Part shown: piece by piece, positions 1 through 64,000 of the stretch | Position numbering within the stretch: position 1 is the first letter of the stretch | Layout of the letters: each line of letters starts with the position of its first letter | Assembly (NCBI GenBank): GCA_020137815.1 | Contig: CM035360.1 | Location: 1,798,001 to 1,862,000, forward strand | Direction of reading: 5' to 3' | Length of the DNA stretch: 64,000 nucleotides | From: Hormiphora californensis | Lineage: Eukaryota > Animalia > Ctenophora | The notes under the pieces: generated by a model | The model's input: only the letters and a program-made list of their open reading frames with translations | Told to the model about the DNA's origin: nothing | Database searches by the model: none | Made by a program: the position numbers and the translations under genes

Positions 1-2364
1 TCCGTATGTGAGATCGATCTCAGTCGCGCGCGACGTCGATTTCACTCAGGTGTCCATATATCACCAAAACCTACTGTAGCCTGTTTGCAAGGTAGAGATG
101 TAGGGAGAGAAAGATAGAGAGAGAGACATAGAAAGACAAAAAGGTTGATTGTAACCTACTGTAAGCAAGGTAAAGAGATTGATTGTAGTTATCGGTAACG
201 TTGGCATCGATCTCGTTATAGACATGGCCCGAGGCATCGTTAACACTTTCATTGAGCCGTTTACTGAGTGTATCGATAAAGATATCCCTGTAGTTGTCCA
301 GAAACATGGTGGTGAATTGCTGAAATTTTAAATAGATTTATTAGTTCTTGGTACATTATTAAAATTACTCGGAAGATATACGCATTATGACATCTTTGTA
401 GCTGCATATATTATCAGGGACACGGCATTTACTATTTAGATATGGACAGACTGCTCAGTTGACATTTGACACACTGATAACACTCATTGAGACATCTTGG
501 ATGTTGAACAGCCCCCTTCCTCTCCGGCCTAAGGACAGATCATTGAACCATGATCGTAGATGGTCTAATACCACCCCATCCCTCCACTTACCCTCCATCC
601 CCTTCACTTACCCTCCCTCCCCTTGCCCTCCCTCCACTTACCCTCCCCCTCCCTCCACTTACCAACTCTCCCCTTCACTTACCGCCTCAGCATCTTTAGT
701 AAAGTTGTGTGCCTTGTCCACAATCCACTTTATCTGGTTAGAGGCTTCCACAACGTTGTTAGTAATGTGAATATTCGCCACCCACGCTATGAGACATCCC
801 ATCCTGAGATGAGGGTTAGTTTGGTGTTTTCAATTAATTTTTTGTTGTTTTAAAAATGTTTCTCGGGATGCGAGATGAAGGTAGACTTTAGACTTTAGTA
901 GGAAGAAGAGGAAAGAAGGGTAAAACTTGCAAGATATATGTTAAGAGGGATATCTAACAAACTAAACGCGTTAAAACATGTTACTAACATGACGAATACG
1001 GTAAAGGTACAGATAAGGAATGTAAGAATGAATCTTGTCGGTCCTTCACTGTCCGCTATCCTCTGCTCCTTCACTTCCTCGATGTTACCTGCACAGGGGT
1101 TTTTAATTCAAATCATTAGTCATTAGTTGATATAGTGGTTGATTGTTATGGAGACAGAGCAAAGTTACTAAAGCCTACCGCTATACTACTACGAAGACCG
1201 GGACTCACAGAGGAGGAATTTCGTTTCCAAACCCATCGTATAATATGGTATTTTCTACATTGTAGTAGAATCTACAAGATGCCCCCTCCTCCTCCCAACC
1301 CTCTTACCCGTTAGTTTCATGGACCAGAAGATGATATACGCAATGAGAATGATGGTGGCAACTACCACTGCAACGGTTACAATGGCTACGTACGCCAGCT
1401 GGTACTCCATGATATCCAGGTACTTGGTTGTGGTGTTTAGTGGTGACGTATCCACGGCCAACTGGACAGTCTCTGGGAATGGGAATCAGTTTTTATATTG
1501 CACTAATTAGTAAACTGTATGAGAGTGAGGTACAAATTAACTCTAACGCGAACGGTGGGCATAAAGGTGTAGAAACCTCTTCATAGCGAATAATTTATAT
1601 TTCGAAGAGCTGATAGTCAAAATTAATCGAATTTTACAAAGAAAACTAAAACAATATACATATTAACATGTACTACAACTGTTTACTGTGAACATGGGAC
1701 TTGTCACCCAAAATATGTGTATTTACAGCACTCGACTCATACAGTTCACGGTCATCCTCAATAAATAGTTTTACGTTGTAGTTGATGTAACTTACTAACT
1801 TACCAAAGAGTGTCTTTCTCTTCAAAGCGGTAAGGAAGCTATCACCGATACTTTTTACTGCTTTCAGCTGTCCAACATTGTAAACAGTTCCTGCAGTGTC
1901 CGAGATCTCGGGCATCTCCTTATACACAGACAGCTCTTTGGCACACGTTTCGTAATTGTAGCTCTTTGATGCACTAAAATGTAGTGGGTTAGTGAGTGTA
2001 GAGGAAGCTTTTTATCGGAATTGTGCGAGAAAATTGTTGCTTTTTGTACCTGAATTGGATCCGAAGGAGGCGGCGAGCTACCATAAGTTTCTGAAAAGGC
2101 TTCTGAAAAAAATTAATAAATTGTGCTTAAATGAATAAAAAAGCTTTCATGAATCAGAATTGATATTGAGGAAAAATGGGGAATAATGCCACAACGGAAA
2201 TTGGAAATTTAGTCATCTCACTTGGGCCATACGCTCCAATCATCCAATTTTTCAGAGTCAAAGGGGAAGATCTGCCGCTTTGCACGGGGTAAATTCCTGA
2301 GGTCCCACCATGCCACACAGCCAGCGAGGAGGGAGGCGAGGATTAGGCAACTGGAGAGTCGCAT
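1..2364 (-). CDS. Multi-exon signal-peptide membrane protein, possibly a divergent ionotropic glutamate receptor-like channel; 3' end runs off the window
   Basis: ATG 2364 encodes a signal peptide MRLSSCLILASLLAGCVA. Likely exons near 2050-2090, 1680-1973, 1308-1470 (TM YVAIVTVAVVVATIILIAYIIFW), 989-1088 plus 682-803 (TM RFILTFLICTFTVFVMMGCLIAWVANI, M3-like) and 160-319 plus about 45-73 (NYNQSLYLAYIGFGDIWTPE, resembles a periplasmic-binding-protein S2 motif). Several junctions are phase-consistent, others unresolved. The family call is inference. Confidence 0.4.
575..685 (-). repeat. Intronic tandem repeat made of reiterated splice donors (GTAAGTGGAGGG...)
   Basis: About five units of ccctccacttacc on +, immediately beyond the real donor at about 681. 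Confidence 0.8.
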
Positions 2365-2942
2365 GTTGTGGAGTTTCTATTTCATGGTGCCTATTACAAT
2401 TTGGTATCGTTAGTTAACATTTCTGTAAGTACATTATATATAATATATCAAATTCATGATAATGGACTTAGAAGAACATTTGTGAAAATTCTCAAAAATG
2501 TAAATGGTTTGGGTAAGAGGTCCCCTCTCTTTTTGGGAAGGGGGTAAGAGAGAATGAGTGAAAAGTTCTCTCCTTCACTCGCCCCCATCGCGAACTACTA
2601 GACGAAGCACGCACGATATCGTGAGAGATAAGGACAGCAAAGGAGGGAGAGAAAAGAGGGGATATCATACCCAAGTTATTAGCTTGATTGTTCTAGTGGT
2701 CGTTAGCCGACCTCGATTCAGACGATAATTTGAACACACGTCATGGCCATATAGTTGTTTTCTAGAAAGGGAGTCCAGCTGTGTGAATGTTTGGTGCTAT
2801 TTTCGGGTCACCTCCCTAGTCCCAAAGAATACGTAAACGCTAAACGCTTAAATATATATAAATCAGACAGATCCTTGTGTTGAAGACTTTATAAGGAGAA
2901 ACCCATCCAGATAAGCAAATAGTTGTTTGTGTACAATTTGAT

Positions 2943-3927
2943 ATGAAGGTTATATCTCTGTTGTTTTGGTTTGCTGGGTCAGCTGTCTGTGATGGTGAGT
3001 CATATGGCATGGAACCATGCCATGAAACTCTTCAAAGAAATAAAATAAATTGTCTTCGTTCAAAGTGAACATCTTTTAAAGATTCTTTTTCACAGATTTT
3101 CTGGACACGATACAGTTCAGTGACTGGATGGAGAAGCCAGCAGATCAGAGCACCCAACTGACAGCATGGGTTCAGGACAAGGTGTTTCAAATTGAAACAA
3201 ACAAAGCAGTTGATAGCGACGGTATAAGGTGAAATTGTAAACTATAAAATATTATTTTTTAAAACCTCTGACAAGTGATTTACTGTCTGGAATCAAATGG
3301 GGTATGGTGCCGAAATAAAGGTGATTTATGAGTTTTTTCAGTTTTTCATTCTTCTGCAGGTGGAAGATTAAAAATGTTAGCAGTGGCGGAAACAAATATT
3401 TCATTGTCAGTTCTGATAAAATAGACAGTAAATATTGTGACGCTCACAGTTTATACGGGTCTGAAGAATTCCTCGGCAGTGCTGGTCAAATCAGTTTTCT
3501 CAAAAGTATGTCTCCAATATTTTATCTCTTTATGTTTGCTATTTTCTAGCTACCATTTCTTCCAGAAAACCATTATAAGTCCTTTTCTAGCTAACTTATA
3601 ATTTCATGTTTTCTAGATGCCTCAACTCTAAGAATCTGGTTTAATGGAGTCCTGCAAGTTACCTGGACCTTTACTTCAAATGGCAAGGGGATGTGTGGTT
3701 TGATACCTGAACTGCTGGGGTTCACATTTCGAAGTAATTCAGGGGGCAACGATACGATAACAGACCGTTACAGATATGAGATAGGGAGGACTGAATTTGA
3801 GGGAAAAACCGGTATGAAGTTTCGAACTGTTTTCTTTTTTATTCTTCTGAGTCTCTTTTCGGCAGGGAAAAATTATGCAATTTATTTATTAGGTTTTAAC
3901 ATAGATATAATGCACTTACAATTATAA
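2943..3927 (+). CDS. Small secreted protein, paralogue A of three (unknown lineage-specific domain)
   Basis: Exons 2943-2994 (signal peptide MKVISLLFWFAGSAVCD), 3096-3228, 3360-3505, 3617-3811 and a tentative terminal exon 3905-3927. All GT-AG and phase-consistent, homologous to the copies at 12821 and 16485. Confidence 0.8.
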
Positions 3928-4139
3928 TATGTACATTGTACAGACAAGAAAAGCAGTATTTCATGCCATGAAGTTCATGGTGTTATGAATATGCATAGGG
4001 AGGATGGGTGAAAACCAAAAATAGACTTGTTTTGTTCAAACCCATTTCATTAATTTTGAAAGTCGGGTTTAGCTAGGAAAAATAGACAATGCTGTGGAGG
4101 GAGAGTGGGGAAGGAGGAAGGAGAGCGATGGGAAAGAGC

Positions 4140-4757
<618 letters not shown>

Positions 4758-5068
4758 CGAGTAACCGACCATTGGTAATCGGCGGTTAGAGAGGGAAGGG
4801 CGGTTGATTTGTACTATATTTTTGGAATAAATCTCTCCCTCCTATTCACCTTCAGAACGCTACGAAGTTTCTTTTCAACGGGTTTCGGCTCCTCTCCGCT
4901 GTTTTAGGAGGGATGGGTTGAGATTGGTTGATGATTTATTTTCGGGTCTGGGGCCTTCCCACACATAGTATGGAATTCAATTCAGGTGACCTACAACTAT
5001 GGCTCATGCAACTATGGCTCATAGAATCTATGAGCCATAGATGCATGCAACTATGGCTCATAGATTTA

Positions 5069-5249
5069 AACCCGCACACACCAGCGGCCGTTAAAATTTC
5101 TCTCCCCCATTCAAAAAGTAACGATCTCACGCGCGATTTTGACGGTGTGTTAAAATTTTGTCATTCAACGCGACCGTCAAAATCGTGCGTGAGATTGTTA
5201 CTTTTAGAATGGGGAGAGAAATTTTAACGGCCGCTGGTGTGTGCGGGTT
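5069..5249. mobile_element. Hairpin MITE
   Basis: Near-perfect palindrome aacccgcacacaccagcggccg...cggccgctggtgtgtgcgggtt. Confidence 0.8.
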
Positions 5250-5414
5250 AAAATCAAAATTTTAATTTGTGTGAATGGGCACTGACAACAGCGGGAGGGA
5301 ATTATTTGATACACCATAGTAGACTGCGGGAAATATCAGCAGGGGGGGTGGTTTATAATAATGTATGCTAGAAAGATTTCTCTTTCCCTCTCTTAAGAGA
5401 ACGAATAGTTATAG

Positions 5415-5808
5415 ATTAAGTCCAAAAACCAATTAAATAAATTAGTTTGGATGCCCGGGCCCATGTGGTGTCACGGGGGTAACACCTATAGGCTACTGCC
5501 ATAATTAACGGCATATCTCGTTAATTGTTAATTGTTATCTTTCAATCTGTCTATCTCTATCTATCTCTCTGTCTATCTCTATCTATCTCTCTCTCTCTCT
5601 GTTACTCTCACTGTTACTTTCACTATATCTCTCGCTCTTATTTTTCTCTCCGTCTTTCTTGATTATATCTCACTCTCTATCCTAATTTCTTTTGCCTTTA
5701 TTTCTCGATATCCATCATTTATGACAGTAGCTTATAGGTGTTACCCCCGTGACACCACATGGGCCCGGGCATCCAAACTAATTTATTTAATTGGTTTTTG
5801 GACTTAAT
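5415..5808. mobile_element. MITE with roughly 90-bp TIRs
   Basis: attaagtccaaaaaccaatt...ctactgccataa at 5415-5504 is the inverted copy of about 5719-5808. Confidence 0.8.
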
Positions 5809-5937
5809 TTCTATTCTTTTTGGTGTAAAATAGAAAAAAGTTTTTTTTCTGTTTTCAGCATATTTTCGAATTTGAATATTGTAGAACAGTGTTTAATCAT
5901 GTAGAACAGAGTTTAATTGACAATTTGAGAAGTATTT

Positions 5938-6355
5938 CATAAATATGCGAATAACGCCGTAACCGTTTGAAATAGAGATTTTTGTTCAGGGGACGACCCC
6001 CCATAAATCGACAATTTTGCGTCGAAATATGACCATAAAACCGTTCTAGGACCAGTTAAAGTGGAAATATTCAGAATATACATTTAATTATGAATCGGTG
6101 CATAAATATGCAAACAACGGCTAAACGGTGCGAGATACGACTTTTTGTCCGGGGGACGACCCCCCACAAATCAGCTATTCTGCGTCAAAATATGTCCATG
6201 AAAACGTTCTAGGACCAGCCGAAGTGAAAATATTGAAAATATGCATAAAATCGTGAATCGGTGCATAAATATGCAAATAACGGCTTAACGGTGCGAGATA
6301 GAGCTTTTTCTCCCGAGTAAGACCCCCCATAAATCGACCATTCCGCGTCGAATAA
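5938..6355. repeat. Diverged tandem repeat, period about 163 bp, about 2.6 copies
   Basis: cataaatatgc recurs at 5938, 6101 and 6263, with shared downstream motifs (gacccccca, ttctaggaccag). Confidence 0.75.
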
Positions 6356-6431
6356 GACCGGTTTCAAGTCTTTATGACCTTCGAGTCGTGTCATATCGCA
6401 ACCATGGTTAAAATGAATATTTAATGACTAA

Positions 6432-7872
6432 TTAATAATAATAATAATAATAATATTCCGCGCTTGTATACCGCCCATACCCGACGGAAACATGTCAAAA
6501 TATTGGCGATGCTCCGTCGAGTCATCAGAGCGGTATATCCTCGATTAAATATATGACACACACGAACACTCTGGTTGAAAAAAGAACAATATATTGTAAG
6601 ACTAAATTAACTGGACATATAAAACTGAAGGATAAACTGGTCCCATAAACCTGTAGCTATAAATTAAACACACTTTACTTACACCTGCTAGGAAAAAGGA
6701 TACTAGGTAGTGAAATAATAACATGGCTAGAGAGAGGTTGACACTGATTGCCCGCAGGCCCCACAACTACAACAAACATTACAACTCAGTCATGGGTTCC
6801 CCATCACCCACTCCAAATGCACCAACGAAGAGATGTGTTTTCAGGCGGGCCTTGAAGGTTTCGACGTTGGGGATTGACCTAAGCTCAAGGGGTAGTCCAT
6901 TCCAAACATTAGGTAGAAATACCGATAGTCTCCTGCGTCTCAACTTAGAGTTGGCGTTGATACTGGTCATCTTCGGGTGTTTCAATCTGTACGGATCAGT
7001 AACACTAGTCATCCTTGTTGTCCTGGAGATACCCCAACTGTCATCAAGTGGCACCATTTCCTGGAGGTAACGGGGTGCTGTTCCATAGACTATCTTGTAG
7101 GCGATTAGACAGGCTTTGAAGTCCAGCCTGTAGGAGATCGGTAAAATATGACACTTCCTGAAGTATTCCATGTAATCCTCTTGGTGCCCATGGATGTTGA
7201 ATATGAAGCGAACACAGGCGTTAAGGAGTTTCTGGAGCCCACTGAGAACTCGGCCAGGAAGTCCATAATACAGAATGTTACTGTAGTCAATCCTCGAAAT
7301 GATCAATTGTTTGACCAACATTATCTTTGTTGTGACATCAAAACATTTGTGTAGTTGCCATAGGTTCCGTAATACCAGTCCACACTGTTTCCTCACATTA
7401 TTAACCTGACGTTCGAGATTTAGATTGTGATCCAAGAGAATTCCCAGGGTTTTACCATCTGTTCCACTGCATTCACTAGGGAAAATTTCCGTTCCCCCAA
7501 AGCTGATGACTGGATCAAAAGAGACTTTACTTAACGAACTGCGCTTTCCAAGCAGGATGAATTCTGTCTTAGCCTCGTTGCATTTTAACCACTGTCCTAC
7601 CATCCACCTCTTTACCCTCGCTAAACACTCCTCAATATCCACCTTTGCCTCAGACCAGCCAGTAGAATCCGTAGGGACCAGACTCACATAGAGCTGGGAG
7701 TCATCCGCATATAGCTTTATCCGAAGACCATAAGGTTCCACAATATCTTGCACAGCTTCAATATAAAGTAGAAACAAAATTGGACCAAGAAGGGACCCCT
7801 GGGGTACTCCACATAGTAAGGCCAGGGTATCCGAGAGACAATCACCGACTGAGACTCTGAATGATCTAGAAC
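6432..7872 (-). mobile_element. 5'-truncated L2/CR1-group LINE (RT C-terminal half)
   Basis: ORF 6779-7777 extends upstream to GVPQGSLLGPILF, with YADD and SRIDYSN motifs. (TTA)n tail at 6432-6455. Possible 15-bp TSD taatga(c/a)taattaat at 6422 and 7873. Confidence 0.9.
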
Positions 7873-9074
7873 TAATGAATAATTAATGAACTATGGCGAT
7901 TTCGAAGTTCTCACACAGCTATTACCGAGCGCAATGATGTAAGGAACCACTGTTCCAAACGGCAAGTCTCTACTATTTGTGGTTTAGGAGAACACTCAAA
8001 GATAAAAAAGCGTCCTCCTCCCCCTCCCCCTCCCCCCTCCCCTCCCCCTCCTTACATTTTTGCATTTTGGGACCCCTCTGGCAAATTTTTACCTTACATC
8101 CGATCGTTCTGAAAATTTGCATGCCTCTTCTCCTATATGAGGGCCCTTAGAGTACAAAATTTCAGCTCTCTACTCCATCTGGAACATGCTTTTTTAAAGC
8201 ATCAAAAACCTCGAAATCTGCAATGGTATATAGTAGCACTGGCAGGTTTTCACGCGCTTGTGTGTAGAAGTGTTGCGTGTACTTTCTCTTTTGTTTTTGG
8301 AGTTAGAGGGTATTTCTAAGGTGGGGGCTCTGCCCCCACACCCCCGTTTATGGTGGGGGCTGTGCCCCCACACCCCCCTTTTGGGCCCGGGGCACTTGCC
8401 AGTGCTATGATTATGGATAATTATAGATTAAGGATAATTATAGAGAGAGAGGAATTCCTCTCTCTCTCTCTCTATAATTATCCTAACGCCCGGATAGCTC
8501 CAATAATTCATAATCTATAACTATTCGTTCCAATTCTATTATTTTCTATGTCTCTTTTCTATGCCTCTCACTTTAGTTATTATAACCCATTATAACAATG
8601 GCATTGTCTAAGATATTCTGCGAATTAACTCCTCTGATCTTACCGGAATGCTCGCGGGAAAGGGTTTTGCCCGGTAAATCGGAGTCAAATCATATATCGG
8701 GAGAAGTGTATCCTCCCGGTAAAATTAAATCGGGGTTCCGGTAAATCGGGTTCCGACTCTAGTAAAATTTTATTGTATTAGCGCACCCGTTGGGTGCACC
8801 TCAAGTAAGGGCTTCTTGATAACCCACCCGGCTTCGCCGGGTGGTTCTTTTCGCCCCTTTCAACAGCAATAACACGGTTGCCATGGCAACTGAATCGGTA
8901 ACTATGGGGACTGGCATGTAAAAAGTCATTCGAAAATATTAACAAAAAGTGTGAATGACAGCTTTACAGCTTTGGTCACATAAAGTGTTTTATGAAGGAG
9001 CAGTCTGTCGCTTAGATACCGCCTAACGAACGGCCACTTCGACGTCGTTCATCTCCAAATTATAATAGAGATGA

Positions 9075-9600
9075 CTAGTAGGCCCGTTCGCCCCACGGGC
9101 GAATTTCGGGGAAATGGTAGCTTGATTAGGGAACGCTGACATCACCTGCACCATCCGTTCCTAGCCTATCTCTCACTTTCTCCCTACCCATGTTGTTGTA
9201 CGCTCTGGGCTTCCTGACAATGTCAAGGTGCGAATTTAAGAGATCAATGTCAGGGAGGTGCAGTGCTGTTCGTGAAAACTTGGCCGCTATGTAGCCGATT
9301 CGGAGATTTCTATATTCGACTGGAGTAATCACCCTTGGGCGACGTTGGGTAAAGCTATCAGTAGTCGTTGATTGGCTCGCTTGAACACGTTGGCGTAATC
9401 TGACATATTCTCTAGCCTGCTCCCTGATAGCAGCAGTTCTCCTGGACCTAGATAAACGTTGCCTAATAGCGCTTGGGGTGGAAGAGCTAGACATCAGGAC
9501 AGAAGTAAAAGAATGCACGTGCAGAATTGGTACCCAACTGCAACTGGGAGAGAGGTCTCCAGGTCCCTCTAATAATTGCACGTGCAAGTGTAGTTGCTAG
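9075..9600 (-). mobile_element. Non-autonomous Helitron remnant (left boundary is its 3' end; right boundary approximate)
   Basis: On the minus strand, hairpin ttcgccc-nnn-gggcgaa lies 8 nt before CTAG|T. About 80 bp is shared with 13755-13829. The Arg-rich ORF 9126-9587 resembles the ORF at 13244-13651. Confidence 0.6.
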
Positions 9601-9636
9601 GTGACCTCTGTCACACAATTTGCTTAGTAAGTAGTA

Positions 9637-11394
9637 TGATTGTCAATGCTTTGATCGGTGCTCTCCATGAATTTTCAGAGAAAAAGATATTTTGAAATTC
9701 GAATTCTTCCTCACCCCGCTTAAGGGTACACCTGGCGTTTTTCATCATCGAGTGCCCAACCAAATGACTTCACCAGGGTTTAGGCCATACAAAATGGACC
9801 TCAAATATGCAATTTTAGCCCTAAAGTCGAATTCATATTTTTGCTACAGCCTATTTTCAAAGTGGCGTTTTTTCAATTTTTGGTGGAATTTTTAACCTCA
9901 GGACCACTTTTTTTGAGATAGAAACATTAAATTCTTGGAATTTGAAGAGAATATAAAGGTAAATAAGCCCAAAGAAGGATTTTTGAAATGGAGCTTATTT
10001 CTGGCCATGAGAACGGTTTACTTTTTTGCTTCTTTGACACGGTGGCTGAGAATGTTCCCATGCTTCATTAGAGATGAAAATCTGGAAATAGTTGCTCAAA
10101 ACGATTATCTATGTGGCCCAAAAATTTTGGAACTTTCCCGCCAAAGATGTGGTGTACAGGGCTTGTTTTGTGAAACCCATCTTTTTGAAAAAGAGGGAAA
10201 TTCCCTGTATCTCAAAAACGGATGATCGTAGAGACCTGCGACCAAGCTTAATCGATTCAGAAGGTCCGATTTTGGGGGGGTCTTCTGAGAGACATTTTGC
10301 TCCTACTCCAACCGTTTTTGCTGTACTTGCAAAAAACCAATTCTATGAAAAGGGGGAACAACTCTATTCCAGTAGCCTGCTTCGGGCTGATTTCCCCCTT
10401 ACTTACTGATACCTTTTTCGCAATTACAGCAAAAACGGTTGGAGTAGGAGCAAAATGTCTCTCAGAAGACCCCCCCAAAATCGGACCTTCTGAATCGATT
10501 AAGCTTGGTCGCAGGTCTCTACGATCATCCGTTTTTGAGATACAGGGAATTTCCCTCTTTTTCAAAAAGATGGGTTTCACAAAACAAGCCCTGTACACCA
10601 CATCTTTGGCGGGAAAGTTCCAAAATTTTTGGGCCACATAGATAATCGTTTTGAGCAACTATTTCCAGATTTTCATCTCTAATGAAGCATGGGAACATTC
10701 TCAGCCACCGTGTCAAAGAAGCAAAAAAGTAAACCGTTCTCATGGCCAGAAATAAGCTCCATTTCAAAAATCCTTCTTTGGGCTTATTTACCTTTATATT
10801 CTCTTCAAATTCCAAGAATTTAATGTTTCTATCTCAAAAAAAGTGGTCCTGAGGTTAAAAATTCCACCAAAAATTGAAAAAACGCCACTTTGAAAATAGG
10901 CTGTAGCAAAAATATGAATTCGACTTTAGGGCTAAAATTGCATATTTGAGGTCCATTTTGTATGGCCTAAACCCTGGTGAAGTCATTTGGTTGGGCACTC
11001 GATGATGAAAAACGCCAGGTGTACCCTTAAAGTGCCCCGATTAGGCATGCAATGGTATCACGTATCGGTTCGTTTCGAACCGTCTAATTAGCAGCAAGAC
11101 ATGCGATACGATGCACTGATTCGATAAACGATTCGGACGTGGTTGAACTTCAGAAAATTTTTATAACTTTTTTTGATTTTTTTAAATTATTTTCTTTTTC
11201 TAATCAGAAATGGTCATGTAATCATGGACATTGCATGGACATTGCATTTAACACTTAGAGGTGTTTTAGTATAGCATTTTGGACAAAAATAGGGTTTTAT
11301 GGGCCAAATATGCTCTACCCCGATTTAACGGACACCCCGATTTAACGGACAAAACCCTTTCCCCCGGGGGTGCCGTTAAATCGGGGTCCGACTG
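9637..11394. mobile_element. Left-truncated copy of the cagtcggaccccgattta (TA-flanked, Tc1/mariner-pogo-like) element, interrupted by a foldback
   Basis: 9637-9723 and 11027-11394 are collinear with about 41947-42383. Confidence 0.85.
9724..11026. mobile_element. 1.3-kb foldback DNA transposon with TTAA target-site duplication (Kolobok-like, non-autonomous)
   Basis: Arms of about 600 bp (9724-10325 and 10425-11026), termini GGGTACACC...GGTGTACCC, TTAA on both sides. An empty site with a single TTAA is at 42030-42033. Confidence 0.9.
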
Positions 11395-11918
11395 TAGTAT
11401 GATTGTGCTCATTCAATATTATATGATTCGATCTCTCACGGGCCTCTCACGGGCCACTCACACCAGTTTCAACTTCGTACGATAACTACAACCGATTCTA
11501 TGATCGTTCAAAAATGCGTTACGGTCGTTAAGTCAACGCCAAAAAAAGGCTTTTTTTGGCATATTATGCATCATAATTCAGCTCAGTGATGCATAATTAT
11601 CATAATATTTAGTAATTCAGTAGTTCAGACATTTTCTGACAGTTTGGTACCAAAATTAACAAAATTGGCCAATGTTTAGGTGGTCTACGGACCTGTACAA
11701 AATTTCCAAACTCGAGGTGTCAATTTGGTGAGACACACCCACGTGTCACTCACGTGTCACTCACTCTCACTAGCTTTGGCTCATAGAACCTAATCAGATC
11801 ACATTTCTATGAGCCATAGTTGTATGCATCTATGGCTCATAGAATCTATGAGCCATAGTTGCATGCATCTATGGCTCATAGATTCTATGAGCCATAGTTG
11901 CATGAGCCATAGTTGTAG

Positions 11919-12635
11919 TTGGTAACGAAGTTACCCCTCCCTTGCCGGCGCGGCGTGCGAAGCACGCCAAACGAAGGCCGCGAAGCGGCCTGAGTAGGGG
12001 TAACAAACCCGCTTTGATTCACTTCAAAAATTAATAGCTCCTCAACCACTCACTGAAAATGCACCAAATTTTGGTATTCCCCACCAAATTGTCTGAAAAT
12101 TATAATTCTGTACTCATATTTGAAAAATTATCCCCGGAACCTTGGTTTTGAAATCAGTTTTAGGTGTTAATGATGAAAAAAAAATTTGAAAAAGTAGGTC
12201 AGGTATGCTCAACATCATAACAAAGATCGTGGCAAAGTTTGAAGTTTCTATCTTTAAAGGTCTGGCCATCAAAATTAAAAAGGTCTTGAAGTTGAACCAT
12301 TTGTACAAAACATGTTGTAACTCAGCTTCTACTTTGCCAAATTAAACCTGGTTTGAAACACTGAACTGCTAATCTATCCCTCCGAATACGGACGAAGTTT
12401 GAAACCGCCAGCTCTATTGGCCGCTCTGCAATACTTGTTTGTGTCAAAGAAATCAGGAAAGTAACGAGATTTGGTCTCGGTGTGGCCCTGTGCGCGGCTC
12501 AAACCCCTTAGGCTAGAACTATGTAGTGTAGACTACAACTTTTCAGTGCTCAGTATGACGCTTTGGGCGCGTTATAAAAATATGGTAAGCGGGTCAGATA
12601 CCTCTAAACAGAGTGTGAGGTGTCTTCGATACCAA
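11919..12635. mobile_element. Non-autonomous DNA element with 12-bp TIRs and a 9-bp TSD
   Basis: ttggtaacgaag...cttcgataccaa, with tagttgtag duplicated at 11910-11918 and 12636-12644. Confidence 0.8.
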
Positions 12636-12820
12636 TAGTTGTAGGTAATCTTGTCTCTGTTTATATCAAGTAGGCAAGAGATTATAATGCACCTCTTATT
12701 CTTTTATTTCTTGCTTAGAAATGATATTGTTGATTCAGTCCTGTTGCACACCGCCTAGAACCGTCACATAGAGAGAGTGCTCTGTGACATGGTTCGGTAG
12801 ATCACCTCTCACAGTTTGAT

Positions 12821-14485
12821 ATGAAGTTGATTCTCCTGGTGATTTTGTTTGCAAGGCCAGGTATTTGCGATGGTAAGTATTATTATAGAACGAACCAAGT
12901 ACAGATGATCAATACAAACGCTAATCTAAGGGGTAGTTTAATGTTGTTCGATCAAAAGTAATTTTTCACAGATTTTCTGGACACGATCCAGTTCAGTGAC
13001 TGGATGGAGAAGCCAGCCAACCAGAGCACCCAACTGATAGCATGGGTTCAGGACAAGGCCTTCCAAATTGAAACAAACAAAGCAGTTGATAGCGACGGTA
13101 TAAGGTATGATGGTAGGATATCTATCTGAAATACTTTCAGTTTATCATCCTACTGGGAGGATCACATATCCTTAAATACATATTTTCCATCATACTATTA
13201 TTAAAGCAAATAGGGAAATCCTGTGTGACGTTTTTTACCTTATATGGCATTTAGCACGTGCAGGTTTAGAGGTGGACTGTGGAGTACTATTGTAGTGGGG
13301 CCAGGGGTCGGAGCCGTTGCCAATCGCTGTTGCTACTATACTGCACGTGCACGTGCATTTGATCTTGCTTTAGTTTGTGTCACTGTTCCAGCTAATATGC
13401 TCTCTTCAACAACTGTTGATATACGACAGCGACAATTGGAGTTATTCACGCAAGATCTCACTACACCACCATTCTCTACTTTTCCATACACCGAGAGGTT
13501 TAAATGCAGCAACACCAAAAGAAGTGCAGAGAGAACGAACAAGAGGTTAAACAGAACCGATAATCAATCTCAGAGATTAAGGCAGATGAATACTGCAAAC
13601 AGACGAAATAGTAAGTTCTTTTATAACTTTGATCGCCTGATCATCATCTGACGTTCTGAAACCAGAAACTCGCAGCGATCCCGCCTGAGCTCCTTCTACG
13701 GTACAGTAACTTAAGATGAGATAGTGCATGTCATTAGTTAGACAGTAGACTGATGATGTCAGTGTTCCCTAATCCAGCTACCAATACCAGTTCCCCGAAA
13801 TTCGCCCGTAGGGCGAACGGGTTTACTAGTTTATAATAATAACTATAAAGGGTGGTCGAATCGGCCACCCCAAGTAGGATGAGGCTTGAGTAGCCTGACA
13901 CTGTGTTCGTGTTTAGAATAAAAAGAAAGCATTAACAATAATTCAAGATGAGGCTTCACCTCTAACTGCTTGAATTTGTACCCTTTTTAGATGGATGATT
14001 TATACGACCAGGCAGACAGTATGGTTCCTTTTGACCTCTGCGAGAATCCAGTGCCAGTATTGTAACAGTTATACCTTCTCTGGGAGTGAAGAATTTCTAT
14101 CCAGTGCTGGTGTAATCAGTTTTCTGAAAGGTAGGTCTTTCCTATACTCCCTGGAAAATGACTAAGGCGGATCGAAGTCCCGCCGCACAATTCGAAGCAT
14201 GGTATCCACATTCAGCCCGTCCTATACTATAGGGTTTACTTTCCTAGTAGATCCCTCTCCCTGCTTCTCTCATTAATCAATTTATTTCATGTTTTCCAGA
14301 TACCACAACTCTAAGAATCTGGTTTAATGGAACCCTTCAAGTCACCTGGACCTTTACTAACGAGGAGTGTGGTTTGATACCTGAACTGCTGGGGTTCAGA
14401 TTTCAGCGTTATCAAGGGCCTGACGATACGATAACAGACCGTTACAGATATGAGATAGGGAAGACTGGATTTGAAGAGGAAACCG
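12821..14485 (+). CDS. Small secreted protein, paralogue B (terminal exon near 14806 uncertain, MITE-interrupted)
   Basis: Exons 12821-12872 (MKLILLVILFARPGICD), 12972-13104, 13991-14130 and 14300-14485, open and phase-consistent. Confidence 0.8.
13190..13829 (+). mobile_element. Non-autonomous Helitron in intron 2 of paralogue B
   Basis: A|TCatactattattaaag 5' end and ttcgcccgtagggcgaa hairpin followed by CTAG|T at the 3' end. The intron is about 890 nt versus about 100-130 nt in paralogues A and C. Confidence 0.7.
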
Positions 14486-14635
14486 GTATGTATTACTTTG
14501 ATGCTATCAGTTTCATTATTGGGTCGGTAGCACCAAACTCTTTGGGGAAGTGTAACTGTAATTTTCATTAAACCCTGGGTCAGTATAGAATCTCATTCAG
14601 TTTAGTTTCTATTCTGTGATCTTGGCCACAGCTAG

Positions 14636-14753
14636 AACATCTGATTAACATCTGACTAACATCTGATTAACGTCTCATTAACATCCCATTAGTCATTAAC
14701 ATCTCATTAACAGCTCATTAACATCTCATTAACATCTTTAAAATCTCATTAAC
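14636..14753. repeat. 11-bp minisatellite (aacatctcatt)n
   Basis: About ten diverged units. Confidence 0.8.
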
Positions 14754-14842
14754 TCAAAGTAAAATGTACACGTGTACAATATTTTATAAATCCTCTTTAA
14801 CATAGATATATGTCATGTAGTGCTTGTAGGTGGATCATACTA

Positions 14843-15014
14843 CAGTCGGACCCCGATTTAACGGCACCCTCGGGGGAAAGGGTTTTGTCCGTTAAATCGG
14901 GGTGTCCGTTAAATCGGGGTCAAATACTGTTAATTTCCTATATCGGGGGAAGATTATCCTGCCGTTAAATCGGGGTGCCACTAAATCGGGGTCCGTTAAA
15001 TCGGGGTCCGACTG
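14843..15014. mobile_element. Short MITE of the cagtcggaccccgattta family (TA TSD)
   Basis: TA|cagtcggaccccgatttaacgg...ccgttaaatcggggtccgactg|TA, near-identical to 37843-38012. Confidence 0.9.
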
Positions 15015-15415
15015 TAGTATGAAGTACATACTTCATGACAGTATCCACCGATTATAAAGTGGAAACTTTTAACTTCTGTTATCGAGCTCAGAAACTCAGA
15101 ATCACGCTGGACAGCATTGGGAGAGAGATGTGATGTGTTAGAGCTCTGAGATATTTAGAGATACATATATATGCATTAGGCGTGGGTATATGATCTTGTG
15201 GTACAAATTCCACGTTCGGTTTTAAATGATTTAAGCACTAGGTCGTTCTCTATCTATTTTTCTCTCTCTTGCTCTATGTCTCTATTTTCTCTATTTTCTC
15301 CATCTCATTTCACTTTGATAAATTCTAAGCTGGTTTTACCACTTTATCACTTTATCGCTGTGGTCTATGGTTGAGTTTTCAGAACGATGGCGTGTGATTC
15401 TAACACGGGGGATTA

Positions 15416-15635
15416 CGGGGGCTCGAATAGATCGCCCGTATAGATCGCCCGTACCAGTCGCCCGTACATTTGCTTTGCGCATTACGTTTCATCGCACTTT
15501 CACCACAAATAAGGTACATGCGCGTCACACGCATGTGTTTCGTTGTGGTGAAAGTGTGGTGAAACGTAATGCGCAAAGCAAATGTATGGGCGACTGGTAC
15601 GGGCGACTGGTACGGGCGATCTATTCGAGCCCCCG
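15416..15635. mobile_element. Palindromic MITE, TA-flanked
   Basis: cgggggctcgaatagatcgcccgta...tacgggcgatctattcgagcccccg. Confidence 0.85.
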
Positions 15636-16112
15636 TAATCCGCTGCCTAAATCAGCCTGTAAAGTTGAGTCGTCTATAATATTCTCTGTTACAGTGCTGC
15701 TTGTAGTCGTATTACCGTAATGGAAATACAGTAATGAGACGTGCACGTTGCATAACACGCGTCAAAAAGTGCATGTGTTCAGCACGTACTAGCGCCCTGA
15801 TTGGCCGCGGTTGCGCGTCGTCTTACTGTATCTTCGTTTTCCATTACCGTTTTCCCACTACAAGCGACCGTGTTATAGCATTGCATAGAAGGCTACTACA
15901 TGGTGCTTCTAATAGCTGCAGCTATTAGAAGCAACTGTTTATATTTTTACCATCACAAAAATCAGTAATTCGTTCTCGAGGTCAGCTCATGACCTCTCAA
16001 ATGATTATATTGATAGTTTACTAGAAAACGGTCCCAGATCTTGGAATTGTTTTATGTCAGTATTCAGTAATCGCTTAGCTTACGTCGTTAGCGAACGCTT
16101 AAAATAATTTAA

Positions 16113-16209
16113 GAATCAGGAAATACTGGTCCCTGATTGGCCGATAACCAGTCACGTGACCTAAATAGCGAGTTGTGATTGGTTGTTCACTTGTGTCGGT
16201 CGGTTCCTG
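16113..16209 (+). mobile_element. Left-truncated copy of the roughly 110-bp hAT-like MITE
   Basis: Matches about 36993-37089 and is flanked by a roughly 45-bp direct duplication (starting 16057 and 16210). Confidence 0.8.
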
Positions 16210-16484
16210 GTCATTATTCAGTAATCGCTTAGCATACGTCGTTAGTAAACGCTTCTATAGGATGCTAACCAGCGTCACATAGTCCTCGTGTCGTATGATT
16301 GTCATTTGTCATCCAGTGTGAAGAGTAAAAATAGAGAGAGAAAGAGAGAAAAAAACAGTTCATGAAAGAAGTGGGCAAGAAAATCATTTACCCCTTAGTC
16401 TACCTCCCCTTGCTTTAAAAAGATATTGTCTTGTTGATTCAGTCATGCTAATAGTTTAAATGTGATACAGCTATAACTGCAGTT

Positions 16485-17696
16485 ATGAAGTTGATTCTCC
16501 TGGTGCTTTTGTTTGCAAGGCCAGGTATTTGCGATGGTAAGTGTTATATTATAGAACAAACCAAATATTGCAGATATAATTATATAAGATGATCAAATAC
16601 GAATAAATATATTATTTATGATCATATTTTAATTCTTTAAAATGTCTAAGTTCGATTTAAAATTCCTTTTCACAGATTTTCTGGCCACGATCCAGTTCAG
16701 TGAGTGGATGGAGAAGCCAGTCGACCAGAGCACCCAACTGACAGCATGGGTTCAGGACAAGGTGTTTCAAATTGAAACAAACAAAGCAGTTGATAGCAAC
16801 GGTATAAGGTACGATTTTTATAGTTAAATATTTGAAATAATTTCAGTTAATTTAACCTCTAACCAAAACAAACTGACATAGTTTGAATTTGAACCCTTTT
16901 CAGATGGGTGATTTATACCGTAACGACTAGTCATTGGTTTGCTTTTACCTCGGCGGTTATCAACTGCCAGTATTGTAACGGTTATTCCTTCTCTGGGAGT
17001 GAAGAATTTCTATCCAGTGCTGGTGTAATCAGTTTCCTAAAAGGTCGGTCTTTCCTAGTAGATCCCTCTCCCTGCTTTTACTAGCTAACTTATTTTCATG
17101 TTTTTCCAGATGCCACAACTCTAAGAATCTGGTTTAATGGAGTCCTGCAAGTTACCTGGACCTTTACTTCAAATGGCAATGGGGAGTGTATATTGCTATC
17201 AGAACTGCTGGGGTTCAGATTTCGAAGTAATTCAGGGGGCAACGATACGATAACAGACCGTTACAGATATGAGATATACGGTAAGTAGCAGTATATTTCA
17301 CTTTAGTTACTTTAGGTTGATTGAAGCTGTAGAAGATCATATTCCTCCGCTGCAATTTAGGATCATTGCCTCGTGCAATCACCATTTCTATTTTTTATTT
17401 CTTGTCTAGTTCGATCTTATCCTTCCGTTCTTGGATATTTTATTATTTTATTGGTATCGCAATCAAAAGTTTTGCAAACTTTCCTCATTAAATCCATATC
17501 TCTTTAGCTCAAATGTTCTTATTCTGGGTCTGTTTTCGGCAAAAATATTTTTGCCATAAAATGAAAAATTAATGCAACTTTTTTATAAGTCTTTAACATA
17601 GATATTAACAGACATGCTTGTCAAATGTCAGGCACTGAATGTAAAATCACGCACACAGTTCAGGTGCGGAGAGGACAGTTTTATTATATGCCATAG
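16485..17696 (+). CDS. Small secreted protein, paralogue C
   Basis: Exons 16485-16536, 16676-16808, 16904-17043, 17110-17280 and a tentative last exon 17602-17696. Confidence 0.8.
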
Positions 17697-18695
17697 CAAC
17701 TGTTGTTCTTGTTTTATGAGAAGATACATACAGCATTCAGTATTTTTTTGTTCGATAGAATTTCGTTGATGGAATTAAAATGGGGTCTAGCATTTTACAG
17801 AGGAGCTCTTAGCCGTAGGTCTTTGATGTTGTCACGACGGAAAATTGAGTAACCTCTACTCCCCAGTCTAGGCTTTAGCAAATCAAATTGTCAGCCTTCC
17901 TGCATAGTGCATACAGCATATTTCAAGCCCAAATCGTTCCAAATCAATGAATTCCAGATTACACGATTTGAAGTCTAGGTATTGGGCATAGCGTAGCCGG
18001 TAACCAACCAAACACCTCCAGGTTGAAGCTGGGGGCGAAAGCATCTGATCAGCTTGGGAAAAGTAATTTTGATCTTAGAGCGTTTCTCCTTGGTATTCTG
18101 AACTATCCTAGACCTTATCTTTACCGCTACCTCCTCAAGTCTCAAACCATGCCATTCACCGTTCGTGAGGAGCTGCCACAGCCCACAACTCAGCCAAATG
18201 TTTGCTTTTTTGTGTCCTTCTTAAAATTTTTCTTCAGTGCGAAATTTATTTTTTTATTTGTCAGTGCGCGGCTTTAAAGATTTTATACATCGCGCGGCTC
18301 AAACTGCAGTGCAACAGCGAATAACTTGTGCCTGCTTATTTTACTGGGATTCACTTCCAATTTAAAAAAGAATTTGATATGGCATGAACGTTAACAGTTG
18401 GAGTATTACACAACATAAGTCATAAAATTGGTTGATTAATCATGACACTATGAGGAACCCGCATGGTGGCGCCTACCCGATCTGAGCACACGGGCGCCGC
18501 CAGACAGTGTGGGCCGTGGGGCAGTGTCTTTAACATTTGTTTACCGTCTTTTCTCCTTCAAACTCATCTCTATCTCTCGCATCATCTTTCACTCAGCCCC
18601 ATCTCTCACTTCGTCCAATTAACTTGCTCAACATTTAAAAACCTGTCTCTCTCTCTCATATAACAGTACTTTTCAGATATTTTATGAAAAAAAGT

Positions 18696-27337
<8,642 letters not shown>

Positions 27338-27541
27338 TCACCACTGACAGAGAGAGAACGTTAGTTAGAACGTTATTGGGGTAATAGGGATATAAAACAC
27401 ATTCGAAATGGAGAGAAAGAAAACACGAGTGATTAAAAAGTTGTTTAAAAGATTTCAAACATCAAAAAAACAAAAATAAACGTCGAACCGAAATCGATTC
27501 ATTTTCATGACACATATTTGATTTGCTTGTAACTTCACACC

Positions 27542-28852
27542 CTACTGACTATTAATTCCTTCATTAGTTGAATAATAAAACTGTTCAACCTCAACTAACA
27601 GAGGGTGAGATTTACTAAGTGAGAGAGATAAACACTTGAGAGACATATCAAACAATTGTAACGCCCTGTTATAATTATCCAGATACTCAGCTTTGTCAGC
27701 AAACTTTTGATTCAGCTGTAACTTCCCCAGTTTAGCTAGGAACAGTCCTGTGGAGGGGTAACTTTGTGCCCAATCCATCAACCCTACAGTTGCCTTGAGT
27801 CCCGTCCGAAGTGCCGCCTCCCACCGCTCCTCTATAATCAATGCATCTGTTTCCGCCATCAGATGAGCCATAATCTCAATATCTTGCTGAGCCCGGGTGG
27901 TTATGGCAGAGTTGAATGTGGCAATGTTTTTCAACATCACATCGTTTATTTTTGTCACACTTTTGAGCAGTGAGCTCTGGCAGGATGGACATTGCAGATC
28001 ATTGTTTGGGATGTCAATGGCAGGGTTTGAGTGTTCTTTACAAGACGGGCACTCTCTCAGCAGTTGAGTGTCCCGACCCTTTTTACGCTGATCAGTACAC
28101 AACCCGCACGTGCATTCAAAGTTGTACTGCGAGAAAAGTTGCTGATGTCGTGAGAGGAATGGTTTGGGTAGGGAGATGTAGGAGATTGTTATCTGTTCAC
28201 CTGCTGGGATCTCCCTAATCGCAGTCACGTACGCAGTCCGGCCTCTGAATGACAGGACACAGTTCGGATCACAGGAGTGATTTAGCTTAGTTAGTTCGGG
28301 AATTAGCGCTGAACCGATTTCATTAAACTGTGTATCTTCCAATGTGAACAAGTTCACTACCAGTTTGATATACAGTGAATAAACCTTCTCTGGTGCAGCT
28401 GTAGCACACATCTCCCTCACTCCTCTCAACAAAAAAGGGTAATACTGGCATATCTTTTCATTTTCCACGGATTCGTGTTTCATCATACCATCCACTTTGT
28501 AAGTGGACCTCATTTCTGAGGAGGAAACGAGGAGGGCACAAAATCTGATTAAAGGAGGCACAAAATGGGAAGCATTGATCGAACTGAGCAGATCACACTC
28601 TGCCTTGTGGACCTTCCAGTTGTCTCTCTGGCACCCTTCTGAGCAGTAACGAAGGTGTTTACACCGGGAACACCGTTTCAGCGAGGAACATGGCTGGAAA
28701 CAATGGTTACACAGTTCTCGGTGACTCTTCTCGTTCAGGCAGGTGATCATTTGTGAGGTTTTGAAGAGGTTTGTCCGGGGTTTCAGGGTGCTTTTCGCGA
28801 AGAGGCCACTCCCCGTTTTGTCATCGATGTATTTAGAGCAGAATAAAACCAT
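27542..28852 (-). CDS. SMYD-family (SET-MYND) lysine methyltransferase, intronless
   Basis: Split SET (GSGLFA...LNHSCDPNC...EQITISY), MYND (CNHC..CSRC..YCSEGCQRDNWKVHKAEC), post-SET FECTCGLC and a helical C-terminal domain; first ATG at 28852. Confidence 0.93.
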   Translation of the reverse strand: MVLFCSKYIDDKTGSGLFAKSTLKPRTNLFKTSQMITCLNEKSHRELCNHCFQPCSSLKRCSRCKHLRYCSEGCQRDNWKVHKAECDLLSSINASHFVPPLIRFCALLVSSSEMRSTYKVDGMMKHESVENEKICQYYPFLLRGVREMCATAAPEKVYSLYIKLVVNLFTLEDTQFNEIGSALIPELTKLNHSCDPNCVLSFRGRTAYVTAIREIPAGEQITISYISLPKPFLSRHQQLFSQYNFECTCGLCTDQRKKGRDTQLLRECPSCKEHSNPAIDIPNNDLQCPSCQSSLLKSVTKINDVMLKNIATFNSAITTRAQQDIEIMAHLMAETDALIIEERWEAALRTGLKATVGLMDWAQSYPSTGLFLAKLGKLQLNQKFADKAEYLDNYNRALQLFDMSLKCLSLSLSKSHPLLVEVEQFYYSTNEGINSQ

Positions 28853-29115
28853 GTCTAGTGAAAAATAATTGGTCAATAATCACTGCACTATCAAAAAGGG
28901 AAGATTGGCAAATGGCGAGAGCTCTTCCGCAAAAAAAAACGAAGCCGTGGTCCACGGCTGCGTGGATCTGAAAAACAAAACTGGAAAACAGATTTAAGAT
29001 CGACCCAAATTTCCTGAGCTGAGGAAATGGGAATTGTGTGTGTGAAAGCCGGGGTTGCCGGTCCAATTAAAACGGAATAAAAATCAAGGTAATCAGTACA
29101 TATAAGATTAATAAA

Positions 29116-30250
29116 TTAGATTAGATTAATGTCATTGGTTAAACTACAAAACCGAGTCCATTTATTCCCCCTGAACCCCCTGATGGAAATGAGTACAGTT
29201 TTTAGGAGTGAGAAAGAAAGTCGTAGTCTGATATAGCGCACGCTATCATTATAGGTATGCCCGGTTTTGTCGGCGAGACGGTTCGCAAGCTTCTTGTAAA
29301 ATACCCCGGCTCTTGGACCCATGACCCCAGTTGTTGAGAAAACCAGTGGAGTGAAAGTTGCTTTCTCCACCTCAACTACTCGTGCATCATAATGAAGTAC
29401 TTTTTCTCGCTCATGTCGCTTGATGGTGTTTTTGAGTGGCTGAGAAATGTTAGTAGGTGCCAGGCTATTGAAGACTCGGATGTCAGTGAATACCATATCG
29501 AGGTCACTCCACACATTCCGGGCAGAAACATCCAAACGGGCACTGTTAACAGTGATAGCAGATTTGAATTGGAATGTTTCACCAGTTATGGGTAGGAGCT
29601 GCGGCTCAATACGGACGTCTTTGCAGCCGGCCTCCACGAGGATGTTAGCTGTGAGGTCTCGGATGTTATTATGCCGTAAATACACGTAACCTCCCACGGC
29701 ACATGAAAGGCAGTGTTCGAGAGTGTTCGATTTTCCACACGCACAAACAGATGGTATGCCCTCAAAGGGTAAGTTGTAGCGTAGTAGCAGGGCATCTCTG
29801 AATTGCTGTTTATTCAGGACAAATCCGTGTTCCACCAAGGGCAGAGCAGTTAACCAGCTAGAGGCCCCTCTAGACGAGATCTCCTCGAATAATCGCTGGT
29901 CAAAGGTTGAAAGTAGTGCCCGGGTTTGTTCTTTTTCGGCATTCTGTGTAGATCGTTTTACTTTCAGGACTGCAGCCTTAGCTCCTTTCGCTTCCCACAG
30001 GAGGAGTTCCGAACGTTCTTCACTGATTAGGAGTTTTTGTTCCAGAATGAGATTTTTAAGAGGCTGGGTCGCCTGAGAAGAGTTTATGAACTCAGCAGCC
30101 GCCTGTTCTGTAGGAATCAAAATTCCGAGCCCACCATCACGTGCAGGGAGAGAGAGAAGAGAGCTCTGATGTTGGGAGGGGTGTTTGGACCTATCAGGGC
30201 AGGGATAAAAGAATCCTTGATACAGGTCTCCAAGGGCTGAGAAAATGCGA
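29116..30250 (-). mobile_element. 5'-truncated RLE-type (CRE-like) non-LTR retrotransposon
   Basis: LPARDGGLGI RT thumb, CxC...HCLSC zinc knuckle, RHNNIRD, RLDVSARNVW..FTDIRV, EREK and FTPLVFSTTG restriction-like endonuclease motifs. Confidence 0.85.
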
Positions 30251-30591
30251 AATTTATTTATTTCGCGCGGCGTAATCGTACGCGCAAAAGAAGAGACGCG
30301 CGCTTTTTTCCAGCAGGTTGCCACATTCTTTCAGGTTCATGTGCATGGCCATGACGATTTTGAACCTTTCAAAATAAAATCAAAACTAAATCGTATCACA
30401 AAAACTAAAATAAAATCAAAAACACAATAATAAGAATGTTATACATACAACGTAACGCCGACTGTACAGATAAAGATAACAAGAAAACAAAAAATATACA
30501 CATATATAACTCTGTGAAGTGTGACTGCTTCAATTTAATAAACAGTTTGCAAAGTTAAAGTTCTAAAATCAGATCGTAAAACGGTAGTTAG

Positions 30592-33500
30592 TTACTCCGA
30601 ACTTGCAGCAAAAGGCCGGAACTTATGAGAAACAAACCGGCCGTCTCTGTAAAGTAGAAGATCGTCAGCGTCACGAGAAAGGAACGCCATTACTTTTCTT
30701 GTCAATTCACCCGGTTTTGTCCCAGGCAGCTGAAAGAAAGATCGAATAACTTGAATCTGCTGTCAGGCAAAGTTAAACTGTTCAATTAACTTTTCATTGT
30801 TTTGTTCAAACCCCGGGGCGCGGGGAGGGAGGGTCGAACAAGGCAAACTTTTCACAGTTTCTGTTCGCTGACATCCCCCAATGAAATGAAATGTCAATAT
30901 CTGGTCAACCCAATCTAAGCGAACTATCGTCTATCTAATGGGGTCAGTACTGAGCGAACTATCTAATGGGGTCAGTACTGACAGACAATGAACATACGAT
31001 AAGTGAGAGGTAGAGCGTGGACCGTTCCATCCTGCTATTAAATCTCCCTCTCCGAACGAAACGGGCAAAGAATCCTGCGTAGTCGTCCCTGTTCCACTCA
31101 TCCCACATATCAGGTAGGGACATTCTTGTACACCAGTAGGTTACCTGGGGGGTGAAGTAGAGTTGGGGATAGTGGAGAGTTGTGGATTAGATAGTGGGGA
31201 ATTACGGGGTACATATATCAAACTGTAAACTTTAACCACAAACTAACAACTGACTAACAACTGACTAGTAAAAAATAAAATCTAAAATAAAAACTAAAAG
31301 AAAATATTCAAACAGTGATTAGACATACTACCTGGGCCTGAGCGAAGATTCCAACTTTAGGCTCTTCTGGAGCGGGGCTAAACATTCCTCCTCCTGCTTT
31401 TTCTCCCCTGCCATTGTCGGTCACAAGAAGTATTCTCCTATCATACTCCCTCTCTCCATCACTTGAGAACACCACTGCCAGCGAGTCATCTGCATCAACG
31501 TAGGCACCCGCCATACGAGGAGCAACTAATGGGATATAAAACATGGTGAGATGAACCAATTCGGGGATGGAGATGAGGGGAGGGAGCTGTCTAGTGTCTG
31601 GCGACACCAGATCCCGTTTTGATTCTCAAAACCACAAAACGGGTCGGTGCCGCTAAACACTAGATTATAGACAAGCAAAGCAAAGACAGGGAGGGAAGGA
31701 GGGAGAAAGATAATATCAGAGAATGAGATCATTACCTATTGTGTCACCATGATGTACCCCGGATGGATCCTCCATTCTCCCCTGAATATGATCAGCAACA
31801 GCATCCAGTGAGAAGAACAGGGCCTCTTCGTACAGAGCGGGTAGGCTGTGTCCATTACTTTCAAACCGGCGAGTTCGTAGGAAGCGGAGAATCACCTCAA
31901 AATAATCTGGATCTCCTGAAGAAGGGTAAAGAGTGTGTGTTACACAACCAAGTGAAGGGAAATCAAATCCTCCACAAACAAAGGGAAACAATTTTTTGCA
32001 TTTTTTACTGTCGATGAAGATGGCCCCATTTTGGTCGAGTGTGGGGGAGAAAACCCTACTTCCCTCTCCCAACAATCCAGTAAAGAAGTTTTCACAACCG
32101 TCGAACCTGAGTGTAGCTGGTGTCGTCTCAAATAATCGCTGAAATGGGATAATAAGGGTAAAGAATTGCGTGTCTCAGTCTAGAGGTTTGGTGGATCCCT
32201 ATTCGCGATCGAGGGGGCGGGGGCGGGATACTGTTTGTTGTAGATTAGTGTTATCTGGCCGGTTATATTTTCTATCGAGTTCTTTATCCAATATCCATGT
32301 AGATATGATAGCAACTCCCAAATTTAGTCTGCTTTCTACACGAGCCAATACAGTGTACAGTCCCGTAGCTACGCCCTCTCTATCTGCCCCCCCCCCCCTT
32401 CTCTCTCTCTATCCACCTCTCTCTCTCTCTCTCTCTCTCAGTCCTATGTGAGCACAGCAGACAAGATCCCCAACAGATTTTTTACAGTGTGTGTTTGTCT
32501 TGCATGATACTCATGGTGTAGACACCCATATTTTAGTTTCCAAAACCTGTATAATTTACCGAATTCCATGATTAACAAGCCTTGTGTAGACCTATAATTA
32601 GCTTTTCCTAGTGGGGTTACACTGTGTATATACTCCAAGGGCCCCATTTCACTATATCTTGTTGTAGACTACACTTGTGTGTTTCATGGCCTGTTACCGA
32701 TAGAACCACACTTCATATATGGGGGTAAGTAAAGTTATAGGGTTCTTAGAGCGTTCAAAGAAGGGACTCTCGCTTCCACCGGGGATGAATCCCAGTCTGC
32801 TCCTGGAATTATGCTGAGTCTTGTTTCGTTCAAACCTTTTTCGGGGCGCAGTGAAACAGGATCGAGCAAGGAAAGCTGAGTCCTGGAATCTAGATTGTCT
32901 ACCTTCCTTCCCTCTCTCTCTCCTTACATCCCTCCACTTCACAGGGTTTGTTGTCAAAGATTTGCCCGTGTATATTTGCGGAAGGGGTTGGTATAATTGG
33001 ACGGCCCATCCGCCTTGCCAAGGAGACCTACGCTGTCCCGGGGCAGTCCGTTGAGATTGTGGCCCAGTGCAAGTATGACGTCACAGAGGACCAGGTTGAG
33101 TGGAGCAGGGTGGTCATCGCTAAGGGCAAGGAGAAGGAGGAGAAGATATCGGGGAAGGACGTCAAGAAGAAACTGGGTGAGTTGTAGTTTCGAATTTGTT
33201 GCATGAGACCAGTTTCTCTCGGGCTAATATATCGGGATCGAGATTGTTTAATTTATTGGCTCCTGCTACAAGCTGAAAAAAATACTTGCCTTGTTCGACC
33301 CTCCCTCCCCGCGCCCCGGGTTTGAACAAAACAAAAAAATACGTTGCTATGGCTACTCTAACAGAAATTATCCCCCCTAACAGGTAAGGTAACTATAGAG
33401 GAGGGCAACAAAATCACCCTAACACTGTCCAAATTTGGTAAAAACGACGGTGGAAAGTACACAATATCCATCACAAAGGAGGAGGGAGCAGACCCTGATA

Positions 33501-34974
33501 CAGCTGAGACAGAGGTTATTGCAGAGGATCCCAAACGAGACAAGAAGATCCGGGGAATGTTTAATGAGATTGACAAGGACAAATCGGGGGAGATCACAAA
33601 TGAGGAGTTGGGGGAGGCTCTAAAGAAGGCTAACCCTGGTATGGCGGATGAAGATATTGATATGATGATTAAGGAGAGTGATGAGAATGGGGATGGAAAG
33701 GTGGATTATCATGAGTTCAGTATGTTTATGAAGAAGGCTGGATTGTAGGGAGCACTCTTTGCGTTTTTGGAGCGATGCCAACTATTTTTGGAGCGATGCC
33801 AACTATCGATTCCTGCTGAGATTATCGACTTGAGGACTGAGGAGGAAGCGAGCTTTGTCAAAACCGGACCGGACTCTAATTGCGACTGGTTAACGAATCC
33901 ATAACACCGGACTTATTAGAGGGGGCAAGGGAAATTCAGTATCTGTGATTCTGTAGTTGTGAGAGGAACTGGTCTCTATATTATTTGTATTTTTATCTAA
34001 ATCCTCGCTTTTTCGTTTCTTATCCCTAAAAAAGAGCTGCCAGGCCTATCACAAAACCCCAATTTCTCTACTAATCACAGGTTAATTACCTCTCTTTAAT
34101 TGTATTTCAGGAGAAGTTAGGATCAAGAACAGTAAAAAGATCGGACTGAATATCGAGGCAGTGGAGTCAGAACACCTTGGAATGTACCGGGTTTATGTAC
34201 ACGGCAAAAACGCAACAAACTACGCTACAACAGAACTAAAATATGACTTCAACCATCTGACGGACTTTAAAAAACTGGATGAGGAGAATGAGAATCTGAT
34301 CACTAAGGAGATGATGATTCAGGCAATGTGTTGTACAGATACATATCTCACTGAGAAAGAGATCAGAAAGTTTGTTAAGAATGGAGATTTTATGAAGGCG
34401 GATAAGGTGAATATATCAGGAAATACTGGTCATTGATTGGCTGGTAACCAGTCACGTGACCTAAATAACGAGTTCTGATTGGTTGTTTACTTGTGTCGGT
34501 CGGTTCCTGGTGAATATATTTGCCTTGCTCGATCGACCCTGTCTCACCGAGTAAAGGAGGGTTAATCAACAATTGAATATATCAGGGAATTAGGGCCAAT
34601 ACTCAACAAAGAATAATATTCTGGAAGGGATGGCCACCTTTTTAGTCCCCCTCCCATTGCCCTAATAGTGAAGCAGATCTCATCTCCCAATTGTCTTGTT
34701 GACACTTTTCTTTTCCAGGTTAATTATGACGAGTATGTGAGATATATGAAGTATGCTAAGAGGCACGTAGTGAGGCCGCCAGGACGAGAATTACAGCTTG
34801 ATGAGGAGCCCAAGAAGGGTGGTGGGGATGAGGGTGGCGGGGAGGGAGAGGGGGATGGGAAGGACAAGAAGAAAGACAAAAAGAAAGATAAAAAGAAAGA
34901 AGGAGAGGGAGGGGAGGAATGAGTTTACTTACCCCTCCGACGTTCAATTTGATGATTTTATTCTCCTCATCCAT
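30592..34974 (-). CDS. KCTD-type BTB/POZ (T1) domain protein
   Basis: Exon 1 34933-34974 (MDEENKIIKLNVGG, donor GTAAGT) splices in phase to 32009-32138 (RLFETTPATL...GAIFID) and about 31736-31915 (RDPDYFEVILRFLRT...LYEEALFF). Further exons near 31331-31525, 31000-31144 and 30592-30760; the C-terminal exons are less certain. Confidence 0.85.
32719..33748 (+). CDS. Nested gene, isoform A: N-acylation motif + Ig-like domain + two canonical EF-hands
   Basis: Micro-exon ATG GGG|GTAAGT 32719-32724, exon 32945-33176 and exon 33384-33748. Gives MGGLLSKICPC; Ig strands VEW and TLTLSKFGKNDGGKYTISI; loops DKDKSGEITNEE and DENGDGKVDYHE. Confidence 0.8.
34111..34922 (+). CDS. Nested gene, alternative 3' module (isoform B): second half of the Ig domain + degenerate EF-hands + charged tail
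   Basis: Phase-1 acceptor at 34110, exons 34111-34406 and 34719-34922. GEVRIKNSKKIGLNIEAVESEHLGMYRV aligns with exon 33384; loops DEENENLITKEM and DFMKADKVNYDE. Confidence 0.7.
34415..34509 (+). mobile_element. hAT-like MITE copy next to a splice donor
   Basis: Homologous to 36981-37089, with gtgaatat duplicated at 34407 and 34510. Confidence 0.8.
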
Positions 34975-35649
34975 TATTTTGACATTTTCTAAAAAAGGAT
35001 GCATGGTAAATTGTTTGTCTGTGTCGTACTATAAATTTCCAGATACCCCTCACATGTGAAGGAAAGACCTAAAATCAAAAACATAGAAAACAAAAAACAA
35101 CAATTTAAGAGTAAAATAATTAAATAGATCTAACATAATTCATACAGTTAGAAATTCGAATATATATATTAGTCAGAGAGAGATCAATTTGTGATAATCA
35201 TAGTAATTCTGTTAGTTTGTTTCTACGCTTCTGGTTGCCTAGCTCGACCCTCTTTACAAATGTAAAGGAGGGTTCCCGGAGGGTTAGAACATAACAATGT
35301 TTCTGGCTAAAACTCATATTAGCTCTACTTCTAAGGGTCTGATATTGGAACATATATATGTAAAAACTCACTGCTGACATGTTATCAACTTAACGTGCCT
35401 CTTCATATTCGTAATATGAGTGTTTAGTATATATATCGAGTTTCTGAGTAACGGGGGCAAACTGCAGCTATATCATAATAGCGGGTCCTACTTTCCAATA
35501 CTTCGTCTCAGACGACACCCTCCTTCATCCCTTTCTATTTTCCTAAATATCCTGTATCTTTCAGTAATGCTTGCCCCCGGGGCAACCCAAAATCGGCACC
35601 ACTATTAGTTGTTCCTTTCTCCTCCTCCTCTCTTTATCTCACTATGTCG

Positions 35650-37409
35650 TCAGGACTCTTTACTCCCTGAGATAAGAAGTGTTTTTGTTATTATTGTAAC
35701 GTGAAAGCAACAGATGCCGTTCTAAAATAGATCCAGATCGCTCGCTCTCTCCAGTGTTATGTAAGTATCTCTCTCCTCTCTGCGACGGTCCTGTGTCATG
35801 GACCGGGCTCTGTGTGCGCGCGCTCTAGTTTGCGCGCGGGTCACTTCATTTCTAACAGAAGGGAGTCACCGCGTGTTCCATACCTGGGTTATTGGAGGGC
35901 CGGCCTCCCCCGCCGGAACCCGGAGCTGCAGATAGGGTTCCACCCTGTGGCCCACCCTTATTGTCACCACTCTCATTGGCTACCATTTGGGAGATATTCA
36001 TTCGCTGGAAAAGGAGAGGAAGGGTTAGTTGGGGGTGCTAGGATATAAACAATGGAATTCGTCTTTGTTAATCAAAACAACAACTGCTTGACCCATCTAA
36101 AATAAGAAGACCTATCTAAAATAAAAACATCTTATTAATTCTCACCGGTCTCTTGGTAGATCCAGCGGGCGTGTGTCTATAGTTGTTGTTATCCTTCCTT
36201 CCTCCGGCATCCTCATCTTCAGAGTCACTAAACTCCTCGTCGCATGCTATCCTGTTATCCCTGTCTCTGACTGAAACACGGAGGAGGGGATGGTTAGAAT
36301 TGAAACGATAAAATCAGGGATACGAATTAAAAGCAGTTCAAAATGTTAATTGAGTAAAATATAACCCTTACTCGAAATACGGGTGTCCTTGTCCCTCTTA
36401 TCCTCATCTTCCTCAGCCTCAGGTATGGCATCAGTAGGAATATCCTGCATTTGTACACTGGGGGGTCCACCAACATACTTCAAGTTCTCAAACACTTTAG
36501 CCCTGGGATGTTAAAGCAGTTATTATGCTGTTTTAGACCAACTTGAAACCTAATAAATTACAATAATAAGTAAGAAATTATCACCAAATTTGAGGTGTAT
36601 GCGTTAGAAAATGGCCCATTTCTCTCTCCCACTTTGCTCACTATCAACCAATTTCTCTCTTCCTATTCTGCTCACTCATTTCTTTCCTATTCTGCTCACT
36701 CCCAACTCATTTCTTTCCTATTCTGCTCACTCCCTACTAATTTATTTCCTATTCTGCTCACTCCCTACTAATTTATTTCCTATTCTGCTCACTCCCTACT
36801 AATTTATTTCCTATTCTGCTAACTCCAAACTCTCTCCTACTCACTTCATCTTGTCCATGTATTCAGGTGTATTCTGGTTGGTCATGTTTCCAGGCTGGAT
36901 ATTCAGCTTGAAATCAGGTCCAAAGTATTCGAAGTAATCGTTGTATGGCAGATCTGGGGAGAGAAGTTGGACGTGTTAGCCAGGAACCGACCGAATCAGG
37001 AAATACTGGTCCCTGATTGGCTGATAACTAGTCACGTGACCTGAATAACGAGTTCTGATTGGTTGTTTACTTGTGTCGGTCGGTTCCTGGTGTCAGCAGT
37101 CACGACATAGCGGCCGGAGATTGTATGTTTTAAAATCATGTTTGTCTTCTAGAATTTCAAAATATGTCCATTTATGACAACACCGTTTTTGCCAAAACTG
37201 GGACTTGTCACACTTCTAGTTTGTCCTGGTATAACTCTCCCCACACTTACCATTGCTGATATCAATGCCCAGGGCATAAGCAGTCTCTAGTGTCCAGCAC
37301 CGTGCCACATTTCTAATGGTGTATCCACCACCCCCGAGAAGCAGAAGAGGCAGGTTGAACCTCTTCATATACTCAACACATTTAGCGTGACCTGTTCAGG
37401 GAGAGAGGG

Positions 37410-37485
<76 letters not shown>

Positions 37486-40400
37486 GAGAGAGAGGAGAGA
37501 GGAGAGAGATTCCCGCTCTAGCTGCGAGTCTCCTCGCTCGCTCACCGATAGAGACGATCTAGCTATATATAGATCTCGCCTCTAGTTCTCCTCGCTCGGC
37601 TCTCGCGCTCTCTCTCTCGGACAGAGAGAGAGAGAGAGAAGATAGTTGGGCTATCATAACCCTGACGTCATGACAGTCTAGACAAGGGAATTTAGATTAA
37701 AATGCAGTTGTAGCGGGTTGTAGCGCCCTTATAAACTTGAGACAATCTGACAGGCAAAACAGTTGTAACAAATCTTTAATTACAAATCATCAATAATCGC
37801 TAGTTAAAAACATCTTTGTAATTGATTATTTAATTGCTAATACAGTCGGACCCCGATTTAACGGCACCCTCGGGGGAAAGGGTTTTGTCCGTTAAATCGG
37901 GGTGTCCGCTAAATCGGGGTCAAATACTGTTAATTTCCTATATCGGGGGAAGATTATCCTGCCGTTAAATCGGGGTGCCGTTAAATCGGGGGTCGCTAAA
38001 TCGGGGTCCGACACACCCTACTAATTACCTTTGAGTGTAAGATTAAAACAACCTAGCCGATCCCCCGCCAGACTGTCAGCTCCACACTGGAGTACAATTG
38101 CCTCAGGTCGATATGCCTCCATGACCTTGCCCATTACAGGCTGGAAAATACTCTGGTAGCTCTCGTCATCCATTCCATCACGGAGCGGGAAATTTACTGG
38201 GGATGGAGTAGAGTTAGGGAGCGGGAAATTTACTGGGGAGGGAGTTATGGTGTTAAGGTGATAATACACCAGTTCATGTAGAGTTAGGGAGCGGGAAATT
38301 TACTGGGGGAAGATTGTAAAATTTAAGGTTCATTCGATTAGCTGTGGTCCGGCTGAATCATCATGTTATTCATATTTCCGAAAAAAGCTTTGGATGGATC
38401 AAACACTTTGCTGGGAACAAAACGGGCTTAAATGGAGTGTTGTTACTGTTATAGAGGTGGGCATCACACAACTGTACGTACCAGAGTGGTGTTTTCCGAC
38501 ATCAGCTCCAATATCCCGGATATCTCCCGTGCCAGGGAAGTATTCACCATACTTGTGGAAGCTCACCGTCATTACCCTGAGTGGTTGAGGTTTGATGAGG
38601 TTTGATGAGGTTTGGTGAGGTTTGGTGAGGTTTGAGGGTTAAACTTTCCAGCACCCCAGGTCAGTTACTGAACAGAAATCCAATCTCCAGACTACAAACT
38701 AGAGACAACCAATAGAAAGTAACCAACAACCAGAACATATAATTATGTATAGCTCTAGTTACCTGTCGGTTGTATAGAATGCTTCCTAGTTCCTACCCCA
38801 CTACCCAGACCCTACAAGATACCGCTAGTTACCTGTCGGTTGTATAGAATGCCTCCTCGACTCCATCCCCATGGTGAATATCAATATCGACATACAGTAC
38901 TCTCTTGTGGTACCTGATGGGGTGGTCAGGTGTATCAGAAAATACATGACACGCCACTCGTAGGTCTGTGACCGGAATATAGTAATGGTAATTTCTATCA
39001 AAACCCCTTCCTTTGTACTAGGACCAAACAAATCAAATTGATTACCACACACTTACTTGAGGAGCTCAAGGATGGAGAGGACAATGTCATTAACATAACA
39101 AAAGCCGCTAGCTTCAGATTTCTTGGCGTGATGTAAGCCACCAGCCCAATTGATGGCAATGTCCGTGTGCTGTTTGTTTAGTTTCATTGCTCCAGCTGGG
39201 GACAAGGGTGAGGGGTGATGAAAACTGGTGATTGAACCGCACAGTGGTAATGTATGTGGGGTAGACATTGGGTTCTTCCCGTTATTTTAATCATTACTAA
39301 CAGGCAACAGCTCGAGCTCAATAATTAGCGGTCTAATAGAACAGTATTGAGAGCTGCTGGAAGAACCAGCTCGACGGTTTTCATATGATATCTTACGGGG
39401 GGGTACCAACCTATTTTTTTGTATTTTTTTGTATTTTTTTGTACGGTCCGTACAAAAAAATAACCAAAATTCCCTGCTTTTTCCGTACAAAAAATACAAA
39501 AAAATACAAAAAAATACAAAAAAATATACTGCTGAAGGGAACTTCTTTAGGGCCCCCTATAAGTCTCTAGAGGTTTGCGGGGTCCTTATACTGGCCTGTA
39601 TAGCCCTCTAGTTTCGTAGTACTCATAATCCCATGCTTTTTCCATGCGAACATTACCATGATTAAGTTATTCTAGACCTGAACTTGCTCCAAATCCTAGT
39701 TGGGTAACAGCAAAATATGTCGGGATAGTGCCCAAGCTTTATTTTCTGATGAAATTTCATTTTTCGGCCGAATATGCCTACTTATTCCCCCTCATGCCTG
39801 GAAAAAGGAGGCATAAGCAGGCCGAAAAACTGAAAAAGCCGAATCCCCCGGCCAGTTGTGCGCGCGCTACATTATATACTCTCAAATCGCAGTCTATTCA
39901 GTTCCCCCATGCCATGGTGTAGTGGTTATTGCATATACTTGACACGCAGAAGGTCCCGGGTTCGAAATCGCTGGATCATTTTTTCAAATCTTGAATCACA
40001 CTGGTAAATAGACAAAGTGTAATCAATTTGTCAAAAAATCAGACGTTAAATACATTACACGCCACTTAGTTCTGTGACCTGGAATATTATGGTAATCTTA
40101 TCTAAAACCCTCCTGTGAACTACGGCCAAAAAGGTCAAATTTTGGCCATACTCGGCCTAAATATGAGCTCAAGATGGGAACAATGTCATTAAGTAACAAA
40201 GCCGCTAGCTTAGGATCTGGGACGGAGAGCACCAGCCAATGATGCAATTCCGTGGCTTGTTAAGTCATTGCTCAGCTGGGAAAGGGCAGAGAGAAGGATA
40301 AACTGGCTTAGAGACGCACTGTAGAAGGGCATGTGGGGTAGAATTGGTTCCCGCGCGTAAACTTATCTTATATTTTTTGTAATTTTCTGAGCTATTTTTT

Positions 40401-41090
40401 TACTGTTTAGTACGGACCGTCAATAGAATGCTGCTGTATAACCAGTCACGTCAAATGTTATTACCTACCGATCTCCCACTGAAACTACAGGAACTGAAGT
40501 CCCTAAAGCCCAAACACTCGGACATCATCTCCTCACTTGACTTATTGTGTCATGTTGCTCCATGTCTGGCTGGGGGGGGGGGGGGGCGGTTAGAGAGCAA
40601 AGTGGTTGGGAGAGGTGAGATAAAGTCTGATAAAATTGAAAGATTTTACTAACCGGATATTTCGCAGGAACTTGATGTATTCGTCAGCGTGGTACTTGGT
40701 CATCTCCACCATGGACGCCTTGTGAGGCCTCTGAAAAATATACACATGTGTCAGATCTAGTTACTTTGGTTCACAATCTTCGTGAATCAGGGTATGTAGT
40801 AGCATCAAGTCACTTGTCCATTCAAGGTCAAGATTGGACACAAAACTTGTTTTAGCTGTCATTGTTCTCTGCACCGGCTTTTGTAACTTGTAAAAGAAGG
40901 TAAGAACATAACAAAGATGTCACAAACTTACATAAATCTCCATCTTCCTATAAAGCCCATAATTTAGTAGCAGATTGTGGGTCATCCTAATCCGGTGGGG
41001 TTTCATTGGATGGTTCTGTCCGTAGTAGTAGTTACCCACATCTCCATCGTAGTAGTAACACACTCGCTTCTTATTCCCACCGGCTGTCAT
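35650..41090 (-). CDS. HDAC1: Class I histone deacetylase HDAC1/2 (Rpd3); exon 3 garbled in this assembly
   Basis: [105 protein letters not shown] and [13 protein letters not shown]. The stop position is tentative. Confidence 0.95.
36650..36845. repeat. Roughly 30-bp tandem repeat next to an HDAC1 splice donor
   Basis: ttcctattctgctcactccctactaattta-like units, about 6 copies. Confidence 0.85.
36981..37089. mobile_element. Complete 109-bp hAT-like MITE
   Basis: TIR caggaaccgaccga / tcggtcggttcctg, with an 8-bp TSD gtgt(t/c)agc. Confidence 0.85.
37400..37640. repeat. (GA)n microsatellite, garbled distally
   Basis: Direct sequence. Confidence 0.9.
37843..38012. mobile_element. Short MITE of the cagtcggaccccgattta family
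   Basis: Near-identical to 14843-15014. Confidence 0.9.
39908..39980 (+). pseudogene. tRNA-like sequence (degenerate, probably TE-borne)
   Basis: A box tggtgtagtgg and B box gggttcgaaat; stems poorly paired. Confidence 0.55.
40073..40430 (-). other. Indel-rich duplicate of HDAC1 region about 38967-39460 (probable assembly artefact)
   Basis: Collinear with exon 39058-39197 and its flanking introns but full of small deletions. Confidence 0.75.
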
Positions 41091-41559
41091 GACTACTACA
41101 CTAATATAGGGTGGTTAGTAAGTTAAACTATTTAAACTATATAATTTAGTAATTAAGCAAGGTCTGAAGGTTAGCAATGTCGCAAAACATCTACTAGGGC
41201 TAGTTGGGTGGGTGGAAGTGGCTTTCAAGAGGAGTCGCGAGGGTGCGGATCTCGGAAGCAAAGAAAAAGATTTGGGGGTTAAGAAAAAACTGCAATGTGT
41301 TCAGCTAAACCTGTCATCTCAACCATTGACGTAGGAAAAATGAACGGGGTACTTTACCGATAGGTCCTTATACGGTAAGGCGCCGGGCATTTCTCCAATT
41401 CATGACAATTTATCTACGAAAGGGCCACAGACAGAGAGGAATGGAGAGAGGAAATCTTTTGGGGAAATTAAAATCTCATTTTATTCACACGAATAATAAA
41501 CTGAATAATAAAATAAAGTGAAACTACAAATGAAATACACACAGAAAGTTACCCTAATA

Positions 41560-42383
41560 CAGTCGGACCCCGATTTAACGGCCCCCGATTTAGCGGCACC
41601 CCGATTTAACGGCAGGATAAATTTCCCCCAAAAATTTTTTGAATTTTTTTTGAAAATTTTTCGAAGGTGTATCAACCACTTCCGAATCGTGTCTCGAATC
41701 GGTGCATCTTATTGTATGTCTTGCCGGTAATTAGACGGTTCGAAACGAACAGATATGTGAGCCCCATGAGGCCCATCGAATCGCAATTTTGGCGCTTGTT
41801 AAACTGGCCCCATGGGGATCACGTATCGGTTCGTTTCGAACCGTCTAATTAGCGACAGGACGTGCGATAAGATGCACTGATTCGAAACACGATTCGGACG
41901 TGGTTGATATACCTTTGAATAACTTTTTTTGCAAAATTTTACAGAATGATTGTCAATGCTTTGATCGGTGCTCCCCATGAATTTTCAGAGAAAAAGATAT
42001 TTTGAAATTCGAATTCTTCCTCACCCCGCTTAAAGTGCCCCGATTCGGCATGGTATCACGTATCGGTTCGTTTCGAACCGTCTAATTAGTAGCAAGACAT
42101 GCGATTAGATGCACTGATTCGATAAACGATTCGGACGTGGTTGATAAAAAAATTATAACTTTTTTTGAAATTATTTTGAAATTATTTTCTTTTTCTAATC
42201 AGAAATGATCATGTAATCAATACATGGACATTGCATTTAACACTTAGAGGTGTTTTAATATAGAATTTTGGACAAAAATAGGGTTTTATGGGCCAAATAT
42301 GCTCTACCCCGATTTAGCGGACACCCCGATTTAACGGACAAAACCCTTTCCCCCGAGGGTGCCGTTAAATCGGGGTCCGACTG
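41560..42383. mobile_element. Long (824-bp) member of the cagtcggaccccgattta family, TA TSD
   Basis: Both TIRs intact, internal repeats of cggttcgtttcgaaccg, and it contains the empty TTAA site. Confidence 0.9.
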
Positions 42384-42487
42384 TATTGATAAAACGTTCC
42401 GAGCAATACAAAGAATACATACACAACACATGAGGTATAAAAACTGTACAACAATCCCACTAAATTTAGTAACTAAGTCCACGATTA

Positions 42488-43762
42488 TTATTTGAGACCA
42501 GATGCTTCAGCAGCCATTTTCATTGCCAACTCTAACTGCTCAGGAGTTTGAACCATCCACATTCTTTGCCTCCTTAAACCTACCAACACCTCTTTTATGT
42601 CAACCTCAGAGTTACCACTTTGCTTTACCATTCTAGTCAACACATCAGCCAAAACTACCGTGCCCGTCCTTCCCACGCCCCCTAAACAGTGAACCAGCAC
42701 AGGAGAGTTATCTGCTCCTTCATCAATATTTCCAATGGATGAGGCTACAAAATCCTGAATCTGTTCCATGGATGATGGCACACCATAATCAGGCCATCCT
42801 TCAAATCGATGATGAACAACCTCCTTCTCTCCACCACCTTGCTCCTCTAATTTCACCACCATGCGAATGTGGGTTGGGCTAATTTGTTCCTCTCTTTCAA
42901 CTCGGACCCCGGGAACATTGTTCCAGTATTGGAAACGGCGACTTGTGTTTAACATTGCAATAACCCTGACTCCCTGTTCTCGTACCATCCTCCAAAATGA
43001 AACACTTGTTGAGCCATCCTCAAGGGGCATCTGGAGGGAGAAAGTAACATTATCAATCACAGTCAAACCTCGATTTACCAGATAGCCTGACTCCTTGGGG
43101 AATCTCTCTTGAAAATTCACTAACCCCAACACCTTGGGGAATGATTTTTTGCATGGTCTAGGTAAATCGAGGTTCAATAAATCAAGGATTTACTGTACTG
43201 AGGAAGAAATTAACGTCATAGTGTCAAATATCACTCTGCCTGCTGGCATTTGATGTTTCATCTCATAACTAGATGCCCGTTAAGTTGTTTAATGTACGGC
43301 GTACCTGTGTGCAGATGTAGTGTCTGTTAACCTCCGGAACTCGAACATGAGAGGCATTAATGTAACTTCCATCCGCCATCTTCACCAGAGTGTGGTTATA
43401 GGGCCACAGATTACAGTACCTGAATAATATGAAAGGGTGAAGGTAGTATGACGGAACGTGTGAGGACACATTGTCGACACATTGAGAACACATTTAGTCT
43501 TGAGAATACAACGATGGAGAGGGACTCATGAGCGGTGAGCCCAAAGAGGAAGGGAGAGGAGATTCCTAGAAAAATCAATAACTAAATATTATGCTCTTTT
43601 TAACCTGTTTTTGTACGCGTTTTTCTTATTCTTGCCAATAGAAAAAGACAGATCCGCGAAGTTATCGGGTATTTTGAAGAAAAGTGATTCCCACCATTTT
43701 GAGTCGGAGCTAAGTTTCCTTAGATCCAATTTTATCTTGCTAAATGAACCAGCATCTCCCAT
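42488..43762 (-). CDS. Classical non-receptor protein tyrosine phosphatase (catalytic domain only)
   Basis: Exons about 43605-43762, 43304-43419 and 42488-43030, with KNRY, YINAS, YICTQ, FWRMV, WPDYGVP, VHCLGGVGRTG and QR..MVQTPEQ motifs. Confidence 0.92.
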
Positions 43763-44191
43763 GACCTATAAGGAATAAGATTAATAATTAGTTTCCCGCA
43801 TAATAAGGTGCCTAATGTTATGTAGGAGTTCATGTGAAAGGGCCCTTCTTCTCAGCTAGCTTCTGGGTCTGATAAATTATATAATGCATTATAGGTGAAT
43901 ATATTATGCAATCTAATTTCTACTAGCTTCCGTTGCGTCTTTTCATGCTCGCTTCTTCACTCCTATCTAAAATTCTCTCTGACTTCTTATACTTTATCTA
44001 ATCTCGCTAGTCACACTGCTCTCTCGCTATCTCTCTTACTAAGTCATGGGTTATAAGTCATTAGTCACGTGCTGGGCTCATATATGTTTGCGAATTCCCT
44101 CATATATATTTCTTTTCAGTACCCCTATATTTCCTATAGGTCCTTAAATATTTGCTTAACCTTCACATTTTGTCTCGCCAGTACTTTTACC

Positions 44192-45652
44192 ATGAGTTCG
44201 ATTCGCTCTCTCCTGGGGATACACAACATTGTACCAGGCACCTACAATACAATCCACTGCTTCCCAGATCAATCAAATGATGTGGATACTCTCAAAGGAG
44301 TGGTTAGGGCGTGTCAGAAGGAAGGAATTGAACCTGTGGTAGGGCTTTTTCCTGGATCAGATATCGCTGAGAAAAACAAGGAGCTAGTGACATTCTGTAA
44401 CGGGTTTGCAGGGGTGCATGGTATTGGTAGTCTCTCTGCAGTTGATGGTAAACTGTCACTGACTGAGCTGAACAAGTATGCTGACTCAGATACTCTAAAG
44501 GCTTTTTCCCTGGATTGTAGTAACTATGGTGCTGAGATCAAAGATAATTTCAAGACTCTGTTTGGGGAGTGTGCTGGTCTAAAGAAACCTGTGGTTTTGT
44601 GTGCAGATAACAGTGTTCAGCTGACAGAGGCCTTGGTTACCATAGTAACCGATGGACTCCTTGATTTCTACCCAGATTTAGAAGTCATTGTTATGGACGC
44701 AACAGTTGTTCCTGCTCTGGTTTCTAGGCTGACTTCACCCGACCCAAGTGCCAGCCTACAGAAGCACGAACCGGAGGTATACTTTGGCAGGAACATGTTT
44801 TTCGTGTGGAACTTCTCAGATACCTTCTACACGGAGTATTTATTGAAAAAAGTGGGTTGTGATAACCTGCTCCTGGGGTATCCCGCTCCAACAGCCCAAC
44901 TATCCAACCTGGAACAACTCCACCAAGCCAAGGTGGTCTCCTGGAACGGGGCCCGGGTCCTGGGACTGGCAGAGGTTCCCCACTGGCCTCTGAATAGAAG
45001 CCGAATCACTGTTTTCTCCTCAGCTGCAGTGAACTCCCTCTCCTCCATCCTCCGAGACGCCCGAACCGGGTACACCGAGTTCATGGTACAGGGAGATCGG
45101 CTGATGCGGCTGCTTGCGGAGGAGGCTCTTGCTCGTTTACCGGGGGCAACCCCTGCCCTCTTGGAGAGTCCCACGGGTGTATATCAGGGAGTGGTAGATG
45201 ACACGCCCACTGAGAAACTGTGTGTTGTCTCCATTGTCAGGTCTGGTGATATCCTACTGGAGGCGTTCCGACAGCTCCGACCCGGACTAAAAGTCGGTAA
45301 AATCCTGATCCAACGAGACGAGAGCACCCCTGATAAAAGAGCTGTGTTCTACTACAAGAAACTGCCGGGTGACATAGCCAGCTGTCAGGTGATAGTCGTG
45401 GACCCAATGTTGGGTACTGGCGGGAGTCTGGACTGTGCGATGGAGGTGCTAACCAGTGCTGGAGTGGAGAACGTCATGTTTGTCAACCTCTACTCGTGCG
45501 AGGAGGGCCTATCCAGGATCCAACTAAAATACCCCACACTTCATACTGTCACCCTGCATATTGATCTGATGATGAATGAAAAGAAGTATCTAATTCCGGG
45601 GATTGGGGACTTTGGAGATCGGTACTATGGAACTCTCAACCCTCTCGAATAA
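44192..45652 (+). CDS. UPRT: Uracil phosphoribosyltransferase with an N-terminal degenerate amidohydrolase-like domain, copy 1
   Basis: C-terminal DRLMRLLAEEAL, VSIVRSG, GKILIQRDE, VDPMLGTGGS and YLIPGIGDFGDRYYG; about 265-aa N-terminal extension; intronless; first ATG at 44192. Confidence 0.88.
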   Translation: MSSIRSLLGIHNIVPGTYNTIHCFPDQSNDVDTLKGVVRACQKEGIEPVVGLFPGSDIAEKNKELVTFCNGFAGVHGIGSLSAVDGKLSLTELNKYADSDTLKAFSLDCSNYGAEIKDNFKTLFGECAGLKKPVVLCADNSVQLTEALVTIVTDGLLDFYPDLEVIVMDATVVPALVSRLTSPDPSASLQKHEPEVYFGRNMFFVWNFSDTFYTEYLLKKVGCDNLLLGYPAPTAQLSNLEQLHQAKVVSWNGARVLGLAEVPHWPLNRSRITVFSSAAVNSLSSILRDARTGYTEFMVQGDRLMRLLAEEALARLPGATPALLESPTGVYQGVVDDTPTEKLCVVSIVRSGDILLEAFRQLRPGLKVGKILIQRDESTPDKRAVFYYKKLPGDIASCQVIVVDPMLGTGGSLDCAMEVLTSAGVENVMFVNLYSCEEGLSRIQLKYPTLHTVTLHIDLMMNEKKYLIPGIGDFGDRYYGTLNPLE

Positions 45653-46008
45653 CTTTATATTAGGACTCTTGGGTGTTTGTGTCGGCAGTGAGTTATAATG
45701 TTCTTTCCTAATTTTATAACCCTGACATATGATTTAAAATATATCGTTATCAAACTGTTACTCTCGCCGGTTCCCAAATGAAACTAAAAGTCTGTTGAAA
45801 AGGTTAAAAAGACCAGAATATAAAGAAACGAACATCTCACACTAACATAAAAGAGAAACAATATATCCAACTAAAAAAACCACACTAGAATATGTACTGT
45901 TTTTGTTTACCAATATATACGGTGATTGTCTGTTTTAATTTAAGGCACAACCCTTTAAATCGAGGTCTCGTACTTGGTATTTATTTGGTTTTGATGAAAT
46001 CTACCTCT

Positions 46009-47481
46009 CTAATTGGTACCGTAATACCTGTCCCCAAAGTCTCCCACCCCAGGGACAATGTACTTGTGCTCGTTCATCATCAGGTCCATGTGTAATGTGA
46101 CAGTGTGGATGCCAGGATAACTATTCTGGATCCGTGCCAGACCCTCCTCGCAGGAGAACAGGTTCACAAACATGGTCTTGTTTGGGTCAACCCCTGAATC
46201 CGCCAAGACACCCAGTGCACAATCCAGGCTGCCACCAGTGGCTAACATTGGATCGACTACTATAACAGTGCATGAGGTTATATCTGCAGGGAGTTTCTTG
46301 TAGTACAGAACAGGTCGTTTATCAGGGGTGCTCTCGTCTCGTTGGATCAGGATTTTACCGACTTTTAGTCCGGGTCGGAGCTGTCGGAACGCCTCCAGTA
46401 GGATATCACCAGACCTGACAATGGAGACAACACACAGTTTCTCAGTGGGTGTGTCATCTACCACTCCCTGATATACACCCGTGGGACTCTCCAAGAGGGC
46501 AGGGGTTGCCCCCGGTAAACGAGCAAGAGCCTCCTCCGCAAGCAGCCTCATCAGCCGATCTCCCTGTACCATGAACTCGGTGTACCCGGTTCGGGCGTCT
46601 CGGAGGGTGGAGGAGAGGGAGTTCACTGCAGCTGAGGAGAAAACAGTGATTCGGCTTCTATCCAGAGGCCAGTGGGGAACCTCTGCCAGTCCAAGGACCC
46701 GGGCACCGTTCCAGGAGACCACCTTGGCTTGGTGGAGTTGTTCCAGGTGGGATAGTTGGGCTGTTGGGGCAGGGTACCCCAGGAGAAGGTTATCACAACC
46801 AACTTTGTTCAATAAATACTCCGTGTAGAAGGTATCTGAAAAGTTCCACACGAAAAACATGTTCCTGCCAAAGTATACCTCCGGTTCGTGCTTCTGTAGG
46901 CTGGCACTTGGGTCGGGTGAATTCAGCCTAGAAACCAGAGCAGGAACAACTGTTGCATCCATAACAATGACTTCTAAATCTGGGTAGAAATCAAGGAGTC
47001 CATCAGTTACTATGGTAACCAAGGCCTCTGTCAGCTGAACACTGTTATCTGCACATAAAACCACAGGTTTCTTTAGACCAGCACACTCCCCGAACAGCCT
47101 ATAAATTCGTTTATAATCCTCCTGTCGTTCAGCCACTGCGGCACAATGGATTGAAAATGCCTTTACCGGGCCTTCCGTGGAATACTTTTCAATTTCGCCC
47201 AACGCAGCCTCTAAATCCTCTGTACTAAGTCCGGCCACTCCATGAACCCTTCTCTCGAGATCGGAGCATGCTGATGTTAACACCTCGTTCCAGGTTGTGA
47301 GATCTTTGCCGGATGGAAAGAATCCTACCACCGGTTCAGCCGTGTCTTCACAGCTTGATAAAATGCTCGAGATAGCAGTCGGTACATCAGCATTGTGAAC
47401 TGGCGGCGGTGGAAGTCCTGTGAAACGAATGGCATTCTTAAAAACACCGGGCACAATATTCCGTATCCCAAGTAAAGACAT
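46009..47481 (-). CDS. UPRT: Uracil phosphoribosyltransferase with an N-terminal degenerate amidohydrolase-like domain, copy 2
   Basis: VDPMLATGGS and YIVPGVGDFGDRYYG; inverted paralogue of 44192-45652. Confidence 0.88.
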   Translation of the reverse strand: MSLLGIRNIVPGVFKNAIRFTGLPPPPVHNADVPTAISSILSSCEDTAEPVVGFFPSGKDLTTWNEVLTSACSDLERRVHGVAGLSTEDLEAALGEIEKYSTEGPVKAFSIHCAAVAERQEDYKRIYRLFGECAGLKKPVVLCADNSVQLTEALVTIVTDGLLDFYPDLEVIVMDATVVPALVSRLNSPDPSASLQKHEPEVYFGRNMFFVWNFSDTFYTEYLLNKVGCDNLLLGYPAPTAQLSHLEQLHQAKVVSWNGARVLGLAEVPHWPLDRSRITVFSSAAVNSLSSTLRDARTGYTEFMVQGDRLMRLLAEEALARLPGATPALLESPTGVYQGVVDDTPTEKLCVVSIVRSGDILLEAFRQLRPGLKVGKILIQRDESTPDKRPVLYYKKLPADITSCTVIVVDPMLATGGSLDCALGVLADSGVDPNKTMFVNLFSCEEGLARIQNSYPGIHTVTLHMDLMMNEHKYIVPGVGDFGDRYYGTN

Positions 47482-47984
47482 CCCTGGTGTGAAACCTAAA
47501 TTCAGTAATCAGTAATTTTAAATATCATCATTTTGATTTGAAAATAGAGATTTGAAAAATGTAAATGGCGAACAGCAGCACTCGGTAGCTAATTGAGCTC
47601 GAAAAAGTTCACAGTTTAGTTGTCTTCTCTATTATTGGAATTGGCAACGTGAAGCATAACGCATATTTGGCAGATGAAGCCCATAAATTGGTCCAGCTCG
47701 AATCATAGGCTATTTTCTGCAGAGCACACTGCTGGCCAGCGTCAAAATCTGGGTGAGTGCTGACACTTTAGGGTTAGGGCTAAATTAGGGTTAGGGTTGG
47801 GGTTTGGGTTGGGGTTAGGCCTTGACATTCCCTACCAGATAAACTTTGGATTAGCCAACGGTTGAGTGATTTGGCGGTTAGAGCCATTTTAGTGAATCAA
47901 CTTTTTTGGAAGAACGATCCACGGGCGTCGTTACGATCTGGATGCTAAACCACTCAACCGTTTTGGTTAATTCAAAGTTTATCT

Positions 47985-48258
47985 GATCAGAATACCTGAG
48001 GATAGGGTGCCCAATAAACTCTATCACTGGGTGCCTAGTCATGGGAAACGTTCCAGAGGAAGACCGCGTAAAACCTGGTCCTCATGTGTGCTGAATGATT
48101 ATCGAGACGCTACGGGTCAATCCCAGTCTCTCCGTGCAATTACTAACACTGCAGAGAACACAAATGAGTGGAGACAGCTCACGTCATTACGAGCGAGGAT
48201 ACTTGGAGCCGGCCACTCGAATGATTGAGGAGACCGTACCAAGTATCAAGTAAGTAAG
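47985..48258 (+). mobile_element. 3' fragment of an RTE-clade LINE
   Basis: RIPEDRVPNKLYHW..GKRSRGRPRKTW...WR C-terminus, (caagta)n tail, flanked by aagtt(t)atctg. Confidence 0.8.
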
Positions 48259-48680
48259 TTATCTGGTAGGAAATGTCAAGGCCTAACGCAACCCAAACCC
48301 CAGCCCTAACCCCATTTTGTTTATTTTAACGCTGGCCACGAAAGTCGAAACACCCAGATAATAAACTACACAACCCACTAGGGACCTCAGAAACACCCAG
48401 GTCCCAGATCGTAAACGGCGCCCGCCTGCGCCCCAGTGTCAAAGTTCGGGTATCCGGGGATCCTGGCTGCTAGTCAATTTTAGCGCCAAAATATCTAGTC
48501 AATTTTCTAAAATGGGAAAATTATAGTGAGAAATTGAGAAAATGGTATATTTACTGTTGTAGCACATTTAAAAAAACAAGGTAAATAGGGATGACAAACT
48601 TCAAATCACCATAGATATGTATTTTCTCTAATTTACAGAACATTGTTTTGCTCTGATTTTCACCTCCATTCTTACATTTT

Positions 48681-48751
48681 CCATCAGTGGTGTAGTGGTT
48701 ACACCATGGACTCTCACCCCGATGATCAGGGTTCGAATCCGGATGGGGTGA
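48681..48751 (+). pseudogene. tRNA-like sequence (Glu-CTC-like, degenerate)
   Basis: tggtgtagtggtt A box, ctCTCac loop, gggttcgaatcc B box. Confidence 0.55.
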
Positions 48752-49045
48752 TTTGGCTTACTTTTTACTTTCATGATTTTTTCTCTCTTTATTCATACCA
48801 GTGTGTTGTAACATGCCACTGATAGTGATAACATCACAATATCATAGAAGAACGCTTGTCAGTACATATGTGTGAGATCTCGCTCATCGATGTCAGGATC
48901 TCTAGTCGGTAGAGAGGGAGCCTAGGAGGTATCCTGTGATAGTCACGGATCCCGCAGCGCACGATAAACTAATTGCTGAAAAGTCATGCTTTGTAGACTA
49001 GAGATCCAAACATTATATACAGCGCTGAATAGTGAAAAGAGCACA

Positions 49046-49117
49046 AGGTTGGTGGTCTAGTGGTATGATTCTCGCCTGTCAAGCGGGAGACCTGGGATCG
49101 ATCCTCGGGTTTGACAA
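49046..49117 (+). pseudogene. tRNA-like sequence (Asp-GTC loop on a Pro-like D arm, degenerate)
   Basis: tggtctagtggtatgattctcgcctGTCaagcgggagacctgggatcgatcc. Confidence 0.55.
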
Positions 49118-49956
49118 AAATCCAAAGCGTTTTTTTAATTTTTTTTAAATGTTTTGTTTTTTATATAATAATCTAGTTTTAAATTAATCAATGCGTTGAA
49201 ACTTAATTATTAAAATAGAAAAATTTGTTTCCATCCTAGTCAAATTTTTGAAAAAAATTCAGGATCCTAGTCGGATTGAGATACTTTGACACTGGGGCCT
49301 GCGCGCTACCAAAAAAAGGGGCGCCGTTACGATCTGGGTGTTTGGAGGCCTGTTTACAGGTGCGCGCTGCCAAAAAAGTTGATTCACTAAAATGGCTCTA
49401 ACCGCCAAACCACTCAACCGTTTTGGCTGATTCAAAGTTTATCTGGTAGGGAATACAAATACAAATACAAATATACATTTATTGTCCGCTTTTCATTGTC
49501 CATATTTTAAAGAACAACACGAGTTCTGTTAGGTCTTGACTACTAGCATCACTTGGTGCGGACTTCATCTCACTAACTCTCGTTTCAAAAGCGGTTAGTT
49601 TTATACCAAGGATTTCCAGATATTTTTCAAGAAGATATTTTCTGAAGGTAAGTTTTGTTAGTTAAACCATATTTAAATCGGATGATGAAATATACTGTCT
49701 CTGCTTACTGCAGATTAATAGAATATGCTCTTGGATCTAGAGATCCAGAAATGAATATTTTAGCTCCAGGGCTTTAGCCCTTAAACAATCGATACTGTCT
49801 TATACAACCTGGGTGAGGATCCTTCTGCTTCACCTGTAGGAGAACCAAGGAGCGGGAGAGAATTAAACTCACTTGTGTCCATACGATACACGGCATGCCT
49901 CACGGTAGCTCACGCCTCACATCGCTAGATCTCAACTTACTGGCTTTACTTCTATT

Positions 49957-50250
49957 AGTAAAGCCCAACACACTTCACTGCACCACACCATACCGACTGT
50001 ACTTCTGTAAGTAAAGTCCAACACACTCCACTGCACTACACCATACTGGCTGTACTTCTGTAAGTAGAGCCCAACATACTCCACTGCACCACACCATACC
50101 GACTGTACTTCTATAAGTAAAGCCCAACACACTCCACTGCACCATACCATACCGACTGTACTTCTATAAGTAAAGCCCAACACACTCCACTGCACCACAC
50201 CATACCGACTGTACTTCTGTAAGTAAAGCCCAACACACACTTCTACACCA
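49957..50250. repeat. Roughly 52-bp minisatellite, about 5.5 copies
   Basis: aagtaaagcccaacacactccactgcaccacaccataccgactgtacttct unit. Confidence 0.9.
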
Positions 50251-50341
50251 CACCTCACTGTAACCATTTCACACCCACTTCCCCAATTTTGGTGTCCATT
50301 TATAAATTTATATTTCCCCCTTTTTTCCCCTTTTTTTTTAA

Positions 50342-50375
<34 letters not shown>

Positions 50376-50449
50376 CTTTGGATCTTTTCTGCTTTACTTT
50401 TTTTTTTTTTTTTTTTTTTTTCTTTTTTTTTTTCTTCTTTTTTTTACTT

Positions 50450-52666
50450 TCAAAAAATGGAATAAATATTAAATATCAATTAGTAAGAAAGACCAGTTTA
50501 GAAAGCGTGAGTAAAATGAGTACTGGTCGTTCTAACTTCACGGTATCACACTCTATGTCAGGATCCTCAACTCTCTCAACTCTCTATCACATTTCTCGTA
50601 ATATAAATTGTCTTCACACATTGTTTTTAACACTCGTATGCCTTCCGGAAGAAGTGGGTTTTCAAGTTTGATTTGAATGATGTGATGGATGAGTTTTCCC
50701 GAAGAGAAGAAGGTAAGGTATTCCATATTACCGGAGCAGCGACACTAAACGCACCTTTACTCGAACAATATCTGGTATAGTTCTTGTCAAGTAAGGTTTT
50801 GTCAGCATCACTTCGTAGACTTTTTGTTTTCGGTTTTCGGAGTTGAATCAGCCTTGAGAGGTAAGGTGGAGCTATACCATTTAGTGATTTGTATGTGAGT
50901 AGACACAGCTTGTATTGCACTCTTTCTCGAACTGGTAGGAAATGAAGCTGCTTGCGAAGGTTTGTGGTGCCTTGGTAGAAGCGTTGTCCAAAGACGAAGC
51001 GGGCCGCAGAGTTTTGAATCTTCTGTAGACGATCTATGTCTTTAGCAGAAGAACCAGCAAGGAGGCTGTTACAGTAATCCAGTCTGCTGTGGATTAAACT
51101 GTTTACAAGTTTGATTTTCAGGTTTACTCCCAACATTCTGTGGATTTTCCAGAGATTCATAAGGGCGAGTTGGCATGTCCTTACCGTCCTGGATACGTGA
51201 CCAGAGAGGGAGAGCTCTGAGTCCAAAAATACACCAAGGTTTCGTACAAGTGTGAGTGGCTTTGTGGGCTCCTGGTTGCTCATCGTTTGAAGAGTTGCAG
51301 GATTCGTTGTTTTATCATGTTTGTTGTTTAACACGATGATTTCAGTTTTGCTGGGGTTGAGTCTTAGGAAGTTCTCGGACATCCATGCTTTGATGTGGTT
51401 CAAGCAACCCTGCAATTTCGTCTCGAGGTCCAGGAGAGAATCATTGCTGAACGAAACATACAGTTGAGTATCGTCAGCATATAGTTCCACCATCAGTCCA
51501 TAGTGCCTAGCAATACTTTCCAACTCCTTTGTATACAAAATGAACAACAGTGGTCCAAGTATAGAGCCCTGTGGCACTCCGATGTTAATGGCCAAGGGCG
51601 AAGATGTGGATGTCTCAATTTTCACAGAGGCTTTCCTATCTTTGAGGTAGGAGGCAAACCATTCAAGGGCAGTACCTTCAACACCATAATTCCTCTTCAG
51701 TTTCCCGAGGAGTATTTCATGGTTGATGGTGTCGAAGGCAGCACTGAGGTCTAGTAATACAAGTACTGCCTTCGACTTGGTGTCTGTTATAAGGAGGAGA
51801 TCATTAACCACTTTCACAAGTGTTGTCTCCGTGCTGTGGTTTTTCCGGTAAGCAGATTGTACTCCAGGAAATAGCTCGTTTGTCTCGAGATGCTCGGTAA
51901 GCTGTAAAGAGGCACATTTTTCAATGATTTTGGATATAAACGCCAAGTTGGACACCGGCCTGTAGTTGTTGAGTTCTTCAGGGCTTCCTTTTTTCTTGAA
52001 CGAGGGCCTAATGAGTGATTGCTTGAGCTGTTCAGGGACCAGACCTTCCTGTAAGCTTCTGTTTACAATATCAGAGATGAGAGGAAGTAGTTTTGGAAGA
52101 ACAGTTACAAGTTTCCCGGTGGGGATTGGGTCGAGATCACAGTGCTTTCTCTCCATAGAAAGAATGATAGAACTGAGTTCCTCATCCGAGACTTTTCGAA
52201 AAGCTGAAAATGGGGTGGCAGTGAAGCCAGTTGTTTTTGGAAGTTCTGGTAGGGTTTCAGATTGTTCGTTTTCGACTTTGATTGCTTCGTAGATATCCTC
52301 GATTTTCGATTTGAAAAAGGACCCAAAGCTGTCTGCTGTTTCTCCACTCGGTAGCTCTAGTGGGATTTTATCTTTGCCCAGCAGCTTGTTTATCACTCCA
52401 CTGACCACGGCTGGATCATCTGCAACGGTTTCAAGCTTTCCACGATAGAAATTTACTCTGGTTTTCATTAGGAATCGAGATGTTTCCTTCATAGATTTAT
52501 TTAGAGCTGTTCTCGCTTGTTTGTGTTCTTCCTTTTTGGTGGAGTCTTTCAAGGTTGTTTTTAGAGCTCTTTCGAATGTCCTGCGGGAGGTTTTAGCATC
52601 CTGACACTCTTTGTCCAGCCATGGCGGGTCGTCTGTCTCTTTAACGACCTTTTCTTCAAGCGGAGA
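50450..52666 (-). mobile_element. 5'-truncated L2-clade LINE with an intact RT domain
   Basis: ORF 50627-52552 (open upstream to PWLDKEC) with NYRPVSNL, QSAYRKNHSTET, LDLSAAFDT, GVPQGSILGP, YADD and SRLDYCNSLL; no endonuclease domain. Confidence 0.93.
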
Positions 52667-53518
52667 ATGTCAAGGCCTAACCCCAACCCAAACCCCAACC
52701 CTAACCCTAACCCTACTTTAGCCCTAACCCTAAAAAACCGTTTGTCAGCACTCCCAAAACACCCAGATTTTTGGCATACGTTGCAGGCCCCTTATAATAT
52801 TGCGGGGGTGCGCGCATGAGGGGGCTGCAGCGCATTCCAACCCAGATTTTAACGCTGGCCCAAAAAAAGTGAAAGGCGCACTTCAGCTTCACTGAAAGTT
52901 TTGTGCGCGGCGCGTTTTGTGCAGTACCGTTTTGTCTGGTACTTTTTCGCGCGTTACATTTAAACAAACGCAAACCGCGACGTAAAAAATAAAGAATTTT
53001 AAAAATAATAAGTAAAGAATTTTAACTCGAAAAAAAACTTGATCCTATTTTGAAAAGCGCTGCCTTATCCCGCGCTGCGGGGGCCAGCAACGTTTGCCAA
53101 GATCCTATTTTTTTCGGCCAGCGCCCAGCGTTAAAATCTGGGTGTCTGGAGTGTCAGCACTCACAGTTTTTTAGAGTTAGGGCTAAAGTAAGGTTAGGGT
53201 TAGGGCTGGGGCTGGGGTTAGGGCTTGACATTTCCTATCAGATAAACTTTGGATTAGCCAAAACGGTTGAGTTAGCCGTTAGACACTGTGTCTACAGCAG
53301 AGATGTCAGGCGGCAGGCCCATCGGCAGGAACTTCAGACAGCAGGGGATAATACTGGATCACAACAAGTCGAGTTGTTCCAGTTCAAAGCAAAGGTAGAA
53401 ATAGAAAATAGAAAACAGAAATTGAAGCCGAAATATGCGACTGTGGCCTTCTTTGTCCAAGTAAGAAGAGACCCAAAAATATATAGATCATACATATGAC
53501 CACCGAGCAAGCATCGTA

Positions 53519-53779
53519 AAGTGCGATTTTTAATAATGCGAACCGGGGGCGCGCATTAATAATAACATAATTCCATTTGCGCGTGCTAAATCCGGTTCCT
53601 GATAAGATAAACTTTTTTCATTGGTCGCATTAGAAAGATACAGTTTTTTTCTTTTCAACGCAACCAGGATCAAGTCTTTATCTTATCAGGAGCCAGAGAT
53701 ATGATCAAAACAACCGACAAAAAACTTTCCCACGGTGCGTGGGAATTTTTTGCGGTTCGCTTTATTAAAAATCGGACTT
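53519..53779. mobile_element. MITE with TA TSD, present only in duplication unit 1
   Basis: aagtgcgatttttaataa...ttattaaaaatcggactt; empty site gcatcgTAcacac at 60572. Confidence 0.85.
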
Positions 53780-53888
53780 TACACACATCGCGAAACCCAG
53801 AGATTTGCAAGCATGCACGTAACCGGCCCCCGATGGGGCGGTCATGTGTACGGTCAAGACCCACTAACACACGCCCTCAAACAGAAGT

Positions 53889-55230
53889 TCATGGTTGTGT
53901 ATTGCACGCTTGATCTGATGCCCATGAATCTCTAAGAAGTTTACAGTTCTTGAGGAATCGGTTAAGATAGCTGCAGTGGTGTTCGGAAAATACTGTGAAA
54001 AAGTCCTTTTCTGCGATGGCGAATCTTAGTGACTCAGGGAGTGTATCTCGGATATGGGAGTATGCTGGACATGTGGTGATGACGTGTTCCTCGTTCTCAC
54101 GTTTTGATTCAGGGAACGGGAGGTTGTCAAGAAGCCGTCGGTTCGAGTCATCACAGCAAAATCTACAGTGTTTAGGCTGGTTAGATTGTGAGACGTGAGT
54201 ATCTCGAGGTCTCGATTCTGAGATCGTGGGCACTGACTCTGATTTTGCTAACCTCCTTTCTGTCGGCTCTTTTTATGTTCAAATAATCCTCGAGGCCGTA
54301 ACTTGATTGAACCGAGTTGTAGAAGTGCATTTTAGACTGGTTCTGGCGAAGTGATTCCCAGTGGGTAACCATCTGATGTTCCATGGTTTGCCTTGCAGGG
54401 CCGTTATCACTATGAAGTTTATTCCAGAAGGTGCAGTACCAGTCCAGTTCCAGAGTTTTCTGCTCCTTTGCTGCTAGACCTAGAAGTGAGTCTTCATCGA
54501 CACACTTGGACATGACCCTGGCAAAGTAATGGAGGCATTGGTTCAGTACGGTGATCGAAATTCAGAAATTGGTGCTCTACCAGTCTCCCCGTAACAAGCG
54601 GTGTTGGTGCTCTTTTTGTGGACCCCAAGTGCCCATTTGATGAATTTGAGTTGAACTTTTTCGAAGGGGTCCGCGGTTATCCGCTTCATGTACGTTTGAC
54701 AGTTAGTAGGCGTAGAGTGGAGCAACTTTGCAGATTCGGAATACGGGAGCCAGATTGGGCTGCTGTATGTGATGATGGGGGTTATTAGAGCGTCAAAAAG
54801 CTTGAACGCTGCCCAAGCCGAGAGGGCGTCTCCATTCACTGTTTTCCTCAGAAGAAAGACTGCTTTACTCCCTTTGGTGGAGAGGTTAGTAATTGCTGCC
54901 TTCATACTTCGCTGGCAGAGAATACAATTCCCAGATAAGTGTACTCTTTTACCGAATCAAGTGTTTACCGAGAAGCTGGAATCCATGGCTGTCCTTCAGA
55001 ACTCTGCCGTAAGGATTGAAGACTAGGATTTTGGTCTTTTCTATGTTTATCTCTAACTCCCAGGTGGAAGAGTAATTTCCCAAGATAGAGAGGAGGCTAT
55101 CCATTGAACTTTTATCGAGTGATAGCAGCACTATGTCGTCAGCCCATGAGGTGGTTGACGTCGACGCCCCCTAGTACTGGAAATAGTCCTTTCACGTTGT
55201 TTATATATTAGGAGTTTGGGTATCCAAATC
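53889..55230 (-). mobile_element. RTE-X-like LINE fragment, frameshifted copy
   Basis: Fragmented ORFs 53889-54233, 54181-54513, 54543-54905 and 54949-55131 match ORF 60682-61968. Confidence 0.85.
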
Positions 55231-55838
55231 AATTAGCGGGTTTGGTTTGGTTAGGGTTGCTTATCTGGGACAGTAAACAGTCACACAGCCAAGTCTCGCC
55301 GACCAGCCAAGAAAGCATAGTGCCGAATCGATGCGGATCATCCTTTTGCTACCAGATTGTCTTCTGTCTAATGGTCCCAGCCACATCATATACAGTTGCA
55401 TGGCAGGTAGTATGTGAGATCTGACCCTTAGTGTAATGATCTGATCCTGGGTGGGTTGATCTGTGATCCAATCTAATGACGGATATTTTTGGCCCAATCA
55501 ACATTTTACGCATCATGATATAGTAAACATGTTAACTTTATTTTTAAGTTGAGAAGAGGGGTCAGCCGTACCACTAGAACACTGAAAATTTAGAATTTAC
55601 TCTTCCACACTTTTCTGCCACTTTTATGTTCTTCACTTCTTCATCCCTTGATCTTTTGGTCCTCTGAATGACGTTACTAACACCTCGTCGCTCAAGCACC
55701 TTTGAACTACTAGTCTGCTAAGGTGTTGAATTCAAGTCTTGAATCTTGAATCTTGAATCTAGCTAACCTCTCGTGACACTTTCTCAAGCCAATGTTCTAC
55801 CACAAACTTCGCTTTGTCTTTGTAGCAGCTAAAATGAG

Positions 55839-58800
55839 ATGACTCTCTTTGTTTTCGTGTGTTACGTAGTTGTCGTCGCTAGAGGACTTTTCGATGATAA
55901 CGATGGTGGGTGTCCGGTAGCAGTCGACAATGGGTTTTTGGTTAGGTCATGCCAAGACCAAGAAGTTTCATCCTGGCATGGCTTTCTTATGAAATGCCTT
56001 AACTCTTCCACCATGTACTACAAAAAGTTTACACTTGACATTTCCGACAGAAAAATAAAACCCTATGTAACGACTTTGTGCCCTAACGATTCTATCCAGT
56101 ATCAGGCTTGCGGGAGTGGCAGTTTCGTGCCCTTGTACGATCCCGCTATAAACCTCTTCCAAACATCCCCCGTGTGTGGGAAGTTGTGTTACGAACATGA
56201 CATGGATATGTACGGGTTTCACATGTCATCTCAAACATGTCCCGGGGCTCATAATTATAGTCATGGTCGAGTTAGGAAAACCATCTCCACCGTTGAGGGC
56301 GACATTATTACGATCTTGATTAAAGAAGGAGGCATATGTGACGGTCGTTGTGATGAAGTGGAGCTGGAAGAAAACATAGCGGCACCTACGTTGACATGTG
56401 TCGATGAAAAATCTTGCGATGGATATAATTATGGGGCTGTCATGGCTAAGCAAGAATATTTTTATGTCTTTACTCCCTTCAACGATTTACTCGAACTGAT
56501 AGGTTCTATGAAAAAATCTAAGAATAACACTTGTGCTGATTTTCCGCTTCATAACGCATCACGTTGCTTTATTCCCTTACCACTGCACTCAACTAAATAT
56601 CTAATTAGTTATGATGGTGTATCTTATTGTCATGACGGTTTAGACCAGACAAACTGTTCGGATCCAGCTAAGATCGCCGGTTCGTGCCTTATCGGCGGAT
56701 ATCTCTCTACAGTTTCCATTTATATTCTCTGTCAGGAGAAGTCAATGTTGTGTGATGATGATATGCACAAAAAGTGCCCAACGATTAACCGGTATTGCAC
56801 CATTCATAAGCATCAGTTATGCAATGGGCAAGATGATTGTGCTATGGGTGCAGATGAGCGGAAGGCGACGTGTCTTAAGCTCACCCAACGATCGTGTGTT
56901 CGTAGTTTTAGCCAAAATCAGGGTATTCTTAGGATTCCAGTGGACTGGGTCCAGGATGGAGATGTAGACTGTCTTGACGGGATAGATGAAAAGGCTAACT
57001 GGCAAACGTGCGGCAAAGGCATCAGGAGGACAATTAAATGGTCAACTAAGAAATGTACCAATGTCTTCCTCTGCAAACATAACATGGAAAAATTTTTAGA
57101 GGCCACCCTTTTATGTTCCTTTCCCTCAAACTGTGACGAAGAAGTGTGCCGCATGGCTAAAAGCAGGCCACAAATATCAAAACAGATGCTTAGCACCAGC
57201 CTAACAGAAGGAATAAAACTCAAGAGTTCAGTTTGCACAAAAGGCATTCAATCTATCCTTCTTCTCACAGACCAAATTTGTCGATCTAAAACGTTCCATC
57301 ATCCCTTCCATCTGTTCTTCGGTAAAAACTTTACAACCAAATTAGTTTTTCTGACTACAAAACGCGATTGTAGGTACTTGTACGGTGAAGCATATGTGTT
57401 TTACAGCTGTTCAGGACTTTGCTACAACACACCGTGTCCCTTGAAAAGACCCATCCTTCATAACACTTGTAGCAACCTCAGAAACACCTTTTATTCTCTC
57501 AACTTCGAGCTTGGCTCAATTACCGTTGTACAAAAGTCTCGTGAACGGTTCCACAACAACTTCTTTGTTTGTAAAAACACAAAATGCGTCCTGTTTGAGA
57601 AGGTGTGCGATCTTGTTGATGACTGTGGGGACAGGTCCGACGAGGAGGAATGTACGAACAACTTCCAGTGTTCTGATAAGTCCGGATTCTTAGCTTTGAG
57701 TCAGAAGTGTGATGGAAAGATTGACTGCAAGGACTTCTCTGATGAATGTAATGAGAGTTGTAGGAGGAAAGCTGTAAACAGTAATGCCATTTTGGGAGTT
57801 GCCTTTGTCATGGGAATTACAGGGTTCGTTTTTGGAATTGGTGGACTTATTAAGAACACCAAACAGAAGTCGGAAAAGAGTGGCGAATTCATCAATCAAG
57901 CCATGGTCCTGATGATTTCGTTTGGAGATCTACTGACATCTGTTTATCTCCTTACCCTCACTATAATCCACTGGATCCACGGTTCCGGGTTCTGTGAGTA
58001 TCAAATTGAATGGATTAGTGGAGCCCCTTGTACCATCATTGGAGTTTTGAATAGCATTGGATCATCCATTTCTTCACTTGTGATGGCCTTAGCCAGCTGC
58101 TTCCGACTCCATGGTACAGTAATGGCCCTTCGATACCGCCGTTCAAAGAAGGTTACTCTGAAGCTGAAGATAAATTTAGGTGCATTACTCGCAGTCGTCA
58201 CATCGATATCTTTAGCAGTATCTACTTTTCCATTGTTCGACACTTTCAATGAATGGTTTGTCAATGGACTAGTCTTTGAAAGAGGCTTTACACTATTTCT
58301 TGGAGTGATGGATAAAAGTCAACTGCTGAAGATTGTTCGGGGTTACCATGGAAGCCACGAAACCAGACGAAGTCAGTCCGACAACACTGTGTCTTGGAAC
58401 ACATATCAAGAAATGATTTCTGAGATGTTTTCCAAGGATTATGATCCGGTAAGGGGCAAAAGGCTGTCTTTCTACGGTAACGACCCAGCGTGTATGTTTA
58501 AGGCATTTGTCCTGTCGGATGACCCACAAGTTCTTTTCGTATGGGCATACCTCAGCTTCCATTTTCTCTGCTTTTTATGTGTAGCGATATGCCATGGGAT
58601 GATTGCAGTTCTCGTTAAAAGATCACATATCCAAAGTACCAGGACGTCCAGCTCACTCAATTGCAATGTCTCTTTGATCTGCCTAACTGATTTTTGCTGC
58701 TGGATGCCCTTCCTTATCTGCTGCATCCTCCACACAGCTGAGGTTGTTGATATGTCACCATGGTACCAGATCTTCTCCCTTAACATTCTCCCCCTCAACT

Positions 58801-59030
58801 CTGTACTGAATCCCGTTTTGTACAGTGGTGTAGTAGCAACGATTTGGAACTACTTTAATAGTGACCAAAATGCTGATGGCGCTCGTGATGTTGCGCCTGA
58901 TATCACTCCTAAAGATTTTTCTAAAGATGCTCCTGAAGATGCTCCTGATGTTGCTCCTGAAGATGCTCCTAAAGATGCTCCTGATGTTGCTCCTGAAAAT
59001 GTTTCTGATGTTTCCCCTTATTTACCTTAA
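55839..59030 (+). CDS. Intronless rhodopsin-class GPCR with an LDL-receptor class A repeat ectodomain (GRL101/LGR-like, no visible LRRs)
   Basis: Signal peptide; LDLa motifs CNGQDDCAMGADE, DGDVDCLDGIDE, CDLVDDCGDRSDE and CDGKIDCKDFSDE; 7TM with FGDLLTSVYL, LTDFCCWMPF and LPLNSVLNPVLYS. Confidence 0.92.
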   Translation: MTLFVFVCYVVVVARGLFDDNDGGCPVAVDNGFLVRSCQDQEVSSWHGFLMKCLNSSTMYYKKFTLDISDRKIKPYVTTLCPNDSIQYQACGSGSFVPLYDPAINLFQTSPVCGKLCYEHDMDMYGFHMSSQTCPGAHNYSHGRVRKTISTVEGDIITILIKEGGICDGRCDEVELEENIAAPTLTCVDEKSCDGYNYGAVMAKQEYFYVFTPFNDLLELIGSMKKSKNNTCADFPLHNASRCFIPLPLHSTKYLISYDGVSYCHDGLDQTNCSDPAKIAGSCLIGGYLSTVSIYILCQEKSMLCDDDMHKKCPTINRYCTIHKHQLCNGQDDCAMGADERKATCLKLTQRSCVRSFSQNQGILRIPVDWVQDGDVDCLDGIDEKANWQTCGKGIRRTIKWSTKKCTNVFLCKHNMEKFLEATLLCSFPSNCDEEVCRMAKSRPQISKQMLSTSLTEGIKLKSSVCTKGIQSILLLTDQICRSKTFHHPFHLFFGKNFTTKLVFLTTKRDCRYLYGEAYVFYSCSGLCYNTPCPLKRPILHNTCSNLRNTFYSLNFELGSITVVQKSRERFHNNFFVCKNTKCVLFEKVCDLVDDCGDRSDEEECTNNFQCSDKSGFLALSQKCDGKIDCKDFSDECNESCRRKAVNSNAILGVAFVMGITGFVFGIGGLIKNTKQKSEKSGEFINQAMVLMISFGDLLTSVYLLTLTIIHWIHGSGFCEYQIEWISGAPCTIIGVLNSIGSSISSLVMALASCFRLHGTVMALRYRRSKKVTLKLKINLGALLAVVTSISLAVSTFPLFDTFNEWFVNGLVFERGFTLFLGVMDKSQLLKIVRGYHGSHETRRSQSDNTVSWNTYQEMISEMFSKDYDPVRGKRLSFYGNDPACMFKAFVLSDDPQVLFVWAYLSFHFLCFLCVAICHGMIAVLVKRSHIQSTRTSSSLNCNVSLICLTDFCCWMPFLICCILHTAEVVDMSPWYQIFSLNILPLNSVLNPVLYSGVVATIWNYFNSDQNADGARDVAPDITPKDFSKDAPEDAPDVAPEDAPKDAPDVAPENVSDVSPYLP

Positions 59031-59293
59031 GATGCTCCTGATGTCCCTCTTGAAGATGCTGATATCGCCCCTGGAAGTTATCAACGGTGATGCATTTCTG
59101 CTAAAAGCCCCCAATCATTACCTTACCTACAGTTCCCGAACAGGTTCCGACTCACGAATGAACAGCAAAACAATCACGTATAGCCTGAGAATGGTTCAGT
59201 GGACACATTAGACTCTAAGCTATGTTCTTTTGATTGGAATGTGCGGAGCAAGGAAGCAGTGCCAAGCGACTTAACTTTTGATTACATAAATGG

Positions 59294-59508
59294 TAGGGTA
59301 GCGACTGGCTACTTGAAATGGCGGTTAATTTGAAATACCCCCTCTACAGGCCAGCAGGTGCACCAGATTTGGATTTTAGACATCAGTGGGCTTGATGTGA
59401 GTTCTGACTAGCCCACTGATGTCTAAAAATCCAAATCTAGTGTACCTGCTGGCCTGTAGAAGGTTGTTTCAAATTAGCCGCCATTTCAAATCGCCAGTCG
59501 CTACCCTA
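59294..59508. mobile_element. Palindromic MITE
   Basis: tagggtagcgactggc...gccagtcgctacccta, arms about 100 bp. Confidence 0.85.
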
Positions 59509-59749
59509 TACAGCTTTATTTCTTTCCTTGTTTGAAGTTGTACATAAAAATTGTGTTCCTTCTGAAGATGCTAGTTTGATCGTGCAAATTTTACGTTTAC
59601 TTTCAAACTGAAACTGTTTTTTCTTCTTGTACTACACCTTCTAACGGTGTTCTCCATAGCAGAGAAATTTCTCTCTCTTAGTATTTCTATCTATCTCTCT
59701 TTTCCCACGGTCGTTAGGGCTAAAGTAAGGTTTGGGGTTAGGGCTGGGG

Positions 59750-60273
59750 CTAGTGGGAGACACTAGCGTGGTAAGCGCAAAAAAATGCGTGCAACACCAA
59801 TTTCTTTTTTCAAAAAACACGCAAGAAAAAGTTTTTCAACATCGACTTTTCGCGTTTTTGCTCATAACTCCTGTTCCTGTTAAGATAAAGACTTCAAACC
59901 TTCGCCATTCGATGGGGCTTGAAATTCCCTTTCTAACGGTATGCAAACGATTTCTGTAGCTCATCAGGAACCGGAGATATGATCAATTATGATAATACCG
60001 AAGGAAACTTACGCGGTTATTATCATAAGTGATCATATCTCCGGTTCCTGTATGAGCTACAGAAATCGTTTGGGTACCGTTGGAAAGGGAATTTCAAGCC
60101 CCATCGAATGGCGAAGGTTTGAAGTTTTTATCTTATCAGGAACAGGAGTTATGAGCCAAAACGTGAAATGTCGATCTTGAAAAGCTTTTTCTTGTGTGTT
60201 TTTTAAAAAACGAAATTGGTGTGGCGCACATTTTTTTGCTGCGTACCACGTGCACGCTAGTGTCTCCCACTAG
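59750..60273. mobile_element. Foldback MITE (arms about 250 bp), present only in duplication unit 2
   Basis: ctagtgggagacactagcgtg...cacgctagtgtctcccactag; absent at about 53210. Confidence 0.85.
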
Positions 60274-60681
60274 GCTGGGGTTAGGGCTTGACATTTCCTA
60301 TCAGATAAACTTTGGATTAGCCAAAACGGTTGAGTTAGCCGTTAGACACTGTGTCTATAGCAGAGATGTCAGGCGGCAGGCCCATCGGCAGGAACTACAG
60401 ACAGCAGGGGATAATACTGGATCACACCAAGTCGAGTTGTTCCAGTTCAAAGCAAAGGTAGAAATAGAAATAGAAAACAGAAATTGAAGCCGAAATATGC
60501 GACTGTGGCCTTCTTTGTCCAAGTAAGAAGAGAATATATAGATCGTACATATGACCACCGAGCAAGCATCGTACACACATCGCGAAACCCAGAGATTTGC
60601 GAGCATGCACGTAACAGGCCCCCGATGGGGCGGTCATGTGTAACGGTCAAGACCCACTAACACACGCCCTCAAACAGAAGT

Positions 60682-61968
60682 TCATGGTTGTGTATTGCAC
60701 GCTTGATCTGATGCCCATGAATCTCTAAGAAGTTTACAGTTCTTGAGGAGTCGGTTAAGATGCAGTGGTGCGATGGCGAATCTTAGTGACTCAGGGAGTG
60801 TATCTCGGATATGGGAGTATGCTGGACATGTGGTGATGACGTGTTCCTCGTTCTCAAGTATTGATTCAGGGAACGGGAGGTTGTCAAGAAGCCGTCGGTT
60901 CGAGTCATCACAGCAAAATCTACAGTGTTTAGGCTGGTTAGATTGTGAGTATCTCGAGGTCTCGATTCTGAGATCGTGGGCACTGACTCTGATTTTGCTA
61001 ACCTCCATTCTGTCGGCTCTTTTTATGTTCAAATAATCCTCGAGGCCGTAACTTGATTGAACCGAGTTGTAGAAGTGCATTTTAGACTGGTTCTGGCGAA
61101 GTGATTCCCAGTGGGTAACCATCTGATGTTCCATGGTTTGCCTTGCAGGGCCGTTATCACTATGAAGTTTATTCCAGAAGGTGTACCAGTCCAGTTCCAG
61201 AGTTTTCTGCTCCTTTGCTGCTAGACCTAGAAGTGAGTCTTCATCGCCACACTTGGACATGACCCTGGCAAAGTATTGGAGGCATTGGTTCAGTACGGTG
61301 ATCGAAATTGGTGCTCTACCAGTCTCCCCGTAACAAGCGGTGTTGGTGCTCTTTTTGTGGACCCCAAGTGCCCATTTGATGAATTTGAGTTGAACTTTTT
61401 CGAAGGGGTCCGCGGTTATCCGCTTCATGTACGTTTCACAGTTAGTAGGCGTAGAGTGGAGCACCTTTGCAGATTCGGAATACGGGAGCCAGATTGGGCA
61501 GCTGTATGTGATGATGGGGGTTATTAGAGCGTCAAAAAGCTTGAACGCTGCCCAAGCCGAGAGGGCGTCTCCATTCACTGTTTTCCTCAGAAGAAAGACT
61601 GCTTTACTCCCTTTGGTGGAGAGGTTAGTAATTGCTGTCTTCATACTTCCGCTGGCAGAGAATACAATTCCCAGATAAGTGTACTCTTTTACCGAATCAA
61701 GTATTTTACCGAGTAGCTGGAATCCATGGCTGTCCTTCAGAACTCTGCCGGAAGGATTGAAGACTAGGATCTTGGTCTTTTCTATGTTTATCTCTAACTC
61801 CCAGGTGGAAGAGTAATTTCCCAAGATAGAGAGGAGGCTATCCATCGAACTTTTATTGAGTGATAGCAGCACTATGTCGTCAGCCCATAAGAGGTGGTTG
61901 ACGTCGACGCCCCCTAGTACTGGAAATAGTCCTTTCACGTTGTATAGGAGTTTGGGTATCCAAATCAA
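60682..61968 (-). mobile_element. 5'-truncated RTE-X-like LINE, open copy
   Basis: LLWADDIVL, INIEKTK, YTYLGI, LGVHKKSTNTACYGETGR, SAHDLRIETSRY and CRFC...EEHVITTC. Confidence 0.88.
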
Positions 61969-62668
61969 TTAGCGGGTTTGGTTTGGTTAGGGTTGCTCAT
62001 CTGGGACAGTAAACAGTCACACAGCCAAGTCTCGCCAACCAGCCAAGAAAGCATAGTGCCGAATCGATGCGGATCATCCTTTTGCTACCAGATTGTCTTC
62101 TGTCTAATGGTCCCAGCCACATCATATACAGTGGCATGGCAGGTAGTATGTGAGATCTGATCCTTAGTGTAATGATCTGATCCTGGGTGGGTTGATCTGC
62201 GATCCAATCTAATGACGGATATTTTTGGCCTAATCAACATTTTACATGCATGATCAAGTTTAACCCCTTTTCGCATCATGATATAGTAAACAATGTTTAC
62301 TAAACATGTTAACTCCGTCCTGCCTTATAATAGGGGCAATAGATTTTAAGTTGGGAAGAGGGGTCAGCCTTACCACTAGAACACTGAAAATTTAGAATTT
62401 ATTCTTCCAAACTTTTCTGCCACTTTTATGTTCTTCATCCCTTGATCTTTTGTTCCTCTGAATGACGTTACTAACACCTCGTCGCTCAAGCACCTACTAG
62501 TATGCTAAGGTGTTGAATTCCAGTCTTGAATCTCGAATCTACCGCGTGGGCCAATAAAAAGGGAGGGTCTAAAATCTTAAATTTCTCTGTAGCTAACCTC
62601 TCGTGACACTTTCTCAATCCAGTGTTCTACCACAAACTTCGCTATGTTTTTGTAGCAGCTAAAATGAG

Positions 62669-64000
62669 ATGACTCTCTTTGTTTTCGTGTGTTACGTAGT
62701 TGTCGTCGCTAGAGGACTTTTCGATGATAACGATGGTGGGTGTCCGATAGCAGTCGACAATGGGTTTTTGGTTAGGTCATGCCAAGACCAAGAAGTTTCA
62801 TCCTGGGATGGCTTTCTTATGAAATGCCTTAACTCTTCCACCATGTACTACAAAAAGTTTACATTTGACATTTCCGACAGAAAAATGAAATCCTATGTAA
62901 CGACTTTGTGCCCTAACGATTCTATCCAGTATCAGGCTTGCGGAAGTGGCAGTTTCGTGCCCTTGTACGATCCCGCTATAAACCTCTTCCAAACATCCCC
63001 CGTGTGTGGGAAGTTGTGTTACGAACATGACATGGATATGTACGGGTTTCACATGTCATCTCAAACATGTCCCGGGGCTCATAATTATAGTCATGGTCGA
63101 GTTAGGAAAACCATCTCCACCGTTGAGGGCGACATTATTACGATCTTGATTAAAGAAGGAGGCATATGTGACGGTCGTTGTGATGAAGTGGAGCTGGAAG
63201 GAAACATAGCGGCACCTACGTTGACATGTGTTGATGAAAAATCTTGTAATGGATATAATTATGGGGCTGTGGCTAAGCAAGAATATGGTTATGTCTTTAC
63301 TCCCTTCAACGATTTACTCGAACTGATTTCTCTCTCTGTGATAAAGCCTAAGAATAACATGAACACTTGTTCTGATTTTCCGCTTCATAACGCATCACGT
63401 TGCTTTATTCCCTTACCACACTCAACTATATATCTATGTAGTTATGTTGGTGTATCTTATTGTCATGACGGTTTAGACCAGACAAACTGTTCGGATCCAG
63501 CAAAGATTGCCGGTTCGTGCCTTATCGGCGGATATCTCTCTACAGTTTCCGTTTATATTCTCTGTCAGGAGAAGTCAATGTTGTGTGATGATGATATGCA
63601 CAAAAAGTGCCCAACGATTAACCGGTATTGCACCATTCATAAGCATCAGTTATGCAATGGGCAAGATGACTGTGCTATGGGTGCAGATGAGCGGAAGGCG
63701 ACGTGTCTTAAGCTCACCCAACGATCGTGTGTTCGTAGTTTTAGCCAAAATCAGGGTATTCTTAGGATTCCAGTGGACTGGGTCCAGGATGGAGATGTAG
63801 ACTGTCTTGACGGGATAGATGAAAAGGCTAACTGGCAAACGTGCGGCAAAGGCATCAGGAGGACAATTAAATGGTCGACTAAGAAATGTACCAATGTCTT
63901 CCTCTGCAAACATAACATGGAAAATTTTTTAGAGGCCACCCTTTTATGTTCCTTTCCCTCAAACTGTGACGAAGAAGTGTGCCGCATGGCTAAAAGCAGG
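62669..64000 (+). CDS. Second LDLa-GPCR copy, 5' part (runs off the window)
   Basis: Near-identical to 55839 onward; the indels I saw are multiples of 3, so the frame appears to be kept. Confidence 0.88.
   Translation, partial: MTLFVFVCYVVVVARGLFDDNDGGCPIAVDNGFLVRSCQDQEVSSWDGFLMKCLNSSTMYYKKFTFDISDRKMKSYVTTLCPNDSIQYQACGSGSFVPLYDPAINLFQTSPVCGKLCYEHDMDMYGFHMSSQTCPGAHNYSHGRVRKTISTVEGDIITILIKEGGICDGRCDEVELEGNIAAPTLTCVDEKSCNGYNYGAVAKQEYGYVFTPFNDLLELISLSVIKPKNNMNTCSDFPLHNASRCFIPLPHSTIYLCSYVGVSYCHDGLDQTNCSDPAKIAGSCLIGGYLSTVSVYILCQEKSMLCDDDMHKKCPTINRYCTIHKHQLCNGQDDCAMGADERKATCLKLTQRSCVRSFSQNQGILRIPVDWVQDGDVDCLDGIDEKANWQTCGKGIRRTIKWSTKKCTNVFLCKHNMENFLEATLLCSFPSNCDEEVCRMAKSR

Follow-up and report, generated by a model that had tools for sequence, protein, structure and literature searches.

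A ctenophore gene with one shared 5' part and two ancient duplicate 3' modules, predicted to yield lipid-anchored Ig/EF-hand proteins that differ in calcium binding

Introduction

Swimming, prey capture and muscle are calcium-controlled in ctenophores, and to our knowledge few calcium effectors of the ctenophores' own have been named. A locus of Hormiphora californensis, lying in a window of 64,000 nucleotides (the whole stretch of contig CM035360.1 analysed here), raises the question of how one start exon may serve two homologous 3' coding modules, A and B. We consider it quite likely that this is one gene with a shared 5' part and two ancient duplicate 3' modules, in which the shared donor is joined to A and, probably, to B instead in some transcripts. 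Two Ig/EF-hand proteins with a predicted lipid anchor would thereby arise from one gene, and calcium binding is predicted for the first but not for the second.

Organization of the Locus

A sequence-only reading of this DNA had described shared exons followed by two paralogous phase-1 acceptors, and its coordinates and phases all hold on re-check (Table 1). It had also presented B as a single exon without a start exon of its own; the latter stands for the window, but B is split by an intron.

Table 1. Coding features of the locus (positions within the window).
Feature	Position	Strand	Content
Coding exon 1 (Met-Gly)	32719..32724	+	ATG at 32719; phase-0 donor after 32724
Shared exon 2	32945..33176	+	Rest of the acylation-type N-terminus; predicted Ig strands A', B, C, C'; acceptor before 32945, phase-1 donor after 33176 (GTGAGT)
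Module A	33384..33748	+	Predicted Ig strands D-G, two canonical EF hands, stop; phase-1 acceptor, with donor-like GTAAG directly behind it
Spacer	33749..34110	+	3' UTR of isoform A; ends in pyrimidine tract and acceptor
Module B exon 1	34111..34406	+	Paralogous Ig strands D-G (predicted), degenerate EF loop 1, most of loop 2; phase-1 acceptor, phase-0 donor
Intron within B	34407..34718	+	Phase 0; holds a high-copy repeat copy at about 34415-34515
Module B exon 2	34719..34922	+	End of EF loop 2, exit helix, RPxGRxL, Gly/Glu/Lys/Asp tail, stop

When the exons are joined by their coordinates, the A path is open over 200 amino acids and the B path over 245. The product of exon 2 is 68-82% identical to ctenophore proteins, and a profile of the shared half, compared with 2734 six-frame pieces of the window, finds one copy (E 4e-46; runner-up E 0.38). 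The RPxGRxL stretch of B exon 2 is conserved. The spacer, which would also form the final part of the isoform-B intron, measures 362 nt in the window, 170 nt in contig L001 and 289 nt in contig L003, and its best local alignments extend over just 15-36 letters. The high-copy repeat in the intron within B has two further copies in the window.

Conservation and Age of the Two Modules

Modules A and B are paralogous across 113 columns (hhalign probability 96.5, E 9e-10). In a tree they form separate groups of 13 rows each with support of 100/100, and the duplication is thus older than the sampled species. The B homologues make up 11 clusters. The Mnemiopsis gene model P0006 and L003 likewise have the shared half followed by A and then B, and contigs L001 and L002 have A followed by B. 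A phase-1 acceptor lies ahead of B in the window and in L001, L002 and L003, and the genomic ORFs P0093 and P0167, which come from other species, agree in the position of the A acceptor. The B exon of the L002/L003 lineage begins about 24 codons earlier, so that the junction there differs from that of the window. The anatomy of the gene, namely a shared part and two paralogous modules, is confirmed as real and common to other ctenophores.

A profile of B, searched against 1.84 billion representatives, gave 137 matches at E 0.001 and a single one at 1e-30 (P0022). Among them, P0093 and P0167 span the half-Ig and the EF part and are A modules, while nine others inspected by eye are EF-only or Ig-only. 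No RefSeq B form was found among the 7991 best candidates scored, and the only Bolinopsis RefSeq protein found (P0010) consists of the shared half and A.

The pattern of substitutions indicates purifying selection on B, beginning at its acceptor. Between the window and L001, 40 of the 67 residues upstream of the conserved Met-Met are identical, 27 of them despite a synonymous codon difference, and the differences fall 20/19/48 on the three codon positions. The B alignment holds 17 invariant and 29 nearly invariant columns, and the frame is open in all 20 B-containing proteins. That B is a decaying duplicate riding passively in the 3' UTR of A would agree with its degenerate EF loops and its unseen junction (see below), but this conservation has largely refuted such an account already; with a third-position excess of changes and an in-frame spliced intron of B's own, we find it scarcely credible.

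RNA Evidence and the Place of Module B

The RNA data were assembled contigs of five runs (X1-X5), four of them represented by small shares, rather than raw reads. An X5 contig (from a related species, <90% alike) has ATGGG directly before 32944, i.e. the joint of exon 1 is spliced. The splice 33175/6>33383/4 (GT..AG) is carried by one contig of X4, with 35 letters on the short side, and also by a spliced X5 contig. An X1 contig spans 34210-34408 with 0 other letters, and hence B is transcribed; past 34408, X1 sequence carries 10 letters matching the start of the 34719 exon, which points to the splice inside B, and this overhang is the whole RNA record of B exon 2 from this organism's kind. Of the two junctions foreseen by the sequence-only reading, 33176>33384 is therefore present in RNA, but 33176>34111 is absent from the contigs of the five runs, none of which covers 34044-34175, and the shared half is joined directly to B in none of the 20 B-containing proteins. 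With this junction unseen, isoform B is a form that we infer. A silent B exon, or an upstream exon of B's own, had been named as evidence that would speak against the splice choice; B is transcribed, and the window holds no such exon. Contig depths are 48-60 for A pieces and 3-5 for B in X5, and 10.7 for A and 7.8 for B in X1, although depth cannot rank the parts of a gene and these values were given no weight.

Among a total of 173 proteins, 10 contain the shared half and A, one gene model contains the shared half, A and B, and 19 contain B without the shared half. All three B-bearing contigs retrieved (L001, L002 and L003) read A, stop, spacer, B, with the spacer and not the shared exon immediately ahead of B. 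This arrangement favours B as a second cistron, reached either by SL trans-splicing that cuts the read-through RNA at the B acceptor or by an internal start. The product would be an independent half-Ig/EF protein, which might pair with the A protein, or compete for it, in trans. SL trans-splicing occurs in ctenophores (PMC7986045), and in four more cases an A and a B protein come from contigs of equal length, which is a hint only. However, the conserved region starts without a conserved Met: in the frame of the window's B, Met first occurs at residue 25, where relatives have Leu, His or Tyr, and the 24 residues before it match the remainder of the half-Ig in conservation (mean column agreement of 0.72 vs. 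0.71). Furthermore, the B acceptor has retained phase 1, the phase of the shared donor, half a sandwich models poorly (see below), and PMC7986045 states that no ctenophore operons were on record as of 2021. We therefore regard a second cistron as improbable.

A first half and promoter of B's own, far upstream or too diverged to be recognized, with the A gene nested in a B intron, might be read from P0005 and P0020, which carry long N-terminal extensions ahead of B. These extensions are spacer read in frame, identical letters being present in the spacers of L002 and L003. They were rejected as a first half of B, as no frame resembles the shared half above shuffles. Together with the lack of a second shared-half copy within 64 kb, this makes such an arrangement very unlikely.

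P0006 raises a further alternative, since it joins A, within its second EF loop, to B; a donor inside A would then yield a fusion of Ig, EF, half-Ig and degenerate EF parts. The window's A exon holds five other phase-1 GT sites, but none at the P0006 position. In addition, P0006 has about 490 unrelated residues replacing the Met-Gly start and thus looks like a prediction error, and a fusion of this kind would disrupt EF loop 2 and contain an unpaired half domain. We hold a fusion to be very unlikely indeed.

With the preferred reading, in which A and B are exchangeable behind one donor, both mRNAs would share a poly(A) site downstream of B. In L003, a spliced contig of a relative, the A frame is followed by the spacer and then B; in the window the spacer is partly covered by X1-X4 contigs, of which that of X1 reaches 33972 without an end before adapter letters follow, and contigs cannot show ends or single molecules. 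Since L003 suggests that the A mRNA continues through B, the modules would not each form a terminal exon with a separate end, and given a single poly(A) site behind B, the choice would lie between two acceptors 727 nt apart. Thus, the A mRNA seems to carry B in its 3' UTR, and the choice seems to be one of acceptor and not of poly(A) site.

Predicted Protein Modules

Peripheral membrane proteins that are N-myristoylated and S-palmitoylated typically have Gly2, a small residue at position 6, nearby Cys and no signal peptide. The N-terminus encoded in the window fits this rule, with Gly2, Ser6, Lys7, Cys9 and Cys11. All nine full-length homologues have a Met-Gly start, Gly2 and Cys-Pro-Cys, and position 6, Ser in the window, is Ala in all nine. 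Myristoylation of Gly2 and palmitoylation of Cys are predicted from these motifs.

The shared half and A together are modelled as a complete V-set-like two-sheet sandwich with strands A', B, C, C', D, E, F and G (pLDDT 80.5), which matches antibody V domains with Z of 14.4-15.1 and rmsd of 2.0-2.4 over about 100 aligned residues; the V-set-like call is one of predicted structure and applies to isoform A. In this model, which is that of the homologue P0003, the shared half holds strands at 29-32, 38-44, 53-61 and 64-71 (A', B, C, C'). Pfam gives I-set at E 0.0019 on A, below its cut-off, and a precomputed V-set match on P0004. The module junction falls between strands C' and D of the predicted fold, which bears out the half-Ig exchange proposed earlier. 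B alone, on the other hand, gives a poor model of three loose strands and helices (pLDDT 53.7), and a fold search with it found no match at E 0.001 or better; the contrast with the complete domain formed by the shared half and A was counted in favour of B joining the shared half. By homology with A, the shared half and the B half would be expected to fold into one domain.

The disulphide between strands B and F that is typical of secreted V domains is absent. The strand-B Cys is present in most rows, but strand F has no Cys in A or in the window's B, Tyr-x-Cys occurring only in B of P0005, P0020 and P0021. The missing disulphide fits a cytosolic Ig domain.

The EF loops were scored by seven canonical criteria; a canonical loop has 12 residues, with ligands at positions 1, 3, 5, 9 and 12 and with Gly6. 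In module A, both loops satisfy 7/7 in all 12 sequences. EF-hand_7 is matched above its Pfam cut-off (E 1e-13), and the EF pair matches the lobes of calmodulin (E about 1e-19 to 1e-20). In module B, by contrast, loop 1 satisfies just 3-5 of the seven and loop 2 four, again across 12 sequences; position 12 of loop 1 is Met in 10 of them, Asn in one and Glu in one, and loop 2 lacks the ligands at 3 and 5 as well as Gly6 in every case. The earlier distinction between canonical and non-canonical loops is borne out by these counts. EF-hand_7 is matched in 12 of 13 B rows, P0023 scoring 25.1 bits against a cut-off of 30. The ESM Atlas offered no usable match for P0001 and only generic EF-hand clusters for P0023. 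Isoform A is predicted to bind calcium and isoform B is predicted not to.

Discussion

The predicted acylation of the N-terminus would tether the protein to the inner face of a membrane, where the disulphide-free V-set-like Ig domain may dock a partner. In isoform A, the calmodulin-like lobe would open upon calcium and relay a signal. Isoform B, with its changed D-E-F-G strands, strongly conserved calcium-blind lobe and added charged tail, may act as a constitutive binder or competitor, and is probably a minor or cell-type-restricted form. Known acylated calcium sensors include neuronal calcium sensor/calaxin and calcineurin B. Such sensors and the C-lobe of calmodulin resemble A in the EF pair and predicted N-acylation, but the ctenophore protein has just two EF hands and an Ig domain in place of the N-lobe.

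GNAO1, whose product is N-terminally acylated and unrelated to the ctenophore Ig/EF-hand protein, offers a parallel at the gene level. Its last two exons are alternative and substitute a C-terminus derived from tandem exon duplication, one of 77 such swaps counted in human (PMC8373072). As here, shared 5' exons are followed by a duplicated 3' block giving two homologous C-termini, but these swaps are ascribed to alternative poly(A) use (PMC8373072), whereas the upstream mRNA here seems to cross the downstream module. The analogy with FGFR drawn by the sequence-only reading is apt, since in FGFR2 IIIb/IIIc the second half of an Ig domain is likewise swapped behind a constant first half (PMC3192734, PMC8373072). 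FGFR is a receptor that spans the membrane, its Ig domains lie outside the cell, and its alternative exons are internal and mutually exclusive, whereas the Ig domain here is predicted to be cytosolic and the swap would also take the EF lobe and tail. In alpha-actinin-1, the 19a/19b splice choice gives a calcium-binding or calcium-insensitive EF region (PMC4435478). There, one internal exon alters one loop, as shown by calorimetry (PMC4435478), while here a whole lobe would change, as predicted from sequence. The ctenophore protein has neither the rod nor the actin-binding domain of actinin.

Two orthologues are public, namely Bolinopsis XP_063690734.1 (uncharacterized LOC134823265), with the shared half and A, and Mnemiopsis KAL5249473.1 (hypothetical), which also has B in the same order; neither has a Met-Gly start, a B alternative isoform or a named function. 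Among the literature matches listed, none concerns this gene, although a supplementary table of comb-plate proteins could include it; the accessible texts of the comb-plate preprint 10.1101/2022.03.27.486007 and of PMC11797021, supplements aside, do not mention it. The splicing logic is thus already known (GNAO1, FGFR2, alpha-actinin), but the protein family and the B isoform appear undescribed, in keeping with the earlier remark that an acylated Ig-EF-hand architecture was not known to its reader as a named family.

The gene would provide a small, expressible candidate calcium effector and, at the same locus, a calcium-blind form that could serve as a natural control. It would represent an old, conserved choice between duplicated modules in ctenophores, missed or garbled by the two public gene models found, in which a single splice event would replace half of the Ig domain and the calcium lobe at once. 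Should the B junction fail, the presence in a 3' UTR of a B frame that is conserved but lacks a start would be a puzzle in itself.

A variant of the splice choice is unlikely but deserves mention. Ctenophores would then possess a lipid-anchored Ig/EF signalling adaptor of their own that contains a calcium on/off switch. Every transcript for this adaptor would be spliced to A first, a donor would be regenerated at the joint, and some cell types (for example, those of comb-plate or balancer cilia vs. muscle) would re-splice to B, swapping half of the Ig domain and all of the calcium lobe, with B parked in the 3' UTR of A. If true, this would be recursive splicing that acts on short introns and selects among coding modules, in a lineage that is sister to the other animals. 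The GTAAG after the A acceptor may merely reflect the codons of Gly-Lys-Val. The A acceptor (33384) reads AG/GTAAG, AG/GTRAG being found at 2 of the 815 acceptor-like sites in the window, and L003 has a weaker GTAAAG there.

Gene organization and the encoded protein

The exon layout and phases proposed for the Ig/EF-hand gene by the sequence-only reading are borne out by the sequence (see the table). Joined by coordinates, the exons give open frames of 200 amino acids via module A (the last Ig strands and two canonical EF loops) and 245 amino acids via module B, and the A and B acceptors lie 727 nt apart. No start exon belonging to B is visible in the window, as had been claimed: it holds one shared half only (exons 1 and 2, encoding the acylation-type N-terminus and first four Ig strands) and no second copy of it. 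That B has an unseen first exon of its own is very unlikely. The genes around this locus are ordinary eukaryotic ones, and the HDAC1-like gene converging on it shows three introns in RNA contigs.

Features of the Ig/EF-hand gene and of other genes in the window
Feature	Position	Strand	Basis and remarks
Exon 1 (Met-Gly)	32719-32724	+	Sequence; ends in phase-0 donor
Exon 2	32945-33176	+	Sequence; phase-1 donor at end
Module A	33384-33748	+	Sequence; phase-1 acceptor before 33384; stop 33746-33748
Module B	34111-34406, 34719-34922	+	Sequence; phase-1 acceptor before 34111; stop 34920-34922
Intron within B	34407-34718	+	Sequence; phase 0
SMC3-like cohesin gene	20000-27010	-	Presumed from motifs; many exons
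SMYD-like SET/MYND frame	27542-28879	-	Presumed from motifs; intronless
HDAC1-like gene	35204-39290	-	Presumed from motifs; next gene downstream
Two near-duplicate frames	44057-45652; 46009-47508	+; -	Convergent, intron-free, about 500 amino acids

Searching with exon 2 yielded four clusters among 50 candidates (68-82% identity), whose named members, from Mnemiopsis leidyi and Bolinopsis microptera, are both uncharacterised. The structure model of the homologue P0003 (11-row alignment, pLDDT 80.5, residues 1-20 unreliable) predicts eight strands and then an EF pair; the two exons meet between strands four and five. Residues 21-127 of the model resemble the V domains of antibodies (E about 2e-7 in Foldseek; Z 14.4-15.1), and residues 128-197 resemble calmodulin lobes in sequence comparison. 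Because Gly2 and Cys-Pro-Cys are conserved in all nine full-length relatives and Cys is absent from the F strand of A, motif rules predict that the protein is lipid-anchored and cytosolic. When 1.84 billion representatives were searched with a profile, only P0022, P0093 and P0167, among the matches examined, carried the half-Ig plus EF arrangement across its whole length. The relative P0018 equals P0017 except for a 15-residue insertion immediately before the Ig domain, probably a further cassette exon that alters the distance from anchor to Ig domain.

Conservation of module B

Sequence comparison indicates that module B is real and old. Its homologues form 11 clusters with 19 members (51-94% identity to the homologue P0023), and its paralogy with A spans 113 columns. 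In a tree of 26 modules, 13 A rows and 13 B rows stand apart with support of 100/100; short fragments (P0002, P0011, P0012, P0014, P0015, P0030) and near-copies (P0020, P0031-34, P0036, P0037) were the only rows left out. Codon changes in B are concentrated at third positions, including 5' of the first conserved Met, while the spacers separating A from B, compared across loci, share no long match. Conservation of B starts at the phase-1 acceptor in the window and in three metagenome loci, L001, L002 and L003. All 12 B sequences compared have degenerate EF loops, yet the best conserved part of B is residues 68-99 (column agreement 0.91), which suggests a binding surface and not decay. We find it scarcely credible that B is a vestige.

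In the L002/L003 lineage, B begins about 24 codons earlier (L002:365-440, L003:970-1045), and its first 13 residues there resemble the 13 residues after the intron that cuts short three genomic ORFs (P0007, P0008 and P0019); the A/B duplication in this lineage may include one more small exon. The intron within B is missing from genomic ORFs P0022 and P0031-33 and is possibly a lineage-specific gain. It contains a repeat of roughly 110 nt, with more copies at 16115-16217 and 36995-37092, that is very abundant in three RNA runs. Another short repeat (33284-33335), located in the intron preceding A, is matched by contigs of other loci, and sequence resembling it is present near 34520 and 35240.

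RNA evidence for A and B

The RNA data are assembled contigs of five runs (X1-X5), and no contig establishes by itself that its parts lie on one molecule. The A splice is observed: the junction 33176>33384, put forward by the sequence-only reading as a check, is present in one X4 contig, and one contig from X5 (a relative, under 90% alike) has exon 1, exon 2 and A spliced together. B is transcribed, since an X1 contig matches 34210-34408 without a difference and then runs 10 letters into the following B exon, indicating a splice within B. A joint to 34111 appears in none of the contigs from the five runs, whose coverage of the B acceptor is zero. Because assemblers favour the commoner path, a rarer B junction might drop out.

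In the metagenome collection, 138 pattern matches led to the three loci, all with the order A, stop, spacer, B. L003 is probably spliced RNA, because its complete A frame, continuing into B, is intron-free where the genomic ORF P0019 of the same cluster is cut short by an intron. On the simplest reading, the A mRNA carries B in its 3' UTR. If that mRNA reads through B, the B-intron splice would fall about 660 nt past the A stop codon and might make the mRNA a target of nonsense-mediated decay. The same order could make B a second cistron released by SL trans-splicing, which we consider unlikely; B by itself is predicted to fold as an incomplete sheet.

Among 173 proteins compared, 10 have the shared half with A, 19 have B without the shared half, and one, the Mnemiopsis model P0006, has all three. 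An A-B fusion protein of the P0006 kind is very unlikely. The shared half joined directly to B occurs in none of the 173; the two-isoform case is weakest at this point.

Proposed isoforms and comparison with known systems

We propose that the shared donor picks either the near acceptor (A) or the far one (B). The B splice is inferred because B is a conserved, start-less second Ig half in matching phase, and nothing else visible could supply its first half. Isoform A is predicted to sense calcium while tethered to the membrane and to dock a partner through its Ig domain; isoform B would have different D-G strands, a lobe blind to calcium and a tail of charged residues, and would either bind constitutively or compete. 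A and B are probably a true, conserved pair of alternative isoforms. The A exon opens with GTAAG directly after the acceptor; such acceptor-donor juxtaposition defines ratchet points (PMC8605326). Of the window's 815 acceptor-like sites, just 2 show it. Re-splicing at the A junction is a lead and no more, since conserved Gly-Lys-Val codons can yield GTAAG too.

Each element of the splicing logic is already known from other systems. GNAO1 has duplicated C-terminal blocks (PMC8373072), FGFR2 exchanges half an Ig domain (PMC3192734) and alpha-actinin-1 has calcium-sensitive and insensitive EF exons (PMC4435478). The present gene differs in its host protein (acylation motif, V-set-like Ig and one EF lobe, found only in ctenophores in our searches), in swapping half-domain and EF lobe in one step, and in the apparent read-through of A mRNA into B. 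No description of it was found in the literature searched, mainly openly accessible papers.

Elsewhere in the window, the two near-duplicate frames are intronless amid an intron-rich genome; each has an N-terminal domain followed by a C-terminal part that, judged by a motif, resembles uracil phosphoribosyltransferase.

What the first reader, a model, noticed from the sequence alone, without database searches (positions are those of the whole stretch)
32139..34974. Whole gene nested antisense in KCTD intron 1, ending 10 nt from the host exon
The KCTD BTB motif is split as IIKLNVGG|RLFETT across a 2.8-kb intron that is largely filled by the plus-strand Ig-EF gene. The isoform B stop (34922) lies 10 nt from the end of host exon 1 (34933). 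Its 3' UTR must therefore run antisense over the KCTD donor, start codon and upstream region, whereas isoform A ends about 1.2 kb earlier. Isoform choice could gate host expression by antisense overlap or polymerase collision (inference).
Basis: partly seen in the sequence, partly recalled or inferred. Interest (0 to 1): 0.7.

Follow-up and report, generated by a model that had tools for sequence, protein, structure and literature searches.

The report
RNA stem picks nested gene's tail
In what is likely a comb-jelly genome, a gene for an antibody-fold protein with likely calcium-binding EF hands lies backwards inside an intron of another gene, an arrangement common in these animals; the more notable feature is a 16-base stretch, whose core recurs in two relatives, that likely pairs with an upstream partner in the RNA to skip one tail exon in favour of a second.

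Summary
The layout is real. KCTD exon 1 (34974-34933, minus strand) is the best of 1,162 candidate exons and joins exon 2 across a 2,794-nt intron. That intron holds the coding part of a plus-strand Ig + EF-hand gene with two alternative tails, A and B. B's stop is 10 nt from exon 1. All named relatives are ctenophores, where nesting is routine (2,357 nested genes in Hormiphora).

The proposed gating of KCTD is not supported. Both isoforms lie in the host polymerase's path. One relative has no KCTD exon 1 in the 188 nt after B's stop. No RNA contig covered the KCTD junction or B's 3' UTR.

The better finding: a 16-bp inverted repeat (33205-33220 / 33961-33976) brackets exon A. Its downstream arm recurs in two related loci within otherwise unalignable spacers. 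Their 12-nt core is the exact complement of this window's upstream arm (0 of 300 shuffles). It likely loops out A so the shared donor reaches B, as shown for Drosophila Nmnat. Not shown: the upstream arm in relatives, or any spliced shared-to-B junction. Known mechanism, apparently unreported in ctenophores.

The parts
34933..34988 (-). KCTD exon 1 (coding 34974-34933; 5' edge at a predicted acceptor AG ending 34989, a second candidate ends 35069; 3-codon upstream ORF overlapping the start as TAATG)
32139..34932 (-). KCTD intron 1, 2,794 nt, GT-AG, phase 0, splitting the BTB N-terminus LNVGG|RLFETT
   Evidence: homolog contiguous
30592..32138 (-). KCTD coding exons 2-6 (32138-32009, 31915-31736, 31525-31332, 31144-30998, 30729-30592)
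   Evidence: open 276-aa frame, 46% identical to XP_063690902.1; BTB_2 weak hit on the exon 2-3 stretch
32719..32724 (+). Nested gene start: ATG GGG then donor GTAAGT (gives MG|GLLSKICPC, a predicted myristoylation/palmitoylation start)
   Evidence: relatives begin MGGLCAKICPC, MGGVLAKICPC or MGSLLATICPC; acylation inferred from recalled motif rules
32945..33176 (+). Shared exon: first four strands of a V-set-like Ig domain; phase-1 donor GTGAGT
33205..33220 (+). 5' arm of the predicted stem (GAGACCAGTTTCTCTC), 28 nt after the shared donor
33384..33748 (+). Tail exon A, coding part: second half of the Ig domain plus a canonical EF-hand pair; starts with GTAAGG, a possible regenerated donor
   Evidence: RNA contig 33425-33972
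33961..33976 (+). 3' arm of the predicted stem (GAGAGGAACTGGTCTC) in A's 3' UTR; core recurs in L001 and L002; the A contig's match ends inside it at 33972
34111..34406 (+). Tail exon B1: duplicate of exon A (Ig second half, degenerate EF hands), same phase-1 acceptor, no conserved Met of its own
   Evidence: RNA contig 34210-34412
34719..34922 (+). Tail exon B2: end of the second EF hand plus a charged low-complexity tail; stop TGA at 34920-34922
34923..35140 (+). Predicted B 3' UTR, antisense to the KCTD donor, exon 1 and upstream acceptors (end point inferred from hexamers only)
   Evidence: not covered by RNA contigs
35204..35665 (-). Last exon of the upstream HDAC-like gene; its RNA contig match ends at 35204, 230 nt from the KCTD start codon
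   Evidence: spliced 720-nt contig; weak Hist_deacetyl hit further upstream

Best explanation
The coding part of a likely ctenophore Ig + EF-hand gene lies antisense inside the 2.8-kb first intron of a KCTD gene and has two duplicated tail cassettes, A and B, and a 16-base-pair RNA stem predicted to form between the intron after the shared exon and A's 3' UTR likely loops out exon A so that the shared donor is spliced to B. Shown: both gene structures, the A/B duplication, the inverted repeat, and recurrence of the downstream arm in two relatives. Inferred: if the stem forms before exon A is spliced, A's acceptor is hidden in a 740-nt loop. The 934-nt path from donor to B acceptor then shrinks to about 160 nt plus the stem, near the 93-312 nt of the seven other introns of the two genes. 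The stem may also cover A's cleavage site. If the stem does not form, A is used. The switch completes the same split Ig domain with either a canonical Ca2+-binding EF pair (A) or a degenerate pair plus a charged tail (B), on a protein predicted to be membrane-anchored by N-terminal acylation. B's 3' UTR overlaps KCTD exon 1 here most likely because the genome is compact, not as a conserved switch.
For: Stem: 15 Watson-Crick pairs plus 1 G-U. It is the longest helix between the 207-nt intron and the 362-nt spacer (17 bp with a terminal G-U; 1 of 400 shuffles reach it). Pair probabilities are 0.99-1.0 in a 981-nt fold, and neither arm has a rival partner within 11 kcal/mol. Conservation: the spacers of L001 and L002 share a 15-nt exact word (0 of 300 shuffles, maximum 11). 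Its 12-nt core sits 48 nt before the B acceptor in both and is the exact reverse complement of the window's intron arm (0 of 300 shuffles for each). Over the 14-nt core, the two differences between the window's 3' arm and the relatives are both A/G changes facing a U, so pairing is kept. The window's G-U becomes a mismatch on the host strand (pair probability 0.0). B is a duplicate of A starting at the same residue (HHalign probability 95.6, E 1.3e-8). It recurs downstream of A in the Mnemiopsis gene model, L001 and L002, and its first 24 residues are conserved while the window's Met is not. The A/B junction falls between strands 4 and 5 of 8 in a model of relative P0003, which matches Ig domains. 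Same geometry tested by mutation in Drosophila Nmnat. Nesting is common in ctenophores.
Against: The upstream arm was not seen in any relative: L002 lacks that intron and L001 starts after it, so there is no compensatory change on both sides. Only two related spacers were found. The window is rich in inverted repeats: 41 of 316 stems of 16 bp or more are not low-complexity (my count), and one of equal length inside this locus (34276-34291 / 34958-34973) looks like a coding coincidence. In a matched real-sequence control, 9 of 422 segment pairs reach 17 bp. The whole 981-nt region folds less well than all 20 shuffles. Direct spacer-to-spacer matches between the window and each relative are at chance level (8 nt; 182 and 175 of 300 shuffles). 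No full-length shared+B protein or junction was found: 0 of 18 members of the four Ig-EF clusters is one, and the B hits P0022-P0024 have unrelated N-termini. A's acceptor looks weaker than B's (13 versus 18 pyrimidines of 23), unlike Nmnat, where the proximal site is stronger.
Confidence: 0.62

Rival explanations
1. Isoform-gated antisense control: making B produces RNA complementary to the KCTD donor, exon 1 and start codon and lowers KCTD output, while A does not.
For: The overlap is forced by the 10-nt gap. The first poly(A)-like hexamers lie beyond exon 1. Antisense competition is named as a possible role of nested genes by Schultz et al..
Against: Head-on collision applies to both isoforms. 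L001 has no KCTD exon 1 in the 188 nt after B's stop. L002 shows A-type sequence running into B. B's tail is low-complexity and varies in length between relatives, so the stop position is labile. No expression evidence was obtained.
Confidence: 0.1
2. B is made in two steps (recursive splicing): the shared exon first joins A, which regenerates a donor because exon A begins with GTAAGG, and that donor is then spliced to the B acceptor. The stem would be a side route or not needed.
For: Exon A starts GTAAGG in the window and at L002 313-318. L002 has the form of the expected intermediate: shared exon joined to A, spacer retained, B following.
Against: The Gly-Lys codons make this word likely by chance. 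KCTD exon 5 and exon B2 also begin with GT. The route removes the 5' arm first, so it does not explain an exact complement of the conserved word in that intron.
Confidence: 0.12
3. The downstream word is conserved for another job, such as 3'-end formation of A or a protein-binding splicing enhancer for B, and its complement in the upstream intron is chance or a remnant of a small foldback element.
For: The A contig's match ends inside the word (33972) with 22 unmatched letters that may be poly(A) (letters not shown). No AATAAA lies nearby. The window carries many inverted repeats. Two other 1-mismatch copies of the 12-mer occur in the window against 0.36 expected.
Against: An exact 12-nt complement of a word defined by two other species falls in the one 207-nt intron where it would be useful (0 of 300 shuffles). 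The two other copies share no flanks with the arms. The stem is a single isolated pair, not part of a repeat cluster. L001 and L002 run through the word.
Confidence: 0.12

Closest known systems
Drosophila Nmnat intron 4 / exon 5 stem, boxes 1 and 2 (Raker et al. 2009, PMC2724269; passages and second part of section 11 read)
   Same: Two complementary boxes surround a proximal acceptor that leads to an internal terminal exon; one box lies in the intron, the other in that exon's 3' part; the stem favours the distal acceptor and changes the C-terminus.
   Different: Nmnat was proven by box and compensatory mutations and both boxes are conserved in an alignment; here only the downstream arm was seen in relatives. 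In Nmnat the proximal acceptor is stronger and the distal exon is internal; here the distal cassette is a duplicate of the proximal one.
Docking-site/selector pairing at 3' variable regions of Drosophila PGRP-LC, CG42235 and Pip (Pan et al. 2018, PMC6191721; abstract and Discussion read)
   Same: Tandem duplicated 3' cassettes joined to a common donor, with RNA pairing steering the choice.
   Different: There several selectors compete for one docking site; here one pair only, and no rival partner was found.
Nested intronic genes of Hormiphora californensis (Schultz et al. 2021, PMC8527503; passages read, supplements not available)
   Same: A protein-coding gene inside one intron of a host, on the opposite strand; the paper counts 2,357 such genes in 1,654 hosts and allows 15% overlap with host exons.
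   Different: No difference in kind. Whether this very pair is on their list could not be seen.
Mutually exclusive exon cluster in Mnemiopsis Mhc2 (PMC3912159; passages read)
   Same: Shows duplicated alternative exons already predicted in a ctenophore.
   Different: Internal exons; the passages read propose no RNA pairing, and the term 'RNA secondary structure' occurs only in the reference list.
KCTD (BTB/POZ, Pfam BTB_2) proteins: Bolinopsis KCTD4-like XP_063690900.1 / XP_063690902.1
   Same: 46% identity over nearly the whole host protein.
   Different: Its gene layout in Bolinopsis could not be read; it shares a 20,825,282-nt longest contig with the Ig-EF homolog, which fits linkage but does not show nesting.

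Membership tests
Antisense nested intronic gene | Host exons on both sides join into one open frame homologous to an intact protein | tested here: met
Antisense nested intronic gene | Nested gene is a real, transcribed, conserved gene on the opposite strand | tested here: met
   homologs 68-82% identical over the shared exon; RNA-library contigs over A and B1 (contigs do not show strand, and DNA carry-over was not excluded by a separate silent control)
Antisense nested intronic gene | Whole transcript lies inside the intron | tested here: inconclusive
   coding part and isoform A fit; B's 3' UTR must overlap exon 1; ends not mapped
Antisense nested intronic gene | Host intron excised in RNA (junction 34933>32138) | tested here: inconclusive
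   no contig covers it; a related transcript-derived protein is contiguous there (P0005)
Alternative last exons by tandem duplication | Homologous cassettes with the same acceptor phase behind one shared donor | tested here: met
Alternative last exons by tandem duplication | Both junctions seen in RNA | tested here: inconclusive
   shared-to-A seen in relatives; shared-to-B not found
Nmnat-type long-range splicing stem | Complementary boxes flank the proximal acceptor and terminal exon | tested here: met
Nmnat-type long-range splicing stem | Both boxes conserved across species, with pair-keeping changes | tested here: inconclusive
   downstream box conserved in 2 of 2 related spacers, with two one-sided A/G-facing-U changes; upstream box unavailable in relatives
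Nmnat-type long-range splicing stem | Disrupting and restoring the stem shifts acceptor use | not testable with these tools
   needs a minigene
Competing docking/selector system (Dscam or PGRP-LC type) | One docking site with two or more alternative selectors | tested here: not met
   next-best partner of the 5' arm -15.0 versus -30.4 kcal/mol; of the 3' arm -18.1 versus -30.7
Regulatory cis-antisense pair (isoform-gated) | Overlap conserved in relatives | tested here: not met
   1 relative testable (L001): no KCTD exon 1 within 188 nt of the B stop
Regulatory cis-antisense pair (isoform-gated) | Inverse expression or causal effect on the host | not testable with these tools
   only assembled contigs were available

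The most novel reading that the evidence does not exclude
A long-range RNA stem, kept across divergent ctenophores, controls alternative last-exon choice outside Bilateria. It loops out and possibly blocks cleavage of exon A, switching a ctenophore-restricted, membrane-anchored Ig protein between a Ca2+-sensing and a Ca2+-blind tail. Only the stem-dependent B form sends antisense RNA over the host's first exon, so one helix could tie tail choice to host output in this species.
Probability: 0.5. Interest if true: 0.62.

Novelty: new member of a known kind. Interest (0 to 1): 0.45.

Why it matters
The nesting alone matters little, since it is routine in ctenophores. The stem would extend splicing control by long-range RNA pairing, known from flies and mammals, to one of the earliest-branching animal lineages. 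That bears on whether this control is ancestral to animals or arose repeatedly after exon duplication. Three searches found no report of it in ctenophores. 'ctenophore + mutually exclusive + docking site' gave 3 listings and 'ctenophore + alternative splicing + RNA secondary structure' gave 3, none on this topic by title and abstract start, and I read passages of one. 'ctenophore + long-range + base pairing + splice site + pre-mRNA' gave 0. The library lacks most subscription papers. The case is small and makes a sharp prediction that published ctenophore genomes can test at once. The Ig + EF-hand protein also seems undescribed (0 papers for ctenophore + EF-hand + immunoglobulin + myristoyl).

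Tried and rejected
No whole genome is held for the window, so paralogs and genome-wide nesting frequency were not measured. Sequencing runs: 3 listed, 2 holding small shares (0.19 and 0.06), one study, contigs only. They do not cover KCTD exons, the KCTD junction, 33973-34209 or 34923-35203; the bin depths there are fully explained by neighbouring contigs. This absence is not evidence. The B1 contig's single mismatch and 6 leftover letters fit the B1-B2 splice, but the letters were not shown. The 22 and 23 unmatched letters at the ends of the A and HDAC contigs may be poly(A); also not shown. A metagenome scan with the shared exon found nothing (589 candidates, 0 confirmed). The MAFFT alignment of the three spacers did not place the window's word with the relatives'; the register was set by hand. 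B as an independent gene was rejected: no suitable ATG lies in 33797-34181, and the window's first Met is not conserved. Window A versus window B1 alone is not significant (E 0.23); homology rests on cross-species and profile comparisons. The all-protein search with B1 gave one ctenophore-like hit and 9 unrelated repeat-rich proteins. The Atlas gave only generic Ig clusters. No earlier findings exist on this locus or its relatives. No local hairpin holds the conserved word in L001 or L002. No spliced-leader gene match was found with the 15-nt leader word. One paper came up for ctenophore poly(A) signals and it was off topic. Synteny in Bolinopsis and Mnemiopsis could not be read. The Hormiphora supplements, which may list this pair, were unavailable.
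Full report
Setting. The window is eukaryotic and intron-rich. Every named relative of the two genes is a ctenophore protein. These are Mnemiopsis KAL5249473.1 and Bolinopsis XP_063690734.1 for the nested gene, and Bolinopsis KCTD4-like XP_063690900.1/902.1 for the host. Identities of 68-82% over the shared exon and 46% for KCTD indicate a ctenophore other than these two; the species was not determined.

Host gene. On the minus strand, 34974-34933 reads MDEENKIIKLNVGG with donor GTAAGT, and exon 2 starts RLFETT at 32138 after ...TTTCAG. A six-exon model is open for 276 codons with GT-AG introns of 2,794, 93, 210, 187 and 268 nt. It aligns to the Bolinopsis protein from residue 5 to 272 (E 2e-75; score 218 with exon 1, 204 without). 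Exon 1 is the best of 1,162 candidate 9-codon stretches upstream (34 against 13), and the frame just upstream of exon 2 is closed.

Nested gene. It starts ATG GGG|GTAAGT at 32719, continues with a shared exon 32945-33176 (phase 1), and then takes either exon A (33384-33748) or exons B1 (34111-34406) and B2 (34719-34922), giving 200 or 245 aa. A carries a clear EF-hand pair (EF-hand_1, E 2.5e-15); B1 has only a trace (E 0.05), and relatives' B cassettes score below the Pfam cut-off. A model of relative P0003 (pLDDT 78.8) has eight strands, four on each side of the A/B junction, and matches Ig V-type domains. B aligns to A from the first residue of exon A (28% identity, E 5e-8). It lies after A in the Mnemiopsis gene model and in loci L001 and L002. 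Its first 24 residues are conserved while the window's first Met is not, so B has to borrow the shared exon. That junction is inferred: no full-length B protein turned up among 18 cluster members or in the B searches. N-terminal acylation and loss of Ca2+ binding in B follow from recalled motif rules, not from a call. RNA-library contigs cover A (33425-33972) and B1 (34210-34412) in run X1 and A's UTR in X2.

The 10-nt gap. It is real. The first poly(A)-like hexamers downstream are TATAAA at 35030 and AGTAAA/AATAAT/ATTAAA at 35110-35119, so B's UTR almost surely covers the KCTD donor, exon 1 and start. That does not make it a switch. Both isoforms are transcribed against the host polymerase. 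L001 has 188 nt after its B stop with no trace of KCTD exon 1. L002 lacks the introns that the window has at MG|G and KKLG|K, so it is probably spliced RNA, and it runs from A through the spacer into B; A RNAs can thus extend distally. Nesting itself is ordinary. Hormiphora has 2,357 nested genes in 1,654 hosts, counted with 15% overlap allowed (PMC8527503, passages). Abstracts on C. elegans (PMC12274878) and mammals (PMC11694760) report co-expression of nested pairs.

The stem. Comparing the A-to-B spacers showed one shared word. L001 and L002 share GGGAGAAACTGGTCA exactly (15 nt; 0 of 300 shuffles, maximum 11), with its 12-nt core ending 48 nt before the B acceptor in both. The window has GAGAGGAACTGGTCTC at 33961-33976, and its complement GAGACCAGTTTCTCTC at 33205-33220, 28 nt after the shared donor. 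The relatives' 12-nt core is the exact reverse complement of the window's intron arm (0 of 300 shuffles each). The window's 5' arm pairs with the three spacers at -33.0, -28.6 and -28.3 kcal/mol (0 of 300 shuffles each, though the L002 margin is 0.1). Both differences in the 14-nt core are A/G changes opposite U. In a 981-nt fold all 16 pairs have probability 0.99-1.0; on the host strand the wobble position is unpaired. The helix length alone is rare in shuffles (1 of 400; mean 0.3 such stems per block-shuffled window) but not in this repeat-rich genome. There, 9 of 422 matched real segment pairs reach 17 bp, 41 of 316 long stems are not low-complexity (my count), and the region as a whole folds worse than its 20 shuffles. 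The case rests on conservation and position, not on length. Two earlier scan findings of similar stems were judged chance or mobile-element remains, which prompted the control.

Mechanism. If the stem forms before exon A is committed, A's acceptor sits in a 740-nt loop and the donor-to-B distance falls from 934 nt to about 160 nt plus the stem, so B is chosen; otherwise A is chosen. The A contig's match ends at 33972, inside the 3' arm, with 22 unseen letters. If these are poly(A), the stem would also hide A's cleavage site; this step is speculative. The geometry matches Drosophila Nmnat, where box mutations cut distal splicing and compensation restored it (PMC2724269, passages and part of section 11). 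It differs from PGRP-LC, CG42235 and Pip, which use competing selectors (PMC6191721, abstract and Discussion). The microRNA control of such stems reported in flies (PMC13092977, abstract only) is unlikely to apply, since ctenophores are recalled to lack microRNAs.

Verdict. Observation confirmed; the proposed regulation is unsupported; the nesting is ordinary. The locus holds a probable Nmnat-type splicing stem, a known mechanism for which three literature searches found no ctenophore report. It works like the Nmnat stem by geometry; membership stays open until the upstream arm is seen in relatives and the stem is mutated. Interest 0.45.

Noticed in passing
window 34974-35665 (minus): The spliced HDAC-like transcript's match ends at 35204, 230 nt from the KCTD start and about 135 nt from a U-rich acceptor ending at 35069; a second acceptor ends at 34989. 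This spacing would fit an operon-like pair resolved by spliced-leader trans-splicing, leaving KCTD little room for its own promoter.
   Followed up: partly
window 34985-34974 (minus): Three-codon upstream ORF (ATG TCA AAA TAA) whose stop overlaps the KCTD start as TAATG.
   Followed up: no
window 33384-33389; L002 313-318: Exon A begins GTAAGG in both, so splicing to A regenerates a consensus donor (possible recursive splice site).
   Followed up: partly
window 34269-34291 and 34958-34980: B1 codons for LDEEN and the antisense of KCTD codons for MDEEN form a 16-21-bp inverted repeat, so a B mRNA could fold its UTR back on its own coding region; KCTD relatives lack DEEN, so probably chance.
   Followed up: partly
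window 34430-34510 and 37000-37092: Two copies of a short high-copy repeat, one in the B1-B2 intron and one in an HDAC intron; summed contig depth about 1,000 in run X1.
   Followed up: no
P0016 and P0023: An A-type and a B-type protein each have a longest contig of 1,641 nt, hinting at one transcript contig carrying both frames, as in L001 and L002.
   Followed up: no
window 27542-28879 and 18901-27330 (minus): Single-exon SET/MYND (SMYD-like) gene lying about 200 nt upstream of what looks like a multi-exon SMC3-like gene (label recalled from sequence); another tight same-strand pair.
   Followed up: no
window 29116-30330 (minus): 404-aa open frame without a Pfam hit, resembling the zinc-ribbon/endonuclease end of a non-LTR retroelement (recalled), just downstream of KCTD; an RNA contig matches part of it.
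   Followed up: no
window 44057-45652 (+) and 46009-47508 (-): Convergent inverted duplicate pair of intronless genes with a uracil-phosphoribosyltransferase-like C-terminal half (label recalled from sequence) fused to a longer N-terminal part.
   Followed up: no
window 55833-59030 (+): 1,065-aa intronless frame with cysteine-rich LDL-receptor-like repeats and a seven-helix-like C-terminus (label recalled).
   Followed up: no
window 9720-11030, 24187-24979, 5415-5808, 59750-60273: Long inverted repeats (up to 606 bp per arm), probably foldback or MITE-type elements.
   Followed up: no
P0006 (Mnemiopsis KAL5249473.1): The public gene model fuses a retroelement-like N-terminus, exon A and exon B into one 841-aa protein, probably a mis-annotation of this locus.
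   Followed up: partly

Follow-up and report, generated by a model that had tools for sequence, protein, structure and literature searches.

What kind of protein is made when a UPRT domain carries some 270 additional residues at its N-terminus, and does the added part still work as an enzyme? The window that we analyzed, a stretch of 64,000 nucleotides from Hormiphora californensis, holds two such fusion genes, A and B, arranged tail-to-tail. The original prediction read the 265 to 270 residues ahead of each UPRT domain as an Amidohydro_2 TIM barrel that had lost its metal ligands. Both ORFs contain about 270 aa followed by a Pfam UPRTase domain, and all five barrel motifs quoted for that reading occur in their translations. 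The features of the locus are as follows (positions within the window).

44160..44181, + strand: pyrimidine tract ending in AG, 10 nt 5' of the ATG of gene A (sequence)
44192..45652, + strand: gene A CDS, barrel and UPRT fusion, 486 aa, single ORF (ORF and Pfam)
44192..44245, + strand: gene A N-terminal extension, ~aa 1-18, free of acidic residues, a weak candidate for a mitochondrial presequence (composition)
44246..44986, + strand: gene A ACMSD/IDCase/LigW-clan TIM barrel without catalytic residues, ~aa 19-265 (alignment; fold modelled on copy B)
44561..45337, + strand: gene-converted core in A, aa 124-382, 97.6% identical to B in nucleotides (alignment)
45017..45634, + strand: UPRT domain of gene A, aa 276-481, with intact PRPP loop and GIGDFGDRY (Pfam, E = 2.6e-55)
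45653..46008, no strand: 356-bp spacer separating the convergent 3' ends of A and B (sequence)
46009..47481, - strand: gene B CDS, barrel and UPRT fusion, 490 aa, single ORF (ORF and Pfam)
46015..46638, - strand: UPRT domain of gene B, aa 282-489, with intact PRPP loop and GVGDFGDRY (Pfam, E = 4.8e-57)
46318..47094, - strand: gene-converted core in B, aa 130-388 (alignment)
46678..47436, - strand: gene B TIM barrel without catalytic residues, ~aa 16-268 (alignments and predicted model)
47437..47481, - strand: gene B N-terminal extension, ~aa 1-15, basic and free of acidic residues, a candidate for a mitochondrial presequence (composition)

The start Met of gene A agrees with the N-terminus of the Pleurobrachia bachei model P0005, and P. 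bachei model P0016 matches gene B at 97%. Expression was thinly represented, by four short contigs (depth 3 to 5) from two RNA runs. Both coding sequences lack introns, as had been claimed, but they are not alone in this: the window also has an uninterrupted 445-aa SET/MYND ORF (27545-28879). The pyrimidine tract ahead of gene A is a possible splice acceptor in its 5' UTR. An Rfam search at 42-50 kb of the window returned no match. A similar pyrimidine tract precedes the ATG of the homologue L001.

Fold of the N-terminal half and loss of its catalytic residues

With the Amidohydro_2 Pfam profile, copy B scored below threshold (E = 1.3e-3) and copy A gave no match, but a homologue reached 8.7e-11; a family profile search recovered 3NUR at E = 8.5e-12. 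Structure searches with the predicted model of copy B returned a TIM-barrel fold. IDCase, ACMSD and LigW were matched at Foldseek E-values between 7.5e-9 and 1.5e-7, and VIA superposed 216-235 residues at an rmsd of 2.9-4.0, with Z scores of 18-19.8. Alignments and model together identify the N-terminal half as a cog2159 / Amidohydro_2 (ACMSD/IDCase/LigW-clan) TIM barrel, and the Amidohydro_2 reading is upheld by a VIA Z of 18-20 and a profile E of ~1e-11. The proposed link to cytosine deaminase found no such backing: no chain of that enzyme appeared among the profile matches or the best 50 VIA rows, and VIA placed the cog2159 decarboxylases at Z 18-20 versus 13 or less for other amidohydrolases. 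Model residues 1-48 have a pLDDT below 50, which makes the beta1 assignment loose. Structural identity to the cog2159 decarboxylases is only 14-20%, so the donor of the barrel may have been IDCase, a LigW-type enzyme or ACMSD.

With these decarboxylases, which include fungal IDCase (4HK5, 4LAK), ACMSD (2WM1), LigW (4INF, 4ICM), gamma-resorcylate decarboxylase and S. aureus 3NUR, the ctenophore barrel shares the fold, the G(I/L)FDxYPxL motif and a terminal KI...NA helix. It differs in its shortened loops, in its fusion to UPRT and in the absence of the metal ligands and the catalytic Asp. The catalytic-site residues of LigW_Na and IDCase have been described, with the beta8 Asp as catalytic acid (PMC6305744). 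None of seven fused rows retains the full set of residues that corresponds to LigW_Na H241, R252 and D314 and to IDCase H12/H14/H195. In gene B, the beta5 His is replaced by C143, the beta6 His is deleted near M174/D175, and the beta8 Asp is P237; R185, the candidate for a dimer Arg, is kept, as it is in the Pleurobrachia copies only. The beta1 H/E-x-H ligand pair is found in no fused row (L001 reads VIDVDSP where relatives have VIDMHSH, and copy A has one His, H22, within the poorly modelled beta1 region). The beta6 His and beta8 Asp are missing in all seven rows, and the beta5 His survives only in the lobate-type proteins P0018-P0020. Apart from that one His in lobate-type proteins, the metal and acid sites are gone from both window copies and from every homologue compared, which bears out the pseudo-enzyme status proposed for the barrel.

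The barrel is under purifying selection (pN/pS between A and B, aa 124-270, 0.012/0.114). Deeply split lineages retain it over its whole length, with DG[IL][LF]D[FY]YP and PxxSLQK invariant. Mean identity across five lineages is 34%, and the highest value, 42.5%, falls in aa 146-210, a segment that includes the helix equivalent to the subunit-crossing Arg helix of ACMSD. In dimeric ACMSD, the helix Arg extends into the neighboring subunit, according to the available part of PMC9021598.

The UPRT domain and the N-terminus

Uridine kinase-UPRT fusions, such as plant UKL and UCKL1, likewise join an N-terminal domain to UPRT in pyrimidine salvage; the ctenophore partner is a TIM barrel rather than a P-loop kinase, and a dead partner is joined here to an intact-looking UPRT. 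The window proteins scored 187.5 and 193.2 bits against the UPRT profile (PF14681; cut-off 27). As predicted originally, the PRPP motif VDPML[A/G]TGGS and the glycine-bearing uracil-pocket motif PG[V/I]GDFGDRY are both present in A and B, aligning to T. gondii UPRT without loss. These motifs suggest that both domains are likely able to convert uracil and PRPP to UMP. The domain resembles FUR1/Toxoplasma-type UPRT (1UPF, 1BD3, 7RH8) in fold, PRPP loop, KILIQRDE flexible-loop motif and GxGDFGDRY pocket. The closest named stand-alone UPRTs, those of Rhopilema, Hydra, Clytia, Tigriopus, Eurytemora and Caligus, share 54-58% with the Mnemiopsis-cluster domain; cnidarian and copepod members are single-domain, whereas the ctenophore protein adds the ~270-aa barrel and a presequence-like N-terminus. 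Animal UPRT is commonly said to lack uracil-pocket glycines, and the available part of PMC4536494 reports two of them gone from the human and fly (krishah) proteins, which are UPRT-family members with a conserved PRPP site; the ctenophore domain, in contrast, retains the microbial-type GxGDFGDRY.

Where might the fused protein reside? None of the 11 fused N-termini examined, which represent about five lineages only, has a D or E in its first 25 aa, whereas all six barrel-less sister UPRTs have four or five. This comparison left out truncated or upstream-extended starts (P0004, P0007, P0019, P0027, P0028, P0031 and P0034). The R-3 motif (R-x-[FLY]-[SA]), a cleavage motif of mitochondrial presequences, occurs in 6 of the 11 and is missing in both window copies and in P0005, P0016 and P0008. 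In gene A the first acidic residue is at 26 and there is one Arg; in gene B it is at 32, with three K/R in the first 25 residues. The first 25 aa of the window copies overlap strand beta1. Judged by N-terminal composition, the fused protein is likely sent to mitochondria; this presequence-like N-terminus, missing from the barrel-less sisters, goes beyond the original prediction.

Possible roles of the barrel

What might a dead barrel contribute to a UPRT? On balance we think it probable, though only somewhat so, that the protein is an active, likely mitochondrial UPRT with a pseudo-enzyme barrel predicted to act as an oligomerization or allosteric module. The UPRT half would use PRPP to turn uracil into UMP, likely in mitochondria; the decarboxylase-type barrel would be a scaffold or an allosteric regulator, with no present-day channelling between the two. 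We infer the scaffold role from the location of the concentrated conservation in the barrel.

Could the barrel instead be a passenger, a frozen relic retained for folding or solubility in a cytosolic protein with an ordinary UPRT? It changes at about double the pace of the UPRT domain (34% versus 62% identity), the presequence signal of the window copies is weak, and barrel-less sister UPRTs exist beside the fused forms, which indicates that the barrel is not needed for this UPRT type. However, its full-length retention in deeply split lineages, its two invariant motifs, the low pN/pS and the consistent contrast between fused and short N-termini make this explanation unlikely.

We consider it rather improbable that ctenophores inherited a fungal-style IDCase-UPRT fusion for thymidine salvage and moved it to mitochondria, where the dead barrel would be a pyrimidine sensor tuning organellar UMP while barrel-less copies stayed cytosolic. 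An IPNS-like oxygenase as thymine-hydroxylase partner is a guess, as thymine is never mentioned in the available part of PMC4488382.

The original prediction suggested a relic channelling enzyme. In an IDCase-UPRT form of this idea, the dead barrel might still bind uracil or another pyrimidine, feeding it to the UPRT or sensing it. IDCase yields uracil, the UPRT substrate (PMC6305744), its chains come first by VIA (Z 19.8-19.4), and L001, the least-degenerate homologue, matches IDCase at E = 7e-7 to 2e-6 versus 6.6e-4 for human ACMSD. However, the VIA ranking is tied with ACMSD (Z 19.4-18.9), and the family profile scores 3NUR/LigW2 at 48 bits and IDCase at 25, ~23 bits behind. Moreover, the uracil-contact Asn98 region of IDCase is not conserved, and the barrel is ~100 aa shorter than IDCase, with deletions after beta1 and beta5 at the sites of pocket residues. 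These points render the relic distinctly unlikely.

It is very unlikely that the barrel remains catalytic through a rewired site, for example beta4 Cys plus beta5 His/Cys/Glu. C113 and C72 are invariant in 8/8 rows of alignment A6, and the beta5 His persists in three lobate-type proteins and R185 in the Pleurobrachia copies, but the retained residues vary by lineage, L005 has Val in place of the beta4 Cys, and the catalytic acid (PMC6305744) is absent from every fused row.

Distribution, history and implications

Is the fusion peculiar to this locus? In the homologue searches it was present in Pleurobrachia bachei, Mnemiopsis and several relatives, and it was seen in no named non-ctenophore. 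Spanning distant ctenophores, the fusion is old and not local, and from the sequences compared it is apparently ctenophore-specific. Literature searches found no account of a barrel-UPRT fusion, in keeping with the claim of an undescribed architecture. Six of the 12 homologue matches (P0009, P0010 and P0012-P0015) were dropped as chance matches to bacterial repeat proteins, and P0011, a fragment of the P0018 type, was not counted as a full homologue. Among metagenome UPRT loci, 2 of 80 carried the barrel, L001 and L005. Fused barrels form one group in the barrel tree (100/100), and fused plus short UPRTs form one group in the UPRT tree (100/98), which argues for a single origin. For the short forms, fission versus sister status gave an AU p of 0.19.

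In the UPRT tree, the UPRT half clusters with the UPRTs of cnidarians and copepods, so a horizontal origin of the entire gene, as raised in the original prediction, and in particular its transfer from bacteria, is not supported. Searches of prokaryotic genome contigs for a fusion or close donor gave 0 of 25 candidates and then 3 weak local matches of 58, those of ~300 genomes of one phylum gave matches in 6 or 7 of 301 (best, 34 bits), and those of plasmids gave only stand-alone amidohydrolases at 20-27%; the lack of a close prokaryotic donor applies to the genomes and plasmids searched. The available part of a paper on horizontal transfer in Mnemiopsis (PMC6005172) makes no mention of uracil, UPRT or amidohydrolase.

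In the history that we infer, a single fusion in an early ctenophore would have joined a cog2159 decarboxylase gene to an animal-type UPRT, the decarboxylase site would have decayed before the sampled lineages split, and a tail-to-tail duplication would have followed in the Pleurobrachia lineage. A and B are old paralogues whose core was homogenized by gene conversion: their ends are 51-67% identical in nucleotides and the 777-bp core 97.6%. The pair is not an assembly artifact, since contigs from two samples (S1 and S2) match the unique ends, a single contig (45308-46347) joins both 3' ends in three of four runs, and the shared core has a higher depth than its flanks. The near-identical inverted core might suggest an assembly duplication or two decaying pseudogenes, but this is extremely improbable given the deeply diverged ends, the open frames, the spacer spanned by contigs in H. 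californensis and in a second organism, where both copies are also seen, and the presence of both types among P. bachei models. The spread across distant ctenophores, the barrel-less sister forms and the gene conversion are additions to the original prediction.

At the A/B locus, gene conversion between inverted paralogues has crossed a domain boundary, a clean example that two species show. Pyrimidine salvage gains an apparently ctenophore-specific architecture, a pseudo-enzyme partner joined to an intact-looking UPRT. The uracil-pocket glycines are retained in a UPRT clade of ctenophores, medusozoans and copepods, and animals with such a glycine-bearing UPRT may label RNA with 4-thiouracil and be sensitive to 5-FU via their own enzyme. 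If the N-terminus is a true presequence, it would suggest that animal mitochondria salvage uracil.

The convergent gene pair

Two convergent genes, 356 bp apart, each encode a barrel followed by a C-terminal uracil phosphoribosyltransferase (UPRT) domain (Pfam E values of 2.6e-55 for A and 4.8e-57 for B):

44192-45652, plus strand: gene A, single ORF, 486 aa
46009-47481, minus strand: gene B, single ORF, 490 aa

Every motif quoted in the original prediction was found in the pair. The PRPP loop, the KILIQRDE motif, and the GxGDFGDRY pocket can be aligned to Toxoplasma UPRT, with which the domain shares 41% identity (Foldseek).

At their ends, A and B are 51% (aa 1-123) and 67% (aa 383-486) identical in nucleotides, with synonymous sites close to saturation; identity is 97.6% in the core (aa 124-382; 44561-45337 and 46318-47094), a converted tract that covers the C-terminal half of the barrel plus the N-terminal half of the UPRT. 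The unique ends of both copies were matched by contigs from four runs (two samples), one contig joined both 3' ends in three of these runs, and read depth in the source-species contigs was higher over the core than over the flanks. The matching locus of a related organism, organism B, has the same tail-to-tail layout on one contig, again with a deeper core. Two core positions carry one residue in both window copies and a different one in the two Pleurobrachia bachei models compared, as repeated within-species gene conversion is expected to produce. The pair is real and old.

Four short exact RNA contigs from two oligo-dT runs all lie inside the genes or barely past a stop codon; one overlaps sequence specific to A and another sequence specific to B. 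They hint that A and B are expressed, with DNA carry-over as an alternative source. Upstream of gene A, the non-coding segment 43619-44146 is ∼85% conserved in organism B and has no Rfam match, and a probe from it is single-copy within the window. A pyrimidine tract plus AG right before the start codon (window 44160-44181; 209-229 in the homologous locus L001) may mark the acceptor of a 5' UTR intron or of trans-splicing. Directly upstream of gene B lies a high-copy repeat with TTAGGG-like runs (47728-48000). The window also holds the following:

9720-11030: palindromic element, 1.3 kb, 97%
27545-28879, minus strand: uninterrupted SET and MYND (SMYD-like) ORF, 445 aa
42488-43177, minus strand: uninterrupted protein-tyrosine-phosphatase domain ORF with an HCLGGVGR motif, adjoining gene A
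50627-52552, minus strand: LINE-type reverse transcriptase ORF
53780-57167 and 60572-64000: 3.4-kb direct repeat, 92%, within which a 1065-aa ORF carrying an LDL-receptor class A domain begins

Fold, catalytic residues, and constraint of the barrel

The amidohydrolase-like fold proposed for the N-terminal region agrees with a structure model of B residues 1-274 (mean pLDDT of 71, pTM of 0.74, residues 1-48 unreliable), for which Foldseek returned cog2159 decarboxylases at E ∼1e-8. In a VIA comparison of this model, the Staphylococcus aureus member 3NUR, ACMSD, LigW, and iso-orotate decarboxylase (IDCase) were tied (Z of 18.5 to 18.0), and TatD-like and other amidohydrolases reached at most 13.6; a second comparison placed IDCase first (19.8), yet tied with ACMSD (19.4). 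The barrel family profile gave 48 bits for 3NUR and the LigW-type reference LigW2, 27 for ACMSD, and 25 for IDCase, and the least-degenerate member alone matched 3NUR (1.3e-7), IDCase (7e-7), and LigW2 (1.6e-6) alike. In a tree with six bacterial and no eukaryotic references, the fused barrels formed one group (100/100), whose long stem falls between an ACMSD-like and a LigW-like group. A LigW/3NUR-type donor is marginally the most probable, at less than even odds; an IDCase-type donor follows closely, and a duplicate of animal ACMSD is somewhat less likely.

Is the barrel still an enzyme? The predicted loss of metal ligands was borne out: none of the seven fused proteins compared retains the beta1 pair, the beta6 His, or the beta8 Asp when aligned with intact bacterial enzymes (residue roles as described in PMC6305744 and PMC9021598). 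Only lobate-type proteins keep the beta5 His (C143 in the window); the trans-subunit Arg (R185 in the window) is confined to Pleurobrachia. The barrel also has shortened loops behind beta1 and beta5. Judged from these residues, decarboxylase or deaminase activity is unlikely, and so, therefore, is present-day channelling.

The barrel is still constrained (pN/pS of ∼0.1 inside the converted tract), with a mean identity over five lineages of 34% versus 62% for the UPRT. Barrel identity peaks (42.5%) in aa 146-210, which contain the equivalent of the ACMSD helix that contacts the partner subunit (PMC9021598), and this peak suggests a role in assembly.

Distribution and origin of the fusion

Searches with the N-terminal part matched only fused-architecture proteins or fragments, apart from six repeat proteins set aside as chance. 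Fused members include three P. bachei models, one Mnemiopsis leidyi cluster, and P0017, P0007/L001, P0008, P0018, P0019, and L005. In the UPRT tree, these last six, the named ctenophore proteins, and six barrel-less forms of 228-230 aa formed one group (100/98), which we read as ctenophore, the six being placed by this grouping. The barrel-less proteins (P0035-P0040; L002 39-728) have acidic N-termini and the linker motif of the fused proteins, and are possibly cytosolic counterparts. The short forms may or may not have arisen by fission (AU P value of 0.19).

The sister group (joined at 99/91) comprises medusozoan and copepod UPRTs plus a small group including giant-virus-like contigs, which makes the UPRT half an animal-type one. 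A horizontal origin, in the sense of whole-gene transfer from bacteria, is thus unsupported; the clade's patchy animal range makes eukaryote- or virus-mediated transfer possible. Stand-alone medusozoan and copepod members are P0060, P0076, P0078, P0079, P0086, P0096, and P0101; in each of the four examined, the GxGDYGDRY pocket of the microbial type is intact, in contrast to human and fly UPRT. The UPRTs of L007 (1656-2327) and L008 (4974-5645), nested among animal-type UPRTs, lie on giant-virus-like contigs that are densely packed with genes, lack introns, and encode ankyrin/ARM, glycosyltransferase 11, cytidylyltransferase, and GATase proteins.

A and B are indeed single ORFs, but this clue to origin carries little weight because the SET/MYND neighbor is also one ORF. 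In the related loci L013 and L071, the UPRT is split across several ORFs as if by introns, so a retro-copy step within ctenophores is possible.

Predicted targeting and proposed role

In fused proteins, 15-25 residues precede strand beta1. The first 25 aa lack Asp and Glu in all 11 fused N-termini examined, which represent only about five lineages (leaving out seven models whose starts are truncated or extend upstream, and taking P0018 from residue 8 and L001 in its longer frame), and R-x-[FLY]-[SA], the R-3 cleavage motif, occurs in six; the short sister forms carry four or five acidic residues there (6/6). By these sequence features, the fused family is likely imported into mitochondria. Import is less sure for A, as the window copies lack the cleavage motif and A has a single basic residue.

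On balance, we favor a reading in which the dead barrel would serve an active, likely mitochondrial UPRT as a module for oligomerisation or allostery. That the enzyme is cytosolic and the barrel its passenger domain is unlikely; that the barrel is an IDCase relic binding pyrimidine is somewhat less probable still. An active barrel with a rewired site is improbable, and an artefactual locus is scarcely credible.

Among the papers listed in a search of openly accessible literature, none concerned a ctenophore UPRT or, judged by title or opening of the abstract, a UPRT-amidohydrolase fusion, and the accessible part of a Mnemiopsis HGT survey does not mention the fusion. The architecture may stand uncommented in a subscription journal, a genome-paper supplement, or a domain-architecture database but is apparently undescribed. 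This ctenophore UPRT variant with a pseudo-enzyme partner is conserved and genuine.
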